A stretch of DNA of 64,000 nt, taken from Candidatus Omnitrophota bacterium (GTDB lineage Bacteria; Omnitrophota; Gorgyraeia; Zapsychrales; JANLHA01). Positions 1-64,000 of the stretch are shown piece by piece. Location of the stretch: assembly GCA_020632555.1 (NCBI GenBank), contig JACKFI010000003.1, positions 4,351 to 68,350 on the forward strand. The letters are read 5' to 3'. The number at the start of each line of letters is the position of its first letter. Positions within the stretch are counted from its first letter, which is position 1. The notes under the pieces were generated by a model, which did not search any database, had not been told where the DNA came from, and worked only from the letters and a program-made list of their open reading frames with translations. A program made the translations under genes and the position numbers.

Positions 1-2
1 TA

Positions 3-1082
3 TGGTTGTTTTGTTCGGGCTGGAAGCACAATCGTGCGCAGCTGTTTAAAAATTTTATATTGATCGCTTTTTTAGTAGGCCTATTGAATATTAATCACCT
101 GTATCGGAATTTTGTGATTTGCGGCAATATTTTGGGAGAACCGCAAGTTTTTAGTATGACACGCAATACTCGGATGTCGCCGGCTTTGTTTGTTTCTAAT
201 GTGGTTCGTAATGCTGGTTTGCATTTGGCAACATCGTTAAAACCCTTGAATCGCTGGAGCGAACAAAGAATTGAAGATTTTCATCAGCTGATAAACGTTA
301 ACAGTGCTGATTCAGCGACGACCTTGGGGGCGGACCCTTTGCGGATTTCGGTTAGTACTCATGAAGATGTGGCTGGCAATTTCTTTCAATTGAGTTTGAT
401 TATTTTGGCGATGAGCATTATTTTTTGGCGGCGTGAAATTGTTCCCAGAGATCTAAAGAATTATGTCTTTGCTGTTTTAGGCATGGTGGTGTTGTTTAAC
501 ATCTTGCTCAAATGGCAACCGGCGGCCAGCCGTTTACATTTGCCGATTTTTGTTTTGTTGATGCCGGTGGTTGCGGTTGTTCTGACGAATTATTTGAATA
601 AATCGCGTGAGATTATTTTGGTTGTTGTCGTCGGTCTTTTGGTGTCGACATCAACTCCGTATGTTTTACGCAATAGTACACGTAAATTATTCTCGAGTAA
701 ATCAACGATTTTTTCGACGCCGCGTTTGCAGCAATACTTTGCGGATGATGATACACTTTTACCAGCCTATCAGTCCACTGTTGATTGGGTTGCACAAAAG
801 AATTGCCGTGAGGTGGGTTTGCGCATTGGCGATAATTCCTGGGAGTATCCTTTGGCTGTTCTTTTTCATCGTTCTTCAAGGGGACCTTTTCGGCTTGAGC
901 ATGTGGATGTCGATACACGCCATAGTAAACCGATGGATTATCCTTTGGGCGAATTTCACCCGTGTGCTATTATCGAAACAGGTCGGACAAATCCTTTGGG
1001 TAAAAATCTAAACATTGATGGAAAAGTGTTTTTTAAACAGCTGGAACAAGCGCCGTTGGGCGTTTATTTTGTGAGTGATTAA
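3..1082 (+). CDS. C-terminal part of a polytopic membrane protein (possible GT-C-type glycosyltransferase); the 5' end lies outside the window
   Basis: The frame is open from the window edge; the track's M at position 6 is a TTG inside that frame. Several hydrophobic helices (LSLIILAMSIIFW, VLGMVVLFNILL, IFVLLMPVVAVVL) are followed by a soluble C-terminal domain. No diagnostic catalytic motif was recognised. Confidence 0.45.
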   Translation, partial: WLFCSGWKHNRAQLFKNFILIAFLVGLLNINHLYRNFVICGNILGEPQVFSMTRNTRMSPALFVSNVVRNAGLHLATSLKPLNRWSEQRIEDFHQLINVNSADSATTLGADPLRISVSTHEDVAGNFFQLSLIILAMSIIFWRREIVPRDLKNYVFAVLGMVVLFNILLKWQPAASRLHLPIFVLLMPVVAVVLTNYLNKSREIILVVVVGLLVSTSTPYVLRNSTRKLFSSKSTIFSTPRLQQYFADDDTLLPAYQSTVDWVAQKNCREVGLRIGDNSWEYPLAVLFHRSSRGPFRLEHVDVDTRHSKPMDYPLGEFHPCAIIETGRTNPLGKNLNIDGKVFFKQLEQAPLGVYFVSD

Positions 1083-1088
1083 ATTGTT

Positions 1089-2303
1089 ATGCCGATGAAT
1101 TTAAAAGTCAAAAATCCTTTTGCGGTATCTGCTTTGGCGGTTGTGGCTGCGATTGGTGGGAGCATTTATTATTTGAGTGTTTGCGTTCGCCATTTTTTGA
1201 GTCAGCGTCCGTTGTGGTTGGATGAAAGCATGGTTTTTGAAAGTGTGCAGAATTTTGCGCCGACGGATTTCTTTACGCAGAGATTAGCCGCCGGGCAAAT
1301 TTTCCCCAAGTTATATCTTTTTTTAATTCAAAGAGTGGCCCAGCCTTTTGAATTAAATCTTTTAAGTGTGCGGCTTTTATCTTTCGTGGCGATGATCAGT
1401 GCCTTTGCTGTTTGGATGAAAATTGCCAGTTATGAATTAAAAGATCGCTGGGCGTATTTGACCTATGTTTTATCTTGGGCAGGTTCCAGTCTGTTGGTGT
1501 ATTATTCCGCAGAACTCAAACCCTATTCCATGGATGTTCTGGCGGCGGGATTATTCGTTTTGTTTCTTTATCACGCGGATCAATTGTTTCAAGAAAAGTC
1601 TTGGGTTTATTTTTTTAGTATAGGATTGTTGCCGTTGTTGGGTATGGTTTCATACACGGCTTTTTTGTTTTATATTTTTCTGTTTTATCATCTGTTAATT
1701 GCGAAAAAAAAAGATGGATTCTGGTGGCAATGCGTTTTATCCTTTAGCATAGCTGCCGTCGTGAGTTTGGGCTGGGTGTATTATTTTGATATTCGTTTGG
1801 CACAGGCGACAACCAATTCGCAGGGGTTTTCGGATCATATTGTTTCTTTTGCTTCAGTGGGAGAATTTTTTAAAACTTGGGGAGAGGGAACGCTGAGCCT
1901 TTTTGGCCGTTTCTTTGCTGAACGGCCGCGCGTGATTAAGAAAATGGCTGTTCCATTTGCTATTCTTGGCTTTGGGTATATGTTTTATACTTTTTTTAAA
2001 AGTTTTTTTTCCCAAGGATATCGTTTAACGACATTTCGCACCATGGCCCTAGTGCTTTATGGGGAACTCTTTATTTTGGGCGCCTTACAAAAGTATCCAT
2101 TTTCCGTTCCGCGCACATCTTTATTTTTTTGTCCGATTGTTTTTCTTCTGATTGTCGATGCAATAATGGCTTTGCGTCAAGGGCATAAGAATTCGTCGAT
2201 CATCATTCATGCGGCGTATATTGGGTATTTATTGATTGTTGCTTTTGGGATCGGACGGGAAGCGTGGTCGGGGTATTTGGGTTTTGCTCCCTTGATTTTT
2301 TGA
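1089..2303 (+). CDS. Polytopic membrane protein, possible GT-C fold (ArnT/PMT-like) glycosyltransferase
   Basis: 404 aa with about 10 hydrophobic segments. An acidic 'LWLDES' motif follows the first helix, resembling the first-loop DE motif of GT-C enzymes. The family assignment is inference only. Confidence 0.45.
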   Translation: MPMNLKVKNPFAVSALAVVAAIGGSIYYLSVCVRHFLSQRPLWLDESMVFESVQNFAPTDFFTQRLAAGQIFPKLYLFLIQRVAQPFELNLLSVRLLSFVAMISAFAVWMKIASYELKDRWAYLTYVLSWAGSSLLVYYSAELKPYSMDVLAAGLFVLFLYHADQLFQEKSWVYFFSIGLLPLLGMVSYTAFLFYIFLFYHLLIAKKKDGFWWQCVLSFSIAAVVSLGWVYYFDIRLAQATTNSQGFSDHIVSFASVGEFFKTWGEGTLSLFGRFFAERPRVIKKMAVPFAILGFGYMFYTFFKSFFSQGYRLTTFRTMALVLYGELFILGALQKYPFSVPRTSLFFCPIVFLLIVDAIMALRQGHKNSSIIIHAAYIGYLLIVAFGIGREAWSGYLGFAPLIF

Positions 2304-2343
2304 TGGCTGTTATTATTCTTTTTGGAAAAGAGGAGAGTGTTGC

Positions 2344-2712
2344 ATGAGAAAAGTAAAAATTGTTTGTCTTGTTCTTATTTTATTTTGTGGTGGTGCGTGC
2401 CCTTTGTCTGCCAGGGAACATTTGAACAATAAAACAGTCAAAGAGTTCGACGGTCAGGGAAAGATCAAAGCAATTTTGCAATATAAACATGACCGTTTGT
2501 TTCGAAAAAGAGTTTATCATGAAAGCGGGCAATTGATTTTGGATACTGTTTTTAAAGATGGGATGCCAATTGTTATTAAAACATATTATTTGAACGGGCG
2601 GCTCAAAAGCATTTGGACACAAAAGAGCAGTCAAGCCAAGTTTTATTATCCTACGGGAAATCATAAAATAACTATTCCGGTCAAAAATTCTAAAGATTTG
2701 CCAGCGCATTAA
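2344..2712 (+). CDS. Small exported MORN-variant/YwqK-like repeat protein
   Basis: N-terminal signal-like sequence MRKVKIVCLVLILFCGGACPLSA. Repeated G-x-hydrophobic beta-hairpin pattern (GQGKIKAILQYKHDRL..., YHESGQLILDTVFKDG, YYLNGRLKSIW) resembling MORN-variant repeats. Confidence 0.4.
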   Translation: MRKVKIVCLVLILFCGGACPLSAREHLNNKTVKEFDGQGKIKAILQYKHDRLFRKRVYHESGQLILDTVFKDGMPIVIKTYYLNGRLKSIWTQKSSQAKFYYPTGNHKITIPVKNSKDLPAH

Positions 2713-2715
2713 AAT

Positions 2716-4050
2716 ATGGAAATTATTGCAATTCTTCTTGGATGTTTGTTTTTTCACTTCGATAGCGCGCTTTTGAAGAAACAGGCTTTGCCGATTTTTG
2801 AAAAATTGTTTTTTGTTAAGCCATGGCAAAATATGCTGGTGGCTGCTTTGTGTTTTGCCGCTGTGTTACAGACCTCAGAAGCAAGACTTGCGCTTTTTCA
2901 GGTTGCGGGTATTGTTCTGATGGGAATTTATTTTTTGCGGCGCTATCAGTTTTTTACTTTAGTTGAAGCTTCACCGGAGTTTGCGAAAACACAAGATGAG
3001 CAGCTGCAGCTGGCTATTTCGACGTTTTCTATTTTAGCTTTTTGGGTTTTGGGGATGATGGGGGTTGCGGTTTATGCGGAATTTTGGTCAGCTTTATGGC
3101 ATTGGAAAATTGATGAATTGACGGGTCTTTTGATATTGTCTGAGATTTCGTCGGTTTTGATGATTTTTTTAATCTATCGGGCGGTGCGCGCGCGAAAGAG
3201 TTTGCAGCTTTTTCAGATCCTTGGTTTGGAAACCAAGGGTTTAGGAACAATGAAAATTTGGATTTTGCCTATTGTTATCGCGATTGTTTATGCGGGGGTA
3301 ACGTCGTGGATTCTTGAGTCTCGTCCGGTTCAACCGATGACGCCGTTGCAAAATCTTTTGGAATCGACAACATCGATGGGCGTTTTGCTTTTTTTTGTGG
3401 GGAGCGCGGTTTTTACGGCGCCGTTTTTTGAGGAAATTATTTTTCGCGGTTTTTTCTTTCATGTGATTCAACGGTTTAAAGGAGTTGTTTTTGCGGTTAT
3501 TTTTGTCGCGCTGACTTTTGGGTTTTTACATGTTGAACAATATTGGGGCGACTGGGCGGCTATTGCGGTGGTGGGGTGTTTTGGATTGATTCTCACAGTA
3601 TTGCGTGCTGGGACAGGTTCGTCGGTCCCAGGTATGATTGCCCATTATGTGTATAATGGCAGCTTGATTATTATCCCGATTGTGATGATTGTTTTTTCTA
3701 ATCCTTTGTACTTGGATTATCAATTAAATCAATATCGGTTTACAGCTGAGCAGAAAGAAGCGAAGCTGTTGGAAAGCATTGCGCAATATCCTGACTTTAG
3801 CCCGGCGTATAATGACTTGGCATGGGTTTATAGCGAGCAAGGCATTAAGTTAGAGCGTGCTTTAGAATTGATTGATTATGCTTTGAGTCTTGAACCGGAG
3901 AGTTATGCTTTTCTGGATACCAAGGCGGAAGTGTTATTTAAAATGGGGCGTGTATCGCAAGCCATTACGATGGAAGAAGATTTGCTTAAGAAATATCCCA
4001 ACGATGTTTATCTGCGTCAGCAGCTTAAGAAGTTTCAAAGCGCGAATTGA
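2716..4050 (+). CDS. CPBP-family (CAAX/Abi-type) intramembrane glutamic protease fused to a C-terminal TPR domain
   Basis: CPBP motif 1 'FFEEIIFRGFFF' (EExxxR), motif 2 'FGFLH' (FxxxH) and a later 'HYVYN' histidine motif. The C-terminal 110 aa show a TPR-like pattern (AYNDLAWVYSEQG..., ALELIDYALSLEPES). Confidence 0.75.
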   Translation: MEIIAILLGCLFFHFDSALLKKQALPIFEKLFFVKPWQNMLVAALCFAAVLQTSEARLALFQVAGIVLMGIYFLRRYQFFTLVEASPEFAKTQDEQLQLAISTFSILAFWVLGMMGVAVYAEFWSALWHWKIDELTGLLILSEISSVLMIFLIYRAVRARKSLQLFQILGLETKGLGTMKIWILPIVIAIVYAGVTSWILESRPVQPMTPLQNLLESTTSMGVLLFFVGSAVFTAPFFEEIIFRGFFFHVIQRFKGVVFAVIFVALTFGFLHVEQYWGDWAAIAVVGCFGLILTVLRAGTGSSVPGMIAHYVYNGSLIIIPIVMIVFSNPLYLDYQLNQYRFTAEQKEAKLLESIAQYPDFSPAYNDLAWVYSEQGIKLERALELIDYALSLEPESYAFLDTKAEVLFKMGRVSQAITMEEDLLKKYPNDVYLRQQLKKFQSAN

Positions 4051-4120
4051 ATTATTTTAAGACAAAAGCCAAGTTGGCAGGTGAATTTGCTATAATGTCT
4101 TCGCTTTGCGCAATATCACT

Positions 4121-5110
4121 ATGAAAAAAATATTACTGATTATGCTTGGGTGTTTTTGGCTTAGCGTGGCATCGTTTTGTGCGGCGCAGGAAGAAACTGT
4201 TGTGCCTACTGCGCAAGAAACAGAAACGATATTGCCTAAGAATGCTGTTATTGTTGATGCCGCTATTGCGCAGAATATCCCAGAATTAGAGACAGCTGTT
4301 TTTCAAATTCAGCACGCGCAGTTAGAAAGCGTTGTGAATCAAGTGCGGGAATTGATGGGTTCCGTGCAGGGTGGGGTTATTGTTAATGAGCAATCTCGTC
4401 AGATTGAAGTTTCCGCCCCGGGGCAATTGTTGACCAAAATTAAATCTTTGGTATTGAGTTTGGACAAAGAATATGATGTTATTGTTGATTTTAAAGTGGT
4501 TCAGGTTGACCTGAATGAAGAATATCTGCCCGGAATCAATTGGTCGGCGATTGTTTCTGATTATAAAAGTTTTACTGTGCCTGCTGATGATCGGACATTT
4601 AGCGTGGGGACTGTTTCTCAAGAAGATGTGACGGTCTTGTTGGAGGCTTTGGAAACGGTTGGGGAAGTTAAGATGTTTCCGGTTCAAGTGGCCAAGGTTA
4701 GCAATGGACAAGAGGCTGATTTGCGGTTGAAGGCTTTTGACAATGATGTGGTTGTGGGAATCAATCCTGTCAGGACTGCTGATTTAGATGCTCAGGAGCA
4801 GCAGGACCGTTATACGGCGCGGTTGGTGATCAATCCTTCGGTTGGTCGGGATGAGGGGGTTGATTTCCGCATTGCCGCGGCGGATGGCACGACGGTGGTT
4901 GTTAAGGTTAAGAAAGACTCTGTTGCTGTCCTGGGCGGTATTTTTACGCAAACCAAGTCTGATTCAACGCGAAAATTCCCGTTTTTGGGTGATTTGCCGC
5001 TTTTTGGTGTTGTTTTTCGTGATCAAAGCAAGGTTGTCCATCGTTTAGAAAATATTATTCTTTTGACACCCCGCGTGAGTGCGCCTTCGAATACGGTTCT
5101 GTCAAAATAA
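4121..5110 (+). CDS. Short secretin-domain outer-membrane protein
   Basis: Signal peptide MKKILLIMLGCFWLSVASFCAAQ, taking the ATG at 4121 inside the TTG-started track ORF. The C-terminal signature 'KFPFLGDLPLFGVVFRDQSKVVHRLENIILLTPRV' matches the conserved end of the secretin domain. Confidence 0.7.
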   Translation: MKKILLIMLGCFWLSVASFCAAQEETVVPTAQETETILPKNAVIVDAAIAQNIPELETAVFQIQHAQLESVVNQVRELMGSVQGGVIVNEQSRQIEVSAPGQLLTKIKSLVLSLDKEYDVIVDFKVVQVDLNEEYLPGINWSAIVSDYKSFTVPADDRTFSVGTVSQEDVTVLLEALETVGEVKMFPVQVAKVSNGQEADLRLKAFDNDVVVGINPVRTADLDAQEQQDRYTARLVINPSVGRDEGVDFRIAAADGTTVVVKVKKDSVAVLGGIFTQTKSDSTRKFPFLGDLPLFGVVFRDQSKVVHRLENIILLTPRVSAPSNTVLSK

Positions 5111-5136
5111 AATGATGTGTTGGGGGATTTTTTGAT

Positions 5137-5814
5137 ATGAAAAAGGAGTCTTCCCATAACAGTGATCATCATCAGCGTAAACATCCTGAGGATCCGGCAG
5201 CGCGGGCGTGGTTTATGATTTTTGTGTTGATCGTTTGTATTGGCATTATGATTTATATTGATTTTAATCGACGACTTTGGAATGCTCCACCACCGCAGCC
5301 GATTGCCGGTCGTTATTGGGGTGATCCGGATGCGCAATTAAAAATCACTCAGTTCTTAGATTTTCAGTCTTTGGATGTTGTGCGCGGTGAGCAGTTGATT
5401 TATCAATTCTTTCAGAAACATCCGACGGGCGTGTTTTTGCAGACTCGTTATTTTCCGCAAGATGAAAAATCATTATTGATTGCGATAGCTGTTGAGTGCG
5501 CCAATCAACAGCATAAGTTTCGAATTTATACAGCACATTTGTTTGATCGTTATTTCCAATGGTCGGGATTGCCGGGAGCAATGCCGGTTCTTAAAACCAT
5601 TGCCGGTGAACTGGGGATTGATAAAGATGAGTTTAAACGGTGCATGGCCAGTTCAGATACGCTGTCAACGATTATGGTTGACAAAGTGTATGGTGAATCT
5701 TTATTTGTTCGTTCAACCCCCAGTTATTTCCTTAATGGAAAAATAGTTGTTGGCGTTGATGCTTTAGAAAAGGCTTTGCAGGATTGGGATGAGCCTTTAA
5801 CCCAGGATGAGTAA
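5137..5814 (+). CDS. Membrane-anchored DsbA/thioredoxin-fold protein lacking the CxxC active site
   Basis: One TM helix (FMIFVLIVCIGIMIYI). 'GDPDAQLKITQFLDFQSLDV' aligns to the DsbA-family 'GxPxAxVxIxEFSDFQCPFC' block, with SLDV in place of CPFC. Confidence 0.55.
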   Translation: MKKESSHNSDHHQRKHPEDPAARAWFMIFVLIVCIGIMIYIDFNRRLWNAPPPQPIAGRYWGDPDAQLKITQFLDFQSLDVVRGEQLIYQFFQKHPTGVFLQTRYFPQDEKSLLIAIAVECANQQHKFRIYTAHLFDRYFQWSGLPGAMPVLKTIAGELGIDKDEFKRCMASSDTLSTIMVDKVYGESLFVRSTPSYFLNGKIVVGVDALEKALQDWDEPLTQDE

Positions 5815-5836
5815 TTAACACAAGCTGCCCTTTGAT

Positions 5837-7108
5837 ATGAATAATTACGAAAAAAAGTCTTTTACGGTTTATCTCATTGCCCTCGTTGTAATTTTGGCAA
5901 ACCTTATTATTCTTTCGGTTATTTATCAAGTCCCGTTTTTATCTGGTGTGCCTGCTGTTCGAAAAGTTTTGCCTTTGATTTCTTTTGCCGCCGTTTATCC
6001 TTTCGATTTTTTCCACAACTTTCTCCGGGAAGATTTGGCTATTCATTTTTTCTGGATCATGTTGGTTATCATATCTGGCTTTGGGTTGTTATTGTTCAAT
6101 AAATTTGCGCGAACTGTCTTTATTGTTTTTAATATCATTAATTTTGTTATTTGGGGGGTCATCTCGGTATTCTATTTTGGACAAATGGCTTTTTGGGGAT
6201 ATTTCTTTAAATGTTATTTTAATTTCGTTGCTTTTTTATTTTATGTTGGTTATTTGACTTTGCCGGAAGTTCGGCAACAATTTCAAACGGTAACCCGAGC
6301 GTTGCGGGTTAATGGCTGGTTTTTAAAGGCTCGTCGTCGGACATTGTTGCCCAAAGATGCCGCTGGATATTATAATTTGGCTTTAGCATATCATCGGTTA
6401 GGGCGGGCAGATGAATCATTGGATTTCTTATCGCGGGCCATTGCCATTGTTCCCAAAAAGGCGGATTATCATTTTGCTGTTGGACAGGTTCATTTTGATC
6501 GGCAGGATTATGGCAAGGCGATTGCCGCATTGAACGAAACGGTTCGTCTGGATCCGATTCATTTGCAGGGTCGGTATTTGTTAGGGATAGCTTATCAAAA
6601 GACCGGATGTGTAGAAGAGGCTGTTCAAGCTTTTCGTCGGTGCAGTTATTTGGAATTGAAGAATAATGCCGTTTTTCGGGATTTGGGAATAGCTTGTTAC
6701 CATGCTGGTTATTTGGAGGAAGCGCAGCAAGCTTTGCGTCGAGGCATGGAGTTGCAGCCGCAGGATCATGAATGTCCGTTTTATTTGGGCCTTGTTTTGA
6801 TGAAATATCCTAAGATGGTAAAGAATGCAGAAGAATTTCTAAAGAAATCCGTGCGACTTAACCCGAGTTTTTGTGACGGGTATCGGGAGCTAGGTAATTT
6901 GTATATTGGACAAGGAAATTATAAGGCAGCGGTTCGTGCCTTTCGGGATGTTTTGCGGTTAGATGCCAATTTGGTTCAAGTGCATTATCATTTGGGTTTT
7001 GCTTATGCAATGTTAAAAGATATGGAATCTGCTCGCAGAGAATACAAATTTTTAAAAGAGGTGGATCCTGATTTAGCGCAGACTTTGGGGTTACTTCTTA
7101 AGGATTAA
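5837..7108 (+). CDS. Membrane protein with a C-terminal TPR repeat array
   Basis: The N-terminal 150 aa carry about 4 hydrophobic helices. At least 7 TPR-like units follow (AAGYYNLALAYHRLGRADESL, YHFAVGQVHFDRQDYGKAI, GYRELGNLYIGQGNYKAAV, ...). Confidence 0.7.
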   Translation: MNNYEKKSFTVYLIALVVILANLIILSVIYQVPFLSGVPAVRKVLPLISFAAVYPFDFFHNFLREDLAIHFFWIMLVIISGFGLLLFNKFARTVFIVFNIINFVIWGVISVFYFGQMAFWGYFFKCYFNFVAFLFYVGYLTLPEVRQQFQTVTRALRVNGWFLKARRRTLLPKDAAGYYNLALAYHRLGRADESLDFLSRAIAIVPKKADYHFAVGQVHFDRQDYGKAIAALNETVRLDPIHLQGRYLLGIAYQKTGCVEEAVQAFRRCSYLELKNNAVFRDLGIACYHAGYLEEAQQALRRGMELQPQDHECPFYLGLVLMKYPKMVKNAEEFLKKSVRLNPSFCDGYRELGNLYIGQGNYKAAVRAFRDVLRLDANLVQVHYHLGFAYAMLKDMESARREYKFLKEVDPDLAQTLGLLLKD

Positions 7109-8023
7109 ATGAATTCTTCATTCCGTCGAAAGATATTCTGGATTTTAGGACTTTGGGTTTTGGGTGGGGTGTTTTTGTCAACGCAGCCAGCATTCGCGCA
7201 AGAGTCTTCTTTTTTTGAAAGAATTGTTCCTTTACATCAAGTCAAAAAAAATCCTGGCCCGATGGATTGGTTGGCCACACAAAAGGAAGACGGTCAAAGC
7301 TTTTCTGATTTTACTGCTTCACAGGCGATTGTCCCCAGCCGCGACAAATCATTCATTTACATTGTGTTATTGGGAGATTTTACATCCGAGCAAAAAAGAG
7401 TTGTGCAGATGGCCAGCCGGTATATTGCCGCTTATTTTCAAATGTCTGTTAAATTTGCAGAACCGATTGCTTTGAGTCGTATTCCTGAATCTGCCCGACG
7501 GATTCATCCCGTAACCGCGGATGCTCAAATATTGTCCACCTATGTGCTTGATGATGTTTTAAAGCCGCAGATGCCTTCAGACGCGTTTTGTTTGATTGCG
7601 TTTACACCTTCAGATCTTTGGCCGGGGCAAGGGTGGAATTTTGTTTTTGGTCAAGCTTCCATTGAGGACCGCGTTGGCGTGTGGTCGCTTTATCGCAATG
7701 GTGATATTTCAAAAGATTTTCATTTATTTCTGCGGCGAACGATTCAGACTGGGACCCATGAGATCGGCCACTTGTTTGGTTTGCATCATTGCATTTATTA
7801 CGAGTGCAATATGAATGGCAGCAATTCTCGTCATGAAAGTGATGTGCGTCCGCTATGGGTCTGTCCGGTGTGTTTGCGCAAATTGGCGTGGGCCAATAAA
7901 ATGGATATTAAAAAGCGGTATCGTCAGTTAGCGGACATTAGCAAAGAATTTGGTTTTGATCAGGAAGCAAAGTTTTTTGCAGATAGCTTAGCCGTTTTAG
8001 AAGAGAAACAGGGAGCAGAGTAA
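7109..8023 (+). CDS. Archaemetzincin-like zinc metalloprotease with a signal peptide
   Basis: 'HEIGHLFGLHHCIYYECNMNGSNSRHESDVRPLWVCPVCLRKL' fits the archaemetzincin signature HExxHxxGx3Cx4CxM...CxxC. N-terminal signal sequence RKIFWILGLWVLGGVFLSTQPAFAQE. Confidence 0.75.
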   Translation: MNSSFRRKIFWILGLWVLGGVFLSTQPAFAQESSFFERIVPLHQVKKNPGPMDWLATQKEDGQSFSDFTASQAIVPSRDKSFIYIVLLGDFTSEQKRVVQMASRYIAAYFQMSVKFAEPIALSRIPESARRIHPVTADAQILSTYVLDDVLKPQMPSDAFCLIAFTPSDLWPGQGWNFVFGQASIEDRVGVWSLYRNGDISKDFHLFLRRTIQTGTHEIGHLFGLHHCIYYECNMNGSNSRHESDVRPLWVCPVCLRKLAWANKMDIKKRYRQLADISKEFGFDQEAKFFADSLAVLEEKQGAE

Positions 8024-8032
8024 CCTGCTCCC
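8011..8032. terminator. Hairpin between convergent genes (possible bidirectional terminator)
   Basis: gggagcag-agtaac-ctgctccc is an 8-bp perfect stem. The amz-like stop codon sits in the loop. T-rich sequence follows on the + strand. Confidence 0.5.
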
Positions 8033-8047
8033 TTTGAAAATATTTTT

Positions 8048-8614
8048 TTATTTTTGTTGAGTTTGACGTTTTTTGCGGTGTTCTTCGCGGCGGGTTTCTC
8101 TTTTTTGTTTGTTCTCTGCATGTTGTTGTTTCATGTTTTCTTTATTAGTTTGTCTGTGTTCTTGCATTTTTTCTCGTTTTTGTTCTGGCGTGAGATTGGG
8201 ATCATTGGCAATTTGTTGCGCGAAATTCATATTGGCTTGGTGTTGTTCTTGGAATTTGGTAACTTTTTCTTGGTAGGATTGTTCTGCTTGGTTGAGGATT
8301 TCTTGTTTTTGGGCGTCTGTTAATTCGCTGTTTGCTGCCAGTTTTGCTTGCAGTTTTGTCATTTGTTCTTGGTGCATTTGCTCGTGATGGGCGACATTTT
8401 CCGCGAATTGACTGTTGCGATGTTCAATGATGGCCGCTTGTCTTTGTTCGGCAGGTAAGTCTTTTAACGTTTCTCGAAAAGCTTGGTTTTCTTGCCGCTG
8501 CTCTTGGCGGTGGGCTTTGTTTTGTTCTTTTCTGGCGCCAGGCTCTTTGGCCATAACGGTCAGAGGAATAGCCAGAGCCGTTGCTAAAATTACAGTTATG
8601 ATTCTGGTGTTCAT
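8048..8614 (-). CDS. Periplasmic Spy/CpxP-family (LTxxQ-motif) protein
   Basis: The ATG at 8614 is preceded by AAGGAG. Signal peptide MNTRIITVILATALAIPLTVMA. Repeated LTxxQ-type motifs (LPAEQRQ, LTDAQKQ, LTPEQKR) in a Q/E/K-rich helical protein. This is the only supported minus-strand gene in the window. Confidence 0.6.
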   Translation of the reverse strand: MNTRIITVILATALAIPLTVMAKEPGARKEQNKAHRQEQRQENQAFRETLKDLPAEQRQAAIIEHRNSQFAENVAHHEQMHQEQMTKLQAKLAANSELTDAQKQEILNQAEQSYQEKVTKFQEQHQANMNFAQQIANDPNLTPEQKREKMQEHRQTNKENMKQQHAENKQKRETRREEHRKKRQTQQK

Positions 8615-8731
8615 GTCACGCTCCTTTGGTTGTTTGTTATTGACTTGATTTGCGCAGTTAAACACCGCTGATCATATTTTGTTGCGTTTAAATTTAAAAA
8701 AGACGAGCTTTATTGTATATAATAAACAGCT

Positions 8732-11700
8732 ATGATCAAGGGTTCTCATCCATTTCTAGTGCTCCCGGAGGTTCGGGTTGTGGAAGCTTCGGCAGGTTCG
8801 GGAAAAACGTATTGTTTAGCGCGGCGTTATGTTCAATTGTTGCTCAATCCGCGTTTGACTGCAGACCAAATTCTTTTGCGCAATATCCTTGCTATTACCT
8901 TCACCAATAAAGCGGCCTATGCCATGAAGGGCCGTATTTTAGAATTCTTAAAGAAAATCGCTTTGGGCATGATGACGTCTCGTGAAGTTGACGAAATTCT
9001 GACACCCATTGATTTGTCCTTGAATGAAGCTGGCCCGGCAGCAGTCAGGATTATGGATGAGTTGATTCATCGGTATCATTTTTTTCAAGTCCAAACCATT
9101 GACAGTTTTATTAACACACTGTTGTCGGGGTGTGCTTTTAAAATTGGCCTGTCTGCGGCTTTCAAGATCAAACGCAATTACAATGAATATTTAGCGCATA
9201 GTTTTGATCGTTTGATTGATCAAGCGCCTGGCCATCAACCGTTGGCTGATGTTTTGGATCGGTTTTTGTATCAATATCTTTTTCTCGAGAATAAATCCGG
9301 GTGGTTTCCCAAAAAAGACATGCTGGCTTTGTTGAGTGCTTTGTATAATCAAAGCAATATCTATGGCCGCGATTTTGCGCCATTGCGTTTGCAAGGTGAT
9401 GAATTGTTTGTGCGCAAAAGAAAAATCTTAGAATTGCTCAGAGAGTTGCAAACGTCTTTGCCGGATGGGACACACAAAAGGTTTATAGATAGTTTGAAAA
9501 ATTTTCTTAAGGACTATCAGGATGGATTTGATTTTGATCGGGTTTCAGAATATTTCAGTTGGGAGAATGTTCCTGTCACCAAAGGTGTGAATGTTCCTGT
9601 TGCTTTGGATCGGTTGTGGGCAAAGATTCAGAGCCAATTGTGCCAATTAGCCCAGGCGGAAGCGTATTGCTTGTTTGATCCTTATGTCGAAGTGTTTGCT
9701 TATATTAATCGGGATTTTCATCGCCAGGCAGCTGAAGATGATGTGTTGTTTTTGCCGGAACTTAATCGACGAGCGCGCGCGCTTTTTGATGAAGGCATGG
9801 TCAGCGTTGAAGAATTGTATTATCGTTTGGCGACTCGTTTTACTCATTATTTGCTGGATGAATTTCAAGACACCAGTCGTTTGCAATGGCAGAATCTGGA
9901 ATTGATGATTGAAGAAGCTTTATCCACAGGGGGAACGTTTTTTTACGTTGGAGATAAAAAACAAGCGATTTACGGATTTCGTGGCGGGGAGGTCAAACTT
10001 TTTGATGAAGTGAAAGATCGTTTTCGCGCCTTTAATGTACGAACGGAAGCTTTGACAACAAATTACCGCAGTGAAAAAGCGATTGTTGATTTTAATAATC
10101 AGGTTTTTTCGTCAGAGAATTTGCAGCGTTTTATTGGAGAATTGCGACAAGACAAAACTCAGACCGTTGATTTGAGCTTAAATGATATTGAGCAGATCGA
10201 GAAGATCTTTCATGCTTCGACGCAGAAAACGGGCCCGGGTCATCAGGGGGGATATGTGCGCATTGAATATATCCAGCCAGTCGGTAAGCAACAGGTACAG
10301 AATGAAACACGGCTGCGGCTTCTGGCTTTGATCAAACAGCTAAAAGAACGTTTTGCGTATAGCCAAATCGCGATTTTGACGCGCAGCAATACTGAGATCG
10401 AAGAGGTGACCAGTTGGTTGATGGCCGAGGGGATTTTTGTTGAGTCGGAACGGACCTTAAACATTAAAGAGAATCCTTTGATTATGGAATTGATTGCTTT
10501 ATTGCGATTCTTAGATTCTCCGATTGACAATTTGAGTTTTGCTGGCTTTTTGAGTGGTGATCTTTTTCATAGGATTTCTGGATTAACTAAAGAAGAGATG
10601 CATGCTTTTTTATTTGCTCAGCGTCCGCGCATTGACGACAAAAAAGATTTTTATCTTTATCGGGCTTTTCGGGATCGTTATGAAATGCTTTGGAATCATT
10701 TGTTTGCTGACTTCTTTAAGAATGTGGGTTTGTATCCGTTGTATGAATTAAGTGCCAGTGTTCTGCGCCGTTTCCAGGTTTATGACAATTTTCCTGATGA
10801 GCAAGGATTCTTTCTTCGATTCTTAGAGTTGGTTAAAGAAAAAGAAGAAGAGTTTAGCGACTTAAATTCTTTTTTGGAGCATTTTGAGTCTTTTGAGAAT
10901 GATGAGCTTTTTGTCAATGTGGTTAATAGTGACGCGATTAAGATTTTAACCACGCATAAAGCCAAAGGATTGGAGTTTCCCGTCGTTATTATTCCGTTCT
11001 TAGGCATGAAGGTACATGCGGCCAGCGGCGGCGGTTTGGGCCAACAGAGCTACATTGTGGATCCCAGTGAAGAAAGCCTGAAGCTATTGCGGATTAAGAA
11101 GAAATATTTGAGTTTTTCTGAAAAGCTTGTCGAAATTGAACGTATTCAAAAAGTGCAGTCATTTATTTCGGAACTAAATAATATTTATGTGGCTTTAACG
11201 CGAGCCGGTAAAGAATTGTATGCTTTTATTCCAGCAAAAATCGGGTCGAGCCGCAATTTGATCAATGCTTTAATTCCACCAGAGTGGTTAGAAGTTGGCC
11301 GCGCGCAAGGACCGGCTGCGTCTGAAAAGCAACAAAAGAATGAAAGCCGCTTGGGTTTGCCGGTTGCCGGTCAACAGGATTGGATTGGTTTTCTAAAAGA
11401 AGAGTTTGTGGATTCGACAGCTGTTTTTCGTCGGCGAGAGATTCGCCGTGGTGTGGTTTTGCATGATTTGCTTTCTCGGATTGGTGCTATGAAAAAGACT
11501 GATCAAGATCGTCTGATCAATGAGGTTATTCGGGCAACTCAAGCCCAGTATCCGCAGATCAGTGATTGGCAGGAGTTTGTGATGGACTTGAAACGCATTT
11601 TAGATGCTGAGGTTTTGCAAAGTTTTTTTGTGGTGACGGATGGCCAAGTCTTTTTGGAAAAAGATGTGGTCAATGGTTTGGGGCAAACGCGGCGGATTGA

Positions 11701-11884
11701 CCGTTTAATTATCAAGCAAGATGAGCTATGGATTGTGGATTATAAAAGTTCACGGGAAGGCCGAGCAAAGTTTTTGGAACAGGTTAAAGAATACATGATG
11801 ATTATTGGTGACATCGAGCCCGGCAAGACTGTGCGCGGGTTTTTATTGTATTTGGATGAGGCGAGTTTTGAGGAAGTGATTTAA
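8732..11884 (+). CDS. UvrD/REP-type helicase with a C-terminal PD-(D/E)XK nuclease domain (AddA/RexA-like)
   Basis: Walker A 'ASAGSGKTY', motif II 'LLDEFQDTS', 'TTNYRS', 'LTTHKAKGLEFPVV', 'YVALTRA'. C-terminal nuclease motif 'IDRLIIKQDELWIVDYKSS...QVKEY'. Confidence 0.8.
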   Translation: MIKGSHPFLVLPEVRVVEASAGSGKTYCLARRYVQLLLNPRLTADQILLRNILAITFTNKAAYAMKGRILEFLKKIALGMMTSREVDEILTPIDLSLNEAGPAAVRIMDELIHRYHFFQVQTIDSFINTLLSGCAFKIGLSAAFKIKRNYNEYLAHSFDRLIDQAPGHQPLADVLDRFLYQYLFLENKSGWFPKKDMLALLSALYNQSNIYGRDFAPLRLQGDELFVRKRKILELLRELQTSLPDGTHKRFIDSLKNFLKDYQDGFDFDRVSEYFSWENVPVTKGVNVPVALDRLWAKIQSQLCQLAQAEAYCLFDPYVEVFAYINRDFHRQAAEDDVLFLPELNRRARALFDEGMVSVEELYYRLATRFTHYLLDEFQDTSRLQWQNLELMIEEALSTGGTFFYVGDKKQAIYGFRGGEVKLFDEVKDRFRAFNVRTEALTTNYRSEKAIVDFNNQVFSSENLQRFIGELRQDKTQTVDLSLNDIEQIEKIFHASTQKTGPGHQGGYVRIEYIQPVGKQQVQNETRLRLLALIKQLKERFAYSQIAILTRSNTEIEEVTSWLMAEGIFVESERTLNIKENPLIMELIALLRFLDSPIDNLSFAGFLSGDLFHRISGLTKEEMHAFLFAQRPRIDDKKDFYLYRAFRDRYEMLWNHLFADFFKNVGLYPLYELSASVLRRFQVYDNFPDEQGFFLRFLELVKEKEEEFSDLNSFLEHFESFENDELFVNVVNSDAIKILTTHKAKGLEFPVVIIPFLGMKVHAASGGGLGQQSYIVDPSEESLKLLRIKKKYLSFSEKLVEIERIQKVQSFISELNNIYVALTRAGKELYAFIPAKIGSSRNLINALIPPEWLEVGRAQGPAASEKQQKNESRLGLPVAGQQDWIGFLKEEFVDSTAVFRRREIRRGVVLHDLLSRIGAMKKTDQDRLINEVIRATQAQYPQISDWQEFVMDLKRILDAEVLQSFFVVTDGQVFLEKDVVNGLGQTRRIDRLIIKQDELWIVDYKSSREGRAKFLEQVKEYMMIIGDIEPGKTVRGFLLYLDEASFEEVI

Positions 11885-14683
11885 ATGGGAAAAATTGAAA
11901 CACTTAATTTTGGGCAAGACTTTATTGAACACTTGGCGGCGTATGTTCACGAGCATTATGTTTTGCCGGGTAAAGATTTGAGCCGGTTGGCTATTGTCTT
12001 CGGCGGCAAGCGGCCGAGTTTGTTTGTTAAGCGTGCTTTACACCAACAGATAAAGACCAGTTTTTATTCGCCGCGTTTCTTTGCGATGGATGAATTGATC
12101 AAATATATCGTTTATAAACAGGAAGTTTTGCAAGCCAGCGTTGATTTGGATCAATGTTATCTTTTATACCATTTGGCCCAAAAACATGCGCCACAGATTT
12201 TAGCTGGACGAGAAACTTTCGCGCAGTTTTTGCCGTGGACACGGGAAATTTTAAGCTTTATTGATCATGTGGATTTGGAAGATGTTGCGGACGATAAATT
12301 GCGAAATATTCAAGACAATGCGCAAATTGGTTATGCGGTGCCTGCCGACATTAATCGGCTTTTGGAAAGCATCGTTATTCTGCGGGGTGCTTATCACGTG
12401 CAAATGAGAAAAAACAAAAAGTTTTCCCGGGGCTTGATGTATCGCTGCGCGATGAATTGCGCGGCAGAGTGTGATTTATCAGAGTTCGACCAAATCCTTT
12501 TTTGTAATTTCTTTCATTTTAATGAGAGTGAAGCTCAATTAGCCAAGGTTTTACATGATCGCGGTTTGGCGACTTTTTTGTTTCAAGGAGATCAAGAGCG
12601 CTGGCCGACGTTAAAGCGTATTGCCAGTGTTTTAGGTCAGCCGATTCGGGAAAATAAGTTTATTGACGCGATTGATTTTGAGCTCAAATTGTATTCTGCT
12701 TTTGACGGGCAGTCACAAGTTGCGACGGTTCGTGAAATTCTCAAAAGAATTGAGCATTTGGATCGCACAGTTATTGTGCTGCCTGATTCGGATCATATTA
12801 TTCCCTTGCTGTCTGAGATCAATCCTTTGGTTGAGGAATTTAATATTTCTATGGGGTATCCTCTTAAACGCAGTTCACTGTATTCGCTATTGGATTTTAT
12901 TTTTAAAGCGCAATTGTCTCGTGCTGAGCATGGCTATTATACGCGTGATTTTTTGCGGGTTTTGCGGCATCCTTTGATTAAGAATTTGGATTTTGGTTTG
13001 GGCGCGGCGGTATCTCGAATTGTGATTCACAAAATCGAAGAAATGTTGACAGGCATGACGCCGGGAGCTTTGACTGGTCATCTGTTTATTAATTTGGGTG
13101 AGCTGGCAGCTTTGGATGATCTGTATGATCAGGCTTGTCAAACTTTGGGGGGAATGGATATTTCCATTTCGCGAGAACAATTAAAGACGATTCTGTTGAC
13201 GATATGTGAAGCTGTTTTTAGTCAATGGGAGAAAATTCATACTTTTTTTGCGTTTGCCCAATGTTTGGATGATTTATTGCAATTGATGTTGGCCAAAAGT
13301 TTTTTGCGTGCCTATCCGTTGAATTTAAAGATCGCTGAAAAAATGTTCAATCTAAAAGAAACGATTGAGCAAGTGGACTTTAGACAGGAACATTTTTCGC
13401 AGAGTGATATTTTTAAAATTTTCGCGGCGCAAATGGAGCGGGAAATTGTTGCGTTTACCGGTTCGCCCTTGAAAGGTTTACAAATACTTGGTTTGTTCGA
13501 AACGCGCGCCTTGAATTTTGAACAAGTGATTGTTTTAGATGCCAATGAAGGTGTTCTACCGCGCTTAAATGTTTATGAGCCGTTGATTCCCCGAGAAGTG
13601 ATGTTGAGCTTGCAGTTGGATCGATTAGAGCAAGAGGAAGAAATCCAACGTTATCAATTTATGCGTTTGATTTCGTCGGCCAAATGCGTGCACTTGATTT
13701 ATGAAGAAAACCCGAAAAAAGAAAAAAGCCGTTTTGTTGAAGAATTGGTTTGGGAACAACAAAAGAAAAAAGGTGACTTGGACGCTGTGCCGGTGGTGTT
13801 TCCCAGTTTTAGCGCCAAGGTTTCTGTGCGTGATACTAAGATTTATAAAACACCAGCGATGATTGATTTCTTAAAGGAGTATCGTTATTCCGCCTCCAGT
13901 ATTAATGCCTATGTGCGCAGTCCGGTTGAGTTTTATTACAACTATGTTTTAGGTTTGCGGGAAAAGGAAAACCTTGCCGATGAACCGCAAAATCGACAGG
14001 TGGGAACTTTTGTACATGGTTTGCTGGAAGAGACATATCAACAGTTTCTGGGTAAAAGGCCTGTGATTGATGAAAAGTTTAAAATTTATTTCTTAAAAGT
14101 GCTGGATACCCGTTTTGCCGCAATGTTTGGGCAAGGGCATGCGTCAGATGCTTTTCTTTTGAAAAAGGTTTTGGACGCCCGAATGAAGCGATTTCTTGAA
14201 TTTGAAGCGGCAGGCGGTCAGCAGCAAATTCAACAGGTTCTATATATAGAGAAGAAGTTCACTGATCAAATCACATTGTCTTGCGGTAAAATTAATCTGG
14301 TCTATCGGGTTGACCGGGTCGATCAGCTGATGGATGGCACCGTGATGATCATTGATTATAAAACCGGCAGTGTTGATCCTATGCCCAAAGCGATTGAAAG
14401 CATTGAGAATATGGAACTTTCGCGCGAGAATATCCGCGATCAAGTTATTTCTTTTCAAATCCCGCTGTATTTTCAATATTTACATAAAGCTTTTGCTGGG
14501 CAAAGGATCAATGCCGCCTATTATAATTTGCGCACGTTGGAAATGAACACATTCCTTGATCATAAGATGACTTTTGATAATAACCGCATCAATGCCGCAT
14601 TTTTACGTCCGCTGGACTTTATTATCACCGAAATTCTTAATCCTAATATTCCGTTTTCAGATGAAAATAGGCCCAGTTCTTAA
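11885..14683 (+). CDS. AddB-like PD-(D/E)XK nuclease subunit
   Basis: Its start abuts the addA-like stop (taaATG). The 932-aa protein ends in the nuclease motif 'VDRVDQLMDGTVMIIDYKTGS'. No Walker A motif and no C-terminal Cys cluster is visible. Confidence 0.65.
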   Translation: MGKIETLNFGQDFIEHLAAYVHEHYVLPGKDLSRLAIVFGGKRPSLFVKRALHQQIKTSFYSPRFFAMDELIKYIVYKQEVLQASVDLDQCYLLYHLAQKHAPQILAGRETFAQFLPWTREILSFIDHVDLEDVADDKLRNIQDNAQIGYAVPADINRLLESIVILRGAYHVQMRKNKKFSRGLMYRCAMNCAAECDLSEFDQILFCNFFHFNESEAQLAKVLHDRGLATFLFQGDQERWPTLKRIASVLGQPIRENKFIDAIDFELKLYSAFDGQSQVATVREILKRIEHLDRTVIVLPDSDHIIPLLSEINPLVEEFNISMGYPLKRSSLYSLLDFIFKAQLSRAEHGYYTRDFLRVLRHPLIKNLDFGLGAAVSRIVIHKIEEMLTGMTPGALTGHLFINLGELAALDDLYDQACQTLGGMDISISREQLKTILLTICEAVFSQWEKIHTFFAFAQCLDDLLQLMLAKSFLRAYPLNLKIAEKMFNLKETIEQVDFRQEHFSQSDIFKIFAAQMEREIVAFTGSPLKGLQILGLFETRALNFEQVIVLDANEGVLPRLNVYEPLIPREVMLSLQLDRLEQEEEIQRYQFMRLISSAKCVHLIYEENPKKEKSRFVEELVWEQQKKKGDLDAVPVVFPSFSAKVSVRDTKIYKTPAMIDFLKEYRYSASSINAYVRSPVEFYYNYVLGLREKENLADEPQNRQVGTFVHGLLEETYQQFLGKRPVIDEKFKIYFLKVLDTRFAAMFGQGHASDAFLLKKVLDARMKRFLEFEAAGGQQQIQQVLYIEKKFTDQITLSCGKINLVYRVDRVDQLMDGTVMIIDYKTGSVDPMPKAIESIENMELSRENIRDQVISFQIPLYFQYLHKAFAGQRINAAYYNLRTLEMNTFLDHKMTFDNNRINAAFLRPLDFIITEILNPNIPFSDENRPSS

Positions 14684-14720
14684 TTGACGCTATTATGGCT
14701 TTGTGTTAGTTTATTGCGTT

Positions 14721-15416
14721 ATGAAACAGCGTTTAGCCAAGATTTATGACCAGATTGCCCAAGCTTGTCAAAAATGCGGGCGTGACCCCAAAGAAGTTGA
14801 GTTGATTGGTGTTACGAAATATACCGATTTAGCCAAAGTTCAGCAAGCTATTGATGCGGGTTTGACGCATATTGCTGAGAATCGTGTGCAAGATGCGCAG
14901 GGGCGGTTCCCCGCCTTGAAGATGGCTTCCGGACAGGTCACCAAACATTTGATTGGTCATTTGCAAACCAATAAAGTTAAATTTGCTGTCGAGCTTTTTG
15001 ATATGATTCAATCCGTCGATAGTTTAAAAATTGCTCAGGAAATTCAAAAGCACGCGCATAAGCATCAGAAAGTGATGAATGTTTTAATTCAAGTCAATTG
15101 TTCCGACGAAGAACAGAAATCTGGTGTTTCACAAGAGCAGGCTTTGGAATTGATTGATCAAATTGCGGATTTTGAGAATATTCATGTGCAAGGATTGATG
15201 ACCATGGCCGCTTTGACCGATGATGAAACACAAGTGCGGGCGGCTTTCTCTGGATTGCGCAATTTGCGAGATCAGGCGCGAGGTGTTTTAAATAAAAAAG
15301 GGCGCGGCGAAATGAAATGGTTGTCGATGGGCATGAGCGGAGATTTTCCTATTGCTATTGAAGAAGGTGCCAATATGGTTCGCGTCGGACGAGCTTTATT
15401 CGGCAGTGATCATTGA
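14721..15416 (+). CDS. yggS: YggS-family pyridoxal-phosphate homeostasis protein
   Basis: 'LIGVTKY' (PLP lysine), 'HLIGHLQTNK' and 'LSMGMSGDF' blocks. The ATG at 14721 is preferred over the GTG at 14703. Confidence 0.85.
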   Translation: MKQRLAKIYDQIAQACQKCGRDPKEVELIGVTKYTDLAKVQQAIDAGLTHIAENRVQDAQGRFPALKMASGQVTKHLIGHLQTNKVKFAVELFDMIQSVDSLKIAQEIQKHAHKHQKVMNVLIQVNCSDEEQKSGVSQEQALELIDQIADFENIHVQGLMTMAALTDDETQVRAAFSGLRNLRDQARGVLNKKGRGEMKWLSMGMSGDFPIAIEEGANMVRVGRALFGSDH

Positions 15417-15421
15417 GGTTT

Positions 15422-15503
15422 GGTTTGATCAATGGCATCCTTGGGCTCAATTGTTTTGCGCCTTTATGGCGCGATTCGCCTGCAGGACGCCACTGATCAA
15501 ACC
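15422..15503. repeat. Hairpin element copy A (37-nt conserved core 15444-15480 between complementary arms)
   Basis: Arms ggtttgatcaatggcatcc (15422-15440) and ggacgccactgatcaaacc (15485-15503) are complementary at 17 of 19 positions. The core ggctcaattgttttgcgcctttatggcgcgattcgcc is shared with copies B and C. Confidence 0.8.
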
Positions 15504-15524
15504 AAATGAAATAAAGAGGATAAA

Positions 15525-16310
15525 ATGTTAAAACTTGGAATCATCGGCGGGGGAAATATGGGCGCGGCGATTATCAGCCGTACTTTTTCGAAATATCGTA
15601 TTGCGCTTTGCGAAAAAGATAAAGCTCGGTGCGCTGTTTTAAAACGAAAATATCGGATTGCGTTGGCAGATTTGAAAACAGTGGTTACTGCTGCTGATGT
15701 GATTATTTTGGCTGTTAAGCCGCAGGATATTGATAGCGTTTTAGCGGAATTAAAAAAATTATTAACACCCCGGCAGATGGTGATTTCGATTGCCGCAGGA
15801 CTGACCACAGCTTTTCTGGAAAAAGGTTTAGGAAAAACCACTCGCGTGATTCGCACCATGCCCAATATGCCGGCACAAATCGGACAAGGGATCACCGCTT
15901 TATGTCCAGGGCGGCAGGCCAGCGCCAAAGATTTGCAAATAGCTGTTAAGCTTTTCTCCCACATCGGTGAAACGATTATTGTCGACGAAAAGTTGATGGA
16001 TAGCGTCACTGCGGTTTCAGGCAGCGGACCGGCGTATCTTTTTTTATTTATCGAATGTTTTTTGAAAGCGGCTGAGAAAATTGGCCTTAAGCCCGAAGCT
16101 GCCCGACAATTGGTCAATGCGACTTTATTGGGCAGTGTGAATTTGTATTTAAAAAGCAAAGAACCGTCTGGTGTTTTGCGGGCTAAAGTGACTTCTAAGG
16201 GAGGGACGACGCAGGCGGCTTTAGATTATTTTTTAGATAATAATTTTGAGAAAATGTTTGCTGACGCGGTTGGTGCTGCTAAAGCGCGCGCCAGGCAATT
16301 AGCACGATAA
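15525..16310 (+). CDS. proC: Pyrroline-5-carboxylate reductase
   Basis: 'LGIIGGGNMG' Rossmann motif, 'AVSGSGPAYLF', 'VTSKGGTTQAAL'. Confidence 0.9.
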   Translation: MLKLGIIGGGNMGAAIISRTFSKYRIALCEKDKARCAVLKRKYRIALADLKTVVTAADVIILAVKPQDIDSVLAELKKLLTPRQMVISIAAGLTTAFLEKGLGKTTRVIRTMPNMPAQIGQGITALCPGRQASAKDLQIAVKLFSHIGETIIVDEKLMDSVTAVSGSGPAYLFLFIECFLKAAEKIGLKPEAARQLVNATLLGSVNLYLKSKEPSGVLRAKVTSKGGTTQAALDYFLDNNFEKMFADAVGAAKARARQLAR

Positions 16311-16317
16311 TACGAAT

Positions 16318-16460
16318 GTCATTGCGAGAAGTCCCCTAGGGACGACGAAGCAATCTTTACGAGATTGTTTTATTTTTAAAAGCAGGTTCGTCGTGACGAG
16401 GGTTATCGATAGTTTAAGATTGCTTCGGTATTTTGAATACTTCAGTGTTGTTGGGATGAC
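16318..16460. repeat. Pair of inverted copies of the GTCAT...CGAAGCAATCTT palindromic repeat family
   Basis: 16318-16358 is gtcattgcgagaagtcccctagggacgacgaagcaatcttt. 16416-16460 is aagattgcttcgg...gggatgac, which as reverse complement starts gtcatccc and ends cgaagcaatctt. Related copies lie at 55124-55157 and 58684-58730. Confidence 0.7.
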
Positions 16461-16501
16461 GTCGTGTCCCGGGTGAGTTTAGGTTAAGCGGTTTTATATT
16501 T

Positions 16502-16587
16502 TTGCTGCTGCTTGGTAACCTCTTAAGGCGAATAGCGCCATAGAGGCGCCAAACAATTGAGCCGTAGAGGTTGCCAAATAGCAGCAA
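16502..16587. repeat. Hairpin element copy B (core 16527-16563, inverted orientation)
   Basis: Arms ttgctgctgcttggtaacctct (16502-16523) and agaggttgccaaatagcagcaa (16566-16587) are complementary. The reverse complement of the core reads ggctcaattgtttggcgcctctatggcgctattcgcc. Confidence 0.8.
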
Positions 16588-16611
16588 GAACAATTTAATG
16601 GAGAATAAAAT

Positions 16612-17451
16612 ATGGCAAAGATCGGTGTGATCGGCGGCAGCGGCTTGTATAAAATTGAAGGCATCGAAAAGATTGAAGAAATGTCTTTGTTTACGCCATT
16701 TGGTAAACCGTCGGGAAATTTTATTACGGGAACATTAGCCGGGGTGGAGGTGATTTTCTTGCCGCGTCACGGCAAAGATCATGCCATTTCTCCGACCGAA
16801 ATCAATTATCGCGCTAATATCTTTGGGATGAAAAAATTGGGCGCGCAGGCCATTATTTCTGTGTCGGCGTGCGGCAGCCTCAAAGAAGAATTAAAGCCGA
16901 TGGATTTTGTTGTCCCTGATCAATTTGTGGATTTGACCAAACATCGCAAGACGTCATTCTTTGAAGACGGGGTGGTCGGCCATGTGTCGCTAGCAGATCC
17001 TTTCTCGCCGGAGCTTCGAAAGATTATTATTGAGGCGGCGCGTGAACTGAAATTGACGGTGCATGACAAGGGGACTTATGTCAACATGGAAGGACCGCAA
17101 TTTTCCACCAGAGCCGAATCCAACTTGTATCGCAGCTGGGGGATGGATATCATTGGCATGACTACGGCCACTGAGGCGAAACTCGCGCGAGAAGCTGAAC
17201 TTTCTTATGCCACTTTGGCGGCGGTGACTGATTATGATTGTTGGCGTGAAGCAACAGAAGCGGTGACGGTGGAAATGGTCATCGCCAATTTGCAAAAAAA
17301 TGTGGAGAATGCGAAGAGAGTTTTAAAAATTGTTCTGCCGCGGGCGGGAGCTTTGACCGACTTTTCAGCATCTTCGGCTCGTCAACACGCGATTATGACG
17401 GCGCCCAATGCGATTCCTGAAAATAAAAAACGAGAATTGGAATTTTTGTAA
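16612..17451 (+). CDS. mtnP: S-methyl-5'-thioadenosine phosphorylase
   Basis: 'IGVIGGSGLY', 'FLPRHG', 'GMTTATEAKLAREAE' blocks typical of MTAP/PNP-family phosphorylases. Confidence 0.85.
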   Translation: MAKIGVIGGSGLYKIEGIEKIEEMSLFTPFGKPSGNFITGTLAGVEVIFLPRHGKDHAISPTEINYRANIFGMKKLGAQAIISVSACGSLKEELKPMDFVVPDQFVDLTKHRKTSFFEDGVVGHVSLADPFSPELRKIIIEAARELKLTVHDKGTYVNMEGPQFSTRAESNLYRSWGMDIIGMTTATEAKLAREAELSYATLAAVTDYDCWREATEAVTVEMVIANLQKNVENAKRVLKIVLPRAGALTDFSASSARQHAIMTAPNAIPENKKRELEFL

Positions 17452-20276
17452 TGAGTGAAGTGAATTATCAAAAAACATTAAATCTCCCTCAGACCGGTTT
17501 TTCGATGAAAGCTAATCTGGCTGTGAAAGAGCCGGGGGTTTTGGCGCAATGGGAAAAAGAGGGGCTGTACGAACAGATTCGCGCCAAGTCGCAGGGTAAG
17601 AAAAAATTTACTTTACACGACGGGCCGCCGTATGCCAATGGCAATATTCATATCGGGCATGCTTTGAATAAAATACTTAAGGATGTGATTGTCAAAGCCA
17701 AGACGATGCAGGGTTTTGACAGCTTATATGTCCCCGGCTGGGATTGTCATGGTTTGCCCATTGAACATCAGATTTTTAAAGATTTGAAAAAACGAAAATC
17801 AGAAGTTGAAAGCAGTGTTTTTCGTAAAATGGCGCATGATTATGCGATGAAATATGTGGCTTTGCAGCGCGAACAATTCAAGCGGCTGGGGATTTTGGGA
17901 CAGTGGGACAATCCGTATTTAACATTGTCCAAAGATTATGAGTATTGGATTTTGAATTCTTTTATTCGCTTGGTCGAAAAAGAGTATGTGTATCGTGGAT
18001 TAAAACCAGTCAATTGGTGTGGGACCTGCGAAACCGCATTGGCTGAAGCCGAAGTTGAATATGAAGATCATGTCTCGCCGTCGGTATATGTCAAGTTTCA
18101 AGTGAAAGATACAAGCAAGTTTAAGTTTTTGCCGAAGGGAAAATCAGTATTTCTTTTGATTTGGACTACGACGCCGTGGACCTTGTTGGCCAATGTCGCA
18201 GTAGCTGTGCATTACAATTATCAATATTCTTTTGTGGATACTGGGAATGAAGTTCTTGTTATTGAAAGCACTCTAGCGGCGTCTGTTCTTGAAAAAGGCG
18301 GTATCACGGGAAAAGTGATTCAAGAAGTCAGCGGCAGTGAGTTAAAAGATTTAACGTATACGCATCCTTTTGGAATGGATGTTTCCTGTCGCGTGATTAC
18401 GGTTGATTATGTGACCAAGGAAGACGGGACCGGTTTAGTGCATACCGCGCCGGGTCATGGGCAGGAAGATTTTGAGGCCGGCCGCAAAAACAATTTAGAG
18501 ATTTTAATGCCGGTTAATGACCAAGGTGTTTTTACCCAACAAGCCGGCAAGTTTGCGGGACAATATGTTTTTAAAGCCAATGAAAATATTGTCGCGGATT
18601 TAAAAGAACGCGGCATTCTTTTTTTAAGCCAAAATATCACCCATTCGTATCCGCATTGCTGGCGCTGTAAAAAGCCGATTCTTTTTCGCGCGACCAAACA
18701 ATGGTTTTTAAAAATTGACCATGAGAATTTACGGGCGCGAGTGAAAGATGTTATCAAACAAGATGTGAGCTGGATTCCGCAAGCCGGACAAGAGCGGATT
18801 TTGGGCATGGTGATTACGCGGCCGGATTGGTGTTTATCTCGCCAGCGGCATTGGGGTGTTCCGATTCCCGCGCTTTGGTGCAAAAAATGCGACGAGCATA
18901 AACTTTATCCGGATGTGATGCGCCAGTTTGCCGATATTGTCAAAGAGCAAGGAACAGATGTTTGGTTTGTTAAAGATGTGTCAGAATTTTTACCGGCAGG
19001 GTTTAAATGTCCGGATTGTGGTCACAGTGATTTTGAAAAAACTTTTGATATTCTGGATGTGTGGTTTGATTCGGGAGTGAGCCATCAAGCAGTGATTGGG
19101 CCGATGCTGCAGCAAAAATTACCTGCTGACTTGTATTTGGAAGGTTCTGATCAGCATCGCGGATGGTTTCAATCATCTTTGATCCCTTCGGTGGCTTTGG
19201 ATGGTCAGGCGCCGTTTCGCGCGGTTTTAACGCATGGTTTTGTTGTCGATGGGCAGGGTCGGAAAATGTCCAAATCTTTGGGCAATGTTGTTGCTCCCGA
19301 GGATGTTTTGAAGAATTATGGCGCGGATGTTTTGCGTTTATGGGTGGCGTCCAGCAATTACAATGATGATATCCGTTTGTCGAAGGAAATTTTAGAGCGG
19401 CTGATTGATGCGTATCGCAAGATTCGCAATACGATGCGCTATCTTTTAGGAAACTTGAATGGTTTTGATCCAGACCAAGATGGTGTCGAATATCAGGGTC
19501 TTTTAGAAGTTGATCGTTGGGCGCTTTACCGTTTGGGTTGTGTTTTGACCGATGTTCGCAAGTCTTATGAGGATTATGACTTTTCGAACGTTTATCAAGT
19601 GATTTATTCGTTTTGCAATGAGGATCTCTCGGGCTTTTACCTTGACATCCTAAAAGATCGATTGTATACTTCTCAGGCTAAATCGGTAGCTCGACGTTCA
19701 GCGCAGACAGTTCTTTATCATATATTGAATCATTTGACGCGCCTGTTGGCTCCGATCTTGGTCTTCACTAGCGATGAAATTTTTGCGGCAATGCCTAAAG
19801 ATCGGGAGATGAAAGATGTGGCCAATATTCATCTTTTGCCGTGGTTGGTTGTTCCGGATGCGTGGAATGATGATGCCGCGCAAGAAATTGCAGAGAAGTA
19901 TAAACTTTTATTACAGCTTCGTCCATTTGTGATGAAGGCACTGGAAGATAAGCGTATCTTAAATGAGATTGGCAGTCCGCTGGAAGCGGTGGTTACTTTT
20001 CGCACGGCCAGTCAGCGGGATTGGAATTATTTGCAGAATTTTGAAGCTCAGTTAGCTTCCTTTTTTATTGTTTCACAGGTTGCCATTGAGAAAGTTGCTG
20101 AAATTCAGGCTGGGTTAAGTGAATTTTTCTCCAAGACCGAAATTGTGATTAATCGTGTTCAAGGCAAAAAGTGTCAACGCTGTTGGGTTTATAGTGATCA
20201 GGTGGGTTTGGATGCGCAACATCCGTCATTGTGCGAGCGTTGCAGTCCGGTTGTTCGTGAAATTCTTGCAGAATGA
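17451..20276 (+). CDS. ileS: Isoleucine--tRNA ligase
   Basis: HIGH motif 'PPYANGNIHIGHALNK', 'KMSKSLGN', a CP1 editing-domain-sized insertion and C-terminal Zn ribbons (CQRCW...CERC). Length is 941 aa. Confidence 0.97.
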   Translation: MSEVNYQKTLNLPQTGFSMKANLAVKEPGVLAQWEKEGLYEQIRAKSQGKKKFTLHDGPPYANGNIHIGHALNKILKDVIVKAKTMQGFDSLYVPGWDCHGLPIEHQIFKDLKKRKSEVESSVFRKMAHDYAMKYVALQREQFKRLGILGQWDNPYLTLSKDYEYWILNSFIRLVEKEYVYRGLKPVNWCGTCETALAEAEVEYEDHVSPSVYVKFQVKDTSKFKFLPKGKSVFLLIWTTTPWTLLANVAVAVHYNYQYSFVDTGNEVLVIESTLAASVLEKGGITGKVIQEVSGSELKDLTYTHPFGMDVSCRVITVDYVTKEDGTGLVHTAPGHGQEDFEAGRKNNLEILMPVNDQGVFTQQAGKFAGQYVFKANENIVADLKERGILFLSQNITHSYPHCWRCKKPILFRATKQWFLKIDHENLRARVKDVIKQDVSWIPQAGQERILGMVITRPDWCLSRQRHWGVPIPALWCKKCDEHKLYPDVMRQFADIVKEQGTDVWFVKDVSEFLPAGFKCPDCGHSDFEKTFDILDVWFDSGVSHQAVIGPMLQQKLPADLYLEGSDQHRGWFQSSLIPSVALDGQAPFRAVLTHGFVVDGQGRKMSKSLGNVVAPEDVLKNYGADVLRLWVASSNYNDDIRLSKEILERLIDAYRKIRNTMRYLLGNLNGFDPDQDGVEYQGLLEVDRWALYRLGCVLTDVRKSYEDYDFSNVYQVIYSFCNEDLSGFYLDILKDRLYTSQAKSVARRSAQTVLYHILNHLTRLLAPILVFTSDEIFAAMPKDREMKDVANIHLLPWLVVPDAWNDDAAQEIAEKYKLLLQLRPFVMKALEDKRILNEIGSPLEAVVTFRTASQRDWNYLQNFEAQLASFFIVSQVAIEKVAEIQAGLSEFFSKTEIVINRVQGKKCQRCWVYSDQVGLDAQHPSLCERCSPVVREILAE

Positions 20277-20328
20277 GTAAGAGCAGATACTTTTTTTAGC
20301 GTTCGTTAATTTAAAGGAGACTGTTAGG

Positions 20329-20718
20329 ATGCCTCAAAAATCCCCCGCTCATGATAAGAATGAGCAGTTTAAAAAAATTCTTCTAAAAAGCAAAGAAGAT
20401 ATCGTTCACGATATCAAAAATATGGCCGCGGTGAATTCAGCGGATAATAAAGACAAAGGCGGCGATGTTTCTGGCCACGCGATGCATATTGCGGATGTTG
20501 CGACAGATATGTATGATCGCGAATTTAGTTTGGGGCTGGCTTCCAATGAGCGAGAATTGCTTAACCGTATTGATGCTGCTCTTAAACGTATTGCTGAAAA
20601 AACGTATGGTTTATGTGTTGTTTGTAAAAAAGCGATTTTAGCCGCGCGCTTAAAAGCTTTGCCTTACGTTGAAACCTGTGTCAAGTGCCAAGAAGATATA
20701 GAAAATAAAAAAAGATAG
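20329..20718 (+). CDS. DksA/TraR-family C4 zinc-finger protein
   Basis: C-terminal 'CVVCKKAI...(17 aa)...CVKCQ' four-Cys finger after a coiled-coil region. Confidence 0.75.
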
Positions 20719-20725
20719 ACCAATA

Positions 20726-21205
20726 GTGAAAAGTGAATCAAGTGCGTATTTTGATATCTTTTTGTCTCTCACCATCGTCTCGTCGATTGTTTGTCTGGAC
20801 CGTTTAACCAAGATCTTCTTTTCTCATATCCTTTCGTTGGGGGAGTCCTGGGTTATTTTGCGCAATATTTTGCATATGACCTTGGTTCATAACACGGGCA
20901 TTGCTTTTGGTTTGTTTCGAAATCAGGGCATTGTTTTGATTATTATTCCTGTGATTATGATTGCCCTGCTACTGTACAATTTTTACCACTACAAGTACAA
21001 TAATGAAAAATTAAGCCGGCTTTATATTGTGGCTGTGTCTTTGATTATCGCCGGAGCTATTGGGAATTTGATTGATCGCATCCTGTATGGGTATGTGATT
21101 GATTTTATTGATTTGCGAATTTGGCCGGTTTTTAATATTGCGGATAGCGCTATCACTGTTGGCGCGATTCTTTTATTGTGGTGTATCAACATTAAGGAAG
21201 CTTAA
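20726..21205 (+). CDS. lspA: Lipoprotein signal peptidase II
   Basis: 'NTGIAFGLF', 'GNLIDR', 'FNIADSAI' motifs and 4 TM segments. Confidence 0.9.
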
Positions 21206-21206
21206 G

Positions 21207-21944
21207 ATGTATCCAACCATTGGGCACATTGGACCGATTACCATTTATTCATTTGGACTGATGTTGGCCATTGCGGTGATGCTGTGTTCCTTTTTGCTAA
21301 GCCGAGATGCCGGTAAGGTTGGGATTAGTCAAGAAACGATTTTTGATTTGGTTTTTTGGGTGATTTTGGGCGGGATTGTTGGCGCGAGGATTTTTTTTAT
21401 TCTGCTGAATTTCTCTGATTTTGCGGCAGATCCCAAGCAAATCATTATGATTGCCAACGGTGGTTTAGCCTGGCAGGGCGGTTTGGTTTTGGGATGTTTG
21501 GCTGGCGTGTTTTATGTTCGCAAGAAAAATTTGTCATTGTCTACAATGGTGGATTTAGCCGCGCCTTATTTAGCTTTGGGTCAGGCTGTTGGTCGAATTG
21601 GTTGTTTTTTAAATGGCTGTTGTTATGGCCGTCCGGTTGCTTGGGGAATTTATTTTCCGGTTCATGGCCAACATCTTCATCCAACTCAGTTGTATGATAC
21701 GGGAATGCTTGTGGGCATTTTCTTTATTTTGAAATATTTGCAAAAGAATTCAAGGCGTCGGGGAGAGATTTTTGCTGCGTATCTAGTGTTAGCTTCGGTT
21801 GAGAGGTTTATTAATGAATTCTTTCGTGCAGATCATATTAATGCGGTTATGGGTTTGAGCGTTTTTCAATGGGTGAGTGTTGCGGTTTTCATTTTGGGCG
21901 GATATCTGTGGTGGCGATTGTATCGTCAATCACGGGTAATTTAG
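21207..21944 (+). CDS. lgt: Prolipoprotein diacylglyceryl transferase
   Basis: The ATG at 21207 comes immediately after the lspA stop; the track start at 21099 would overlap lspA by 107 nt. 'GGLAWQGGL', 'GRIGCFLNGCCYGR', 'HPTQLY' motifs. Confidence 0.9.
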   Translation: MYPTIGHIGPITIYSFGLMLAIAVMLCSFLLSRDAGKVGISQETIFDLVFWVILGGIVGARIFFILLNFSDFAADPKQIIMIANGGLAWQGGLVLGCLAGVFYVRKKNLSLSTMVDLAAPYLALGQAVGRIGCFLNGCCYGRPVAWGIYFPVHGQHLHPTQLYDTGMLVGIFFILKYLQKNSRRRGEIFAAYLVLASVERFINEFFRADHINAVMGLSVFQWVSVAVFILGGYLWWRLYRQSRVI

Positions 21945-21950
21945 ACATTT

Positions 21951-22889
21951 ATGGCACGGCAAACGTTTAAGGTTAGTGAAGAATGTGTTCATTTGCGTTT
22001 GGATGTTTGTCTGGTCAAGAATTTTCCGCAATGTCCGTCTCGGACGTTTGCTCAGCGTTTGATAGATGCCGGCCAAGTTTTGGTTAATGGCAAGCCCCAA
22101 AAAGCTAGTTATCCGGTTAATCTCAATGATGAAATCAATTTTGAATGTGAGTTAACCAAAGCCGGCGATGCGATCCTCGCCGAGGATATTCCCCTTAATA
22201 TTTTTTATGAAGATCAGTGGCTTTTGATTGTGAACAAACCCATTGGTATGTTGGTGCATCCGGTGCATGGGTATCATGGCGGGACTTTGGTCAATGCGCT
22301 GATGCATCATTGTCAAAATTTGTCGCAAGTCAATTTGCCTGATGGCGATGACGATGTTTTTGACCCGGCCTTGATTCGACCGGGCATTGTGCATCGCTTG
22401 GATCGAGAAACATCGGGGCTTTTGGTTGTTGCCAAGGATGATTATACGCATGTTCAGTTAGCCAGGGCTTTTGAACAGCGGCAAGTTAAAAAAAAGTATT
22501 TGGCTTTGGTGCGAGGAGCTATTGAATTTGATGAGGGGATGGTTGATGCCGCTTTGGGTCGACATCCGGTGCATCGGGATAAGAAAGCGATTGTTAATGA
22601 TGACAAGGGAAAGTCTGCCGTTACGATTTACCGCGTGATCAAGCGTTTTGGTGATCGGGCGACTTTAGTGAGTTTGTTTCCCAAAAGTGGTCGCACTCAC
22701 CAATTGCGTGTGCATATGGCGCATTTGGGCCATCCGATTCTGGGTGATGAAAAATATGGAGAAGCCAAATCTTTTTTTCGCATGGCTTTGCACGCACAAT
22801 CACTGGGATTTTATCATGTGCATTTGAAAGATTTTGTAGAATTCTCGACCGCCGTTCCAGCCGAATTTCTTGATTTTTCTGCCGAGTAA
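21951..22889 (+). CDS. rluD: RluA/RluD-family 23S rRNA pseudouridine synthase
   Basis: N-terminal S4-like domain. Catalytic 'HRLDRETSGLLVVAK', plus 'GRTHQLRVH'. Confidence 0.85.
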   Translation: MARQTFKVSEECVHLRLDVCLVKNFPQCPSRTFAQRLIDAGQVLVNGKPQKASYPVNLNDEINFECELTKAGDAILAEDIPLNIFYEDQWLLIVNKPIGMLVHPVHGYHGGTLVNALMHHCQNLSQVNLPDGDDDVFDPALIRPGIVHRLDRETSGLLVVAKDDYTHVQLARAFEQRQVKKKYLALVRGAIEFDEGMVDAALGRHPVHRDKKAIVNDDKGKSAVTIYRVIKRFGDRATLVSLFPKSGRTHQLRVHMAHLGHPILGDEKYGEAKSFFRMALHAQSLGFYHVHLKDFVEFSTAVPAEFLDFSAE

Positions 22890-23045
22890 AGCAGAATAAA
22901 TTTTAATTTTTCAAGCTTGGCCTAACGCTTTTGATGCGTTAAGCTTAGGCATTGTAAAATTAAAAAAGTCTTTACTTGCGTGGTATTATTCATATAATAG
23001 ACTTCATAATTTGGGCCATTTGAATGCTAAAGAGGAGTTGATCGT

Positions 23046-23870
23046 ATGAAGCAATTAGGCAAGTCTGGGAAAGCGTTAACGTTTATTCTAATTGTTTTTG
23101 TTGTCTTGTTAGTGTCACTTTTGGGAATCGCAGGTTTTCATTTGTTAAAAGAAATTGATAAAAGTCAGGCCGCGGAGAATATGGTTGTTCAACTGCGGGC
23201 TGTTGAGGCTAAATTGAATGAAGATTTGAAAAATGCACAAGAGCAGATTGTGCTTTTAGAGGGTAAGAAAAAAGACGCGGAAGCGACGATTGAAGATTTG
23301 CAGAGAGATGTTGATTTTGAAAAAGGGGCTAAGGAAGAACTAAAAAAACAAAATCAGGTTTTTCAGGACAATTTGGAGAAAGAAGTTCAGGCCAAAGAGG
23401 ACATTCGTTCGCGATTAACTCAAGATTTGCAGGCCGCTCAAGACAAATATAATTCTATCAAATCAGAGTTAGACAAAGCTTTGGCGCGGAATAAAGAGTT
23501 AGAAAATGCTAAGCTTGCCGTTGCTGCGCAAATGGACAATGCTCCATCAATGGCTGTTGAACAGAGTGCCGCTGGTGACATGACGGCCAATGATTCAGGG
23601 ATTGATCTTGAAAAAATTATTGTTAATCCAGCTCCCAAAGGCAGAGGGAAAATCATTAGCGTTGACTCTGATACGGATTTTGTGATTGTTAGCTTGGGTG
23701 AGAAAGATGGTGTTGTCAAAGGTTCTTTGCTTTCTGTTTTTCGTGGCAATGATTATTTGGGTGATATCAAGGTTTCTCGTGTTTTGGCTGAAATGTCGGC
23801 AGCAGATTTTGTGCCGCCATTTAAAAGTCAGAGTGTCAAGAAGGACGACCAGGTTGTTCCTAAAAAATGA
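23046..23870 (+). CDS. Membrane-anchored coiled-coil protein with a small C-terminal beta domain (function unknown)
   Basis: TM helix (ALTFILIVFVVLLVSLLGIAGF), a roughly 130-aa heptad-rich E/K/Q segment, then 'GKIISVDSDTDFVIVSLGEKDGVVKGSLLSVFRGNDYLGDIKV'. Confidence 0.5.
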   Translation: MKQLGKSGKALTFILIVFVVLLVSLLGIAGFHLLKEIDKSQAAENMVVQLRAVEAKLNEDLKNAQEQIVLLEGKKKDAEATIEDLQRDVDFEKGAKEELKKQNQVFQDNLEKEVQAKEDIRSRLTQDLQAAQDKYNSIKSELDKALARNKELENAKLAVAAQMDNAPSMAVEQSAAGDMTANDSGIDLEKIIVNPAPKGRGKIISVDSDTDFVIVSLGEKDGVVKGSLLSVFRGNDYLGDIKVSRVLAEMSAADFVPPFKSQSVKKDDQVVPKK

Positions 23871-25156
23871 TTCTTAAAGTCCAGCCGTTGGAATTTCTTC
23901 GGGGGACGGTTCGGCTTCCTGCTTCAAAATCTTATTCCATTCGCGCCTTTATGGTTGCCGCTTGTGGTGGTCAGTCTACGATTCTATTCCCTTCCGATTG
24001 TGATGATGCCAAAGTTGCGATAGCGACGGCCAAAGCCTTAGGCGCGCAGATCACATCTTTTCGTGGGGAACGGTTTTCCGTAAAAGCTAATTTAAAATTA
24101 TTAAAATCAACGCGAATCAACGTTCGCGAGTCGGGGACGGTGTTGCGTTTTCTTTTGCCTTTACTGTCGCTGCGAGGCAAGAATGCTGTTGTTTTTGGCG
24201 AGGGGACATTGATTGGTCGTCCGAATGTTCATTTGTTAACGGCTTTACGTTCTTGTGGTGTACAGATTAGGGGCAGTGGTTTAAAAGAAAGTATTCCCGT
24301 TAGTCTGGGTGGTGGAACGTTTCGTGCAGGGAAAATTGTTATTGATGGCAGCTTGAGCTCACAGTTTATTTCGAGTCTTTTAATCACGTGTCCACAATTG
24401 AAACACAATTCTGATCTTTTTCTGGAAGGTAAAAAGTTGGTGTCTTCTGATTATATTGTGATGACTCTTTTAATTCTTAAGCAGGCAGGGATTCAAGTCA
24501 AGAAGGTTTCCGACCGGCATTATCACATTAAGGGAAATCAGAAATTCTTAGGTTTGCAGGATTTTTGTGTGCCTTCAGATTATGGCTTGGCGGCTTTTTT
24601 GATGGCCGCTGCTGCTTTGATTCCGTCGGATGTTGTTTTGCAAGGCAGTTTCAATGATCGCTTTATTCAAGCCGATGGGAAAATTTTGGAATTCTTAAAG
24701 AAAATGGGAGTTGTGTGGGTTCGCACCAAAGATGCGATCAAAATAAAAGGGCCCTTTGTTTTGAAAGGGGGAACATTTTCATTAAGGCATTGTCCGGATT
24801 TGGTTCCGATTATGGCGGTGTTGGGACTTTTTGCTAAAGGGGGCGTGCGCTTAACGCAGATTGGGCATGCTCGAGCCAAAGAGAGCGATCGGATCAGTGA
24901 TTTACGTCGAGAATTGCAAAAACTTGGCGCGCAGGTTAAAGAAGGTCCTGATGAATTGCAGGTTTTTCCGTGTAAAACATTTCGGCCGGATGTTGTTTTA
25001 GACCCGCATCATGATCATCGGCTGGCAATGGCTTTTGCGGTGCTGGGTTTAAAAACAGGATTAACAGTTTGTGATATCGAGTGCGTTCAAAAATCTTATC
25101 CTCAATTTGTAGCTGATATGAAAATGTTGCGGGCGCCGTTTAAAGTTCTCCAATAG
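23867..25156 (+). CDS. aroA: 3-phosphoshikimate 1-carboxyvinyltransferase (EPSP synthase)
   Basis: 'LPASKSYSIRA', 'ESGTVLRFLLP', 'AKESDRI', 'DHRLAMAFAVLGL'. Confidence 0.85.
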   Translation: MILKVQPLEFLRGTVRLPASKSYSIRAFMVAACGGQSTILFPSDCDDAKVAIATAKALGAQITSFRGERFSVKANLKLLKSTRINVRESGTVLRFLLPLLSLRGKNAVVFGEGTLIGRPNVHLLTALRSCGVQIRGSGLKESIPVSLGGGTFRAGKIVIDGSLSSQFISSLLITCPQLKHNSDLFLEGKKLVSSDYIVMTLLILKQAGIQVKKVSDRHYHIKGNQKFLGLQDFCVPSDYGLAAFLMAAAALIPSDVVLQGSFNDRFIQADGKILEFLKKMGVVWVRTKDAIKIKGPFVLKGGTFSLRHCPDLVPIMAVLGLFAKGGVRLTQIGHARAKESDRISDLRRELQKLGAQVKEGPDELQVFPCKTFRPDVVLDPHHDHRLAMAFAVLGLKTGLTVCDIECVQKSYPQFVADMKMLRAPFKVLQ

Positions 25157-25191
25157 TTTTTGTGAAGTTTGTTTTATAGTTTTAATAGTCA

Positions 25192-25220
25192 TTGACAGAT
25201 ATTTTTTTTTCCGATAATAT
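25192..25220 (+). promoter_or_regulatory. Sigma70-type promoter upstream of mreB
   Basis: TTGACA (25192-25197), 17-nt spacer, TAATAT (25215-25220). Confidence 0.5.
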
Positions 25221-25301
25221 TTTACCTGTTGAATGACAAATAGTTAGCACAATTTTTATATTTGACGGTGTCTTTTTTCGACGAGAACATTAAACATAAG
25301 G

Positions 25302-26402
25302 ATGTTAAGCATGTTTTCACGAGCCATGAAGTTTTTAAAAAAGCTTTATAATGGGACTTTGGGTTTGCTTTCCAATGATATGGGCATTGATCTTGGAACT
25401 TGCAATACGTTAGTTTATGTTAAGGGGGAAGGAGTTGTTCTTTGTGAGCCATCTGTTGTGGCCATTGAAAAGGATACAGGAATTCCGGTTGGCTTTGGTG
25501 ATGATGCCAAAAAGATGTTGGGCCGTACTCCCGGAAATATTATCGCTATTCGTCCGATGCGCAATGGTGTTATTTCTGATTTCGAAATCACTGAGAAAAT
25601 GTTGCGGCACTTTATTAATAAAGTGCACAATAGTAAAAGTAACGGGTTTTTTCATCTTCGTCCGGCTCCCGCTTTGGTTATTGCTATTCCCTCGGGAATT
25701 ACTGAAGTTGAAAAGAGGGCGGTTCGTGATTCGGCTGAACGCGCTGGAGCGAGAACTGTTGATTTGATTGAAGAGCCAAAAGCTGCGGCGGTTGGAGTCG
25801 GGCTGCCCGTTGAAGAGCCAGCTGGGAATATGATTATTGATGTTGGTGGTGGGACCACGGAATATGCGGTGATTTCTTTGGGTGGTATTGTCTATTCAAA
25901 ATCCATTAAGGTTGGCGGCGATGGTTTGGACAATGCGATTATGGAGTATTTGCGAAAGACCTATAATCTTCTCATTGGTGAGCGGACAGCTGAAGAGATT
26001 AAGATTCGCATCGGTTCGGCTTATCCGTTAGAGGAAGAATTAACCATGGATGTTCGCGGTCGTGATTTGATTGCGGGATTGCCGAAGAATATCACTATCA
26101 CTTCTGAAGAAGTGCGCGAGGCTTTGCAAGCGCCGGTTCAAGCGATTGTTGACGCGACCAAGATTGTTTTGGAGAATACACCGCCGGAATTGTCTTCGGA
26201 TTTGATCGACCGTGGTATTGTGATGGCTGGCGGGGGTTCTCTTTTGCGTGGGATTGATAAACGTATCGCGGAAGAGACTGGTCTTCCTGTCCATGTGGCT
26301 GATGATCCGATGACGGCTGTTGTTTTAGGAACGGGCGCGACATTAAGTATGCCGGCTCGGTTGCGTCGCCGGCTGGTGGTTAAAACCCGAATTGATTTCT
26401 AA
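25302..26402 (+). CDS. mreB: Rod-shape-determining actin homolog MreB
   Basis: '[12 protein letters not shown]', '[11 protein letters not shown]', '[13 protein letters not shown]'. The start is ambiguous: ATGs at 25302, 25311 and 25326. Confidence 0.95.
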
Positions 26403-26429
26403 TAAAAATCTTTTTCTTCTGTTATCTGT

Positions 26430-27230
26430 GTGTTGCGAAAAAAAACAAAGCTCTTAACTTACCTTGGTCTTGCTGCTGTTGCTTGCCTCTTTCTTTTTGC
26501 CAGGCTTCCTCTGATTACTCATATGAAATTTGCGGTGGTTGACACGCTGTCTTTGCCAATGAAGGTTATTTCATTCCCTTTTTTGGAATTCAAGAAAATG
26601 CTTTATTATCACGCGACGTTTGAACAAAATCGTCAATTGGTCAAAGAAGTTGGAATGTTAAAAGCTCGTTTAACAGCGATGGATGAAGTGGTGCGCGAGA
26701 ATACGCGGTTGGAGAAATTATTAAACTTTAAAGAGAAATCATACGCGGGGGTCGCGGCTAATGTGATTGCGCGTGATCTTGCCAATTGGAATTCCGCGAT
26801 TGTGATTGATAAAGGGCAACGGCATGGAATTCGTGTTGGTATGCCTGTTGTTGATGCTTCTGGAATTGTAGGTAAAGTTGTTGAGGTGGTTGAGGATCGC
26901 TCAAAGGTTATTTTGATTAGTGATCCGAGTTTTAGTGTAGCGGCCATGATAGAGCGTTCGCGGGAAGTCGGATTGGTTTCTGGAACATTGACAGGACAAT
27001 GTCGCATGCGTTATCTGTCGATGGATGCGGATGTGAAAATTGGTGATGAAGTGATTTCTTCAAAATTAAGTTCGTCTTTTCCGCAAGGGATGATTTTGGG
27101 GACCGTTGTGAGCGTTGAAAATCCGGCGGGCAGTCCGTTTCCGATGTATTTGATCAAGCCAGCCGCGGCATTATCACAAATAGAGGAAGTTATTGTGATT
27201 CGCTCATCGTCGACTGCCAGTAGAAATTAG
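26430..27230 (+). CDS. mreC: Rod-shape protein MreC
   Basis: N-terminal TM segment, a coiled coil ending in 'ENTRLEKLL', then double beta-barrel-type blocks 'GMPVVDASGIVGKVVEV' and 'GMILGTVVSV'. The position after mreB supports the call. Confidence 0.85.
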   Translation: MLRKKTKLLTYLGLAAVACLFLFARLPLITHMKFAVVDTLSLPMKVISFPFLEFKKMLYYHATFEQNRQLVKEVGMLKARLTAMDEVVRENTRLEKLLNFKEKSYAGVAANVIARDLANWNSAIVIDKGQRHGIRVGMPVVDASGIVGKVVEVVEDRSKVILISDPSFSVAAMIERSREVGLVSGTLTGQCRMRYLSMDADVKIGDEVISSKLSSSFPQGMILGTVVSVENPAGSPFPMYLIKPAAALSQIEEVIVIRSSSTASRN

Positions 27231-27258
27231 ATCAATATTCTTTGGTTATGGATTTTTC

Positions 27259-27747
27259 ATGAAAAAAACCATTTTTATTTTTGTGATTACTGTTTCTTGT
27301 TTGATTGTGCAATTATTGTTTGCGCGGGTTTTCGGGTCTTCATATGTGCCAAATTTTGTTTTGATTGCGGTCGTATTTTTTAATTTATATCGTGGATTGC
27401 GATACAGTTTGAGCGCGGCGTTTTTGGGAGGGTTTTTTTTAGATAGTTTTAGTGGGAGTTTGATGGGTTTGAATATGTTCTCTTTGGTGATGTGCGCGTT
27501 CTTATTGGGGACTTTAAAGAAATTTATATATCAGCCGGGAGCCGCTCAGTCGCGTTTATTGATGGTTTTTGTGGCTGTTGTGAGCAATAGTTTTTTACAA
27601 TATTTTGTTATTTTATCCTCAGGCATTCATCTTGATTTCTCAATAGCGTTTCAGTCAGCTATGATGCCGGAAATTATCCTTACATTATTAGTTGCTTTGT
27701 ATACCTTCGAAAGGTTAAAGCAGTGCGCCTTAAAGTTATTTTCATAA
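27259..27747 (+). CDS. mreD: Rod-shape protein MreD
   Basis: 162-aa protein with 5 TM segments, located between mreC and mrdA. Confidence 0.7.
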   Translation: MKKTIFIFVITVSCLIVQLLFARVFGSSYVPNFVLIAVVFFNLYRGLRYSLSAAFLGGFFLDSFSGSLMGLNMFSLVMCAFLLGTLKKFIYQPGAAQSRLLMVFVAVVSNSFLQYFVILSSGIHLDFSIAFQSAMMPEIILTLLVALYTFERLKQCALKLFS

Positions 27748-29420
27748 TCATTTTTTGTTTTATTTTTTTGGTAGCCTGCCATCTTTTTTATTTGCAGATT
27801 CTTAAAGGAGATGCGTATTACAGTTTGAGCATTAATAATAGCATTCGGGTTGTCCCGGTCGAAGCGCCGCGTGGGCGTATTTTGGATCGCAATGGAGTTG
27901 TTTTGGCTGATAATCGTCATTCATTTGATGTGACGATTGTGCCGCAGGAGTTAGACGACAAAGATGAAGTCTTCGATTTTTTGTCTCAAATTTTGCAAAT
28001 TGACAAGAACAAAATGCTTCAGCAGTTTTGGCAACGTAAAGTTGCGCCGTTTTCTCCGGTTGTTGTTGTGGAAGATGTCACCAAGGCGCAGGCGATGTCG
28101 GTGGAGGAAAATCGATATCGTTTTCCGGGTCTTTACATTGAAGAATCGTATAATCGGTATTATCCTTTCCATGAAGTTGGAGCGCATGTGTTAGGTTATG
28201 TTGGAAAGATGAATCGGGAAGAGTTAGAACAGCTCAATGATTATGGACATTCTTCCTTGAGTACCGTAGGCAAGAATGGGATTGAAGATTTTTATGATTC
28301 ATATTTGCGGGGACATGAAGGCGGCTTGCAGATGGAAATCAATAGCCGGGGGCGACAGGTTCGATTGTTGGGGATTCGGCAACCGCAGTCGGGCCAGGAT
28401 ATCACATTGACGGTAGATCAACGGGTGCAGCAAATGGCTTATGACAGCTTGGCTTCTCGTCGGGGTGCTGTGATTGTGATGAGTTTGGAAACAGGAGAAA
28501 TCTTGACAATGGTCAGTTCACCTGCGTATGACCCAAATATTTTTGTTGATAGTCAATTAAGGTCAAAAACGGGTTCGCTTTTTGTGGATCCGCAAGCGCC
28601 GTTATTAAACCGCGCGATTAAAGGACAGTATCCGCCTGGGTCGGTTTTTAAAATTGTTGTCGCGGCTGCTGGGCTGGCCACCAATCGATTGGATCCGGCA
28701 AGAACTTATAATTGTGACGGGGTTTATGAATTGGGCGCGGCGAAATTTCGTTGCATGCATACGCATGGTCCGCAAAATCTTTTTCAGGGGATTATGCATT
28801 CCTGTAATATCTATTTTTATAATGTCAGTCAGGCAATTGGCGCGGAATCGATCTATCGCTATGCGCGTTTGTTGGGACTGGGACGCTTAACAGGCATTGA
28901 TATTCCGTTTGAGGAAAAAGGAAATTTGAGCGGGCCTTCTTTGCGCAAATGGTATACGGGCGATACGTTGAATATGTCGATTGGTCAGGGAGATGTTTTG
29001 GCAACCCCTATGCAGCTTTTGCGGGTGTTGGCGACGGTTGGATTAAATGGCCGTGAGGTGCAACCGTATTTTCTAAAAGCGATCAATCATCAGGAGCTGG
29101 TGAAATTATCAACCAGCCGTCAGGTGGGAATGATTCCGCAAGTTTATGAAATTCTCAATAATGCTTTGCGCATGGTTGTCGATGAATCCGGAGGAACGGC
29201 CCATATTTTGGATATTCCCAATATGAAGGTTGCTGGCAAAACGGGGACCGCGCAGTCTGGGCGGGGAAAAGACAGTCACGCGTGGTTTGTTGGGTACACA
29301 TTGGATACTCAGCCGCGGGTTGCGATTTGTGTTTTTTTGGAATATGGAGGGTCCAGTCATAATTCTGTTGTTGTTGCTCAGGATATTCTAAATCAAATGC
29401 GTTTAGCGGATATTCTTTAA
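27723..29420 (+). CDS. mrdA: Penicillin-binding protein 2 (elongasome transpeptidase)
   Basis: SxxK 'GSVFK', SxN 'HSCN', KTG 'GKTGTA'. N-terminal 'RGRILDRNG' block. Confidence 0.9.
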   Translation: MRLKVIFIIIFCFIFLVACHLFYLQILKGDAYYSLSINNSIRVVPVEAPRGRILDRNGVVLADNRHSFDVTIVPQELDDKDEVFDFLSQILQIDKNKMLQQFWQRKVAPFSPVVVVEDVTKAQAMSVEENRYRFPGLYIEESYNRYYPFHEVGAHVLGYVGKMNREELEQLNDYGHSSLSTVGKNGIEDFYDSYLRGHEGGLQMEINSRGRQVRLLGIRQPQSGQDITLTVDQRVQQMAYDSLASRRGAVIVMSLETGEILTMVSSPAYDPNIFVDSQLRSKTGSLFVDPQAPLLNRAIKGQYPPGSVFKIVVAAAGLATNRLDPARTYNCDGVYELGAAKFRCMHTHGPQNLFQGIMHSCNIYFYNVSQAIGAESIYRYARLLGLGRLTGIDIPFEEKGNLSGPSLRKWYTGDTLNMSIGQGDVLATPMQLLRVLATVGLNGREVQPYFLKAINHQELVKLSTSRQVGMIPQVYEILNNALRMVVDESGGTAHILDIPNMKVAGKTGTAQSGRGKDSHAWFVGYTLDTQPRVAICVFLEYGGSSHNSVVVAQDILNQMRLADIL

Positions 29421-29443
29421 TCATGAGTAAAAAAGGATTTTGA

Positions 29444-30550
29444 ATGCGTCGAGAATTAGAATTAAAAATTTGGATTTTTACGGCCTGTATTGTTTTGATG
29501 GGGCTGGTTGTTTTGTATAGTGCCGCTTATCAAAATGCGCGCGTCTCAATTAAAGTTTTTTATGATCAATTGTATTGCGCTGGATTTGGTTTTACATTGA
29601 TGTATTTAATTTCCCGGGTTAATTATCGGCGATTTTATGATATCGCGTATATTGTTTACGCGATTATGATGATTTTATTATTTTTAGTTTTAATTAAAGG
29701 GCGATACGCTCTGGGGGCTCAACGCTGGTTTTCTTTTGCGGGGATTACGTTTCAACCATCGGAAATTGCAAAGTTGGGCATGATTCTAGCTCTGGGGCGG
29801 TATTTTAGTCAACGGCGGCCAACTTTTAAATTTGGTACTAAGAGCAATAGTAAGGCTTTATGGAATCATTTGCTGGCGCCTCTTTTTATAACTGCTGTTC
29901 CTATGCTTTTTATTTTTAAGCAACCGGATTTAGGGACAGCCATTTTAATTTTTGGGATTTTTTTCATTATGACTTATGCCAGCGGTATTGAAATGAAATT
30001 TTTAGGGGGATTTTCCGCTTTGTGTTTGGCTGCCGCTCCTTTTATGTGGCATATTCTAAAACCATATCAACGAGATCGTCTTTTGGTTTTTTTAAATCCC
30101 AATATTGATCCTTTGGGAGCTGGCTATACGATTATTCAATCGAAGATTGCTTTGGGTTCAGGCCAATTTTTTGGAAAAGGATGGTTGTCGGGAACTCAGA
30201 ATCAATTGAATTTCTTGCCGGAACAACACACGGATTTTATTTTTTCTGTTGTGGGGGAGGAGTGGGGATTCTTGGGTTCCATGTTGTTATTGTTAGCTTA
30301 TGGAGGGCTTATTTATACTGGTTTAAAGATTGCAGAACAAGTCAATGATAAATTTGGGACGCAAGTGGCCGTTGGTATTGTTGGGATTTTAGCCTTGCAG
30401 GTTATTATTAATATGGGAATGGTCATGGGTCTGTTTCCAGTGGTTGGAATCACATTGCCAATGATCAGTTATGGCCGAACCTCGTTTATGATTTTTATGA
30501 TTATGATGGGATTTTTATTGAGTTTAAGCAAGCGTCGAACGGTTTTTTGA
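29444..30550 (+). CDS. rodA: SEDS-family peptidoglycan polymerase RodA
   Basis: 'FQPSEIAKL', 'QPDLGTA', 'LPEQHTDFIFS' and about 10 TM segments. Confidence 0.9.
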   Translation: MRRELELKIWIFTACIVLMGLVVLYSAAYQNARVSIKVFYDQLYCAGFGFTLMYLISRVNYRRFYDIAYIVYAIMMILLFLVLIKGRYALGAQRWFSFAGITFQPSEIAKLGMILALGRYFSQRRPTFKFGTKSNSKALWNHLLAPLFITAVPMLFIFKQPDLGTAILIFGIFFIMTYASGIEMKFLGGFSALCLAAAPFMWHILKPYQRDRLLVFLNPNIDPLGAGYTIIQSKIALGSGQFFGKGWLSGTQNQLNFLPEQHTDFIFSVVGEEWGFLGSMLLLLAYGGLIYTGLKIAEQVNDKFGTQVAVGIVGILALQVIINMGMVMGLFPVVGITLPMISYGRTSFMIFMIMMGFLLSLSKRRTVF

Positions 30551-30643
30551 TAAAATTTTGCATTTCCTTATATTATTCCACGGAGAGTTAACTATAATAG
30601 GAATGTATTTTTGTTGATTTGTAAAAATTACGGAAAGGTGAGC

Positions 30644-32092
30644 ATGAGCATTTTAAAACAACGTGTGAGTCGAGCGGTCCTAAGCAATAAGTATTTACGG
30701 CAGGAAATTTTTATTGCTTTTTGTCTGATTATGCTGACCTTGTTGGTTTTTATTGGTTATCTTTTCCCCGGTGTTTCCGCCAATTCTTGGTTTGCTAATC
30801 GCGCGACATTGCCACTGGTGATCGGTATTATTATCATGATTCTAACGATTGGATTTTTGATTATTTGGCAAATTGTGGAGCCGATTATTCGTTTGAATCG
30901 CGAAGCAAAAATGATTGCTTCGGGAGATTTAACGCGTGAAATCTGTTTGACGCGTGAAGATGAGTTGGGAGAATTAGGATCATCTGTGAATGCTTTGACT
31001 CGTCGGATTCGTGAGAATGTTGAAGAATTGAATAATCTCAATAAAAAAACAGAAGTGCTCAACGATGAGATTAATAATCGCATTGTGATGTTATCGAATT
31101 TGATGGAAATCAGCAATGGCATTGCGCAGAAAGCGGCTTTGAAGGATATTTTACGGATTGCGGTTGAAAAATGTTTTCCGGAACAAGAAATGTCTTTTGG
31201 CTGTGTTATTTTAAAGGACGAACAGACCAATGAGTACCGAATTCAATACCTGCATAGTGCGCATGAAGAGCAGCTGAATCGTCGCGGGTTAAATGCTATG
31301 AAAATTGCTTTGGGGATTGGTGTTTTAGGCAAAGCGATTCTTAAACAAGAGGCCGTTGTGATTGATCAGGCAACCAAGATGACCAGAGAAATTGAAGATT
31401 TTAAGGGAATGTTTTTGGTGAATAATGCGATTATTTCGCCAATTTCGTCGACGGATAACGCGCATGGTTTGATTATCGCGGCTAATGAGCGGCCAGATTA
31501 TTATTGCACCGAGACACAGAAGGATTTGTTGCAGCTGGTTTCCAAACATATCGCGATTGCAGTTTTAAATGAAAAACTTTCAAAAGAGGTTGAAAAATTT
31601 GAGATGACCGATTCTTTGACAGGTTTGTATAACAATGCTTATGCGAGGAGTCGTTTAGGGTTTGAAGTTAAGCAGGCCGTTTATACACAAAAAACATGTT
31701 CATTTGTTTTAATGAAGATTGATCGTTTCAAGGATTATTTAACAGCATTCGGTCATATCGGTGTTGAAGACGCGCTTTTAAAGATTGCTGCTGTTTTTAA
31801 AGAGTGTTTATCTTCTGACGCCAAGGCCGCGCGATTTGCCGAGCATGAGTTTGCTTTGGTTTTGCCGTCGGTTAATAAGCGGGATGCGATTGCGCTAACT
31901 GAGGATATTGTAAAAAAGATTGCTGAAAGATTTGCTCAGGAAGAAAATCCTGCGCGTCATTTGACTGTGACAGCGGCTGTTGTTGAAAATCCTTTGGATG
32001 GTCGCACAGCTGATGATTTAATTTTAAGAAGCGGCATTATTTTAGCCGACACCATCGAACAGGGTGGGAATCGAGTGGGGTATCAAAAATAA
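30644..32092 (+). CDS. Membrane HAMP-GAF-GGDEF protein with a degenerate GGDEF active site
   Basis: The ATG at 30644 follows GGAAAGGTGAG. Two TM segments. HAMP block 'IVEPIIRLNREAKMIASGDLT...ELGELGSSVNALT', a GAF-sized middle region, and a GGDEF-domain start 'DSLTGLYNNAY'. The signature reads 'RFAEHEF' instead of RxGGDEF. Confidence 0.8.
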   Translation: MSILKQRVSRAVLSNKYLRQEIFIAFCLIMLTLLVFIGYLFPGVSANSWFANRATLPLVIGIIIMILTIGFLIIWQIVEPIIRLNREAKMIASGDLTREICLTREDELGELGSSVNALTRRIRENVEELNNLNKKTEVLNDEINNRIVMLSNLMEISNGIAQKAALKDILRIAVEKCFPEQEMSFGCVILKDEQTNEYRIQYLHSAHEEQLNRRGLNAMKIALGIGVLGKAILKQEAVVIDQATKMTREIEDFKGMFLVNNAIISPISSTDNAHGLIIAANERPDYYCTETQKDLLQLVSKHIAIAVLNEKLSKEVEKFEMTDSLTGLYNNAYARSRLGFEVKQAVYTQKTCSFVLMKIDRFKDYLTAFGHIGVEDALLKIAAVFKECLSSDAKAARFAEHEFALVLPSVNKRDAIALTEDIVKKIAERFAQEENPARHLTVTAAVVENPLDGRTADDLILRSGIILADTIEQGGNRVGYQK

Positions 32093-32178
32093 GGGGTTGG
32101 GAGTATATTCAAGCAGGCAGAGGTTTTTTGTGAGGATTATTTATTGTGTTGAGCGTTAAGGAACAGGAATAATTTTTT

Positions 32179-32631
32179 ATGCAAAATCCCAGACGTACGT
32201 CCACAAAACAACTCGGACAGGTTTTAATTGAACGTGGGGTTATCGATCACGAACAAGTGTTGATGGCCATTACTTATCAGCGTGAAAAAGGTGGACTTTT
32301 TGGAGAAGTTCTTGTCCAATTGAAGTTTGCCACCGAAGAAGATATCGCTCAGGCTTTGACGTGCCAGTATGGGTTTCCGTATTTGCCTTTGGCGAATTAT
32401 GAAATTGATCAAGAGGTGATCAGTACAATTCCAGAGAATGTGTGTTTGCAATTTTGTCTTATTCCAGTCGATAAGATTGGAAAAAGTTTAACGTTGGCAA
32501 TGGCCGATCCGTTAAACCAGAACGCCATTGATGATGTTGAGTTGATTACCGGAGCGACCGTTCAAGCCTTCGTGAGTACTTCCAGTGATATTAAGGAAGC
32601 CATCGCACGCTATTATAAACCTGCAAGTTGA
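32179..32631 (+). CDS. Stand-alone MshEN / GspE-N-terminal (T2SSE_N) domain protein
   Basis: 'QLGQVLIERGVIDHEQVLMAITYQ' + REKGG + 'LFGEVLVQLKFATEEDIAQALTCQ' fits the tandem 24-residue MshEN pattern (R)LGxxLLxxGLLxxxxLxxxLxxQ. There is no ATPase domain. Confidence 0.7.
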   Translation: MQNPRRTSTKQLGQVLIERGVIDHEQVLMAITYQREKGGLFGEVLVQLKFATEEDIAQALTCQYGFPYLPLANYEIDQEVISTIPENVCLQFCLIPVDKIGKSLTLAMADPLNQNAIDDVELITGATVQAFVSTSSDIKEAIARYYKPAS

Positions 32632-32635
32632 TCTT

Positions 32636-34357
32636 ATGTCGTCTCTTAAAGAACGCTTGGTCGAAATTCTTATTTATGACAAGATTCTCAAACAAGAGGA
32701 TCTTGATCTTGCTTTAGCCGAACAGAAAAAAAGCGGCGGTGAACTGAGTAAGATTTTAGTTCGTCTTAAATTTATAAATGAGGACGATTTGACCCATGCG
32801 TTAAGTACCGGCTTGGGTATGCCTCCGATTGATATTTCCCGCCTTAAAATTGATCCGGCTGTAGTTAAGATTATTCCGCAGGACGTTGCCGCTAAATATC
32901 AAATTATTGCCATTTCCAGAATGGGCGATAATTTGACATTGGCTATGGCTGATCCGCTGAATATCTTTGCTATCGATAATGTGAAAGCTTTAACCGGAAT
33001 GAATATTGTTCCTATTATAGCGCGGGCGGCTTTGGTTCAGCAGACGATTGAAAAGTATTATACGACGGATTCCGGCGAGGCTTTGCAAAAAATCATTCAA
33101 GATATGAAGGACGCCGATGATATTGAATTGATTCGGGACAATGAGACTAAGGGCGGGGCCGACGATTTAACCGAAGATGCTCCGATGATCAAGTTGACGG
33201 ACACGATTATTCATCAAGGAGTATTGTCCAAAGCTAGTGACGTTTTTATTGAACCCATGGAAAAGACGATGCGCATTCGCTATCGCGTTGATGGGATTAT
33301 TCGCGAGGTGGATCGAATGGCCAAGGCTTTGTTGGCGCCGATTGTTTCGCGGATTAAAGTCATCAGTTCTTTGGACATTTCAGAACAGCGTCTGCCGCAA
33401 GATGGCCGATTTAAGACGATTATGACGGGAAATCGTGAAGTGGATTTTCGTGTGAGTATTTTGCCGACGGCTTATGGGGAAAAAGTTGTTTTGCGTATTT
33501 TAGATAAAACTGCCGGTATTTTGGATTTAAGCAAATTAGGTTTGGAACCAGATTCGATGAAGAAGTTGCAGGATTGCGGTTTGCGTCCCCATGGGATGAT
33601 TTTATGTTGCGGGCCGACGGGCAGCGGGAAAACAACGACATTGTATTCGCTTTTGAAATTTGTTGATTCGGCTGAAAAGAATATTATTACTGTCGAAGAT
33701 CCTGTCGAGTATCAGATCAAGGGGATGAATCAGGTCAATGTTCGTCCGTCTGTCGGATTGACTTTTGCCGCGAGTTTGCGTTCAATTTTGCGTCAGGACC
33801 CTGATATCATCATGGTCGGGGAAATTCGCGATTCAGAAACTTTGGATATTTCGGTGAAGGCGGCTTTGACGGGGCATTTGGTCTTAAGTTCATTGCACAC
33901 GACCACAGCGGCCGGTTCCATTGTTCGTATGATGAATATGGGCATTGAACCGTTTTTATTATGTTCGTCGGTGATCGCGATTGTTGGGCAACGTTTGATT
34001 CGACGAATTTGTCAAAAATGCAAAGAACCTTTTCCTGTTACTGCCGAGATGGCGCTTAAACTGAATTTGAATAAAAAGAATTCCAGTCAGGAAGTTGTGT
34101 TATTTCGCGGTAAGGGATGCAATGCGTGCTCGAACACGGGTTATGGCGGTCGACTTGTGATTTGTGAAATTATGGTTTTAACGCCCAAGGTGAAGGAAAA
34201 GATTTTAGAGCGCGTGGGTGAATTAAAGATTAAAGAAACTGCTCGTCGTGAAGGAATGATTACGATGCGCGAAGATGGGTTGATTAAGGCGTTTGCGGGT
34301 TTGACCACTTTAGAGGAAGTTTTGCGTGTGACAGCTCCCGATGAGGATTTGAAGTAA
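32636..34357 (+). CDS. pilB: Type IV pilus / T2SS assembly ATPase, paralog 1
   Basis: The ATG at 32636 follows the upstream stop. N-terminal GspE_N repeats, Walker A 'GPTGSGKTTT', 'IMVGEIRD', 'LVLSSLHT', tetracysteine 'CQKC...CNAC'. Confidence 0.9.
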   Translation: MSSLKERLVEILIYDKILKQEDLDLALAEQKKSGGELSKILVRLKFINEDDLTHALSTGLGMPPIDISRLKIDPAVVKIIPQDVAAKYQIIAISRMGDNLTLAMADPLNIFAIDNVKALTGMNIVPIIARAALVQQTIEKYYTTDSGEALQKIIQDMKDADDIELIRDNETKGGADDLTEDAPMIKLTDTIIHQGVLSKASDVFIEPMEKTMRIRYRVDGIIREVDRMAKALLAPIVSRIKVISSLDISEQRLPQDGRFKTIMTGNREVDFRVSILPTAYGEKVVLRILDKTAGILDLSKLGLEPDSMKKLQDCGLRPHGMILCCGPTGSGKTTTLYSLLKFVDSAEKNIITVEDPVEYQIKGMNQVNVRPSVGLTFAASLRSILRQDPDIIMVGEIRDSETLDISVKAALTGHLVLSSLHTTTAAGSIVRMMNMGIEPFLLCSSVIAIVGQRLIRRICQKCKEPFPVTAEMALKLNLNKKNSSQEVVLFRGKGCNACSNTGYGGRLVICEIMVLTPKVKEKILERVGELKIKETARREGMITMREDGLIKAFAGLTTLEEVLRVTAPDEDLK

Positions 34358-34417
34358 GGTGTAGCATTTGTTGCAAAGTATTTTTGAAAATTATAACGAC
34401 TTGGGATTAGGCAGGAT

Positions 34418-36127
34418 ATGGCAGAAACTTTAAAAACCAAGATTCTTGCGCGTCTGCTGGACTCTTTGAAGTTAAAAAAAGAGGATTTGGATGCCGCTTT
34501 GAAATTGCAAAAAGAAAAAGGGATTCCGCTTGAGCGGGTTTTGATGGAGCAGGGGCTGATTAATGAGCAGGATTTATTATTGCTCTTGGTCAAGGAATTG
34601 CATATTCCTTTTATTAACTTGAAGAAGTATAAGATTGATCTGGAATTGAAAACAGTGATAACGGAAAAAGTTGCTCGTCAGTACCATATCGTTCCGCTTT
34701 CGCAAATGGAAGACACTTTGACCATTGCTCTTTCGGATCCGTTGAATATTTTTGCTTTAGATGACATCAAAAACATTACAGGCAAGAATATTGACGTGGT
34801 GATGAGTACCAATTCAGAGATTTTGCACGCAATAGATCATTATTATGGATCCAAGGCGACCGCTTCAGTTTCAGATATTAGTAAAAGTATTGAGTTTGAA
34901 CAGTTTGAAATTGTTTCTGAAAAAGAAGGGGCTCAGCAGGATGATGTGGATGCGCAAGAGGGTGAACAAGCGCCGATTATTCGTTTGGTGAATTTGATTA
35001 TACAAGAATCGCTCAAACAACGCGCATCGGATATTCATATTGAACCGATGGCTGATCTGGTGCGAGTTCGTTATCGCGTCGATGGTGTTTTGTTGGAGGC
35101 GATGAATTTTCCCAAGAGCAATCAGAATTCTGTTTTGGTTCGCTTAAAGATTATGGCGCGGCTGGATATTACCGCGACGCGCACACCGCAAGACGGCCGG
35201 TTTAAAATGAATATTGGAGCCAAGGAAGTGGATTTTCGTGTTTCGGTTTTGCCGACGATTTTTGGGCAAAAGGTTGTTATGCGTATTTTAGACCGAAAGA
35301 ATTTATCCATTGGTTTGAATGGTTTAGGTTTTTCTGAGCATTCGATTAAGATTTTGCAAGAGGGAATTCATAGTCCGTTTGGCATGATTCTGGTGACCGG
35401 CCCGACCGGTAGCGGGAAGTCAACGACGCTGTATTCCATTATTAATGAGCTGAATAGTGTTGAAAGAAATATTATCACCGTTGAAGATCCTGTGGAATAT
35501 TTGATTGAGGGATTGACTCAAATTCATGTGCGTTCTGATATTGGTTTGACTTTTGCGTCTGGCTTGCGCGCTATTTTACGGCAAAGCCCGGATATTGTTA
35601 TGGTCGGTGAGATTCGTGACGTTGAGACAGCGGATATTTCGATTAAAGCGGCTTTGACCGGCCAGATGGTTTTTTCGACCTTGCATACCAATGACGCGGC
35701 GGGGGCTTTGACACGTTTGGTCGATATGGGGGTTGAGCCATTTTTGGTGGCTTCCAGTATTGTTTTGGTTTGCGCTCAGCGTTTGTGCCGAAGAATTTGT
35801 ACGCATTGCAAACATCAGGTGGAGGCGCCTTCCTGGATTGCCAAAGGCATGCAAGAAAAGATCCCGCCGGGGACAATCTTTTACGAGGGCAAAGGGTGTG
35901 ATTATTGCCGTATGACGGGTTATCGCGGACGGATAGGTATTACCGAAGTATTTCAAGTTGACGATATGGTTCGCGAGATGTTAATTCTGGGTAAATCGTC
36001 TGACGAAATTAAAGAATATGCTCATAAAACCAAAGGGATGAGACTTTTGTGGGATGAAATTATGGATAAATTTATCAGTGGTGAAACGACAGTGCAGGAA
36101 GTTTTACGTTTAACAATGGATGAATAG
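34418..36127 (+). CDS. pilB: Type IV pilus / T2SS assembly ATPase, paralog 2
   Basis: Same architecture as paralog 1: 'GPTGSGKSTT', 'VMVGEIRD', 'MVFSTLHT', 'CTHC...CDYC'. Confidence 0.9.
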   Translation: MAETLKTKILARLLDSLKLKKEDLDAALKLQKEKGIPLERVLMEQGLINEQDLLLLLVKELHIPFINLKKYKIDLELKTVITEKVARQYHIVPLSQMEDTLTIALSDPLNIFALDDIKNITGKNIDVVMSTNSEILHAIDHYYGSKATASVSDISKSIEFEQFEIVSEKEGAQQDDVDAQEGEQAPIIRLVNLIIQESLKQRASDIHIEPMADLVRVRYRVDGVLLEAMNFPKSNQNSVLVRLKIMARLDITATRTPQDGRFKMNIGAKEVDFRVSVLPTIFGQKVVMRILDRKNLSIGLNGLGFSEHSIKILQEGIHSPFGMILVTGPTGSGKSTTLYSIINELNSVERNIITVEDPVEYLIEGLTQIHVRSDIGLTFASGLRAILRQSPDIVMVGEIRDVETADISIKAALTGQMVFSTLHTNDAAGALTRLVDMGVEPFLVASSIVLVCAQRLCRRICTHCKHQVEAPSWIAKGMQEKIPPGTIFYEGKGCDYCRMTGYRGRIGITEVFQVDDMVREMLILGKSSDEIKEYAHKTKGMRLLWDEIMDKFISGETTVQEVLRLTMDE

Positions 36128-36228
36128 GATCGGCATCCGGATGGAACATCTCTTTTTTAGAAAAGATTTTTTGATGATAGAAAATATGTTAGAATGTCCT
36201 GTGTTTTTTAGGAAAAGAAAGGAACTCT

Positions 36229-37437
36229 TTGATGCCAACGTTTAAATATGTATCGAAAGACTGGGATTCAAAAAGCGTTGTCGGAAAAATTGTTGCCGAT
36301 GATGAGGGCAAGGTCATTGAGGAATTGCGCAAACGCAATTTGACCATTATTTCGATTGATTTGGTTAAAGAGTCAGCGGCTCGTAAGGCAGCTTTTGGCG
36401 GAGCGAAAGTTAAAGAAGATGATTTGGTTATTTTTAGCCGGCAACTTTCCACTATGATTGATTCTGGAATTCCAATTTTACAGGCTTTGGATGCTTTGCA
36501 AGAACAAATCACGCATCCTGGTTTTAAAGGTGTGGTTGTTGCTGTGCGGGATGATATTCAAATGGGGGGCAGTCTTTCGGCATCCTTTGCCAAGCATCCG
36601 CGCGCTTTTGACACCTTGTTTGTTAACATGGTCAAAGTGGGGGAAACCGGCGGTGTTTTGAGCCAGATTCTGGATCGAATTGCCGGTTATTTGGAAAAAT
36701 CTTTGCGGCTTAAACGTAAAGTTCAGTCAGCGATGATTTATCCGGCCGTTGTTGTGACCATGGCCGCTTTGATTACTATTCTGCTTTTGGTTAAAGTTGT
36801 CCCGACGTTTGCGGGAATTTACACTTCATTTAATAAAGAATTACCGGGTATGACACAAGCTTTGATTAATGTGAGTAATTTGTTGCAGCATAATCTGCTG
36901 GGCTTGATTGCGGGCGTTGTGATTTTTGGGTTTTTGCTGAATCGAGCTTATCGGACAGATATGGGGCGGCTTTATATCGACAGTTTTGTTTTGAAAATGC
37001 CCATTTTTGGCGATATTATCCGCAAAGTTGCTATCGCGCGTTTTAGCCGCACCTTATCGATTCTTTTGCAAACGGGTGTTCCCATTCTTGAATCATTTGA
37101 TATTGTTGGAAAATCCAGCGGGAATCGTGTGATTGAAGGCGTTATTGAAACAGTTAAAGCCAATGTTGCTGAAGGAGAAAGCATTGCCGCTCCGCTGCTT
37201 AAAAGTGGTGTTTTTCCGCCGATGGTCACGCGCATGATTTCTATTGGCGAGAAATCCGGCCAACTTGAAAAAATGCTGACTAAGATTGCTGATTTTTATG
37301 ATGATCAGGTTGATACGGCTGTTAATGGGCTGACCAGCATTATTGAGCCTTTGATTATTGGGGTTTTGGGTATTGTGGTTGGATTCATTGTTATCGCTCT
37401 GTTTATGCCGATTATTAGCATTACGACAATTATTTAA
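36229..37437 (+). CDS. pilC: Type IV pilus platform protein PilC/GspF
   Basis: Two GspF repeats ('FSRQLSTMIDSGIPILQAL', 'FSRTLSILLQTGVPILESF') and 3 TM segments. Confidence 0.9.
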   Translation: MMPTFKYVSKDWDSKSVVGKIVADDEGKVIEELRKRNLTIISIDLVKESAARKAAFGGAKVKEDDLVIFSRQLSTMIDSGIPILQALDALQEQITHPGFKGVVVAVRDDIQMGGSLSASFAKHPRAFDTLFVNMVKVGETGGVLSQILDRIAGYLEKSLRLKRKVQSAMIYPAVVVTMAALITILLLVKVVPTFAGIYTSFNKELPGMTQALINVSNLLQHNLLGLIAGVVIFGFLLNRAYRTDMGRLYIDSFVLKMPIFGDIIRKVAIARFSRTLSILLQTGVPILESFDIVGKSSGNRVIEGVIETVKANVAEGESIAAPLLKSGVFPPMVTRMISIGEKSGQLEKMLTKIADFYDDQVDTAVNGLTSIIEPLIIGVLGIVVGFIVIALFMPIISITTII

Positions 37438-37492
37438 TCGAAAGTTACTTAAATGATGAAACATTGAGCGCAACCTGCTTGTGTTTTAGAGA

Positions 37493-39121
37493 ATGGCAAG
37501 GATTATTATGAATCAAAAACGTACGAAAAAAATTTGTTTTTCTTTTTGCTGGGCTGTTGTGTCGATGGGTCTGATTTTGAGTTTGTTCTCTGTTGCGGCT
37601 GCCAGTGAATCACAACAGTCTGTTGATGGTGATGAATTATTGGCAGCATCTTTGAGTGATTTGCGTGCGACAATGGAGAAAGCACGGCAGAGCAATGCTT
37701 CTTATAGTCAGCAAAATCGTTTGTTGCGTCAGCAGATTGATCAAATTCAAGAAGCGATAAATTATTTCGAAACACAAAAAGTTGTTGCTGGGCAAGATGG
37801 TGTTGAAAGTGTTGCTGGCCCTGATCTTGAAGGGGCATTGGCGGATCAGGAGAAAGCGTTGTATGAGGCGCGAGTTGAAAATTTTATGCTCAGACGAGAG
37901 CGTTTTAAAAACGAAGGTTTGCGTTTACAAAAGAAAATTCAATCTTACGATGAAGAGAATCAAATCGCGCAGCAGAATATGGCTCAGTTGGCAAAAGAAA
38001 TTGCCCAAATGGAATCTGGATTAAAAGATCAATCACCGAGCGCAAAGACTCAGGAACAGATTTCGGCTGATGTTTCCGGTGATATTTCTGATTATATAAC
38101 TCGCCGCGGTATTCTTGAGAAAAATCTGGCTTTGCAAAGAGAGATTTTGCAAAATAATGATCAGCAAAAGGCTGTTTTGGAAAAGCAACAAGCTTCACTT
38201 TTGGCAGAAATATCATCAAATCAAGAACAGTTAACTCTTTTGCAGGGAGAGAAAAAGCTGATCATTGGTGAAGTTGAGGCCGCTGGGTCGGATTTGAATC
38301 AGGGGCAGAATAATGACCGCCAAGCTGTTGTGCAGTTGCAGGATTACCGTAATCAATTGAACGCTTCTATAGCAAATTTAAAGAAAACGGCTCGAATGGT
38401 CAGCGAGAAAGATAATAGAAATCTAGAGTACGTTTTAAAAAATCTTAAACAGCAGCAGGTTTTTTTAAAACAAAAGTTGAGCATTTTGGAGAGTCGTGCA
38501 ATTCGGCCGGTTCAATCAGCGAAAGCTGCTAATGCCTTGGTAATCTCACGAAAGCGTTTATTAGAGATTCAAAAAGATTTGCAAACAAAAATTAAACATG
38601 CTCAAAAAGAATATGCCGCAGACAAGCAGTCGATCACTCAAGGCGGGGGTGTGAATGTTGTTGAATTGAATGATAAAATTGACAAAAGTTCCAAGCAGGT
38701 GCGTCATTTGCAACAACAGATTAATGAATTGCAAAGGACACCTTCGGCGGACAGTAAAAGCCAAGAGTTGGCAGCGCAAGTTGAGACTTTAGAAAAGAAT
38801 TTGCAGCTATTGCGTCGGCAGTCTAAAGACATTGCTGCCGCTGATGATGTGGTGACAATAAGCCAAGATGATGGTGCTCTTGAAGAAGAAATCAAGAGTT
38901 TGACTGCTCGACGGGATATTTTGAGCGAGTCGATTAGCGCGATTGATAATAAATATCAGAGGAGCAATCTTTTTCCGAAAGGATTCGGCGCGACAGAAGA
39001 GCAGTTGAAGGAATATCGGTCGACTTTGTCGTCGACTAATGCCGCTTTGCAAGAAAAACTTTTAGTCCTGCAAATGCGGCAAGATAAGCTGGAATCTGCC
39101 GGTGTAACTGGTTTGCAGTAA
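37493..39121 (+). CDS. Exported 542-aa Q/E/K-rich coiled-coil protein embedded in the pilus locus
   Basis: N-terminal signal/anchor KICFSFCWAVVSMGLILSLFSVAAASE. The rest has a heptad-like, low-complexity helical composition. No catalytic motif is present. Confidence 0.55.
   Translation: MARIIMNQKRTKKICFSFCWAVVSMGLILSLFSVAAASESQQSVDGDELLAASLSDLRATMEKARQSNASYSQQNRLLRQQIDQIQEAINYFETQKVVAGQDGVESVAGPDLEGALADQEKALYEARVENFMLRRERFKNEGLRLQKKIQSYDEENQIAQQNMAQLAKEIAQMESGLKDQSPSAKTQEQISADVSGDISDYITRRGILEKNLALQREILQNNDQQKAVLEKQQASLLAEISSNQEQLTLLQGEKKLIIGEVEAAGSDLNQGQNNDRQAVVQLQDYRNQLNASIANLKKTARMVSEKDNRNLEYVLKNLKQQQVFLKQKLSILESRAIRPVQSAKAANALVISRKRLLEIQKDLQTKIKHAQKEYAADKQSITQGGGVNVVELNDKIDKSSKQVRHLQQQINELQRTPSADSKSQELAAQVETLEKNLQLLRRQSKDIAAADDVVTISQDDGALEEEIKSLTARRDILSESISAIDNKYQRSNLFPKGFGATEEQLKEYRSTLSSTNAALQEKLLVLQMRQDKLESAGVTGLQ
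39024..39088. repeat. Direct repeat copy 1 (the 3' end of the coiled-coil gene)
   Basis: ctttgtcgtcgactaatgccgctttgcaagaaaaacttttagtcctgcaaatgcggcaagataag recurs at 40237-40301 with 2 substitutions. Confidence 0.9.
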
Positions 39122-39161
39122 ATTTCTGCAGGTGTCTTTTAGTAGTTAGCAATACGGGAGG

Positions 39162-40193
39162 ATGTTTGCTATGGGTGTGTATCTTAAGAATCTGCATATT
39201 AAAGCTTCTTCAAGCCGGTTGGTTGAAGAAATTCTCCAAGAAAATGTTAAGGACAATTATCGGGTTCTCCCTGCCAAGGGAGGATGGATTACTGTATGTC
39301 TTAACGTAGATAAGGTTGAAGAGAAAGAGTTTGTTGAAATTAACAAGATATTATCGAAAAAACTTGGGGTCGCAATTTGGGGCTTTGATATTTATGACAG
39401 CGATATTTTGGTATTTCATTTATTTGATGGAGGAAATTTAATTGCAAAGTTTAATTCGAATCCTGATTATTTTGGCGTTGCGACTAGAATAAAGCGTAAA
39501 TACTTTTCTTGTAGTGCTGATCAAATAAAAAGATATTGCCAGCGAGGTACTTTAACAAAGCAACTACAAAGAATTCTTAAACAAAAAACTATTCGGGATT
39601 TTGCGGATGAGACTGAAATTGATATTAATAATTATGTTTTTGAAGAACAAAGACTCGAGGAGTTGCTGAGCTTGATTGGGATCGATCGCAAGTGGGCTTA
39701 TACAGATTATAGGGATCGAGATGATAGGAAGAACGCAGAGAATAGTTGTGTCGACATGGATTCTTTTACGGAGCGAGCGAATCAAGAAAATAAAACCGAT
39801 AAGGGTAAATTTGCTTATGCTGTTTCATGGGGTGAAATTACAAAGGTTAAGAAATATCTTTCGCGGGGCTTGAATCCTAATTTTAAGGATATTCTTGGAC
39901 TAACACCGCTGATGATTGCAGCTGAAAATTCTCGAATTGAGACCATGAAAGTTTTGATCGAGAATGGTGCCAATGTTAATACTGTCGATGATAGTGGAAA
40001 TACGGCTTTGCATCTTGCCATTGAATGCGAAGATGAAGATGTTATTAGGTTATTGCTTGAGGTGGGTGCTGATGTTTATAAAAAAAATCGTGCTGGTGCA
40101 ACACCCGACAGTATGATTAGGAGCTCAGAATCTTTGGATGTTTTATTTTCTGATTTATTAAAGAGTTTAAAGAAAAAATCCAGAAAACGTTAG
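39162..40193 (+). CDS. Ankyrin-repeat protein with an uncharacterised N-terminal domain
   Basis: C-terminal ANK units 'GLTPLMIAAENSRIETMKVLIENGANVN', 'SGNTALHLAIECEDEDVIRLLLEVGADV', 'AGATPD'. The N-terminal roughly 220 aa carry no recognised motif and no signal peptide. Confidence 0.8.
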   Translation: MFAMGVYLKNLHIKASSSRLVEEILQENVKDNYRVLPAKGGWITVCLNVDKVEEKEFVEINKILSKKLGVAIWGFDIYDSDILVFHLFDGGNLIAKFNSNPDYFGVATRIKRKYFSCSADQIKRYCQRGTLTKQLQRILKQKTIRDFADETEIDINNYVFEEQRLEELLSLIGIDRKWAYTDYRDRDDRKNAENSCVDMDSFTERANQENKTDKGKFAYAVSWGEITKVKKYLSRGLNPNFKDILGLTPLMIAAENSRIETMKVLIENGANVNTVDDSGNTALHLAIECEDEDVIRLLLEVGADVYKKNRAGATPDSMIRSSESLDVLFSDLLKSLKKKSRKR

Positions 40194-40236
40194 CTATTGA
40201 TAAAAAGGATAGATTCTTATAAATAAATATTTTCTT

Positions 40237-40301
40237 CTTTGTCGTCGGCTAATGCAGCTTTGCAAGAAAAACTTTTAGTCCTGCAAATGCGGCAAGATAA
40301 A
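40237..40301. repeat. Direct repeat copy 2 (non-coding remnant of the coiled-coil gene 3' end)
   Basis: 63 of 65 nt are identical to 39024-39088. It keeps the same reading frame and runs to a TGA that lies inside the TTGACA -35 box at 40328. Confidence 0.9.
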
Positions 40302-40327
40302 GCGCCGGTCACTCAGGCCATGTCCCC

Positions 40328-40356
40328 TTGACATTGTCATAAACAGGTTTTATACT
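40328..40356 (+). promoter_or_regulatory. Sigma70-type promoter driving the riboswitch-pilA leader
   Basis: TTGACA (40328-40333), 17-nt spacer, TATACT (40351-40356). Confidence 0.65.
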
Positions 40357-40382
40357 TTCAGTGCAGCAAAGTTAAAAGATGA

Positions 40383-40470
40383 AAAAGGCAAACCACTCGC
40401 AAGGGTGGGACGCAAAGCTAAAGGGTCCCGTCGCCGGAAGGTGAAGTTTGAGGGACAGCCAGTTACCATC
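40383..40470 (+). promoter_or_regulatory. c-di-GMP-I (GEMM-I) riboswitch aptamer
   Basis: 'GGCAAACCACUCGCAAGGGUGGGACGCAAAGCU' aligns almost base for base with the V. cholerae Vc2 aptamer segment 'GGCAAACCAUUCGAAAGAGUGGGACGCAAAGCC' (recalled from the literature). The first hairpin has a GNRA (GCAA) tetraloop. A second hairpin GUCCC...GGGAC carries an internal GGAA loop, and the 3' 'AGUUACC' matches Vc2 'GGUUACC'. Confidence 0.8.
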
Positions 40471-40490
40471 AAAAGGTCAAAAGCTTATGT

Positions 40491-40525
40491 ATCCCATTCT
40501 TGGTTGGTCAGGAATGGGATTTTTT
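40491..40525 (+). terminator. Intrinsic terminator (riboswitch expression platform)
   Basis: atcccattc (40491-40499) pairs with gaatgggat (40512-40520), followed by TTTTT at 40521-40525. Confidence 0.75.
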
Positions 40526-40776
40526 ATTGAGATATATAAAGACAAATAATCGCAAGAATGGCGAATAAAAAAATTGCAAGTAAGATTGACAGCGAAAGGA
40601 GGTATGTTACGATTAGTACCATAAGTTAACTTAACGATAAAGGAACATCGAACAAGCGCTCTGCACGGGAAATAAATTTTGTAAACCGTTATCATTCATT
40701 ATCTTCTACGGTTTATTTTCTGGGTAAAGGGCTTGAAAAAGACGGTGCCGACCTTTATCCAGAAAGGAGGAAGAAA

Positions 40777-41175
40777 ATGAAAATGAAATTAAATCGCAAG
40801 GGGTTCACACTCGTTGAAATTATGATCGTTGTCGCGATCATTGCCCTCTTAGCAGCCATCGCAATTCCGAACTTGTTAAAAGCCAAGATTTCAGCGAACG
40901 ATGCCTTAGCAAAAAGCACGTTGCGTTCGCTCTCAACAGCTTCTGAGACGTTTGCAACGGCTAACACCGGTAACTATCCGACTGATATTACGTCGTTGAC
41001 AGGAGCCACCCCGCCGTACATTCAGGTGCCATATTGTGATCAACAAAACTCTGGTTTCAGCTTTACCTGTACCATGGGAACAGGGTCTTACACGTATGTG
41101 GCCACGCCTGTAACGGTTGGGACTTCAGGGACAACGACATGGACGATTGCTACGGGTGGTGTTTTAACTCCGTAA
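40777..41175 (+). CDS. pilA: Major type IV pilin
   Basis: AGGAGG RBS. Class III signal 'MKMKLNRKG/FTLVEIMIVVAIIALLAAIAIPN' (prepilin cleavage/methylation motif). Small T/G-rich C-terminal domain with one Cys pair. Confidence 0.9.
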   Translation: MKMKLNRKGFTLVEIMIVVAIIALLAAIAIPNLLKAKISANDALAKSTLRSLSTASETFATANTGNYPTDITSLTGATPPYIQVPYCDQQNSGFSFTCTMGTGSYTYVATPVTVGTSGTTTWTIATGGVLTP

Positions 41176-41214
41176 CTCGTTTAGTTGTTTGACGTGTTTG
41201 TCTTAACAGGAAAT

Positions 41215-41243
41215 GGGGGGCCAATCAAATGGCCCCCTTTTTT
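41215..41243 (+). terminator. Intrinsic terminator/attenuator after pilA
   Basis: gggggcc (41216-41222) pairs with ggccccc (41231-41237), followed by TTTTTT at 41238-41243. Confidence 0.75.
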
Positions 41244-41269
41244 CTGAAAAATGGAAAGAGTGTGATGGG

Positions 41270-41746
41270 ATGAAGCGACAAATTAAAAAATTTTTTGGAA
41301 CATCATTGTCGACCAGCGGGTTTACTCTAGCGGAATTGATTGTTGCCGCTGGAATTATGGGTGTTGTGGTCGGCGGAATTTTGGTTAGCTATGTTCGCTG
41401 TATGGAGCTTAATGAGGCCTCTCAGAATAAGTCTTTGGCCGTTAAGGCGGCACGTGACCGAATGGAAACCATAAAGAGTACGGCTTATGCCAATTTGGTT
41501 TCTACCTATAATAACGTACCTTTTACGGTAACTGGTTTTACAGGACAAGGCATCAGTTATGTCACAGTTTTGAATGCAAAGAATACGGAAGTTGTTGTTT
41601 CTGTCAGTTGGCGCCAGAAGAATGGACGGGTTTATGGTGAAGATAAAAACTTGAATGGCGTTATTGATAACGGGGAGGATGTCAATAGTGACGGACGGCT
41701 TAATTCGCCAGTGGATATCGTAACCCGAATTTTTAAGAGGAGTTGA
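41270..41746 (+). CDS. Minor (pseudo)pilin with prepilin-type N-terminus
   Basis: The ATG at 41270 lies downstream of the terminator; the track start at 41213 lies inside it. 'SGFTLAELIVAAGIMGVVVGG'. Confidence 0.75.
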   Translation: MKRQIKKFFGTSLSTSGFTLAELIVAAGIMGVVVGGILVSYVRCMELNEASQNKSLAVKAARDRMETIKSTAYANLVSTYNNVPFTVTGFTGQGISYVTVLNAKNTEVVVSVSWRQKNGRVYGEDKNLNGVIDNGEDVNSDGRLNSPVDIVTRIFKRS

Positions 41747-42384
41747 TGGGGATGAACTTGAATTGCAAAAAAGGCTTTAGTTTGATGGAGCTGATGGTGA
41801 CAGTTGCCATTATTTCTTTGATGGCGGCTGGGGGATTTGCAGCTTTGTCAGCCGGGGAGGCGTCGTGGTTTACGGCAGAAGCCAGTATACAGGTTCAAGA
41901 AAATTTACGTAAAGCTTTGGACCATGTCACGGCGGAATTGAGAGAAAGTCATTTGTCGCAAGTGGCTATTGCGCAGGGGACGGGTTTTAATGCGACAGAC
42001 ATGGTGACATTTAGTATTCCGGTGATTTGTCACACTGGCGATAATTTATTGAATGCTAACGGGGATGTGGCGCATTGGGGAGCGACGCTGCGCTGGGGAT
42101 GTCGTGACGCGGCGTGTATGGATTTAAATAACACGTGCTCATCGGTTGAATATAAATTTATCCGTTATGAAGTTATTACGGGTAATCAATTGGTTCGTAA
42201 AGTTTTGGATAATGCCAGCACGGTGATGCGTCAGGATGTTATCGCGCATAATATTACGGATTTTCAAGCGAGAATTGTTTCAGGTTCTTTAATTGAGTTG
42301 ACTTTGCAAGCTCGGGTGACATCCGTTTTGAATCGTCCGGTACAAGCGACGGTTCAAAATAATATTACTTTGAGAAATCAATAA
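41743..42384 (+). CDS. Minor pilin (PilW/PilV-like) with prepilin-type N-terminus
   Basis: 'KKGFSLMELMVTVAIISLMAAGG'. The true start is possibly the ATG at 41752. Confidence 0.75.
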   Translation: MMGMNLNCKKGFSLMELMVTVAIISLMAAGGFAALSAGEASWFTAEASIQVQENLRKALDHVTAELRESHLSQVAIAQGTGFNATDMVTFSIPVICHTGDNLLNANGDVAHWGATLRWGCRDAACMDLNNTCSSVEYKFIRYEVITGNQLVRKVLDNASTVMRQDVIAHNITDFQARIVSGSLIELTLQARVTSVLNRPVQATVQNNITLRNQ

Positions 42385-42391
42385 AAAGGCG

Positions 42392-44122
42392 GTGGCCGCG
42401 ATGAAAACAAAAACTTTAAAACACTGTTCTGATGAAAAAGGTATGGCGCTGGTGATTGTTTTGATGGTGGTGATGGTTTTTGCTATTTTGGGCAGTGTGT
42501 TTGTTGCGCGCACGGTTAATGAAAAGAATACCGCCGAGCGAGAGAAATTATTGAACCAAGCTTATTATGTCGCCGAGGCTGGCGCTGATGCGGGGTTAGC
42601 CAAGTTGGACTCACTGATTAACACAGATCTTTTAACAACAGTCAATACCACCAATCCTAATATTTTGGGTAATAAGGCTGAGTTATATGCGACTAATCAG
42701 GATGGTTTGGGTTTCTTGGTTATGTATGTTAAGCAGAATGGAACGGCCCAATTGGTTTTAAATGGGACTCAGGCTCAGTATTCATCGTCTAATATAACAT
42801 TGGGTTCAGGAACGTATCGTTATGATATCGTATTGCAACAAAAGTCGAATCCGGTTTTTATTGCCACTGATATTTGGGATTTTCCCTATTATTACCAAGT
42901 TCAAACGACGGCGACGGTGCAGAATGTTTCCCGGAAAATTCGCTTGGACGGAGATTTGACGGTGCGTGTTCAGCGGGATAATTTTGCAAAATTCGCTTTG
43001 TTTACCGATCATCACAGTCTACCGAGTTCAGCGACGGTGTGGTTTACCAGCCAGACCAATTTCGCGGGGCCGTTGCATACCAATGAACGGTATAGTTTTG
43101 CTTTTAATCCCAGCGGAACTTTTGATGGAGCAGTGACTCAGCAGCATAATTCAGCACGGTTTTATAATAATGGATTTAATTTCTTGGCTGATGCGGATGC
43201 CAATGGGACCACAGATCTTCCGATATTTAATGCTGGTTATACGCGTGGCGTTAGTCAAATTGTTCTTTCTTCATCTGTTCAGCAGGCGGATTTAGCTAAT
43301 CAGGCTAAGGGCGGACAAAATATTAATAGCAATGGGATTTATGTTCCTTACTCGGGTAGTAATCTTGTTGGGGGGATTTTTGTGAAAGGCAATCCCAATA
43401 TTACCCTGGGTGTGGATGGTTCCAATAATGCGAAATATACTGTGCAATTGGGAGCAACGACCAAGGTTATTACAGTTAATCGAGGGGCTAATACAACCAG
43501 TGTGGTGACTAATGGGGGGGCGCCGGTTGTTTATACAGGAATTCCTGATGGCGTTGATGATTTGGGGACGATTATTTATGTGGATGGAACCGTTAATAAT
43601 TTAAATGGAATTGTTCAAAGGGATACGGAGCTGACAGTGTCTAGCCAGTATGATATTAATATTTCCGGCAATATCAAGTATCAAAATTACACGCCGGGTG
43701 TTGGGACGCCGGGTACGGTCGGTTATATTCCACCCAATGCGACTGGAGAAACAAATTTGCTAGGTTTGGTCGCTTGGGGTGGAGATGTGAATATTACAAC
43801 CACTGCGCCGAATAATATTGAATTGCATGGGATTGTGATGGCGCGCAATGGTATTTTTCAGGTTGAAAACTATACAAATACAGGCACTGGTCCTCGAGGG
43901 GCAGCGACGCTTTTAGGGGGCGTGATCACACAGTTTTATGGAGCTTTTGGTTTGTATTCTAGCTCAACGGGAGGTTTGATTGCCGGGTATGGCCGCAATT
44001 TTGTCTATGATTCTCGAACTTTGATGGGCAAGACGCCGCCTTATTTTCCCAGCATGAAAACATTTATCGCGTTTACCAATGATTTAACGGATAAAGTTTC
44101 TTATCAAGAGGGCGGGTTTTAA
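42392..44122 (+). CDS. Large PilX-N-domain protein (candidate pilus tip/adhesin component)
   Basis: 'EKGMALVIVLMVVMVFAILGSVFVART' resembles the PilX N-terminal hydrophobic segment, which has no cleavable G/F site. A roughly 520-aa G/T/N-rich, beta-type C-terminal region follows. Confidence 0.6.
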   Translation: MAAMKTKTLKHCSDEKGMALVIVLMVVMVFAILGSVFVARTVNEKNTAEREKLLNQAYYVAEAGADAGLAKLDSLINTDLLTTVNTTNPNILGNKAELYATNQDGLGFLVMYVKQNGTAQLVLNGTQAQYSSSNITLGSGTYRYDIVLQQKSNPVFIATDIWDFPYYYQVQTTATVQNVSRKIRLDGDLTVRVQRDNFAKFALFTDHHSLPSSATVWFTSQTNFAGPLHTNERYSFAFNPSGTFDGAVTQQHNSARFYNNGFNFLADADANGTTDLPIFNAGYTRGVSQIVLSSSVQQADLANQAKGGQNINSNGIYVPYSGSNLVGGIFVKGNPNITLGVDGSNNAKYTVQLGATTKVITVNRGANTTSVVTNGGAPVVYTGIPDGVDDLGTIIYVDGTVNNLNGIVQRDTELTVSSQYDINISGNIKYQNYTPGVGTPGTVGYIPPNATGETNLLGLVAWGGDVNITTTAPNNIELHGIVMARNGIFQVENYTNTGTGPRGAATLLGGVITQFYGAFGLYSSSTGGLIAGYGRNFVYDSRTLMGKTPPYFPSMKTFIAFTNDLTDKVSYQEGGF

Positions 44123-44265
44123 GTTTTTTGAGAGTTCTCTTGTAAGAATGATTGGATGCATGGGGGTATTTTGATACCGTGTTTCTTATTGTTTTAAGAG
44201 CACGGTATTTGCGCTTCTTATTTTTTAGTTACTATCATGGCCTGCTAAATGAGCATTTTGCTTTT

Positions 44266-44583
44266 ATGAATAATTCAATGGTATGGTTTTGGGGAGGGCT
44301 TATTGGTGTTCTTTTAATTGTGAGTTTTGTTTTTAATAAATGGATTAATAAAGAACTTGTCGAAACCGTTAAGCCCGCGAGTGTGCAACAGCCTGTGGAT
44401 CAAAAACTCAAGCATGATCAACCCGCGGTTGTTGTCCAAGAATATGATATGTTTTCAGATTATCCATCATATCCGTCGGAAAAGAAGCCAGAAGATGCTC
44501 CGGTGATAGAAAAGCATGAACGTGTTTTGGATAAAAAAATAATTTATGAAATGCCCACAAGCAATATATTTCTGATACAATGA
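44266..44583 (+). CDS. Small single-pass membrane protein (hypothetical)
   Basis: The internal ATG at 44266 gives MNNSMVWFWGGLIGVLLIVSFVF... followed by a P/E/K-rich tail. Supported only by ORF and context evidence. Confidence 0.4.
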   Translation: MNNSMVWFWGGLIGVLLIVSFVFNKWINKELVETVKPASVQQPVDQKLKHDQPAVVVQEYDMFSDYPSYPSEKKPEDAPVIEKHERVLDKKIIYEMPTSNIFLIQ

Positions 44584-44665
44584 CGCGTGTTGTTGGTTAT
44601 TATATTTTGTGTAAGTTGTTTTTTGGGTTATGGACGTAATATTAAAAAACATTTGTTAGATATTT

Positions 44666-45736
44666 TTGATTATGGCGCAATCCTCTGATCCTTTTTCTTC
44701 TTTGATAAAAAAATTTAATCCCGCCAAGGTTGTCCGTTCATCTGTTGGTCTTGATATTGGTGTTGGTTCTTGCCGCATGGTAGAAGTTGTCAATCGTGCT
44801 GATGGGTTTGAGCTTGTTCGTTGGGCGATTGAGCCGATTGTTGCCGGAGATGTTGTTAAATCCATCCGTACGGTTATGTCGAAAGTGAGCCAGCCAAATC
44901 TTTCGCCTGTGACAGCTTTAACTGGAAAAGGAACATTGATTCGTTTTGTGGATATGCCCAAGATGTCTTTGGCGGACCTGAAACGTTCTTTTTCTTTTGA
45001 AGTTGATAAATATTTCCCTTTTCCCAAAGACCAAATCTTCACGGATTGCTATATTCTTGACCCGCAAGGCATTGATAATAAATTGCCTGTCTTGGTCGCT
45101 GCCGCAAAAAAAGAGCTTGTTCATGAACGAATCAAATTGATGACCAGCGCCGGTTTGCAGGCTGATTTTATAACCTTGGGTTCAATTTCTATTGCTAATG
45201 TTTTTAATGTTTTGGGAAGTCCTCCGATATCTAAAGACAGTTCTGGGCAAGGCAAGAGGGCGATTGCGGTTTTGGATATTGGCGAGTTGGTGAGTAATCT
45301 TACGATTTTGGTTGATAATCGTCCCCGCTTTAATCGGGATGTTTTCCTCGGCGGGAGGGATTTTACCAAAAGTATTAGTAATGCTTTGCGCGTGACGGTT
45401 GAAGAAGCAGAGAAAATTAAGCAGGAACCTAAAGAACGCGCGCAAGACGTCGCGGTAAGCATTGAGTCCGTGGCTTTTGATTTGGTTTCAGAGTTGCGAT
45501 TGTCTTTTGATTATTTTATGACGGAAGCGAATATTCCTATTAGTCAGCTTTTTTTAACTGGCGGCACGACGGCTATGGAGCATTTGCGGCAAAGTCTTTC
45601 CAAACAACTTGAAGTTGATGCTGTGTGTTGGAACCCGATCCGTCTTTTAAAATTAAATGCGGAAGTTGTTGAGGCAGATATCAATGCCAAGGCGGGTTAT
45701 TTGGGTTCAGCTTTGGGTTTGGCATTATATTGTTGA
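44666..45736 (+). CDS. pilM: Type IV pilus assembly protein PilM (actin-like)
   Basis: 'VGLDIGVGSCRMVEV', 'VLDIGELVSNLTIL', 'LFLTGGTTAMEHL' (ASKHA phosphate motifs). Followed by pilNOPQ. Confidence 0.85.
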   Translation: MIMAQSSDPFSSLIKKFNPAKVVRSSVGLDIGVGSCRMVEVVNRADGFELVRWAIEPIVAGDVVKSIRTVMSKVSQPNLSPVTALTGKGTLIRFVDMPKMSLADLKRSFSFEVDKYFPFPKDQIFTDCYILDPQGIDNKLPVLVAAAKKELVHERIKLMTSAGLQADFITLGSISIANVFNVLGSPPISKDSSGQGKRAIAVLDIGELVSNLTILVDNRPRFNRDVFLGGRDFTKSISNALRVTVEEAEKIKQEPKERAQDVAVSIESVAFDLVSELRLSFDYFMTEANIPISQLFLTGGTTAMEHLRQSLSKQLEVDAVCWNPIRLLKLNAEVVEADINAKAGYLGSALGLALYC

Positions 45737-45746
45737 GAGGTTTGAA

Positions 45747-46355
45747 ATGATTGATATCAATTTAGTTCCGGAAAATATGCGCAAGAATCGCCGTTCTAAA
45801 GCGGTTGCGGCTACTTCTCCTTCTTCGGCGGTTGTGACGGGTTTGCCTCAGACTGTGGTTTTTGGAATTCTGGGGGCTTTTACAGCATTATTGATTCTCG
45901 TATTATTGGGTTGTCAGGGTTATTTGGCTTTGCAAATTTCCAAGCGTAATAATTTGAAAAAGCAATTGGCAGATATTGAACAGGCGCGCAAGAATGTTGA
46001 AGTGACCATTAAGGAAATTAAGGATTTGAATGTGCGGGTTAAGACTTTGGAAAAGGTTGTTGGCGGGCGGACAATTCTTTGGGCGGAAAAATTAAATGAA
46101 ATCAGTGATAATTTACCCAGAGGTGTTTGGTTGACCAAGGTGGCGCTGGAAGCCCAATTTTTGGTGCTTGAAGGCAGCGCGGTTTCTAAAATGAAAACAG
46201 AGATCGCGGATATTCATCTGTTGACGGGTAAGCTCAAGTCGGACAAAAACTTTATGGTGAACTTGAAGAGTCTTGAGCTGGATATGATTAAGGCTCGCAA
46301 TGTTGATAATCTTTCAGTGGCTGATTTTAAAATCAAGGCTGAACTAGAGAAGTAA
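45747..46355 (+). CDS. pilN: PilN
   Basis: The ATG at 45747 gives 'MIDINLVPEN', a typical PilN start. One TM segment plus a coiled coil. The track start at 45657 would overlap pilM. Confidence 0.8.
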   Translation: MIDINLVPENMRKNRRSKAVAATSPSSAVVTGLPQTVVFGILGAFTALLILVLLGCQGYLALQISKRNNLKKQLADIEQARKNVEVTIKEIKDLNVRVKTLEKVVGGRTILWAEKLNEISDNLPRGVWLTKVALEAQFLVLEGSAVSKMKTEIADIHLLTGKLKSDKNFMVNLKSLELDMIKARNVDNLSVADFKIKAELEK

Positions 46356-46375
46356 TTTGGAATTATCAGAATATT

Positions 46376-47035
46376 ATGGCTAGAGATATACAGATTAACA
46401 TCGGGGAAGAAGTTTCAAAGTTGATTTCAAAAATCAATGAGAAAAATCCTTATCTGATTGTTGGTATTGGCGCGGGCATCATTTTGATTGCATTTTATTT
46501 CATTTTCTTTCAGGCCAAGTTTAAGGAAATAACGATTTTAAGTGCCGAGGCTGGCAATCTTCGGCAGACTTTAGAGCAAACGCGAACGAATTTGCAAAGA
46601 GTTGATCAATACAATAAAGAGCTCGCCAATTTACATCAGAAAATAGAAAATTTTAGCAAGAAAATAAAGTCCAAGGATGAAATTCCTGGCGCTTTAGAAA
46701 AATTGTCTCGTTTGGCTGTTGAGAACGGTGTCAAAATCGAGCAAATGATGCCCGATGAAGCTCACAGTGAAGTTGTTTTAAAAAATGAGGAAGGTCAGTT
46801 TGTTTCTATTCCCGTGGTGATTGGCGCGCGCTGCAGTTATCATGATTACGGCCGATTTGTTGACCAATTAGAAGATGCCGGGATTTTCCTTGGGATTTCT
46901 GATTTTGGGATAATGGTCAATCCCGCGGATAGCAATAAGCATTTAGTGAAGTTGGTTCTCCGTTTGATTATTTTTGAGAAGGTTGATAAAAACGAACAAA
47001 TTGACAAAAAAACGGGAAAGCCGATTAAAAAGTGA
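46376..47035 (+). CDS. pilO: PilO
   Basis: Single TM segment, a coiled coil and a ferredoxin-like C-terminal domain. Position is between pilN and the pilP-like gene. Confidence 0.7.
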   Translation: MARDIQINIGEEVSKLISKINEKNPYLIVGIGAGIILIAFYFIFFQAKFKEITILSAEAGNLRQTLEQTRTNLQRVDQYNKELANLHQKIENFSKKIKSKDEIPGALEKLSRLAVENGVKIEQMMPDEAHSEVVLKNEEGQFVSIPVVIGARCSYHDYGRFVDQLEDAGIFLGISDFGIMVNPADSNKHLVKLVLRLIIFEKVDKNEQIDKKTGKPIKK

Positions 47036-47415
47036 TGATGCAAAATTTTAAATGGGTGTTATTAGCGATGGTTTTGATGATTGCCTGTGGGCAGGCTGGA
47101 GCTATTGCTGCTGATGGGACTTCTGTTGAAAAGGAGTTTACATACAATGATCACGATAAACGTGATCCTTTTTGGTCATTATTGGGAAATCGCGGAACGA
47201 TTTTAAATTTTGATAAGGATATTTATGCCAGCGATATGGTTTTGGAAGGGGTTTTATTGGAGCCGACGGGCGACAGTGTGGCTATTATCAATGGAAATAT
47301 TGTCAAGATTGGTGATAAGGTCGGTTTTTTTATTGTAAAAGAAATTCAAGTCAATATGGTGATTTTGGAAAAAGGACAAGAGATTATTACGTTAAAATTA
47401 AAGAAGGAGGAGTAA
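47032..47415 (+). CDS. PilP-like small periplasmic protein
   Basis: Signal peptide and a roughly 100-aa beta domain ('AIINGNIVKIGDKVGFFIVKEI'). The position immediately upstream of pilQ supports the call. Confidence 0.5.
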   Translation: MMMQNFKWVLLAMVLMIACGQAGAIAADGTSVEKEFTYNDHDKRDPFWSLLGNRGTILNFDKDIYASDMVLEGVLLEPTGDSVAIINGNIVKIGDKVGFFIVKEIQVNMVILEKGQEIITLKLKKEE

Positions 47416-47416
47416 C

Positions 47417-48841
47417 ATGTCAAAGATCCTAATGGCGGCATTAATCGCTTTTTGGGGGTGGTCCTTACCGGTGATGGCGCAAGGTCAAGCGGACAGCGGT
47501 TTAGAAATAGAACAGGAAGCCAATATGACTGGGCAAAGCATGGGAGACAGTTCTGTCACGACCGTTTCTCCTGTTAAGGGGAGTCAAGAAGATGCTGGCG
47601 AGGTGGATGTTTCAGCCAGCGGCAATGTCAGTATTGATTTTCGGGATGCGGATATTCAGAATGTTTTGCGAATTCTTTCTTATAAAAGTGGCGTTAATAT
47701 TGTGACTGGACCGGAGGTTACGGGTTTGGTGACTATTAAACTTAAGGATGTTCCGTGGAAGCGAGCTTTGGAAGTTGTTTTGGAAACTTACGGTTATGGG
47801 TACGAATTTAAAGATAACATTATAACGGTGACCACTGTAGAGGGTTTGAAAAGACGCCGGGAAGATGCTACACTGTTGGCCGAACAAGAACCTTTGGTGA
47901 CGAAAACGTTTGTTTTGAATTATGCTAAGGCTTCAGAAGTGATTGCGTCTTTGGATAAAATGAAAACGGTTCGGGGCACAATCAATTATGATGAGCGCAC
48001 CAATACGTTGATTGTTCGTGATCTTTCTCGAAATATGGAGTTGATTGAAAACGTTGTTAAGCAATTAGACCGGACAACGCCGCAAGTTCTTATTGAAGCC
48101 AAAGTGGTTGAAACAACATTGGATAATACAGAAAAACTTGGAATTGAGTGGACCACCAAAGTTGGGGTCGGGGGAGCTCAGCGTCCGATCACGTGGCCGT
48201 TTACCGCGCATTCAGACAATAAATATATGAGGGCAGATGATCTGCCGGGCGCAGGAGATGCGGATTTTTCTTATGGGACTTTGAATTTCCAGCAAATGTC
48301 AGCTGTTTTAGAAATGTTGCGTAATCGTACGGATACAAATATTTTGTCCAATCCGCGAATTGTGACAATCAATAATAAGCCGGCGAGAATTGTTGTAGGC
48401 AAGCAGTATCCATTTCCACAATATACCTACAATGATCAGCAAGCAAAGTATCAAGTCAGTGGATGGGAGTATAAGGATATTGGAGTTATTTTTGAGGTGA
48501 CCCCGCATGTGAATAATGCCGGGTTTATCACGTTGGAGTTATGGCCGCAAGTGACAGACATTTTGGGTTTTGTAACGGTAGAGAATGCTTCCGTTCCGCA
48601 ATTAAGTCAGGAACAAGCAAAAACCAGTGTCATGATCAAGGATGGCGAGACGTTGGTTATCGCTGGATTGATTAAAGACCAAGTCACGGACACCAAGAAG
48701 AAAGTTCCTTTTTTGGGGGATATTCCTCTGGTGGGGCTTCTTTTCCAGAAAACTGAAAAGACTGTTGTTAAACAGGACCTTCTCATTTTTGTGACACCAC
48801 ACATCATTAATAACGACGATCCTGCTGCTCCCGCTAAATAA
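47417..48841 (+). CDS. pilQ: Type IV pilus secretin PilQ
   Basis: Signal peptide, N0/STN-like 'VSIDFRDADIQNVLRIL', 'TNTLIVRD', and the secretin C-terminus 'KVPFLGDIPLVGLLFQ...LLIFVTPHI'. Confidence 0.9.
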   Translation: MSKILMAALIAFWGWSLPVMAQGQADSGLEIEQEANMTGQSMGDSSVTTVSPVKGSQEDAGEVDVSASGNVSIDFRDADIQNVLRILSYKSGVNIVTGPEVTGLVTIKLKDVPWKRALEVVLETYGYGYEFKDNIITVTTVEGLKRRREDATLLAEQEPLVTKTFVLNYAKASEVIASLDKMKTVRGTINYDERTNTLIVRDLSRNMELIENVVKQLDRTTPQVLIEAKVVETTLDNTEKLGIEWTTKVGVGGAQRPITWPFTAHSDNKYMRADDLPGAGDADFSYGTLNFQQMSAVLEMLRNRTDTNILSNPRIVTINNKPARIVVGKQYPFPQYTYNDQQAKYQVSGWEYKDIGVIFEVTPHVNNAGFITLELWPQVTDILGFVTVENASVPQLSQEQAKTSVMIKDGETLVIAGLIKDQVTDTKKKVPFLGDIPLVGLLFQKTEKTVVKQDLLIFVTPHIINNDDPAAPAK

Positions 48842-48966
48842 GGTAAGGCTGCTGGGACTTAAGAAAAAATCGCTCTATCCGGATAGGTGTATTTGGGGAT
48901 AGGAATATTTTTCCTGAGGCTTGGTGTGCCTTTTAGAAAATTTAACTTTTACAAGCGAGGTGCGGA

Positions 48967-50265
48967 GTGTCGCGCGAAATTTTGGTTCACATTGGACCTG
49001 GAGAAACGCAAGCGGTCATTATTCAAGATGGCCATCTGGATGATTTTCACTTAGAAGTCGATCATCATCAATCTATTTTAGGAAACATTTATAAGGGTAA
49101 GGTTGAATCGATTTTACCGTCGATTAATGGCGCTTTTGTTAATATCGGGCAGGAAAAGAATGGGTTTTTGTATTTGACGGATGTGGTCGCCCCGCAAGTG
49201 GCTGACGAGCCTGTGGGCCCTTTGAAAATCATCAAAAAGATTTTTTCTCGTAATGAAAAAAAAGACAAGCCTGCGGAAGCCAAAGCTATTCCTCTTAAGC
49301 AAGGCCAAGAAATTTTAGTGCAAGTTGTGAAGGAACCTTTTAGTAATAAAGGGGCGAGATTGACCAGTCATATTTCTTTGGCTGGTCGTTTTGTTGTCTA
49401 TATGCCCTATGACACGCACGGAGGTGTATCTAAAAAAATTGAAAGCCACGATGAGCGTAAACGTTTACGCGGATTACTAGACGGCTTTGACTTTGTGACC
49501 ACCGGCGGTTTTATAGTGCGGACGGCTTCGCATGAAAAGGGCACACAAGAGCTGACGCGTGATGCGCGTTTTTTGTATAAAATTTGGCAGCAGATTTTAC
49601 GATTGGCCGAACAGAAACAAGCGCCGGCTTTGATTTATAAAGAATATGATTTGATTTGGAAAATTGTGCGGGATTACTTTACCAACAAAGTTGATAAATT
49701 GATTATTGATTCTAATGAAGAATATATGAAAGTTCGCAAATTCGTCGCGAATTTGATTGGTAAAGAACAGATTGAAAAAGTTCATTTGTACAGTGAGCCC
49801 ACGCCGCTTTTTGAGGCCAAGGGTGTCGCTCAGGAATTGCACAAGATTTATGATACCAAGGTAATGCTCAAATCCGGCGCGCACATTGTGATTGAGCCGA
49901 CCGAAGGTCTGATTGTGGTGGATGTTAATAGCGGTAAGTTTAAAACGCGGGCGACACCGGAAGACGCGGCTTTTATGGTGAATATGGAAGCGGCGACGGA
50001 AATTGCGCGGCAATTGCGTTTGCGGGATATGGGCGGGATTATTGTGATTGATTTTATTGATATGAGCCGTGAAGGACATAAGCGTAAAGTGATTGAAACG
50101 TTAGAGCAGGAATTGGCGCGTGATTATGCTAAAACGGAAGTGAATCGGATTTCTTCTTTAGGGTTGGTTGAAATGACGCGGGCCCGCACAGGCAAGACGT
50201 TGGAGGCGATTTCTTTTGCCGCGTGTCCGTATTGTGACGGCCGTGGGAAAATTCGGATTGAATGA
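48967..50265 (+). CDS. rng: Ribonuclease G/E-family endoribonuclease
   Basis: GTG start. S1 domain 'GNIYKGKVESILPSINGAFVNIG', catalytic-core blocks 'VVDVNSGKF' and 'GGIIVIDFIDM', and a C-terminal 'CPYCDGRG' Zn link. Confidence 0.85.
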   Translation: MSREILVHIGPGETQAVIIQDGHLDDFHLEVDHHQSILGNIYKGKVESILPSINGAFVNIGQEKNGFLYLTDVVAPQVADEPVGPLKIIKKIFSRNEKKDKPAEAKAIPLKQGQEILVQVVKEPFSNKGARLTSHISLAGRFVVYMPYDTHGGVSKKIESHDERKRLRGLLDGFDFVTTGGFIVRTASHEKGTQELTRDARFLYKIWQQILRLAEQKQAPALIYKEYDLIWKIVRDYFTNKVDKLIIDSNEEYMKVRKFVANLIGKEQIEKVHLYSEPTPLFEAKGVAQELHKIYDTKVMLKSGAHIVIEPTEGLIVVDVNSGKFKTRATPEDAAFMVNMEAATEIARQLRLRDMGGIIVIDFIDMSREGHKRKVIETLEQELARDYAKTEVNRISSLGLVEMTRARTGKTLEAISFAACPYCDGRGKIRIE

Positions 50266-50268
50266 CCG

Positions 50269-50601
50269 AGCCTGCCGACTTTGCGTGAGCAAACAAGCAG
50301 GCGAGCGACTGAACGTAGTGAAGGAGTCCCGCTTTCCCGAAGGGTAGATGCGGGAGGAATACTGCGAACTCGAGTGAAGCAGTATGATCGAATTAATAAA
50401 TATATATAAGCCTGCTGACTTTGCGTAAGCAAACAAGCAGGCGAGCGACTGAACGTAGTGAAGGAGTCCCGCTTTCCCGAAGGGTAGATGCGGGAGGAAT
50501 ACTGTGAGCGACTGAGGACGTAATGTCCGAAAGAGTGTCGTGGCCATCTGGCCAAGACCTAGAGCGAAGCAGTATGGTCGAATTAATAAATATATATAAG
50601 C
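50269..50601. repeat. GC-rich tandem repeat: a 96-nt core present twice (50269-50364 and 50409-50504) plus a shared 38-nt AT-rich tail present twice (50374-50411 and 50564-50601)
   Basis: The cores differ at 2 positions (period 140 bp). The tails read gag[t/c]gaagcagtatg[a/g]tcgaattaataaatatatataagc. Unit 2 carries an extra roughly 52-nt GC-rich insert. Confidence 0.9.
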
Positions 50602-50773
50602 TTGCGCCGTCGGCCGAGCTACGGAGAGCTCGGCGCTCCTTCGGACGTTGCGTCCTCAGTCGCGGGAGCTCCGGCATTCAACGCGTTGCAGCCATCTGGC
50701 TGCCGTGTTGATATTGGAGCATCAGCGACAATACAAGCGAAAATCAACAGTGGCTTGGTCATTGTCAAGAGGC

Positions 50774-50802
50774 TTGACAATTCTTAATATTCTGTTTAAA
50801 TA
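50774..50802 (+). promoter_or_regulatory. Sigma70-type promoter for rplU, with the -35 box inside a 9-3-9 palindrome
   Basis: TTGACA (50774-50779), 17-nt spacer, TAAATA (50797-50802). The palindrome attgtcaag-agg-cttgacaat spans 50761-50781. Confidence 0.6.
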
Positions 50803-50851
50803 CTAGCTTTCACGGGGACAGGGGTTAAATTAACAAGAGTGAGGTCATATT

Positions 50852-51163
50852 ATGTACGCGATTGTGCAAATTGGCGCAGGCCAGTACAAAGTTGAAGAAG
50901 GACAGCAAGTTGTCGTTGGAAAGTATCCGGAAGCAGAAGGCCAGACGGTGACTTTAGACAAAGTGCTTTTGGTGGCTAATGGTAATAATATTACGGTTGG
51001 CCAGCCTTTTGTCGAGGGGGCAACCATTAGTGCCAAAGTTGTTAAACAGGCTTTGGGCGAAAAAGTGGTGGCGTTTAAGTTTCGTAAACGTAAGGACTCG
51101 ATTCAAAAAATTGGTTACCGCAAGAAGATTACAGCGCTTGATATTATTAAGATTGCTGCCTAA
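50852..51163 (+). CDS. rplU: 50S ribosomal protein L21
   Basis: 'MYAIVQIGAGQYKVEEG...' is a typical L21 N-terminus. Length is 103 aa. Confidence 0.95.
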   Translation: MYAIVQIGAGQYKVEEGQQVVVGKYPEAEGQTVTLDKVLLVANGNNITVGQPFVEGATISAKVVKQALGEKVVAFKFRKRKDSIQKIGYRKKITALDIIKIAA

Positions 51164-51202
51164 GATTCTGAGGGTATTTTCCCCTAATTCAAAGGTGCGG
51201 TT

Positions 51203-52174
51203 ATGGCGTTTGTTGATGAGGTCAGGATTTTTGTTAAGGCTGGTAACGGCGGGAAAGGCTGCGAAAGTTTTTATCAAGACAAACTCAATCGATATCCTCG
51301 GCCTGACGGCGGCGACGGCGGCAAGGGCGGGGATATTACTTTTGTTGCTGACAAATCGGTGCATACATTGTTGGATTATCGTTTTAAGCAGCATTACCAA
51401 GCCGGGCGGGGCGGGCACGGCAGCAGCAAGAATTTTAAAGGCAAAAGCGGTAAGGATATTTTTTTGCGGGTCCCGATCGGGACGATCATCCGCGATTTTG
51501 ATACCAAACTTTTGATTCGTGATCTTGTTGAAGACGGCCAGTCGATTCTGGTGGCCAAAGGCGGCATCCAAGGTCGCGGGAATCACGACGGCCGACGTTC
51601 TTTGCCTCCCGGCGAGGGCGAAGCCAAAACCATTCATCTTGAGTTAAAAGTCATTGCAGATGTTGGGATTGTGGGTTTTCCCAATGCGGGCAAGTCGACG
51701 TTGATTTCTAATATTTCTAAAGTTCGTTCCAAAATTGCCAATTATCCTTTTACTACGCGCCAGCCGATTTTGGGTGTGGTGATTGGTGATGATAATTCAC
51801 ATTTTACGGTTGCGGATTTGCCCGGCTTGATTGAAGGGGCGCATTTGGGCAAAGGTTTGGGCGACCGATTTTTAAAACATGCGGAACGCACAAAGATTTT
51901 AATTCATTTATTGGATATGGCCGGCAGTGAGTGTCGGGATCCTTTGGACGATTATGACAAGATTAAGAATGAATTAGAGCTTTATAGTGATAAGTTGGCT
52001 TTAAAGATTCGTTTGGTGGTGGCCAATAAAATGGACCTGCCTGAGGCGGCCGCGAATTTGAAACGTTTTAAACGAAAATACAAAAAAGAAGAAATTCTCA
52101 GCATTTCAGCTTTAGAGGGTAAAGGTTTAGACAAGCTGGTTGCGCGCCTGCGGGAGTTATTGGATAAAAAGTAG
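51203..52174 (+). CDS. obg: GTPase Obg/CgtA
   Basis: Obg fold 'FVDEVRIFVKAGNGGKG...GGDGGKGGD'. G1 'GFPNAGKST', G3 'DLPGLIEGA', G4 'NKMD'. Confidence 0.95.
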   Translation: MAFVDEVRIFVKAGNGGKGCESFYQDKLNRYPRPDGGDGGKGGDITFVADKSVHTLLDYRFKQHYQAGRGGHGSSKNFKGKSGKDIFLRVPIGTIIRDFDTKLLIRDLVEDGQSILVAKGGIQGRGNHDGRRSLPPGEGEAKTIHLELKVIADVGIVGFPNAGKSTLISNISKVRSKIANYPFTTRQPILGVVIGDDNSHFTVADLPGLIEGAHLGKGLGDRFLKHAERTKILIHLLDMAGSECRDPLDDYDKIKNELELYSDKLALKIRLVVANKMDLPEAAANLKRFKRKYKKEEILSISALEGKGLDKLVARLRELLDKK

Positions 52175-52211
52175 CAGCTGTCCCCTTTTTTTAAGGGAAA
52201 CCCCTCGGTGC

Positions 52212-52291
52212 TTGATAAATAATTTTTGTAGGGAACGGTCGCGACCGTTCCTTGTCCGTTGCGAATTTGGGCAACGCTGCCAGAATTGGGA
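52212..52291. repeat. 80-bp direct repeat copy 1 (contains the 20-bp perfect palindrome 52232-52251)
   Basis: ttgataaataatttttgtagggaacggtcgcgaccgttccttgtccgttgcgaatttgggcaacgctgccagaattggga recurs at 52669-52748 with 78 of 80 nt identical. Confidence 0.9.
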
Positions 52292-52316
52292 CAACTGGGA
52301 ACCACATCGAGGAGTC

Positions 52317-52631
52317 ATGAAAGAGAATTCTAGAGATTTTTTGTATGGTTTTGTTATTGTTATTGTCGCGATAGCTATTGAGTTGGGTACTTTGAAACCC
52401 GTTGCAATGAACTTGGGTGATCATGGAAATATTCTGGCAGGGGTATGTTTAAGCCTTACGCCGTTGATATTGTTGGCTTTGTGTGTATTTTTTATTATTA
52501 AAAAAAGAGCGTCAATTAGTATTGGCATTATCCTTGGGATTTTGGCTATTATTGGTGTAATTGCTTTAAACTCATGGGAGCGAACGCCATTATCATCTTG
52601 GGAGAGATCGGCAATTGAAAGTAACCATTAA
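52317..52631 (+). CDS. Small (104-aa) 3-TM membrane protein, hypothetical
   Basis: The ATG at 52317 comes 5 nt after GAGGAG. Three hydrophobic helices. The upstream part of the track ORF (52140-52316) lies in the repeat and the obg 3' region. Confidence 0.55.
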   Translation: MKENSRDFLYGFVIVIVAIAIELGTLKPVAMNLGDHGNILAGVCLSLTPLILLALCVFFIIKKRASISIGIILGILAIIGVIALNSWERTPLSSWERSAIESNH

Positions 52632-52668
52632 TCTCAAAGATAAAATTTAGGAGCTGTCCCAACAATTG

Positions 52669-52748
52669 TTGATAAATAATTTTTGTAGGGAACGGTCGCG
52701 ACCGTTTCTTGTCCGTTGTGAATTTGGGCAACGCTGCCAGAATTGGGA
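52669..52748. repeat. 80-bp direct repeat copy 2
   Basis: See copy 1. The two substitutions are C to T: one breaks the palindrome and the other keeps the second hairpin paired as G.U. Confidence 0.9.
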
Positions 52749-52757
52749 ATTCAAAAA

Positions 52758-53846
52758 ATGATACGAACATTTAAACGACCAATTAAGCGTGTTGTGATTA
52801 AGGTGGGCTCTAGTGTGATTGCCGATTATACGCTCAAGGCCCGCAGTGCTCAGCTGCGCTCTTTGGTCGGGCAGATGAGTGCGCTTAATCAACAAGGCAT
52901 TGAAGTTATTCTGGTCAGTTCTGGGGCTATTGTTTTGGGCATGGGAGAGTTAGGATTAAAAACGCGTCCGTCGGATTTGGCCTCTTTGCAGGCTTTGGCC
53001 GCTGTCGGGCAGACGGTTTTAATGAAAACCTACAGCGTTTTTTTTAAAAAAACAGATACCAAATGCGCGCAAGTGCTTTTGACGTGGGAGGATTTTGATT
53101 CCCGCAATCGCTACAATAATGCCAGCCATACGCTCAAAGCGATTTTGGCACACAAAGTGATTCCGATTATTAATGAAAACGATACGATCTCGACGGACGA
53201 AATCAAGTTTGGTGACAATGATAAATTGTCGGCTTTAGTTGCCGGTTTGGTGCACGCGGATTTGTTGATTTTGCTTTCGGATGTTAAAGGGCTTTATGAA
53301 AAGCGCGACGGCAAAACACAGTATTTTACGGAGGTTAAAGAAATCAATGCCGATATTCAAGGGATGGCGACCGGTTCGGTCAATGCAAATATTTCCAAAG
53401 GCGGCATGGCGGCGAAGTTGGCAGCCATTAAGATTGCGACGCACGCTAATATTCCCTGTGTGATTGCCAGCGGCTCGACTAAAAATGTTTTGGCCGATGT
53501 GATCAATGGCCAACCGGTGGGCACGTTTTTCTTTAGCAAAGAGGACAAAACTTTGGCGCGGCGGCATTGGATTTCATTTATTGCTAAGCCCAAAGGAACC
53601 ATTACCGTCGATGATGGCGCGGTTGCGGCGTTGTTGACGCGGGGTAAGAGTTTATTGTTGCCGGGTGTGGTCAAATGCGAAGGGCATTTTAAAGCGGACG
53701 ATGTCGTGATTATTCAAGATCAGCATGCCGGCGAAATTGCGCGGGGTATTGTGCATTATTCTGTGGCGGATATTTTAAATATTTCAGAGAAAAAAGGTCA
53801 GCACGAAGTGATTCATTGCGATGATTTGGTCCTTTGTAAGAGGTAG
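52758..53846 (+). CDS. proB: Glutamate 5-kinase (with PUA domain)
   Basis: 'RVVIKVGSS', 'LVSSGA', 'IINENDT', 'GDNDKLSA' and a C-terminal PUA-like domain. The ATG at 52758 is preferred because the start at 52743 lies inside the repeat. Confidence 0.9.
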   Translation: MIRTFKRPIKRVVIKVGSSVIADYTLKARSAQLRSLVGQMSALNQQGIEVILVSSGAIVLGMGELGLKTRPSDLASLQALAAVGQTVLMKTYSVFFKKTDTKCAQVLLTWEDFDSRNRYNNASHTLKAILAHKVIPIINENDTISTDEIKFGDNDKLSALVAGLVHADLLILLSDVKGLYEKRDGKTQYFTEVKEINADIQGMATGSVNANISKGGMAAKLAAIKIATHANIPCVIASGSTKNVLADVINGQPVGTFFFSKEDKTLARRHWISFIAKPKGTITVDDGAVAALLTRGKSLLLPGVVKCEGHFKADDVVIIQDQHAGEIARGIVHYSVADILNISEKKGQHEVIHCDDLVLCKR

Positions 53847-53849
53847 AAA

Positions 53850-55112
53850 ATGAATAAAAAACGACACAGTGCAATTCGGAAAATGGCACAAAAAGCCAGA
53901 ACCGCTGCTTTGCGTTTGGCGCAAACAAACGTCGACGAGAAGAATAATGCCTTGCTGGCGATGGCGGGTGCGATTTTAGTGAATAAGGACTTGTTAATCA
54001 AAGAAAACAAAAAAGATATTCAATTTGCTTTGAAGCAGAAATATTCGGCGGCGTTGGTTGATCGTTTGCGTTTGGACGAAAAACGGATTGTCGCGATGGC
54101 GCAGTGTTTAAAAGATACCGCCGCCCTGCGAGATCCCGTCGGAGATATTTTAGAAACGATTGAGCGTCCCAATGGTTTGGTGATTAAAAAAGTTCGCGTG
54201 CCCATTGGCGTTGTGGGGATTATTTATGAATCACGCCCGAATGTGACCAGCGATTGTATCGGGTTGTGTTTGAAATCCGGCAATGCCGTGATTCTCAAAG
54301 GCGGCAAAGAAGCAGCGCATTCTAATCAAGCGATTTTTAAAATTTGCCGCAAAGCTCTCAAGCAGACGGCCATCCCATTGGATGCGATTGGGTTTGTTTC
54401 GTCGACAGATCGAAAAGCGGTTGAAGAGCTGTTAAAACTGGATGATTTGGTGGATGTGATTATTCCTCGAGGAGGAGAGGGATTGATTCGTTTTGTCGCC
54501 GAGAACTCGCGCATTCCCGTGATTAAGCATTACAAGGGCGTTTGTCACACCTATGTTAGCGATCAGGCGGATTTGGCGATGGCAGAGGAAGTTTGTTTTA
54601 ATGCCAAGGTGCAAAGGCCGGGGACGTGCAATGCGATGGAAAAAATGCTGGTGCATAAAGATATTGCGTCGGTGTTTTTAAAAGATATTTTGCATCGTTT
54701 CACTGAAGCTGGCGTTGAGCTGCGAGGGGATGCCAAAACGCGCAAGATTTCAAAACGTGTCAAGCCAGCCACCAAAGAGGATTGGACCACAGAGTATTTG
54801 GATTTGATTTTGACGGTTAAGATTGTTGATTCGCTGGATGAGGCGATTTCGCATATCAATACCTATGGCTCGCATCATTCGGATGCGATTATGACCACAA
54901 GCGACGCAGAGATTGAGAAGTTTTTTAAATCCATTGATTCAGCGTGTGTGTATGCCAATGCTTCAACGCGTTTTACCGACGGATATGAGTTTGGGTTTGG
55001 TGCGGAAGTGGGGATTAGCACCGACAAAATTCATGCCCGCGGACCGATGGGTTTGGAAGGTTTGACGACGTATAAATATATTGTGTCGGGCAACGGGCAG
55101 ATACGAATATAA
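53850..55112 (+). CDS. proA: Glutamate-5-semialdehyde dehydrogenase
   Basis: 'IYESRPNVT', 'ILKGGKEA', catalytic 'GTCNAMEKMLVH'. Confidence 0.9.
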   Translation: MNKKRHSAIRKMAQKARTAALRLAQTNVDEKNNALLAMAGAILVNKDLLIKENKKDIQFALKQKYSAALVDRLRLDEKRIVAMAQCLKDTAALRDPVGDILETIERPNGLVIKKVRVPIGVVGIIYESRPNVTSDCIGLCLKSGNAVILKGGKEAAHSNQAIFKICRKALKQTAIPLDAIGFVSSTDRKAVEELLKLDDLVDVIIPRGGEGLIRFVAENSRIPVIKHYKGVCHTYVSDQADLAMAEEVCFNAKVQRPGTCNAMEKMLVHKDIASVFLKDILHRFTEAGVELRGDAKTRKISKRVKPATKEDWTTEYLDLILTVKIVDSLDEAISHINTYGSHHSDAIMTTSDAEIEKFFKSIDSACVYANASTRFTDGYEFGFGAEVGISTDKIHARGPMGLEGLTTYKYIVSGNGQIRI

Positions 55113-55123
55113 ATTGAGTATTT

Positions 55124-55157
55124 GTCTTTGCGAGGTGCAAAGCGACGAAGCAATCTT
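55124..55157. repeat. Copy of the GTCTTTGCGAG...CGACGAAGCAATCTT repeat family
   Basis: gtctttgcgaggtgcaaagcgacgaagcaatctt, with the internal hairpin ctttgc/gcaaag. Confidence 0.7.
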
Positions 55158-55301
55158 GGTTTCGTTATGTATATAAAGGGAAATTGTTTGATCTGGCTGT
55201 GGTTTGTTCTGAGAATGACTTTGGACGCTCGCCAAACTCGCGCAGGACAACAAATCATCCTAGCAAATAAAAATATTAAGTAAGTTAAAGAAGGCAAGAT
55301 A

Positions 55302-55380
55302 CGAAGGTTTGGGTGATTTTACGGCTCAATTGTTTTGCGCGTCTATCGCGCCATTTGCCTTACAATCATCCAAACCTTCG
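55302..55380. repeat. Hairpin element copy C (core 55323-55359)
   Basis: Arms cgaaggtttgggtgatt (55302-55318) and aatcatccaaaccttcg (55364-55380) are complementary with one G.T pair. The core is ggctcaattgttttgcgcgtctatcgcgccatttgcc. Confidence 0.8.
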
Positions 55381-55401
55381 CATCAATTAAAAGAGAACAG
55401 C

Positions 55402-55992
55402 ATGAAGCGTATCGGTCTTTTTGGCGGGACATTTAATCCGATTCATATGGGCCATTTGGCCATCGCGCAAATGGCGCAGGAAGCCTTTAAACTCGACAAG
55501 GTTATCTTTATTCCGTCGCATCAGCCGCCGCATAAAAATATCGCATCGCTGGCTTTGGCCAAAGATCGGTATAAAATGGTCAAATTAGCGACGGCAGGCA
55601 ATGACCGCTTTGAGGTCTCTGATGTTGAAACTTTGCGCGATGGCAAGTCGTACACAATTGACACATTGCGTCATTTTCGCAAATTATATTCTTCGCAAGC
55701 CAAGCTTTTTTTTATTGTTGGTGGCGATAGTTTTTCGACTTTGCCAAAATGGAAGAATATCGACGAGATTCTCAAGTTGGTGACTTTCATTGTGGTCAAT
55801 CGGCCCGGCTCGTATGCTTCGAAGAAAAATATCAAACATTTAACCGTGACCAAGCCGGGGATTGATATTTCCTCTTCGTATTTGCGAGAGCGTATTGAAT
55901 CAGGAAAATCGGTTCGCTATTTGGTTCCGGAAGTGATTTTTCACTATATTGAAAAACACGAACTTTATAAAAATGAATTCAAGAAAGGGTAA
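55402..55992 (+). CDS. nadD: Nicotinate-nucleotide adenylyltransferase
   Basis: 'GLFGGTFNPIHMGH' ((H/T)xGH motif) and 'ISSSYLRERI' (ISSTxxR-type). The track's N-terminal extension (55309-55401) translates the hairpin element. Confidence 0.9.
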   Translation: MKRIGLFGGTFNPIHMGHLAIAQMAQEAFKLDKVIFIPSHQPPHKNIASLALAKDRYKMVKLATAGNDRFEVSDVETLRDGKSYTIDTLRHFRKLYSSQAKLFFIVGGDSFSTLPKWKNIDEILKLVTFIVVNRPGSYASKKNIKHLTVTKPGIDISSSYLRERIESGKSVRYLVPEVIFHYIEKHELYKNEFKKG

Positions 55993-55997
55993 TCATT

Positions 55998-57419
55998 ATG
56001 AGCGCAACTCAAGAAATCAAATTTGGTACCGACGGCTGGCGTGCCGTTATTGGGGATACGTTTACTTTTAAAAATGTCAAGATTTGCAGCCAGGGGATTG
56101 CTCAGTGGATTAACAATGATTTGAAACCCATCGATGGGCGCAAAGCGATTTGTATCGGTTTTGACACGCGTTTTATGTCCAGAGATTTTGCGCATTTGGT
56201 TGCCTGTGTGATTGTTGCCAATGGCATTGAGGTTATTTTGTCAGACAGCCCGCTGCCGACGCCGGCATTAAGTTACGCCGTGCCGAGCCACAAATGCGTG
56301 GCTGGGATTATGATTACCGCCAGCCACAATCCGCATCAGTTTAACGGCATCAAAATCAAAACATGGCAAGGCGGTGGAGCATCGCGCGACATTACCGATA
56401 AAGTTGAGGGGTATTTGTTTAAGACCGAGGTTAAGATTGTCGATTTTGACAAAGCTAAGATCGACGGGGAAATTAAGGTCATCAACCTGAAGACCAAATA
56501 TTTGCAGTTTATGAAAAACTATATTGATTTGAAAAAAATCAAACCGACCAAATTCAAGGTGATTATGGACGCGATGCACGGCAGCGGCAATGGTTTGATT
56601 GGTGAAATTCTCAAAGGCACCAATACGCGCTTGTCTTTGATGCGTTCAGAAATCAATCCGTATTTTGACGGTAAGAAGCCCGAGCCGATTGTGGAAATGT
56701 TGGATGGGATTTTGGCGCGCGTTAAAAAAGAGAAGTTTGATTTAGGGCTGGTTCTCGACGGAGACGCGGATCGCATCGCGGCGGTTGCGGCAGGCGGTGA
56801 GTTTCTTCATCCGCAAAAGATTTTAGGTCTTTTGATTTTGCATTTGGCGCGTAACCGGGGGCGCACCGGCGGTGTTGTCAAAACAATTTGCGGCACGACT
56901 TTGATTGACAATATTGCCAAGAAGTTGAACTTGAAATTGTACGAGACGCCGGTGGGATTTAAGTATATTTCTGATTTGATGGTCACCCAGCGGATTATTG
57001 CCGGCGGAGAAGAAGCTGGGGGTTTGGGTTTTCAGGATTATATTCCCGAGCGCGACGGAACTTTGGCTGGTTTGCTTTTGTTGGAAATGATGGTGTACCA
57101 GAAGAAGAATATCAAGAAAATCATCGACGAGATGGAAAAAGAATTTGGCCGCTATTATTATTTGCGCGCTGATGTTAAGTTGACTCCGGGCGTGTCGGTT
57201 GATTTAAATAAGTTTAAAGCGCTGGATACTTTGTTGGGTAAGAAGGTGGTCGGGATGAAAGATTTTGACGGCGTGAAGCTGATTTGTGCTGATGAAAGCT
57301 GGTTGATGTTTCGTCCGTCGGGCACTGAGCCTTTGGTGCGCGCTTACGCGGAGGCCAAATCTTTGACTCGTTCCAAACAGTTGATCAAATACGGCGAAGC
57401 TTTATTATTAGGAAAATAA
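55998..57419 (+). CDS. Alpha-D-phosphohexomutase (phosphoglucomutase/phosphomannomutase family)
   Basis: Active-site 'ITASHNP', metal loop 'LDGDADRI', sugar-binding 'GGEEAGG'. Confidence 0.85.
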   Translation: MSATQEIKFGTDGWRAVIGDTFTFKNVKICSQGIAQWINNDLKPIDGRKAICIGFDTRFMSRDFAHLVACVIVANGIEVILSDSPLPTPALSYAVPSHKCVAGIMITASHNPHQFNGIKIKTWQGGGASRDITDKVEGYLFKTEVKIVDFDKAKIDGEIKVINLKTKYLQFMKNYIDLKKIKPTKFKVIMDAMHGSGNGLIGEILKGTNTRLSLMRSEINPYFDGKKPEPIVEMLDGILARVKKEKFDLGLVLDGDADRIAAVAAGGEFLHPQKILGLLILHLARNRGRTGGVVKTICGTTLIDNIAKKLNLKLYETPVGFKYISDLMVTQRIIAGGEEAGGLGFQDYIPERDGTLAGLLLLEMMVYQKKNIKKIIDEMEKEFGRYYYLRADVKLTPGVSVDLNKFKALDTLLGKKVVGMKDFDGVKLICADESWLMFRPSGTEPLVRAYAEAKSLTRSKQLIKYGEALLLGK

Positions 57420-57423
57420 AAAC

Positions 57424-58011
57424 GTGATTCCTTTGTATTGGCCAGCTTATGCGGTGATTTCTGTCGCTAATCTATTTTTTTTCCCGCTGACCATAAGGGG
57501 CAGAGAGCATATTCCGCCTACGGGCGCGTTTATTGCCGCCTGCAATCATATCAGTAATTTTGACCCGCCTTTAGTCAGTTATGCCGTTGGGCGGCCGATT
57601 TATCACATTGCCAAGAAAAGTTTGTTTGCTAATAGAGTTTTTGGCTTTTTGCTTGCCAGCGTCGGGGCTTTCCCGATTAAAAGGGAAGGTTCTGACGTTA
57701 GCGCGATGCGCGAATGTTTGCGTAAGTTGAAATCTGGCCAGCCGCTGGCCCTTTTTCCTACCGGAACGCGTGTTGTAGGCGATGAGGCGATCAGTGCTAA
57801 GGCGGGCGTTGGTTTTTTGGCGGTTAAGGCAGGGGTACCTATTATTCCTATTCAAATTTCTGGGACCGATCAGGTTATGCCCAAAGGGTCCAAACGCTTA
57901 TACAAACATCCAGTCACGATTATTATTGGTGAACCGATTCATGTTGGACGAAATGTAAAATATGAAGAAATCGCCGCCGATATTCTGCAAAAAATCACTG
58001 ATTTAAAATGA
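57424..58011 (+). CDS. plsC: 1-acyl-sn-glycerol-3-phosphate acyltransferase
   Basis: HX4D motif 'CNHISNFD', 'FPTGTR' block, 'VPIIPI'. Confidence 0.85.
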   Translation: MIPLYWPAYAVISVANLFFFPLTIRGREHIPPTGAFIAACNHISNFDPPLVSYAVGRPIYHIAKKSLFANRVFGFLLASVGAFPIKREGSDVSAMRECLRKLKSGQPLALFPTGTRVVGDEAISAKAGVGFLAVKAGVPIIPIQISGTDQVMPKGSKRLYKHPVTIIIGEPIHVGRNVKYEEIAADILQKITDLK

Positions 58012-58086
58012 ACAATTTGCTTAATGAATCAAAGATTACATGATATAAAAAGGGCAGTCTTTTTAACTAGAGAAAGTGCTTTTTTT

Positions 58087-58782
58087 ATGTTGATCAACAA
58101 ATTTTTCCTACGGCTGTTTTTCTTTCTTTCCTTTCTGAGTGTGTCTTTTTTATTTCTGCCAAATTGTGCCTTGGCCAATAACTTAACAATTAGCAATGTC
58201 ACGCTCGAAGACCGCAATGCGACAGCCAACACGATGGTGGTGCAGTTTGATATCAGCTGGGATCACAGCTGGCGCAAAGACGACGGTCGCCACGACGCGG
58301 CGTGGGTGTTTGTCAAGCTTTACCAAAATTCCACCGCCCCGTGGGTGCACGGCAAACTTTACACCGCAGGAACCAATCCGGTCGGTGGGTCCTCGGGTTC
58401 GAATCCCGACTTGAAGATTGTTGTCCCCTCAGACAAAATCGGCGCGTTTATTTCCCGCACGGCCACTGGCCGTGGCACCTTTTCTTCCAAAAAAGTACGT
58501 TTGGTGGTCGACTACGGCAGCAGCGGCTTGGCCGTACCGCATCGTGGCGAGGCCGAGTCCTTTTCGGCAGAAGTTAGGAAACTTCTGCCAAAGCGTCAAC
58601 CATCAAGGTTGATGCGAGAGTGCAGAAGTCAGGAAACTTCTGCCGAAGCAATCCTTAGAGTATATGATAAAGTGGTTAGTAGTGTCTTTGCGAGGAGACA
58701 TTCAGTTGTTCACGGCGACGTGGCAATCTTGAAGGAACAGGCTTTAGGGGTTAGGTGGTGGACTGTAGATGCTGGACACTGA
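58087..58782 (+). CDS. Hypothetical exported protein; the 3' third probably reads through palindromic repeats
   Basis: The ATG at 58087 gives the signal-like sequence MLINKFFLRLFFFLSFLSVSFLFLPNCALA. 58200-58560 is visibly GC-richer than its neighbours. The last roughly 75 codons overlap hairpin repeats at 58551-58730. Confidence 0.35.
   Translation: MLINKFFLRLFFFLSFLSVSFLFLPNCALANNLTISNVTLEDRNATANTMVVQFDISWDHSWRKDDGRHDAAWVFVKLYQNSTAPWVHGKLYTAGTNPVGGSSGSNPDLKIVVPSDKIGAFISRTATGRGTFSSKKVRLVVDYGSSGLAVPHRGEAESFSAEVRKLLPKRQPSRLMRECRSQETSAEAILRVYDKVVSSVFARRHSVVHGDVAILKEQALGVRWWTVDAGH
58566..58643. repeat. Two near-identical perfect hairpins flanking a third hairpin
   Basis: ggcagaagtt-agg-aaacttctgcc (58566-58589), gtcaacc-atca-aggttgat (58595-58613) and gcagaagtc-agg-aaacttctgc (58622-58643). 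These are followed by cgaagcaatcc and by the 58684-58730 copy of the GTCTTTGCGAG family. Confidence 0.75.
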
Positions 58783-58791
58783 AATAAAATT

Positions 58792-61700
58792 ATGAAGATA
58801 GACGAATTTTTGACATTACCAGAACTTTTGGCTTTGCGTGTTGAAAGTTCAGCCAATGATGTCGGGTTTTGGGAACTCAACTCGCGTGACCAATGGGAGC
58901 CAGTAACGTGGTTGGCTTTTTCTGAGCAAGTGACCCAAACCGCTGCTCGTTTAGCCGCCCGAGGTGTGCGCCCGGGTGACCGCGTCGGCTTGCTATTTTC
59001 AAATGGATTAAATTGGGAAATTTTGCATCAAGCTATTTTGCGTTTGGGCGCGGTGGTTGTCGGTTTGGATCGTAATGATCCGGTTGATCGCTTGCACGCG
59101 ATTTTTGAAAGTGCGCGCCCGACAGCTTTATTTGTCGAGCAAGCTCAATTAGCCAGTTTTTTGACGCAAGAGGCTCAAGCTGCTTTAGTGTGTAAGGTTT
59201 CTTTTTCTGCTAAACCCGAACAAGATTGGGAATCGTGGACGGATTTTAATACCAGCGTTGTTGATCTAAAACTTTTACCAGCCCAGCCCAGCCCCAATCA
59301 ACCTGCGACTTTGATTTATACTTCCGGAACAACCGGAGCAGAGAAGGGTATTCTCTACACCCAGGCTCAAATGGCGATGGCCGCACGTTGTATTTCGCGC
59401 AATTATGGCGATTTGGGCGAAGGCAAGAAATTGATTTGCTGGCTGCCTTTGTCGGCACTTTTTCAGCGAATGGCGAATTTGTACGCGATGCTGATGGGAG
59501 CACAAACATATTTCTTAGCCGATCCAAGACGGATTATGGAAGTTTTGCCAACGGTATCTCCGGATTTCTTTATTAGTGTTCCTCGATTTTATGAAAAAGT
59601 TTTGGCTGGCATTGAAAGTAAAGTCAAACATTCGCCCTGGCCGTTGAAGATGCTTTATTATTCAGCGTTGGGTATCAGCGGGGCTCGTGCCCGTCGAATA
59701 CGTGAAGGAAAGAACGTGGGCATCTTATTAAAAATTCTTCAGCCCATGACTGATCGAATGGTATTGTCCAAAGTTCGCGCCATTATGGGCAAGCGATTGT
59801 CATATATGGTTTCGGGTTCTGCGGCGATACCGATACATCTTTTGGAATACTATCATGCTTTAGGCTGGGTTATTCTTGAAGCTTACGGGTTTTCAGAAAA
59901 TATTATTCCCATGGCGATGAATCAACCCAATTCTTTTCGTTTTGGGACAGTGGGAAAAATTCTTCCCGAGAATGATTTTCGTTTTGACACCGAGTCTGTA
60001 CTGCAAGTTCGCGGGCCGGGGCTTTTTCAGGGGTATTATGGCGACACGACGCTCAAGCCTTTCACCGACGATGGTTATTATGATACCGGGGATTTTGGTG
60101 AACTGATTGATGGCTTTTTATTGCTTAAAGGTCGTCGTTCTGAATTGATCAAAACATCCACCGGCCGCCGTGTTGCGCCAGTCAATGTTGAGACGGCTTT
60201 GAAAACCTGTTCTTTGATTGATCAAGCGGTTGTTTTTGGCAGTGGACATAAACAGTTGATTGCTTTGATCACACTCAATAGCGAGGCTTTAACGGCCTTG
60301 GGAATGTCCACGTTGCTCGATCCGCCGGCGGATAAATTGAAAGCCGTTTTGAAAGAAGGATTGCTGGCGGCAGCCCATTCTTTGCCCGCGCATGAGCGTC
60401 CGGCAGGATATATGATTTTACAGCATTCCTTGTCAATTGCCGCCGGAGAGATTACGTCGAGCTTAAAATTGCGTCGTAAAAATATCGCGGAACGATATAA
60501 ATTTTTTATGGACTCGCTTTTTGCGCAGGTGGATGTTCAAGAGACCAAAGAGGTAAATTTGGTTTTTGTTTCAGAGGCGCAAATGCAGCAAGCCCGTTTT
60601 GCGGATGTGCCGACACAAACAGAAGTGGTGAGTTCCAAATTCAAGCGCATGTTTCTTTTATTGCGCATATTTCTTCGTGTTGTTGAGATCAAGTTCTGGG
60701 ATGTGTTTCCGCATTTGGATTTGGGCGCGGCTTGGTTTGAACAGCGGCATAAGCAATCTTTGCGAAGAATTGGCAATATCATTAGTCGGGAATTATCTTA
60801 TTTGAAAGGGCCGGCCGCAAAACTTGGACAAATGGCCAGTTACTTAACCGACGCTGTTCCTCTGCTGATTCGGCATTCATTGGCGAAATTGCAATCAGGT
60901 GCTGTTCCTTTATCTTCGGATCAAATCATTAAAATTGTTGAAGAGTCTTTAGGCCACCCATTGGATGTGATGTTTGAGCAATGGGATCATTTGCCTCTGG
61001 CTGTTGCCAGTATGAGTCAGGTGCATTTAGCGCGTCTAAAAACCGGAGAGCGAGTTGTCGTTAAAGTTTTGTATCCTGACGCGCAAAAGATTGTTTCGGC
61101 AGATATTGAAATTTTAAAAGCAATTTTTCCGCTTTTAGGGCGAGCGATGGGTTTTACCAACGGCAGAGAATTGATGATTGAATTATTAGATTTATTTGAA
61201 CAGGAATGTGATTTTTCAAAGGAAGCCGTCAATCAACAAATTTTTGCCAAAATATTTAAAGATAATCCCAACGTAATTATTCCCAAAGTCTATATGAAGT
61301 TTACGTCCAAACAAGTTCTAACAATGGAGTATGTCAACGGGATTGCTTACGACCAGTTTAAAGAGGCGGCAACTCAGCAAGCTAAGGATGATGCGGCAAA
61401 GATTATATTTACTGTGACATCGCAATCAATTGCACGATACGGTATTTTTAACGCGGATCCACATCCGGGGAATTATTTGTTTGTTGGGAATAAAGTGTGT
61501 TTTTTAGATTTTGGTTTTGTTCGTCGCTGGCCAAAAGAATTCATTGATTTATGGAAACAGCAAAGTTTGGCTGGCGCCAGCAAGGATGTAGAAGCTTTTA
61601 CAAAAGCAACCGAGGCGTTGGGGTTTAAAGGTGTTAAAGATTATCAAAAGCTGATGAATCAGTTTACAGATATTTCGTATGTGCCTTGGAAGGATGATCG

Positions 61701-61935
61701 AGTTTTTGGTTTTACGCCAGATTTTATAAAAGCGGAAGTGGGTAAGATTTTTTATTATGACAATAAAGTTGGGCCATTGCATATGCCATCTGAATTTACT
61801 GCGATATCACGATTATTCGCCGGGCAATACGCGGTGTTTTCTGATTTGCAGGCTAAAGCCAATTGGCATCGTATTTTAATGCCGATGTTGTTGGGCCCCA
61901 CGTTTTCTTTAAAAGACATCGAGCTGATGTTGTAA
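58792..61935 (+). CDS. Fusion protein: N-terminal acyl-AMP/acyl-CoA ligase (ANL superfamily) and C-terminal ABC1/UbiB atypical kinase domain
   Basis: N-terminal 'TLIYTSGTTGAEKG', 'EAYGFSEN', 'YDTGDFG...KGRRSELIKTSTGRRVAP'. C-terminal 'GPAAKLGQMAS', 'AVASMSQVHLARLKTGERVVVKVLYPD', 'EQECDFSKEA', 'VLTMEYVNG', 'FNADPHPGNYLF', 'FLDFG'. Confidence 0.8.
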   Translation: MKIDEFLTLPELLALRVESSANDVGFWELNSRDQWEPVTWLAFSEQVTQTAARLAARGVRPGDRVGLLFSNGLNWEILHQAILRLGAVVVGLDRNDPVDRLHAIFESARPTALFVEQAQLASFLTQEAQAALVCKVSFSAKPEQDWESWTDFNTSVVDLKLLPAQPSPNQPATLIYTSGTTGAEKGILYTQAQMAMAARCISRNYGDLGEGKKLICWLPLSALFQRMANLYAMLMGAQTYFLADPRRIMEVLPTVSPDFFISVPRFYEKVLAGIESKVKHSPWPLKMLYYSALGISGARARRIREGKNVGILLKILQPMTDRMVLSKVRAIMGKRLSYMVSGSAAIPIHLLEYYHALGWVILEAYGFSENIIPMAMNQPNSFRFGTVGKILPENDFRFDTESVLQVRGPGLFQGYYGDTTLKPFTDDGYYDTGDFGELIDGFLLLKGRRSELIKTSTGRRVAPVNVETALKTCSLIDQAVVFGSGHKQLIALITLNSEALTALGMSTLLDPPADKLKAVLKEGLLAAAHSLPAHERPAGYMILQHSLSIAAGEITSSLKLRRKNIAERYKFFMDSLFAQVDVQETKEVNLVFVSEAQMQQARFADVPTQTEVVSSKFKRMFLLLRIFLRVVEIKFWDVFPHLDLGAAWFEQRHKQSLRRIGNIISRELSYLKGPAAKLGQMASYLTDAVPLLIRHSLAKLQSGAVPLSSDQIIKIVEESLGHPLDVMFEQWDHLPLAVASMSQVHLARLKTGERVVVKVLYPDAQKIVSADIEILKAIFPLLGRAMGFTNGRELMIELLDLFEQECDFSKEAVNQQIFAKIFKDNPNVIIPKVYMKFTSKQVLTMEYVNGIAYDQFKEAATQQAKDDAAKIIFTVTSQSIARYGIFNADPHPGNYLFVGNKVCFLDFGFVRRWPKEFIDLWKQQSLAGASKDVEAFTKATEALGFKGVKDYQKLMNQFTDISYVPWKDDRVFGFTPDFIKAEVGKIFYYDNKVGPLHMPSEFTAISRLFAGQYAVFSDLQAKANWHRILMPMLLGPTFSLKDIELML

Positions 61936-61991
61936 TTTAAGATTTAGAATAGAAAAAGCTTGGGGTATTTAAGTAGAAAGGTTATCCAGCG

Positions 61992-63146
61992 ATGTCAGAA
62001 GTTTTTTTTATAACGGGGGCGACAGGAAATATCGGCGGGCGCTTGATTCCCGAACTTTTGCGGGATTCAGACTGCCGGCTGATTCTTTTGATCACCGGTA
62101 AAAATGATGAACATGCTCGTCAAAAAAAGGATGCAGCATTGGCATTCTGGCAAGTCAATACTGACGATGAAAAAAAACGGGTTGATGTGGTGCGTGGAGA
62201 TATGACCGTTGCGGGGTTGGGTTTATCTCCTGCCGATTATCAGCGTCTTGCCGGGCAAGTCACCCAAATCATTCATTGTGCGGCTAGTCTGAAGTTGAAT
62301 TTGACTTTGGACGCCGCGCGCACATCCATTCTCGACGGAACCGAACATATGGTGGCTTTAGCACAAGCGTGTCAGCCGGCTGGACGGTTTAAGCGATTTC
62401 ATTATTTGAGCACTTTGGAAGTATCCGGCGAATTTTGCGGGCTTTTTAAAGAAGAGTTTTTCTCTCTGGCGAATCATAAGTTCCTAAATACTTATGAACA
62501 AGCTAAAGCTGAGGTCGAAGAATTCTTGCGGCAAAAACATGTTAATGAAAATATGCCTTTGACCATATATCGACCGAGCATGGTGGTGGGTGATTCAAAA
62601 ACCGGCCGGATTCGAAATTTTCAATCTTTTTATTATCTTTTGCGGGATATGGTCATTGCCCCACAAACTCCGGTTTTACCGATGAGCCCAACGTTTCGGG
62701 TGGAATTGTCGCCGGTGGATTATATTGCAGAGTTTATTGCTGCCGTTGCTAAAACCGGCCAAGAGACCAATGGTCAAATTTATCATCTGACCAATGGCGG
62801 CCCACAGCAGTTAATCAGCTTGTCGCAGTTTATCGATTTGGCGCGGGCAACAGTTCGTCAATTGACGGGACGTAAGCCAGCTAAAAGATTTTTTGTCTCG
62901 CCGAAAATTTTAATTGGATTGTTATCATTTTTTAAGTTGTTTTCGTTTGGCGCGGCACGCAAGTTGATTGAAACACAATTGATTTTTTTGCAATTTTATT
63001 TATTAGACGTGATTTTTGATAATCAGAATATGCGGCAGTTCGCTCGGGTTCATCATATTACTGTGCCCAGTGTTGAGGAGTGTTTGCCGATATTGTGTCA
63101 GTATTATTTTTCACAAAAGAAAAATGATATAAAGCAGTTAACATAA
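61992..63146 (+). CDS. Thioester/fatty-acyl reductase-type SDR (NAD_binding_4 / 'male sterility' family)
   Basis: 'FITGATGNIGGRL' (TGxxGxxG), 'YEQAK' (YxxxK), 'IYRPSMVVGDSKTG', plus a hydrophobic C-terminal tail. Confidence 0.75.
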   Translation: MSEVFFITGATGNIGGRLIPELLRDSDCRLILLITGKNDEHARQKKDAALAFWQVNTDDEKKRVDVVRGDMTVAGLGLSPADYQRLAGQVTQIIHCAASLKLNLTLDAARTSILDGTEHMVALAQACQPAGRFKRFHYLSTLEVSGEFCGLFKEEFFSLANHKFLNTYEQAKAEVEEFLRQKHVNENMPLTIYRPSMVVGDSKTGRIRNFQSFYYLLRDMVIAPQTPVLPMSPTFRVELSPVDYIAEFIAAVAKTGQETNGQIYHLTNGGPQQLISLSQFIDLARATVRQLTGRKPAKRFFVSPKILIGLLSFFKLFSFGAARKLIETQLIFLQFYLLDVIFDNQNMRQFARVHHITVPSVEECLPILCQYYFSQKKNDIKQLT

Positions 63147-63171
63147 GTTTTAAAATTGCAGAGGAGAACCA

Positions 63172-64000
63172 ATGGAGAACAATATGTCTATTGCAGGATT
63201 AGAAGAAATAAAGAATATCGTTGGTGCTGAGTTTATGGTGACCGATCCACAGCAACTTGCTTTGATGTCCAAAGATATTATTCCTTACACGCAACAGGCC
63301 AGTGCATTTGTTTGGCCCAAATCCGTTGAAGAAATTCAGGCCATATTAAAAGTAGCCAATCAACAGAAGCTTGCTATTTGGACGTGCAGTCGGGGAAAGA
63401 ATTGGGGCTACGGCGGAGCAAGTCCGTCGCAGGCTGGTGAGGTTGTTTTGATTTTGGACCGGATGAATCAGGTTTTGGAAGTGAATGAAGAATTGGCTTA
63501 TGCGGTCGTTGAACCGGGCGTGAGTTTTCGGCAATTGCATGAATATATCAAAAGCCGTAATATTCCATTGTGGTTGGATTGCACCGACGGTCCGGCTGAT
63601 GCTAGTGTGATTGGTAATTCGGTGGAACGAGGTATCGGCGAAACCAATTATGGCGATCATTTTGGTAATGTGTGTGGTTTGGAAGTGATTTTGCCCACCG
63701 GTGAATTGGTGCGTACTGGCGGCGGGCCGATGAAAAATTATGCGTCGTGGAATACGTACAAATGGGGAGTGGGGCCGTATCTGGAAGGACTATTTACACA
63801 GTCGAATTTTGGCATTGTCACCAAAATGGGCGTGTGGCTGATGCCGCAGCCAGAGTGCTGCGAAACGGTTTTCTTTGAAGCGAAAAGTGAAGACGTTTTT
63901 CCAGCGGTTATTGACGAAATTCGCAAACTGCAATTGAGTGGGACATTGATTAGTAAAATACATATGATTAATAAAACGGTTCAATTGTCTATTTTAGGGC
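63172..64000 (+). CDS. FAD-linked oxidoreductase of the VAO/PCMH (FAD_binding_4) family; the 3' end lies outside the window
   Basis: Not in the ORF track because there is no stop codon before the window end. The ATG at 63172 follows GAGGAG. My own translation gives MENNMSIAGLEEIKNIVG...WTCSRGKNWGYGGA...VVEPGVSF...GNSVERGIGETNYG...GIVTKMGVWLMP with no stop to position 64000. Confidence 0.75.
   Translation, partial: MENNMSIAGLEEIKNIVGAEFMVTDPQQLALMSKDIIPYTQQASAFVWPKSVEEIQAILKVANQQKLAIWTCSRGKNWGYGGASPSQAGEVVLILDRMNQVLEVNEELAYAVVEPGVSFRQLHEYIKSRNIPLWLDCTDGPADASVIGNSVERGIGETNYGDHFGNVCGLEVILPTGELVRTGGGPMKNYASWNTYKWGVGPYLEGLFTQSNFGIVTKMGVWLMPQPECCETVFFEAKSEDVFPAVIDEIRKLQLSGTLISKIHMINKTVQLSILG

Follow-up and report, generated by a model that had tools for sequence, protein, structure and literature searches.

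In the window, i.e., the whole 64-kb stretch of DNA that was analyzed, the open reading frames (ORFs) of at least 110 amino acids that do not overlap longer ones lie almost all on the plus strand and are separated by very short spacers. Spacers of more than 100 nt are rare and mostly taken up by repeats or by a riboswitch. The latter is a c-di-GMP-I-GGC aptamer at 40378-40471 on the plus strand (Rfam RF03167; 61.2 bits, gathering score 59), which resides in a 583-nt spacer upstream of ORF 40777-41175. Two direct copies of the 24-nt self-complementary sequence GGCAGAAGTYAGGAAACTTCTGCC, separated by ~35 nt and followed by gaagcaatcc and TCTTTGCGAGGAG, are found at 58563-58647 (and 58685-58697), at or inside the 3' part of ORF 58024-58782; this pair may be another nested repeat.

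The hairpin element that is the subject of this study is present in three spacers, each of which is flanked by co-directional genes on the plus strand. Copy A (15417-15509, minus strand) resides in the 108-nt spacer between yggS and proC, copy B (16498-16590, plus strand) in the 301-nt spacer between proC and the gene for a PNP_UDP_1 phosphorylase, and copy C (55296-55387, minus strand) in the spacer of 290 nt that separates nadD from a proA-like aldehyde dehydrogenase gene. The covariance-model matches, on these same strands, score 68.3, 81.5 and 76.7 bits, respectively, and the same model with filters off identifies no fourth copy in the 64 kb. Each element is composed of a 37-nt center between complementary arms. 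The arms are found at 15419-15441 and 15484-15506 in copy A (91% complementary over 23 nt), at 16499-16523 and 16566-16590 in copy B (84% over 25 nt), and at 55298-55325 and 55357-55384 in copy C (86% over 28 nt). For the resulting units of ~93 nt, the z-scores of folding range from -7.5 to -8.9, irrespective of the strand.

The three centers, at 15444-15480, 16527-16563 and 55323-55359, had been recognized in a preliminary description of this DNA, where they were written on the plus, minus and plus strand, respectively; their positions, the complementarity of the arms around each of them, the intergenic setting of all three copies and their mixed orientation all hold. Here, the centers are given on the opposite strand (minus in copies A and C, plus in copy B), referred to below as the preserved strand, i.e., the one with the preserved fold. 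On this strand, the center of copy A reads GGCGAAUCGCGCCAUAAAGGCGCAAAACAAUUGAGCC and that of copy B reads GGCGAAUAGCGCCAUAGAGGCGCCAAACAAUUGAGCC, which is also the family consensus, while copy C harbors a variant GCGCG-AUAGA-CGCGC mini-hairpin together with GGCAAAU. A degenerate version of the 37-mer matches three times in the window and not once in shuffled sequences.

A search with the core among species-representative genomes, using a pattern in which 17 central positions were left free and 20 were fixed, returned 94 stretches, six of which are chance matches in coding sequence. True copies number 94 by the exact pattern and ~101 by the covariance model; the search of related genomes that the preliminary description had suggested thus adds ~100 copies, distributed over roughly seven related Omnitrophota genome bins. 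Many of these copies were found via the core pattern, so that the apparent invariance is inflated at the 20 fixed positions. The host bins are labeled either "uncultured Planctomycetales" or "Candidatus Omnitrophota", and the ProC protein encoded in the window has a counterpart of 100% identity in an NCBI "Candidatus Omnitrophica" bin. Well-covered bins hold ~10-36 copies each, dispersed in intergenic spacers without an ORF. Only four true copies were found in JGI metagenomes and none in viral contigs; the family is narrow, being limited to a small clade of uncultured Omnitrophota. Many copies are located within a few bases of contig ends (e.g., at the related loci designated L013, L050, L052, L055, L058, L066 and L067), which indicates that the repeat breaks short-read assemblies and that copy numbers per genome are underestimated.

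Neither for the window copies nor for one complete relative was a relevant match to Rfam obtained, whether the gathering threshold or a permissive E-value was applied. Neither the core nor the sequence of a second repeat family introduced below was found in any relevant paper of the literature searched, which also held nothing relevant on repeats in Omnitrophota. The family is previously undescribed but, as outlined in the following, belongs to a known type of element, the miniature inverted-repeat transposable elements (MITEs).

The palindrome of the best-preserved relatives reaches ~45 nt to each side and ends in ACGC[CG][GA]TGTGCAAGTT. Complete relatives are ~120 bp long (99-126 bp), non-coding and bounded by ~16-nt terminal inverted repeats, ACGCSRTGTGCAAGTT. 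Repeats of this type, ACGC[CG][GA]TGTGCAAGTT / AACTTGCACA..GCGT, are present in 13 elements at different loci, and in all 13 the 6-mers that flank the termini match each other, in nine cases at 6/6 positions and in four at 5/6, while offset controls yield a null mean of 3.0 and never reach 6. Examples of these duplications are TTAATG, AATTTA, TATTTC, ACTTTA, GATTTA and TTAAAA. From the outside in, a complete element is composed of a 6-bp A/T-rich target-site duplication, a terminal repeat of ~16 nt, an inner arm of ~22 nt and the asymmetric 37-nt center, followed by the mirror image of the inner arm, the terminal repeat and the duplication. The elements are short, non-coding and present in many copies, and they have terminal inverted repeats and a target-site duplication; the family thereby displays the features of a MITE. 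The preliminary description had argued against an ordinary MITE with conserved terminal repeats, a view that is contradicted by these preserved relatives.

The window copies themselves have lost these outer parts. No terminal repeats are detectable in copies A and C, while copy B retains only a remnant of the outer shell, GTTAAGCGG, immediately upstream of the hairpin. When all copies were clustered by their flanks, 51 ortholog groups were obtained, 26 of them with more than one member. In the nine best-preserved groups the putative duplications agree at 5.2 of 6 positions (null, 3.8); in the remaining 41, which include the window copies, the value and its null are both 3.66, i.e., no duplication is detectable. 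The termini decay while the hairpin persists. Judged by the homology of their centers and arms to complete relatives, on which the assignment of the window copies to a MITE family rests, copies A, B and C are relics that lost their termini. We therefore favor, with a probability of roughly 70%, a model where a ~120-bp MITE family that is found in a small clade of uncultured Omnitrophota gave rise to the three loci, which are old copies without termini.

In four of the 13 terminus-bounded elements the inner module is a different hairpin repeat (gtcatcctgagcg..gaaggatc..), which harbors a GC mini-hairpin of its own. The presence of two inner modules between the same termini makes these termini look like the part that is recognized by a shared transposase. 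Such an enzyme, presumably of the DDE type and encoded elsewhere, would recognize the shared termini and move the elements in trans. In the 0.7 Mb of related loci that were fetched, transposase genes are found beside none of the copies, and an autonomous element with these termini is likewise missing; when 700 ORFs from these loci were clustered, the clusters proved to be housekeeping orthologues only, without a recurrent protein family near the elements. The second palindromic family contains gtcattgcgag.. or gtcatcctgagcg.., followed by ..gcgacg/gaaggatc.. and then a GC mini-hairpin, and has no Rfam match; its complete versions have the same termini and 6-bp duplications as the core-bearing MITE. 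A relic of this family is located at 16318-16405 of the window, in the same proC-phosphorylase spacer as copy B, and further sites are found at L118 (3787-3884 and 2868-3000), L117 (3787-3900), L004 (1976-2074), L005 (1045-1158), L022 (4571-4681) and L075 (1232-1342).

Among the closest known systems are bacterial MITEs, in particular the Correia (also named NEMIS) elements of Neisseria, which are non-coding MITEs of ~100-150 bp with terminal inverted repeats and a short target-site duplication. They are found in tens to hundreds of intergenic copies, and the whole element, which harbors a central IHF site, folds into a long hairpin. The Omnitrophota family shares their length, non-coding nature, terminal repeats, duplication, intergenic copy number and long hairpin, and also has a functional-looking center, in which TCAANNNNTTG, on the strand of the preliminary description, resembles an IHF core consensus. 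More specifically, TCAATTGTTTG in the center is similar, at the level of sequence, to the IHF consensus WATCAANNNNTTR. An IHF-like site of this kind could explain a DNA role that is neutral to orientation, but neither the conservation of all 37 center positions, which exceeds the needs of an IHF site, nor the strand-specific wobble bias discussed below, a feature that also sets the family apart from Correia elements. In addition, the duplication is 6 bp in the Omnitrophota family rather than TA, and it is the center, not the termini, that is best conserved and often inverted.

The arms vary greatly between copies, but they vary together, including matched insertions and deletions. They had been described as unrelated and free in sequence; the ~100 relatives reveal instead that they are diverged versions of one consensus, ..GCCGATTTGGGAAGTCCTTTT / AAAAGGACTTCCCAAATCGGC.., which is common to most copies and which the arms of copies B and C still resemble. 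Their inner ends, CCTTTT/AAAAGG, are conserved in ~90% of the copies. In an alignment of 79 copies to the covariance model, 95.6% of the cells pair, compared with 77.6% in shuffles and 31-53% with slid partners; the alignment was fitted to the structure, a bias that the slid-partner controls share. Changes on both sides are seen at all 16 arm pairs, and the earlier claim that pairing is retained through changes on both sides is borne out by the 79 copies.

Because homologues of ProC could be used to locate the addB-like/yggS/proC/phosphorylase/ileS block in five more distant relatives, the two spacers that flank proC can be compared between genomes. At the yggS-proC site the element is present in the window and at L054, L002 and L123, and is absent or decayed at L117 (an unrelated spacer of 54 nt), L120 (a 1-nt spacer) and L122 (a degraded remnant). 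At the proC-phosphorylase site it is present in the window and at L117, L031 and L002, truncated at L120, and absent from L118, L122 (23-nt spacer) and L123 (12-nt spacer). Orthologues of copy A with homologous arms are thus found at L054 and L002, and orthologues of copy B at L117, L031 and L002. The comparison of orthologous spacers, which the preliminary description had proposed, reveals gain and loss of the whole unit, arms included. Where the center is missing from an orthologous site there is no hairpin whatever, and no arms without a core were found in 0.7 Mb of related sequence, which indicates that arms and center come and go together. These observations rule out the suggestion that a tiny element inserts into pre-existing hairpins. 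Half or degraded copies, composed of the 3' half of the center and one arm, of the 5' half only, or of a CCAACAATTGAAC remnant, are located at L028 (5952-6060, minus strand), L120 (3787-3850) and L122 (2930-2990) and show that the elements decay by deletion as well as by substitution.

The center, which is asymmetric and the best-conserved part of the element, has the layout GGC-GAAU-N-[5-bp GC mini-hairpin]-N-AAACAAUUGA-GCC on the preserved strand, i.e., 5'-GGCGAAU N GCGCC AUAGA GGCGC N AAACAAUUGAGCC-3'. The mini-hairpin is GCGCC/GGCGC in almost all copies and GCGCG/CGCGC in copy C of the window and at L123, while at L070 and L092 all of it is replaced by GUCCCU/AGGGAC with the flanking GGCGAAU and AAACAAUUGAGCC kept. 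This replacement with retained pairing is true covariation, and it supports the exchange of C-G for G-C that had been noted in copy C, which is real. The second compensatory change that had been proposed, from U.G to G.U at positions 14 and 30 of the originally written strand, did not survive the comparison, since pairing is possible in only 41 of 98 copies (the combinations are G-T 39, G-A 32, T-C 13, T-T 7 and C-A 4). Because these two positions are mostly unpaired, the conserved mini-hairpin is 5 bp long, not 7 as first described, whereas the claim that its pairing is kept stands.

At the 17 positions that the search pattern left free, the center remains 95.8% identical between orthologues whose flanks have diverged to 53% identity (arms 80%), and 94.5% identical at a flank identity of 77% (arms 84%). 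This uniformity looks like purifying selection, but the exchange of centers between copies cautions against that interpretation. The loci L023 and L092 are orthologous, with collinear flanks that are 86.8% identical over 1039 nt, and L023 harbors the standard mini-hairpin while L092 harbors the GUCCCU variant, which is found also at the non-orthologous L070. This difference shows that a center can be overwritten from another copy. Selection at the locus is thus not required for its conservation, and the uniformity may be due in part to conversion between copies. The near-invariance of the center would then result from purifying selection, from conversion between copies, or from both.

The center also changes its orientation. 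In seven of the 26 ortholog groups with more than one member it is inverted relative to the flanking genes, and, compared with the window, the two copies beside proC at L002 are both in the inverted orientation. Inverted pairs make up 13 of 29 at flank identities below 0.85 and 2 of 16 above, one of them between loci with 97% identical flanks. At L006, the center is in the opposite orientation to that indicated by the asymmetry of the outer arms around it, which places the breakpoints within the inner arms, and across four of the seven inversions the variable positions beside the mini-hairpin are unchanged, as would fit an inversion in place. Because the center inverts, its orientation relative to neighboring genes is essentially random: in 43 tight co-directional spacers the preserved strand is the sense strand in 24 and the antisense strand in 19, which rules out an orientation tied to transcription. 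An orientation tied to replication is likewise ruled out, as the sign of the GC skew splits 25:21. With inverted repeats around a segment that is found both ways in 7 of 26 ortholog groups, the element is similar to an inverton, but no recombinase recurs near the elements and no promoter is found in or near the center. Moreover, a common recombinase site cannot reside in the arms, as these differ from locus to locus.

Matched substitutions, matched indels and frequent inversion of the center can be brought under one account by template switching, which is a published source of compensatory changes and of loop inversions in hairpins (PMC8794818). Multi-base compensatory changes, matched indels and whole-loop inversions could each be accounted for by one event. 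Judging from the patterns in the sequences, template switching within the palindrome at replication (i.e., quasi-palindrome correction) would use one arm as the template for the other, and events of this kind would also invert the center while the arms stay paired. However, this is a mutational process rather than an element, and alone it explains neither the conserved center nor the wobble bias.

This bias is seen in the mismatches of the arms. Transition mismatches, on the strand of the preliminary description, are A.C or C.A in 113 cases and G.T or T.G in 24. An A.C mismatch on that strand corresponds to G.U on its complement, so the asymmetry identifies the complementary strand (GGCGAAU...) as the one on which mismatches are wobble pairs, i.e., the strand with the preserved fold is the complement of the one on which the hairpin had been written. 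Counted by ortholog group, the direction is 41 against 4, and when mismatches with the same local context are counted once, the distinct events number 69 against 18 (p = 3 × 10^-8), which rules out that the bias was inherited from a few master copies. The preserved strand folds on average 2.4 kcal/mol more stably (33 groups against 17, p = 0.0014). The bias is found where the flanking genes are encoded on the preserved strand (sense, 26:4) as well as where they are encoded on the other (antisense, 31:7) and is unrelated to the local GC skew (25:21). Among mismatches shared between orthologues the ratio is 55:6, and among private ones 20:9. At L117, two core substitutions are both C-to-U on the preserved strand and both still pair as G.U. 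The direction of the mismatches is set by the orientation of the center, independently of the direction of transcription and of replication, and the bias requires a process that can tell the strands apart by the center alone. Of the earlier proposal that selection acts on structure, the constraint on a single-stranded fold is upheld by this asymmetry, while the sequence-free arms and the reading as something other than a MITE, with which it had been combined, are not.

What the process is can be stated only tentatively. The bias may reflect a role at the RNA level or, with the same limited plausibility, a strand-biased conversion without any cellular function; a role in single-stranded or cruciform DNA is an only slightly less likely candidate. 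In the model that we favor, a strand-specific constraint together with template switching would maintain the hairpin, and each template switch would erase older mismatches, so that the bias relative to the current orientation of the center would be rebuilt after an inversion. On the preserved strand, as RNA or as single-stranded DNA, the apical internal loop could serve as a recognition module for some factor.

An alternative model is that the element is a structured RNA motif selected by the host in intercistronic spacers, for which the transposon is merely the vehicle. The apical internal loop (GAAU on the 5' side, AAACAAUUGA on the 3' side, and the mini-hairpin) would then be the binding site of a protein or nuclease, which would control how the flanking mRNAs are processed or how stable they are. 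Such a motif would account for the G.U bias on one strand and its greater strength among shared than private mismatches, for the covariation in arms and mini-hairpin, for the conservation of search-free center positions while the flanks diverge, and for the tight placement of elements between a stop codon and the ribosome-binding site that follows. We nevertheless consider it unlikely. The preserved strand is the sense strand of co-directional flanking genes in only 24 of 43 cases, and the bias is equally strong where it is antisense. Neither a promoter nor a U-tract terminator goes with the element, Rfam holds no matching family, copies are readily lost or truncated at orthologous sites, and a center that can be replaced from another copy need not be conserved through selection at its locus. 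Promoter and terminator scans remained at chance level, with the single terminator match, at 55337-55351, being the mini-hairpin inside copy C. An intrinsic terminator is ruled out, as no T-run follows the arms on either strand, and of the k-turn, loop E, hammerhead, hairpin-ribozyme and boxA motifs, compared by eye with consensus sequences, none fits; for the k-turn, no register places the G.A pairs correctly.

A model where only the 37-nt center is mobile or convertible, entering or overwriting the tips of existing hairpins in either orientation, would explain both the inversions and the invariance of the center. The variant mini-hairpin at an orthologous locus that is common to a non-orthologous copy, as well as the frequent inversions, including the one between loci with 97% identical flanks, are consistent with this model, and the conserved inner-arm ends could supply the homology. 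We regard it as improbable, because hairpins with these arms and no center are not found in the 0.7 Mb of related sequence, sites without the center also lack the arms, arms of one consensus travel with the center inside duplication-bounded elements, and the variable positions that are unchanged in four of the seven inversions fit an inversion in place.

The architecture is also the reverse of that of REPINs, where two conserved inverted REPs at the ends enclose a variable, paired spacer, and where compensatory changes in the stem are likewise seen (PMC3116915). The Omnitrophota family resembles them in being composed of intergenic, lineage-specific and vertically persistent hairpin repeats with compensatory stem changes and a proposed single-stranded active form; it differs in its single conserved center with variable arms, in its target-site duplications, which REP elements do not make, and in that no RAYT gene was found near the copies at the loci sampled, and on these grounds it is not regarded as a REPIN. 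Least probable of all is a REPIN- or REP-like element moved as single-stranded DNA by a domesticated HUH enzyme (RAYT or IS200-type) that recognizes the tetranucleotide-plus-mini-hairpin center on one strand: the intrinsic strand bias that is independent of transcription and GC skew, the conserved GAAU directly 5' of a GC-rich mini-hairpin and the intergenic, lineage-specific occurrence at high copy number would fit, but transposition of single strands by HUH enzymes is not known to yield terminal inverted repeats or target-site duplications, both of which the complete copies bear, and the Y1-transposase motif has no match among the 700 ORFs from the loci, for which the genomes were sampled in part. 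Integron attC sites, which have conserved boxes at their outer ends and a variable center and are linked to cassettes and an integrase, share with the Omnitrophota family paired arms that vary between copies, a structure that matters more than sequence and one strand as the active folded form, but no outer boxes, cassettes or integrase were seen in the latter.

A terminus-less relic of a MITE thus agrees best with the data, and for annotation it follows that this repeat family is to be masked and not listed as an RNA gene. The family is unusual for a MITE in three respects, i.e., a center that outlives the termini, the frequent inversion of this center and the strand-specific wobble bias. Search-free center positions that are 95-96% identical while the flanks drop to 53%, and a bias that ignores gene orientation and GC skew, argue against a plain selfish MITE, and the strand bias is the one feature that such an element would not predict. 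It is conceivable, if unlikely, that the center and inner arms are a functional module carried by the transposon, i.e., a strand-specifically recognized hairpin that can be inverted between its own arms and exchanged between copies. In that case, dispersed tiny invertible switches or protein-docking hairpins would be found in Omnitrophota operon spacers, and if the bias reflects recognition of one folded strand, a partner protein would be expected. The ~100 copies, many of them orthologous across species, are a clean natural dataset on the evolution of palindromes, which could be used to measure how much RNA-like covariation is the result of template switching rather than selection.

Follow-up and report, generated by a model that had tools for sequence, protein, structure and literature searches.

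A predicted class-I c-di-GMP riboswitch and a candidate detached MshEN receptor at a type IVa pilus locus of an uncultured Omnitrophota bacterium

Introduction

[quoted passage not shown] This question is raised by a type IVa pilus gene cluster of an uncultured Omnitrophota bacterium, contained in a stretch of 64 kb (the window). The Omnitrophota are uncultured bacteria of very small size, with a presumed dependence on other cells and a way of life in which type IV pili presumably play a central part.

An earlier note on this DNA listed four elements, namely a degenerate GGDEF sensor protein, a stand-alone MshEN domain, two ATPases with MshEN-like N-termini and a c-di-GMP-I riboswitch, and proposed that pilin supply and motor activity are gated by the same messenger. 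All four are recovered by Pfam and Rfam, on the + strand (Table 1). Comparison of the window with 20-kb related loci points to a narrower arrangement, in which c-di-GMP would be sensed by the RNA and probably by a detached MshEN protein acting in trans, but not by the motors, and this reading as a whole is given somewhat better than even chances. The messenger would then enter the pilus cluster at two points, one at the RNA level and one at the protein level. The locus provides a concrete, testable picture of second-messenger control of Omnitrophota pili, the value of which lies in the combination of parts and their phylum-wide conservation and not in any new principle.

Organisation of the pilus locus

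The genes for PilB, PilC, PilM, PilN, PilO, the PilQ secretin and the prepilins are present in the window and identify the system as a type IVa pilus; neither a PilT retraction ATPase nor a PilD peptidase was found there. The layout of the locus recurs across the phylum and consists of known parts only, each of which has a precedent, as the earlier note had held for the individual element types.

Table 1. Positions of the pilus-locus features within the 64-kb window
Feature	Position	Strand	Remarks
Membrane HAMP-GAF-GGDEF protein	30644..32092	+	Pfam GGDEF 5.5e-23, HAMP, GAF_2
MshEN-1, 150 aa	32179..32631	+	PF05157 1.3e-21
PilB1 assembly ATPase	32636..34357	+	PF05157 5.3e-19 and T2SSE; degenerate motifs (RLV... 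and ELS...)
PilB2 assembly ATPase	34418..36127	+	PF05157 5.6e-22 and T2SSE; degenerate motifs (KIL... and PLE...)
PilC platform protein	36229..37437	+	Two T2SSF domains
Coiled-coil protein, 542 aa, no assigned role	37493..39121	+	Fast-evolving, 34-36% identity in close relatives
Ankyrin-repeat protein	39162..40193	+	Among the compared loci, only in this window
Putative promoter P1, 5' of the riboswitch (TTGACA, 17 nt, TATACT)	40328..40356	+	Consensus match
c-di-GMP-I aptamer	40378..40471	+	Rfam; GNRA loop GCAA
P1a loop and 3' strand of the aptamer (GCAAGGGUGGGAC), alternative antiterminator partner of the terminator 5' arm	40399..40411	+	
Intrinsic terminator of the riboswitch unit	40491..40528	+	13-pair stem (40491-40520), then T-run TTTTTATT
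Putative promoter P2 (TTGACA, 16 nt, TACGAT with TG), 3' of the riboswitch terminator	40586..40613	+	Consensus match
Major pilin (prepilin with N-methylation motif)	40777..41175	+	Pfam N_methyl
Terminator 3' of the pilin gene	41215..41238	+	
Minor pilins, PilX-like protein, PilM, PilN, PilO, small ORF, PilQ secretin	41213..48841	+	Pfam

The GGDEF protein and the source of c-di-GMP

The membrane HAMP-GAF-GGDEF protein has AEHEF in place of the GGDEF motif, Lys for the first metal-binding Asp (KIDRFKDYLT) and LYNNAY in the substrate-binding region, a combination which lacks the hallmarks of an active cyclase. Its locus-linked orthologues carry AEHEF, GDHEF, SDSEF or similar sequences, and GG[DE]EF occurs in none of them. 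The RxxD I-site five residues before the GGDEF motif is likewise absent, the window having SSDA at this position and the orthologues xxxD, from which the Arg is missing. The gene is found in approximately 40% of the related loci and in every case immediately precedes the gene for the stand-alone MshEN protein. Judged by its motifs, the protein is catalytically dead and would be unable to make c-di-GMP; its most likely role is that of a sensor or scaffold at the membrane. With no recognisable c-di-GMP binding site, its inclusion among the c-di-GMP elements of the locus is a conjecture.

The earlier observation that the window holds no active cyclase or phosphodiesterase is borne out by the AEHEF motif and by the Pfam scans, in which no further GGDEF, EAL, HD-GYP or PilZ domain was matched among the main + strand open reading frames of at least 110 aa and two minus-strand frames. 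A regular-expression search for HD-GYP in the related loci returned false positives only. Other Omnitrophota pilus operons encode a REC-GGDEF protein with both GGEEF and RxxD, as well as GGDEF(AGDEF)-STAND-HEAT proteins. Intact-looking cyclases are thus encoded in related pilus operons, and the messenger is plausibly made within the phylum.

The aptamer upstream of the major pilin gene

The sole Rfam match above its gathering score in the window is an aptamer of clan CL00126, assigned to RF03167 (score 61.2 bits, threshold 59 bits, E 5.4e-12) and situated 306 nt upstream of the prepilin gene; its score for the canonical family RF01051 (threshold 35 bits) is masked by clan competition. Orthologous aptamers in three more distant loci (L012, L013 and L016) are called as RF01051, with 58-59 bits. 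A strict DNA pattern recovered the aptamer in three loci only, and the purpose-built covariance model used in its place gave matches in 33 sources. Among the related loci which reach at least 8 kb downstream, 26/45 contain an orthologous aptamer, in every case on the coding strand and 5.8-8.8 kb 3' of the MshEN gene, and the next gene after the riboswitch is a pilin of 130-175 aa in nearly all related loci. Base pairing is retained in 94.8% of cells, compared to 34-52% in slid controls, with compensatory changes in 10 of the 18 pairs, and the observed value was reached in 0/500 shuffles. The covariation supports both internal hairpins, P1a and P1b. The P1a tetraloops of the orthologues are GCAA, GUAA, GUGA, GGAA and GAAA. 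The riboswitch call of the earlier note has withstood the covariance-model test, and the element is conserved in its position upstream of the pilin, with compensatory changes.

The equivalents of G20, A47 and C92 (Vc2 numbering), which we take from crystal structures to be the ligand contacts, are located at 40387, 40414 and 40466 in the window and are conserved across the matches as G (36/36), A (33/33) and C (35/36), respectively. Since the aptamer has G20 and not A20, the c-AMP-GMP variant is disfavoured. The GGC variant represented by RF03167 is presumably characterised by the exchange of the intercalating A for G, the model consensus being GACGCGAAGC. This identity was considered and rejected, as the window and all related matches read GACGCAAAGC or GACACAAAGC and cmscan shows no match in the column concerned. 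The Rfam label "c-di-GMP-I-GGC" is the result of competition between two nearly equal models, and the aptamer, on the evidence of its nucleotides, is a genuine canonical class-I c-di-GMP riboswitch with c-di-GMP as its predicted ligand.

In approximately 40% of the related loci the pilin occupies the same position but no riboswitch is present, from which it follows that the RNA layer is dispensable. Seven pilin-bearing loci without a match to the purpose-built model were re-scanned with Rfam, again without a match; the riboswitch is truly absent from these loci and has not been overlooked.

Expression platform, promoters and predicted polarity

In 25 of 27 related loci the aptamer is preceded by a promoter-like site comparable to P1, in most cases TTGACA-17/18-TATACT, and a terminator follows 6-66 nt past the aptamer in 30/33 relatives. 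The duplex which the terminator 5' arm could form with the P1a loop and 3' strand of the aptamer has a predicted energy of -15.8 kcal/mol in the window, equalled by 0/200 shuffles, and in the relatives this arm typically has CCUAUUCUU, the complement of AAGGAUGGG in P1a. When folded to nt 40503, with the terminator 5' arm transcribed, the antiterminator structure (-38.0 kcal/mol) is favoured over the aptamer structure (-29.5 kcal/mol) by 8.5 kcal/mol, a gap which by our own estimate would be offset by a nanomolar ligand. Among the loci compared, the duplex reaches -9 kcal/mol or lower in 17/31, and its complementarity surpasses 95% of composition-matched shuffles in only 10/31. As the terminator 5' arm is able to pair with the aptamer, the riboswitch is predicted to be an OFF switch, a polarity on which the earlier note is silent. 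In the absence of ligand, the P1a loop and 3' strand would pair with the terminator 5' arm and the polymerase would continue into the pilin gene. Binding of c-di-GMP would let the aptamer keep that strand, so that the terminator would form and transcripts from P1 would end.

Both hexamers of P2 are kept, with a variable spacer, in 24/27 loci. Relative to the related locus L005, the sequence is conserved from P2 onward and poorly conserved between the terminator and P2, where an indel is also present. Located between the terminator and the pilin gene, P2 would supply pilin mRNA which bypasses the riboswitch, so that only part of the pilin transcription could be gated, and c-di-GMP would trim the pilin supply rather than gate it fully. 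The earlier placement of the riboswitch in the pilA leader is therefore right as to its location upstream of the prepilin gene but must accommodate the terminator and second promoter-like site that intervene, and the proposed RNA-level gating stands as regards a real and conserved riboswitch, although the control would be leakier than envisaged. The P2 leader (40620-40790) was folded and no significant structure was found (z -1.76). A candidate sigma-54 promoter within the spacer (TGGCGA...TTGCA near 40558) was discounted on visual inspection, the GG-to-GC spacing being 14 nt as opposed to 10.

The arrangement of two successive units, each with its own promoter, would also suit a locus in which the P1-aptamer-terminator unit mainly gives rise to an independent small RNA, functioning as a c-di-GMP buffer or in trans, and the pilin is expressed from P2 independently of c-di-GMP. 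The strength of the unit's own promoter and terminator, the conservation of P2 downstream, and the weak conservation and indel between them, as expected at the boundary of two units, are all consistent with such an RNA, for which the Bdellovibrio merRNA (PMC3627812) and the V. cholerae P1-Vc2 small RNA (bioRxiv 10.1101/617340) provide precedents. It is nevertheless considered unlikely, as the riboswitch unit always shares the strand of the major pilin gene and lies directly 5' of it, and the terminator arm retains its complementarity to the aptamer, which is required for switching but not for a constitutively terminated RNA. Less likely again is an ON switch of the kind found at C. difficile pilA1, where c-di-GMP would lead to read-through and more pilin. 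The terminator here competes with the aptamer helix, and not with an anti-antiterminator, and the class-I c-di-GMP riboswitches of C. difficile are mainly OFF switches (PMC6200980; bioRxiv 10.1101/617340), even though high c-di-GMP favours pilus production in C. difficile and by the V. cholerae MSHA system (PMC6200980, PMC7096442) and folding kinetics are beyond what secondary-structure prediction can settle. An OFF switch acting on part of the pilin transcription is thus the preferred reading of the RNA element.

The assembly motors and the stand-alone MshEN protein

The MshEN calls of the earlier note are upheld by Pfam, as PF05157 is matched by all three proteins, and the stand-alone protein has the MshEN fold. 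The c-di-GMP-binding MshEN consensus comprises two (R/K/L)LGxxhhxxGhhxxxxLxxxLxxQ motifs spaced 5 residues apart (PMC5013675, PMC11731258). PilB1 has intact Walker A, Walker B and tetracysteine motifs, and the degeneracy of its N-domain is evident on alignment to Geobacter PilB and PilF. At Gly3 of motifs I and II, PilB1 has V and S and PilB2 has L and E, while Gln24 of motif II has given way to G in PilB1 and to E in PilB2. Across 80 related loci, almost all of the Gly3 positions are occupied by other residues, with a few PilB1 orthologues keeping the Gly of motif II. The equivalent changes G11L and G40I abolish c-di-GMP binding in V. cholerae MshE (PMC5013675). The best reading of these motifs is that PilB1 and PilB2 would not sense c-di-GMP themselves, and the earlier claim that the motors are gated through the ATPase N-domains is not sustained; as the N-domains are devoid of the motif glycines, motor gating, if any, must pass through another protein.

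MshEN-1 contains the motifs QLGQVLIERGVIDHEQVLMAITYQ and LFGEVLVQLKFATEEDIAQALTCQ, separated by the spacer REKGG. The spacing is exactly that of the consensus, and both motifs have Gly3 and Gln24. Motif I deviates at position 1 (Q/H) and motif II at positions 2 (F) and 10 (K for Gly), and V/I stands in for L; the first-position Leu of motif II is tolerated in PilF GSPII-B, which binds the ligand at 6 nM (PMC11731258). MshEN-1 has 2830 homologues, the nearest 120 of which are 69-100% identical and approximately 150 aa long, and matches occur in at least 453 stretches of a one-genome-per-species collection. Its AF2 model (pLDDT 87.6) matches MshE (5HTL, E 3.5e-11) and the GSPII domains of PilF, with TM 0.72-0.85 to 5HTL, 9G1W and 6EJF. 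The best structural match is PilF GSPII-A (TM 0.85), which does not bind c-di-GMP (PMC11731258). A fusion of MshEN-1 to PilB1 by frameshifting was rejected, the two genes being in different frames with a gap of ~0 to 200 nt among the loci. Many relatives encode a second stand-alone MshEN protein with a much better motif, which is absent from the window. A search of a representative library also revealed many other single-domain and multi-repeat MshEN proteins, and a stand-alone MshEN is thus not unique per se.

Encoded directly upstream of the motors and with its motif residues kept, MshEN-1 is proposed as a receptor that would act in trans on the motors or the platform. It could instead be a structural adaptor or decoy for partners of the PilB N-domain which does not bind c-di-GMP, in which case the riboswitch would be the sole link to the messenger. 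The invariance of both Gly and both Gln (G13, G42, Q34 and Q63) in 30 MshEN-1 orthologues, together with their loss from the neighbouring ATPases, is hard to explain without selection for a ligand site. The adaptor role, although doubtful, nevertheless gains from the departures of MshEN-1 from the consensus and its structural proximity to the non-binding PilF domain (PMC11731258). The strictest conservation (LKFATEEDIAQALTCQYGFPYLPL) also runs past the binding motif, suggesting a protein interface, and the better-motif second MshEN of many relatives may be the real receptor. Least probable of all is that the ATPase N-domains bind the messenger and gate the motor directly, giving four stacked c-di-GMP layers. 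Binding of c-di-GMP via MshEN is established for MshE-type ATPases and for several PilB proteins (PMC5013675, PMC6957770), and both Omnitrophota ATPases match the Pfam family. The Pfam model, however, spans the C-terminal subdomain (residues 62-162) and not the binding helices, and Gly3 and the final Gln of motif II are lost as described above. The preferred reading is a detached MshEN-1 which would probably sense c-di-GMP and act in trans.

Implications and comparison with known systems

Extended to the Omnitrophota in general, these features would imply that c-di-GMP sensing for the motors has shifted from the ATPases to free small MshEN proteins acting in trans, of which this genome would have one and many relatives two, together with a class-I riboswitch that lowers pilin read-through at high c-di-GMP; this wider proposal is advanced only tentatively. 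If true, the messenger would turn down piliation in ultra-small bacteria thought to be dependent on other cells, which runs counter to the paradigms of MshE and C. difficile. The locus also represents a natural case of an MshEN domain split from its motor, which could reveal how MshEN relays its signal.

As in the Omnitrophota locus, a c-di-GMP riboswitch is found 5' of the major type IV pilin in C. difficile (pilA1, Cdi-2-4), where it also operates via a transcription terminator (PMC6200980). Cdi-2-4 is, however, a class II ON switch in a Gram-positive host, whereas the Omnitrophota riboswitch is of class I and predicted to be OFF, has a second putative promoter past the terminator and belongs to a system with a PilQ secretin. 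The V. cholerae Vc2 riboswitch of tfoY shares the class-I aptamer and is an OFF switch, as predicted here, and its upstream promoters give riboswitch RNAs while downstream promoters bypass the riboswitch (bioRxiv 10.1101/617340). Vc2 differs in its regulator gene target and in having no terminator-type expression platform, in contrast to the terminator/antiterminator pair predicted before the Omnitrophota pilin gene. At the protein level, MshE and PilF-type ATPases share with MshEN-1 not only the fold but also the two-motif layout with its five-residue spacer, but in these the receptor domain is fused to the motor, whereas at this locus the motors carry degenerate domains of their own and the motifs reside in a separate protein of 150 aa. 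A non-binding PilB N-domain which receives its signal from separate docked proteins is known from the FimX-PilZ-PilB complex of Xanthomonas citri (PMC8389850), the structure of which (7LKO) is among the structure-search matches of MshEN-1. In that complex, FimX serves as the receptor through a degenerate EAL domain, together with a PilZ adaptor; neither an EAL nor a PilZ protein was found in the Omnitrophota window, where the candidate receptor is instead a detached MshEN. The c-di-GMP-I aptamer also forms its own short RNA unit in the merRNA of Bdellovibrio, likewise a small bacterium dependent on other cells (PMC3627812). While merRNA has no conserved downstream gene, the Omnitrophota unit is consistently tied to the pilin gene.

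Organisation of the pilus locus

Almost all genes in the window (G+C content ~42%) are carried on the + strand, and the GC skew is positive, strong and uniform (0.09-0.31) across positions 1-64000. From the co-occurrence of a GGDEF sensor protein, a stand-alone MshEN domain, two ATPases with MshEN-like N-termini and a c-di-GMP riboswitch, an earlier note had proposed that c-di-GMP gates both pilin supply and pilus motor activity. Pfam, Rfam and sequence analyses located all of these elements where the note had placed them. Neither a PilT retraction ATPase nor a PilD prepilin peptidase gene adjoins the pilus cluster in the window. In the main + strand ORFs of 110 aa or longer and two minus-strand ORFs, Pfam revealed no further GGDEF, EAL, HD-GYP or PilZ domains, so the note's view that the window shows no active cyclase or phosphodiesterase stands. 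The system is assembled from elements of known kinds and is conserved across the candidate phylum; its RNA sensor proved canonical, while the motors as receptors and the full gating were not upheld.

Features of the pilus locus in the window and of related Omnitrophota loci (L numbers, 20 kb each)
Feature	Location	Context
mreB-mreC-mreD-pbp2-rodA	25302-30550	First in gene order, before the HAMP-GAF-GGDEF gene
HAMP-GAF-GGDEF gene		After rodA, before the stand-alone MshEN gene
Stand-alone MshEN protein	32179-32631 (+)	150 aa
PilB1, PilB2 (ATPases), PilC	32636-34357, 34418-36127, start 36229	Consecutive, after the stand-alone MshEN gene
542-aa coiled-coil protein, then ankyrin-repeat protein		Between PilC and the riboswitch intergenic region
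Promoter-like site P1 (TTGACA, 17 nt, TATACT; near-consensus)	40328-40356	5' of aptamer
Riboswitch aptamer	40378-40471	Intergenic, between the ankyrin-repeat gene and the major pilin
Terminator (13-pair hairpin and T-run)	40491-40528	3' of aptamer
Promoter-like site P2 (TTGACA, 16 nt, TACGAT, TG in front)	40586-40613	Between terminator and pilin start codon
Major pilin	40777-41175	3' of riboswitch
Minor pilins, then PilM, PilN, PilO, PilQ secretin	PilQ 47417-48841	3' of riboswitch
Second stand-alone MshEN gene	L014 14181-14642; L035 14046-14498; L063 14115-14579	Also in ~30 other loci
REC-GGDEF protein (GGEEF and RxxD intact)	L061 13919-14815	Between pilB2 and pilC
GGDEF(AGDEF, RxxD)-STAND-HEAT proteins, 1377-1383 aa	L061, L079	Between pilB2 and pilC

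Identity and conservation of the riboswitch

The aptamer is the single above-threshold Rfam element in the 64 kb. It scores best with RF03167 (c-di-GMP-I-GGC; 61.2 bits, threshold 59), of which the conserved GACGCGAAGC reads GACGCAAAGC in the window, where the match line is blank. In Vc2 numbering the contact nucleotides are G20 (40387), A47 (40414) and C92 (40466), the standard c-di-GMP triad. Both the c-di-GMP-I-GGC variant (A47G) and the c-AMP-GMP-sensing A20 variant were rejected, as the aptamer has A47 and G20. In more distant orthologous loci the element is called as the canonical family RF01051 (58-59 bits, threshold 35). The riboswitch call thus passes the covariance-model test and, despite its Rfam label, the nucleotides at these positions identify the element as a real, canonical c-di-GMP-I riboswitch rather than a GGC variant.

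Alignment of the stand-alone MshEN protein yielded at least 453 matching stretches in species-representative genomes, from which 80 loci were fetched; all appear to belong to the Omnitrophota, and the record labels of many differ, e.g. 'uncultured Planctomycetales' and, once, 'Lysobacterales'. A covariance model constructed from eight aptamers produced 36 matches in 33 sources. Among the 45 loci reaching at least 8 kb downstream, 26 contain the aptamer, always on the coding strand and 5.8-8.8 kb 3' of the MshEN gene, and the gene that follows 150-460 nt on almost always codes for a prepilin of 130-175 aa. Pairing is retained in 94.8% of cells, with compensatory changes at 10 of the 18 pairs; the observed value was reached by none of 500 shuffles, slid controls were 34-52% paired, and there is next to no variation at the three contact nucleotides. 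An Rfam re-scan likewise found nothing in seven pilin-bearing loci that the model had not matched, and one clade therefore has no riboswitch.

A second c-di-GMP-I aptamer occurs in L063 (16526-16621), 33 nt 5' of an 841-aa ORF to which Pfam assigns no clear domain, and no terminator was found after the aptamer. In L004 the place expected for the pilin gene, at the end of the contig, holds a match to group II intron domain 1-4 (RF02001, 38.1 bits; 17145-17198) that starts ~130 nt past the riboswitch.

Expression platform and putative pilin promoters

When the RNA is folded to nt 40503, the end of the terminator 5' arm, the minimum-energy structure pairs 40399-40411, comprising the P1a loop and 3' strand of the aptamer, with 40491-40503, and this antiterminator fold (-38.0 kcal/mol) is preferred to the aptamer fold (-29.5 kcal/mol). 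In the full-length RNA the aptamer and terminator are favoured (-45.7 to -48.8 kcal/mol). Kinetically controlled OFF switches are usually built in this way: the apo RNA would adopt the antiterminator, while bound ligand would lock P1a, freeing the terminator 5' arm so that the terminator is completed. By our estimate, nanomolar ligand is worth ~12 kcal/mol, enough to overturn the 8.5 kcal/mol preference. Of 33 relatives, 30 have a terminator after the aptamer, with a 5' arm that usually contains CCUAUUCUU or GUCCCGUUCU, complementary to AAGGAUGGG(AC). The antiterminator duplex reaches -9 kcal/mol or lower in 17 of 31 loci and in 10 of the 31 is stronger than 95% of shuffles matched for composition, that of the window being reached by none of 200 shuffles; because of these counts the OFF polarity is a supported inference, not a demonstration.

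Of 27 loci with the riboswitch, 24 have a P2-like site 135-222 nt 5' of the pilin ATG, in which the hexamers are kept and the spacer varies. Between the window and its close relative L005, the region just past the terminator has diverged, with a 36-nt indel, while conservation is good from P2 on. Most loci without a riboswitch likewise contain, together with a long leader, a TTGACA-type promoter-like site 240-330 nt 5' of the pilin. The P1-aptamer-terminator cassette thus stands upstream of an otherwise self-sufficient putative pilin promoter, and c-di-GMP would modulate only the P1-derived share of pilin mRNA. The proposed gating of pilin supply at the RNA level accordingly keeps its canonical riboswitch, with predicted OFF polarity and a probable bypass at P2. 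The closest precedent is V. cholerae tfoY, in which promoters 3' of Vc2 bypass the riboswitch and those 5' of it give rise to short riboswitch-containing RNAs (bioRxiv 10.1101/617340). The cassette may alternatively work mainly as a small RNA, as has been proposed for the Bdellovibrio merRNA (PMC3627812).

In about 24 of 37 loci, with or without a riboswitch, the pilin leader has a conserved motif, YGKYATYATWM, 44-107 nt 5' of the ATG (CCGTTATCATTC in the window, 40683-40717, in the loop of a 9-pair hairpin), which could serve a third promoter as an extended -10 or be bound by a regulator. A Shine-Dalgarno-like GAAAGGAGG within the P2 spacer (40596-40604; 12 of 24 loci) is identical to the true pilin ribosome-binding site (40762-40770). 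Riboswitch-less leaders show the order GGAGG ... CCUCC ... GGAG, suggesting a translational control element.

MshEN domains of the motors and the detached protein

The MshEN ligand site consists of two 24-residue motifs in the N-terminal four-helix bundle, (R/K/L)LGxxhhxxGhhxxxxLxxxLxxQ, separated by five residues; binding is abolished by G11L and G40I, and PilF GSPII-A, with a degenerate second motif, does not bind (PMC5013675; PMC11731258). PF05157 is the sole Pfam domain of the 150-aa protein and accompanies T2SSE in both ATPases. The model covers the C-terminal subdomain, so a match is uninformative on the binding site. With the motif register set by HMMER alignments to Geobacter PilB and PilF, PilB1 reads RLVEIL...AEQ and ELSKIL...STG, and PilB2 KILARL...KLQ and PLERVL...VKE; both ATPases therefore lack Gly3 in both motifs and the second Gln. 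Across the 80 loci the orthologues' Gly3 positions are almost all non-glycine, a few PilB1 proteins keeping the motif II Gly. The MshEN assignments thus hold as PF05157 matches in all three proteins, but with binding motifs degenerate in both ATPases, the PilB motors themselves are evidently not the receptors the earlier note took them for.

The stand-alone protein reads QLGQVLIERGVIDHEQVLMAITYQ, spacer REKGG and LFGEVLVQLKFATEEDIAQALTCQ, with exact motif spacing, and both Gly3 and both Gln24 residues are present and invariant among 30 orthologues. It departs from the consensus at motif I position 1, motif II positions 2 and 10, and in Leu to Val/Ile substitutions. Its AF2 model (pLDDT 87.6) gives TM scores of 0.65-0.85 against 5HTL, PilF GSPII-A and GSPII-B, the top match being the non-binder GSPII-A. 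In our reading of the motifs, the detached domain has retained the ligand site and the motors have lost it, which points to action in trans and makes the detached protein a plausible candidate receptor. Similar logic occurs in the Xanthomonas FimX-PilZ-PilB system, in which the degenerate PilB N-domain is a docking site (PMC8389850).

The protein is identical to one annotated in a 'Candidatus Omnitrophica bacterium' MAG, and its nearest 120 relatives (69-100% identity, ~150 aa) are metagenomic. MshEN proteins that stand alone are no rarity: of the 150 best representative clusters, about a third consist of one-domain proteins (145-210 aa), and others have 2-7 repeats. No characterised example was found in the literature searched. 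Many related operons contain a second stand-alone gene (~150 aa) between pilB2 and pilC with near-consensus motifs (e.g. LLGEILVKRNIITPKQLDTALEVQ, KKEEG, YIGEILVRLGFLEERDIVVALVVQ), which is absent from the window, where pilC (start 36229) follows pilB2 (end 36127).

The GGDEF protein and c-di-GMP synthesis

The GGDEF protein comprises two transmembrane helices (loop ~15 residues), HAMP, GAF and a GGDEF domain (Pfam 5.5e-23) with AEHEF at the active-site motif, Lys for the first metal-binding Asp, LT for the substrate-site ND, and no RxxD. These residues exclude cyclase activity and an I-site, and counting the protein among the c-di-GMP elements is conjecture. About 40% of loci have the gene, every time between rodA and the MshEN gene, and all locus-linked orthologues have AEHEF, GDHEF, SDSEF or similar. 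Two kinds of cyclase-like gene occur between pilB2 and pilC in related pilus operons, so c-di-GMP signalling is plausible for this locus throughout the phylum. These regions span 13919-18963 in L061 and 13899-18032 in L079, L082 showing the same gap, and the GGDEF(AGDEF)-STAND/AAA_16-HEAT giants are of unusual architecture.

Other genes in the window

A short secretin-like ORF (4106-5110; 334 aa), in which Pfam-type Secretin_N and part of a Secretin domain are present, is remote from the PilQ gene, with a DsbA-like protein, TPR proteins and an Rce1-like protease as neighbours. At 58792-61935 an AMP-binding (acyl-adenylate) enzyme is fused to an ABC1 atypical kinase domain in one protein of 1047 aa, and a fatty-acyl reductase-like gene comes next.

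Follow-up and report, generated by a model that had tools for sequence, protein, structure and literature searches.

A cassette of 1,148 bp occupies the 3' end of the coiled-coil gene in a type IV pilus operon of an Omnitrophota bacterium, with a 64-65-bp duplication on both sides. This is a real insertion, but it is not a new kind of system. The account preferred here, with a probability of roughly 0.45, is a Campbell-type insertion-duplication, followed by spread through homologous recombination in which the unpaired loop was retained. The analysis covers a stretch of 64,000 nucleotides, which is called the window throughout.

The locus is a clean natural case, from an uncultivated phylum, of the gain of a single gene that mends its own target. 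For this locus there are occupied and empty alleles as well as an outgroup. Metagenomic reads can be used at this one site to measure recombination or transformation in populations of Omnitrophota.

The cassette and its borders

A repeat finder gives the direct repeat as 39024-39087 and 40237-40300, with 62 of 64 nucleotides identical and a spacing of 1213. The first-pass annotation had reported 63 of 65 identical nucleotides. The duplication and its spacing hold; the count was slightly off, and position 65 is mismatched (39088 G versus 40301 A) except with a 1-nt gap. The number of such repeat pairs expected by chance in 64 kb is 4e-25. Both edges are sharp: compared with shuffles, the 60 nt on the 3' side of the copies give p=0.34, and the 60 nt on the 5' side p=0.25. 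The repeated sequence is resident: it comes from the 3' coding part of the coiled-coil gene itself.

The features of the locus are listed below. 'Type A' is the form of the repeated patch that is associated with the cassette, and 'type B' is the native form in L004, a contig from an independent metagenome assembly that has the same insert and junctions as the window.

37508 to 39121, forward strand: coiled-coil protein gene of the type IV pilus operon, MCB9757177.1 (H6753_01980), an ORF of 537 aa, identical to P0001
39024 to 39088, forward strand: repeat copy 1, the type A patch; its product ...TLSSTNAALQEKLLVLQMRQDK is where the protein is most conserved
39089 to 39121, forward strand: replacement tail of the coiled-coil gene, cassette-borne, translating as LESAGVTGLQ and a stop, the same in L004
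39122 to 39170, forward strand: spacer, with a weak terminator-like hairpin at 39111-39133 and a GGGAGG Shine-Dalgarno at 39156-39161
39171 to 40193, forward strand: cargo gene, MCB9757178.1, 340 aa, Pfam Ank_2 at E=2.1e-19
40194 to 40236, forward strand: 3' non-coding end of the cassette, a 43-nt trailer ending ...ATATTTTCTT where copy 2 begins
40237 to 40301, forward strand: repeat copy 2, where the original, now displaced, gene end starts
40239 to 40331, forward strand: displaced native 3' end of the coiled-coil gene, translating as LSSANAALQEKLLVLQMRQDKAPVTQAMSP and a stop, a pseudogene fragment
40328 to 40356, forward strand: sigma-70-like promoter of the riboswitch leader (TTGACA, 17-nt spacer, TATACT; 11/12 match)
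40378 to 40471, forward strand: c-di-GMP-I-GGC riboswitch aptamer (RF03167), 61.2 bits versus a gathering score of 59, full model 1-80
40491 to 40520: intrinsic terminator after the riboswitch
40586 to 40613: second promoter, upstream of the major pilin gene
40777 to 41175, forward strand: major pilin gene with N_methyl motif, its leader kept in all lineages

The interval between the repeats, 39089-40236, is 1148 nt long. It holds the last 10 codons and the stop of the coiled-coil gene and then one ankyrin ORF, which agrees with the single gene noted earlier. The insert had also been called AT-rich by eye, and the numbers bear this out. Its GC of 0.360, versus a window mean of 0.425, is the lowest among all 1148-nt windows (0.2 percentile), and no ORF among the 52 has a lower GC3 than the ankyrin gene, at 0.302 (mean 0.416, sd 0.049). 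The choice of synonymous codons is ordinary.

The coiled-coil protein has a hydrophobic anchor at its N-terminus, and no Pfam domain above threshold. Its gene sits between pilC and the pilin gene in all relatives, and its last 32 codons now come from copy 1 and the cassette. The cassette tail, joined to copy 1, completes the gene; the displaced and untranslated original end consists of copy 2 and the native tail, APVTQAMSP. This displaced end is open in frame up to ...QDKAPVTQAMSP and a stop. It is without a usable start codon, and there is an in-frame TAA 13 nt upstream. Its TGA (40329-40331) lies inside TTGACA (40328-40333), the -35 box of the riboswitch promoter. Translation confirms what the first-pass annotation had read here, and the empty sites in relatives show the very gene end, abutting the promoter, that it had taken to be ancestral. 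The riboswitch promoter is kept in L001-L004, and this promoter and the pilin genes are unharmed by the insertion.

Two further readings of the borders were rejected. One had the cassette carrying a diverged orthologous gene end of greater length. LESAGVTGLQ and APVTQAMSP, the two tails, do resemble each other (AGVTG and APVTQ), but their DNA matches no better than shuffles. As single-stranded DNA, copy 1 forms a 12-bp hairpin (dG -12.3, z -3.3) that the type B patch is without. The outgroup sequence does not keep this hairpin, which is probably fortuitous.

The cargo protein begins with an N-terminal domain (residues 1 to ~180), in which helices accompany a beta-alpha-beta core; a disordered linker leads to three ankyrin repeats at ~215-310. 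The Ank_2 match spans residues 219-309 at 70.3 bits, versus a cut-off of 27.3. With AF2, the N-domain reaches a pLDDT of 92.9 and the whole protein 85.8. The family of this N-domain is uncharacterised: its 300 relatives at E<=1e-3 carry it almost always N-terminally and are mostly fused to ANK repeats, and neither in the cargo nor in the relatives does the domain fall in a Pfam or NCBIfam family. The cargo has no PDB match by sequence and no fold match at E<=1e-3. Matches in PADLOC and PHROGs are confined to the ANK part, a JGI metagenome scan with the N-domain gave no match, and inspection found no signal peptide. The first-pass annotation linked bacterial ankyrin proteins with interaction with other cells, a role that is conjectural for this one.

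The 90% cluster of the cargo has three members only: those of the window, of L004 and of the Logan unitig L005. Beyond it, the closest homologue is P0125 (43% identity) on L010, where a tyrosine integrase and an HTH_17 excisionase-like gene lie 1.5 kb away. The site there is unrelated, and no direct repeats marking an element were found around the homologue.

With no promoter match in the spacer at 39122-39170, the ankyrin gene probably shares a transcript with pilB, pilC and the coiled-coil gene. Read from this transcript, a protein made of an uncharacterised N-domain and ankyrin repeats would have come under the control of a type IV pilus operon, adjoining a c-di-GMP riboswitch.

Elsewhere in the window, 12 kb away, a second small gene is found between repeats, at 52163-52748 between obg and proB. 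This second repeat-bracketed gene suggests that the process recurs. Only contigs shorter than 2 kb (L014, L015) came back from the L21 look-up, and they do not span the obg-proB spacer.

Empty sites, other carriers and divergence

The first-pass annotation had proposed a search for empty sites with a single repeat copy. These turned up in the sister lineage (L001-L003, L012, L013) and in the outgroup L006. The sister's coiled-coil gene ends ...QDKAQITQVMSP and a stop, as do the empty-site proteins P0003, P0276 and P0277. In the outgroup, the gene ends QDKNPR and abuts the riboswitch promoter. Because both are uninterrupted, the insertion is the derived state. The outgroup has GCTTTGCAAG in common with the type A patch, which makes type A a plausible native form in the window lineage. 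No empty type-A site was found. The 20-mer CTGCAAATGCGGCAAGATAA gave only chance matches in JGI and GTDB (L007-L009), and no further alleles came from exact look-ups with the small membrane ORF or with the pilin, taken from either of two start sites.

The occupied structure has been recovered in three SRA runs. The two repeat copies in L004 differ from each other by 8 mismatches. L004 copy 1 has 3 mismatches to copy 1 of the window, which itself differs at 7 positions from the single copy of L001; L004 copy 2, of type B, has 4 mismatches to that single copy. The right junction in L004 is the same as in the window, TTTTTTT followed by CTTTGT. At the junction of the L004 insert with the type B patch, only 6 nt are common with the alternative path, so this junction exists in real molecules. 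Logan unitig L005 is a third variant of the cassette, and L011 is the window strain again; both are built with k=31, shorter than the 65-nt patch, and break at the repeat k-mers.

It is barely credible that the whole structure is an assembly duplication or collapse in the MAG, a worry raised by the first-pass annotation. Short repeats may mislead assemblers, and the Logan unitigs do break at this one. However, the second assembly shows the structure independently and with diverged copies, the unitigs L005 and L011 and the three SRA runs recover it, both junctions have unique sequence, and the ORFs on both sides are intact.

Between the window and L004, the ankyrin gene has a dS of 0.034, against 0.54 for pilB, 0.53 for pilC and 0.51 for the coiled-coil gene. 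At the nucleotide level the insert is 98.2% identical and the flanks are 82-91% identical. The three cassette variants differ mutually by only ~2%. A maximum-likelihood fit places the low-divergence tract at 39043-40233, with a log-likelihood gain of 86 and support intervals of 38987-39075 and 40184-40242, within which copy 1 begins and the insert ends, respectively. Copy 1 falls within this tract. The tract matches copy 1 plus the insert. The cassette was therefore exchanged horizontally after it had formed, and long after the lineages had separated.

Judged by synonymous divergence, the flanks are about 15 times older than the cassette, a sign of horizontal spread, although strain chimerism in L004 at the conserved 38-nt patch core could inflate this contrast. 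The age difference shows that the gene travels between lineages that are ~10% diverged. The lineages are also mosaic, with the window equal to L001 at 100% over 36198-36347 and 38930-39020, so homologous exchange is common here.

The same numbers bear on the idea of an old insertion that was inherited vertically and then lost in the L001 lineage through recombination between the repeats, its low divergence being due to constraint or to a chimeric assembly. Deletion between 65-bp direct repeats would indeed restore an exact empty site, and L004 is a metagenome contig in which chimerism is possible. Even so, this history is very unlikely. The outgroup is empty, selection on the protein does not explain a 15-fold lower synonymous divergence, and 39089-39170, counted here as non-coding, has 0 mismatches between the window and L004. 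The small distance between the three variants also speaks against great age. Finally, L004 is closer to the empty L001 than to the window in its coiled-coil gene and pilB, which would call for an extra loss.

Possible routes of formation

Insertion-duplication would have begun in a window-like lineage, in which the native patch may already have been type A. The donor would be a piece of non-replicating DNA of ~1.2 kb with a 65-bp patch adjoining the ankyrin gene, probably a circularised fragment taken up from a relative. One Campbell-type crossover with the resident patch would then double the patch and heal the target gene in a single step.

Sharp repeat ends are expected where the repeat is the homology patch, and the two copies in the window are nearly the same; for the primary event the integration of a small circle, as proposed by the first-pass annotation, is therefore a good model. 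No circular form or donor genome was found, JGI and GTDB scans being uninformative, and a 65-bp patch is a short RecA substrate, which counts against a crossover.

The alleles of L004 run the other way as well. The left 27 nt of its copy 1 are of the cassette-associated type A; the left 27 nt of its copy 2 are native type B and differ from the single copy of L001 at 3 positions. Had a Campbell crossover fallen in the patch's conserved part, the reverse would be expected, with copy 1 native and copy 2 the one that travelled. The model therefore needs another route for the secondary transfer, namely a double crossover with the loop retained. The occupied allele would later have entered the L004 lineage by homologous recombination through the flanks. 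Only the heterologous loop (copy 1 and the cassette, 1,213 bp) would have remained donor-type, and the paired flanks, including copy 2, would have been kept as, or repaired to, recipient type. The copies in the window differ at only 2 positions, so a hybrid-repeat pattern is not readable there.

The L004 tract ends at both cassette edges, which a site-specific mechanism would explain more simply. The element would be of the e14/icd type without its own recombinase, either lost or never had, and mobilised in trans like a CIME. In that account a 1,213-bp unit that runs from patch A through the new tail and the ankyrin gene to the trailer circularises, and a recombinase from elsewhere inserts it at a short core (~CTTTGT) on the left edge of the patch, with CTTTGTCGTCG as the junction. 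The target gene survives because the element brings a substitute gene end.

The anatomy is like that of e14, where a functional icd runs into the element and the 3' pseudogene icdC lies at its far end (PMC13626634). In the only two occupied alleles with flanks, the junctions have C(T/G)TTGT in common, a candidate core. L004 copy 1 is wholly of cassette type and copy 2 wholly native, which puts the exchange within the first 6 nt of the patch, and the donor-type tract is copy 1 plus the insert. The closest cargo homologue, P0125, lies near an integrase. The CIME concept also allows for attL and attR that are kept after the recombination genes are lost (PMC5704250).

Overall this account is nonetheless judged unlikely. 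There is no recombinase in the cassette, and none within ~10 kb either side of the syntenic locus (Pfam list, L001); the first-pass annotation had likewise seen no integrase or IS. Inverted core-binding sites are not evident, and there are only two informative junction pairs. The near-identical copies in the window are equally compatible with plain duplication. No larger parent element is known at the site, and the cargo domain finds no match in phage or plasmid collections.

A bolder version would make the 1,213-bp unit a discrete, non-autonomous 'self-healing' cassette. It would move between Omnitrophota lineages with a fixed insertion point, driven by a recombinase elsewhere or by a transformation-linked pathway, and the small gene between obg and proB would be another product of the same general mechanism. 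This is quite doubtful. Should the cassette prove to be moved by a trans-acting recombinase, it would rank as an integrative element of unusually small size; failing that, recombination has made it in an ordinary, if instructive, way.

The insertion could also stem from a single illegitimate event, by template switching or microhomology, while DNA was being replicated or repaired, with homologous spread afterwards. The nascent strand would exit after ...GATAA, copy 1,148 nt of foreign DNA and re-enter 65 nt upstream at CTT, re-copying the patch. Sharp repeat ends and the absence of mobility genes agree with this, as do the evident homologous exchange among the lineages and a possible microhomology of 2-3 nt (AGC/GC at 39088 and CTT at 40234-40239). 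But such microhomologies are too short for significance, and the precise tract ends in L004 are as hard to explain as under the Campbell model. A second repeat-bracketed gene 12 kb away would be unexplained unless such events are common. The odds are against this route.

Comparison with known systems

Several classes of mobile element can be set aside. An integron gene cassette is rejected: neither strand of the 65-nt repeat has GTTRRRY, the hairpin is found in type A only, and no integrase is nearby. An IS or transposon is rejected as well, with no transposase, no inverted repeats at the insert ends and a duplication of 64-65 bp. A tRNA att site does not apply, there being no tRNA in the window, L001, L004 or L010. 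Rfam gave no match besides the riboswitch.

CIMEs are decayed remnants of ICEs or IMEs that have attL and attR and are without integration genes (PMC5704250). The cassette is like them in that recombination genes are absent and there are signs of horizontal movement. Unlike them, it has no known parent ICE/IME or cognate integrase, it is far smaller, and its repeats are only putative att sites.

Homology-facilitated illegitimate recombination, in transformation or conjugation, also places foreign DNA beside a homologous anchor without mobility genes (PMC3240628). It makes a new illegitimate joint at every event, whereas the window and L004 have one right junction. Nor does it predict a donor tract that starts exactly at the start of the duplicated segment.

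A close anatomical parallel, in line with the site-specific account, is e14 (and phage 21) in the icd gene of E. coli with its icdC, where the target is likewise the 3' end of a protein-coding gene (PMC13626634). There too, the element's substitute end keeps the gene intact and differs from the native end partly by synonymous changes, the native 3' fragment persists as a pseudogene at the other end, and loss of the element would rejoin gene and fragment (PMC13626634). In contrast, the last 10 codons are here exchanged for unrelated sequence. The e14 element is also ~15 kb long with its own integrase and excisionase, and this one, at 1.15 kb, has a single cargo gene and lacks a recombinase.

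Insertion-duplication is a single crossover of a non-replicating circle that contains a chromosomal fragment, and is used for mutagenesis in naturally transformable bacteria. The present case is unlike it in that a natural patch of 65 bp is very short, no circular donor was seen, and the L004 alleles are a misfit. It is like it in having direct repeats that span the homology patch, with sharp ends, in needing no mobility genes, and in being reversible through the repeats.

Layout of the repeat and the insert

The direct repeat found by a repeat finder is 64 nt long, pairs 39024-39087 with 40237-40300, and has 62 of 64 positions identical at a start-to-start spacing of 1213. For a 64-kb sequence of the same composition the chance expectation for such a pair is 4e-25, and the whole window holds only eight repeat families of at least 35 nt. 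The first-pass annotation had counted 63 of 65. The direct repeat stands, but that count is a little too high: without a 1-nt gap, position 65 is a mismatch. The repeat ends are sharp, and the 60 nt 3' and 60 nt 5' of the copies match no better than shuffles (p=0.34 and 0.25).

The repeat is located in a pilus operon, with genes in the order pilB, pilB, pilC, coiled-coil gene, ankyrin gene, pilin, minor pilins and pilMNO. The coiled-coil protein (P0001; MCB9757177.1, H6753_01980, from a Candidatus Omnitrophota MAG) has 537 aa and an N-terminal hydrophobic anchor.

Features of the insertion site and the pilin control region
39024-39087: copy 1 of the repeat, coding sequence ...TLSSTNAALQEKLLVLQMRQDK within the coiled-coil gene
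39089-39121: present end of the coiled-coil gene, LESAGVTGLQ and stop, directly 3' of copy 1
Between the coiled-coil stop and the ankyrin ORF: spacer of 49 nt, with a GGGAGG ribosome-binding site inside
39171-40193: ankyrin ORF, 340 aa; residues 219-309 match Ank_2 (E=2e-19)
Between the ankyrin ORF and copy 2: cassette trailer of 43 nt, joining the two
40237-40300: copy 2 of the repeat, with in-frame continuation ...QDKAPVTQAMSP and stop
40328-40356: riboswitch promoter, 11/12 match, which holds the TGA of the native coiled-coil gene end
40378-40471: c-di-GMP-I-GGC riboswitch, 61.2 bits
40491-40520: the riboswitch's own terminator
40586-40613: second promoter, between riboswitch terminator and pilin gene

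Copy 2 had been described as staying in frame up to a TGA within the -35 box of this promoter, and the TGA is indeed inside the TTGACA of the 11/12 match. The reading frame of copy 2 lacks a start codon, and there is an in-frame TAA just upstream. Within the insert there is no promoter match 5' of the ankyrin gene, from which we infer that this gene is co-transcribed with the pilus operon.

The stretch 40328-40776 places two stacked control units ahead of one pilin gene. The leader of ~165 nt 5' of pilin is almost invariant in three close lineages (the window, L004 and L001-L003).

The insert had looked AT-rich by eye, and the numbers agree. Its GC is 0.360 against a window mean of 0.425, which is the minimum among all 1148-nt windows (0.2 percentile). 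The GC3 of the ankyrin ORF, 0.302, is the lowest among 52 ORFs (mean 0.416, sd 0.049), and its synonymous codon choice is unremarkable. This moderate deviation in composition would fit a not very distant donor.

Empty sites, occupied sites and movement between lineages

A search of 5.8 billion proteins yields only four clusters for the coiled-coil protein. The homologue P0003 and its cluster members P0276 and P0277 (76% identical) have the C-terminus ...QDKAQITQVMSP. In their contigs L001-L003 (Logan) and L012-L013 (JGI, one on the 632-kb contig Ga0558116_00052) there is a single copy of the patch, and the coiled-coil gene directly abuts the riboswitch promoter and the pilin gene. An empty allele would read ...GGTCGA, patch, AGCGCCGG... 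The site of the more distant P0004 (38% identical, on outgroup contig L006) is also empty; here the gene ends in QDKNPR and stop, with the promoter 47 nt beyond.

Occupied sites exist as well. P0002 (79% identical), on contig L004 of assembly GCA_020049755.1, has the C-terminus ...QDKLESAGVTGLQ, and there the ankyrin gene is present with both junctions as in the window. Two Logan unitigs carry the cassette and terminate within the repeats, as is expected for k=31 graphs. One of these (L011) is the window sequence exactly, the other (L005) a third variant at 97.9% identity.

Taken together, the empty and occupied relatives mean that the insertion is genuine and derived, and that it exists as three or more sequence variants. 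By the same comparison, copy 2 and the tail that follows it are the ancestral end of the coiled-coil gene. The first-pass annotation had proposed both that a foreign gene was inserted and that copy 2 was the old gene end, and had suggested looking for single-copy empty sites in relatives; these sites bear it out.

Between the window and L004, nucleotide identity is 90.8% in pilB, 90.3% in pilC, 82.4% in most of the coiled-coil gene, 87.7% in copy 2 and 89.5% downstream, while the insert is at 98.2% (21 differences in 1148 nt), a contrast that a strain chimera at the conserved 38-nt patch core of L004, a metagenome contig, would exaggerate. The non-coding stretch 39089-39170 has 0 differences. 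Synonymous divergence (dS) is 0.54 for pilB, 0.53 for pilC and 0.51 for the coiled-coil gene, against 0.034 for the ankyrin gene. Since it is synonymous divergence itself that is low there, protein-level constraint cannot explain the contrast.

A two-rate change-point fit puts the low-divergence tract at 39043-40233 (log-likelihood gain 86), with support intervals of 38987-39075 and 40184-40242 for its ends. The extent of this tract is thus that of copy 1 and the insert. The three cassette variants are ~2% apart from one another, and in both the coiled-coil gene and pilB, the nearer relative of L004 is the empty L001 lineage and not the window.

The cassette is much younger than its flanks, and on the contigs compared here it has therefore moved between lineages after their split. 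Since the junction of the insert with copy 2 of L004 has no more than 6 nt in common with any alternative path, it must be present in real DNA. Old vertical inheritance of the arrangement, or an artefact, is very improbable.

In two places (36198-36347 and 38930-39020) the window equals L001 at 100%, with surroundings that are 10-20% divergent. Identity among the three lineages forms a mosaic, which indicates either frequent homologous exchange in this population or strain-chimeric assembly.

The cargo protein and other repeats in the window

The N-terminal 180 residues of the ankyrin protein belong to a family of 300 relatives (E<=1e-3, among 1.8 billion representatives). In nearly all of them the domain is N-terminal, and ankyrin repeats mostly follow it. 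Residues M1, G2, N7, W39, S62, G88, S96, P98 and Y100 are invariant. All named members carry the label 'hypothetical protein' and are free of Pfam domains. It looks like an undescribed family, usually fused to ankyrin repeats.

AlphaFold predicts a beta-alpha-beta core followed by helices, with a pLDDT of 92.9 for the N-domain and 85.8 for the full protein. There is no PDB fold match at E<=1e-3 and no sequence match to solved structures. PADLOC and PHROGs matches come from the ankyrin part only, and inspection reveals no signal peptide.

The family consensus starts with MGxFxxNxHVR, and the N-domain covers 39171-39716 (residues 1-182). The window and L004 ankyrin genes have 18 differences, of which 11 are non-synonymous, all 11 in the N-domain (dN/dS 0.45 there); the ankyrin-repeat part has 1 synonymous change and 0 non-synonymous ones. 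Constraint on the N-domain appears relaxed, or the domain appears to be diversifying.

The closest cargo homologue, P0125, is 43% identical in the N-domain and also has ankyrin repeats. In L010 (3022-6939, GCA_020049755.1) it is found 3' of an HTH_17 excisionase-like gene, a tyrosine integrase and an AAA_14/DUF4143 ATPase, which looks like the context of an integrative element.

Other repeats occur in the window. Between obg (51203-52174) and proB there is a 104-aa ORF (52317-52631, GC 0.36) with three hydrophobic segments, bracketed by direct repeats (52163-52291 and 52639-52748) whose 80-nt core is 98% identical. In the second copy, a vestige of the obg gene end, final codons and stop, survives. 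Should this ORF prove to be a derived insertion as well, inserting single genes between repeats would be a recurrent route of gene acquisition for this genome.

Tandem or dispersed repeats with internal hairpins also occur at 50266-50790, where a spacer separates the RNase E/G gene from rplU: a unit of 99 nt is present twice (50269-50367 and 50409-50507, 97%), as is one of 50 nt (50366-50415 and 50556-50605). The spacer contains no tRNA and no Rfam match at E<=1. The 59 nt of 50675-50733, minus strand, are 91.5% identical to L010 4493-4551, adjoining the integrase gene.

How the cassette may have arrived and spread

The patch comes in two alleles. Type A (GTCGTCGRCTAATGYMGCTTTGCAAG) is found in both window copies, in copy 1 of L004 and in copy 2 of L005. 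L001 and L012 have type B (GTYGTTGGCCAAYGCGGCTCTTCAAG) as their one copy, and it is also the type of L004 copy 2, which has 4 mismatches to the L001 copy and 8 to L004 copy 1. The outgroup shares GCTTTGCAAG with type A. Type A is therefore plausibly native to the window lineage, with type B derived in the L001/L004 clade.

As a single strand, the type A patch has a 12-bp hairpin (dG -12.3 kcal/mol, z -3.3; window 39040-39080, L004 5244-5284) that is absent from type B (z about 0 to +0.9). In the hairpin arm A has GCC GCT TTG and B has GCG GCT CTT, which is synonymous. The hairpin is not conserved in the outgroup.

In the most economical history, the duplication would arise in a type-A, window-like lineage. 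Copy 1 and the cassette would later enter the L004 lineage, 5' of its native type-B patch. The top-ranked mechanism is insertion-duplication with subsequent recombinational spread, at a probability of roughly 0.45.

The Campbell-type integration proposed earlier, of a small circle with a homologous patch, is plausible yet unproven for the primary event. It is compatible with sharp repeat ends that are the homology patch, and with a target gene healed in one step. Template switching in replication would be equally able to give this picture. It is improbable that the primary event was a one-off illegitimate one, followed by spread.

For the transfer into L004 the Campbell proposal fails. Had one crossover occurred in the conserved right part of the patch, copy 1 should be native and copy 2 the one that travelled; the reverse is observed. 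The exchange point could be among the patch's first 6 nt, which is what a site-specific recombinase would produce. Alternatively, the occupied allele may have arrived by ordinary homologous recombination, with nothing but the unpaired loop, made of copy 1 and the cassette, staying donor-type. Transformation is known to leave patchy donor tracts (PMC13344027).

An exchange point within these 6 nt would suit a site-specific or CIME-like element, as would the tyrosine integrase and excisionase-like gene that P0125 adjoins in L010. The putative att core would then be CTTTGTCGTCG, and excision would be expected to give a circle or tandem junction ...ATATTTTCTT, patch, GCTGGAATCTG... Against this, neither the cassette nor the stretch up to ~10 kb from the syntenic locus has a recombinase gene, in line with the integrase and IS found missing on first reading. 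An element of this kind is unlikely.

The insertion has a known likeness in e14, which is inserted in icd: that gene runs into the element, and a displaced icdC fragment is at the far end (PMC13626634). The duplicated target end and the replacement of the gene end are alike, and the L004 exchange point would match the e14 arrangement. The insertion is a well-documented case of a known kind, in which the target end is duplicated and the gene end replaced, much as with e14 in icd. Within that kind, the cassette is notable for being small, for having no mobility genes and for a horizontal spread that can be demonstrated.
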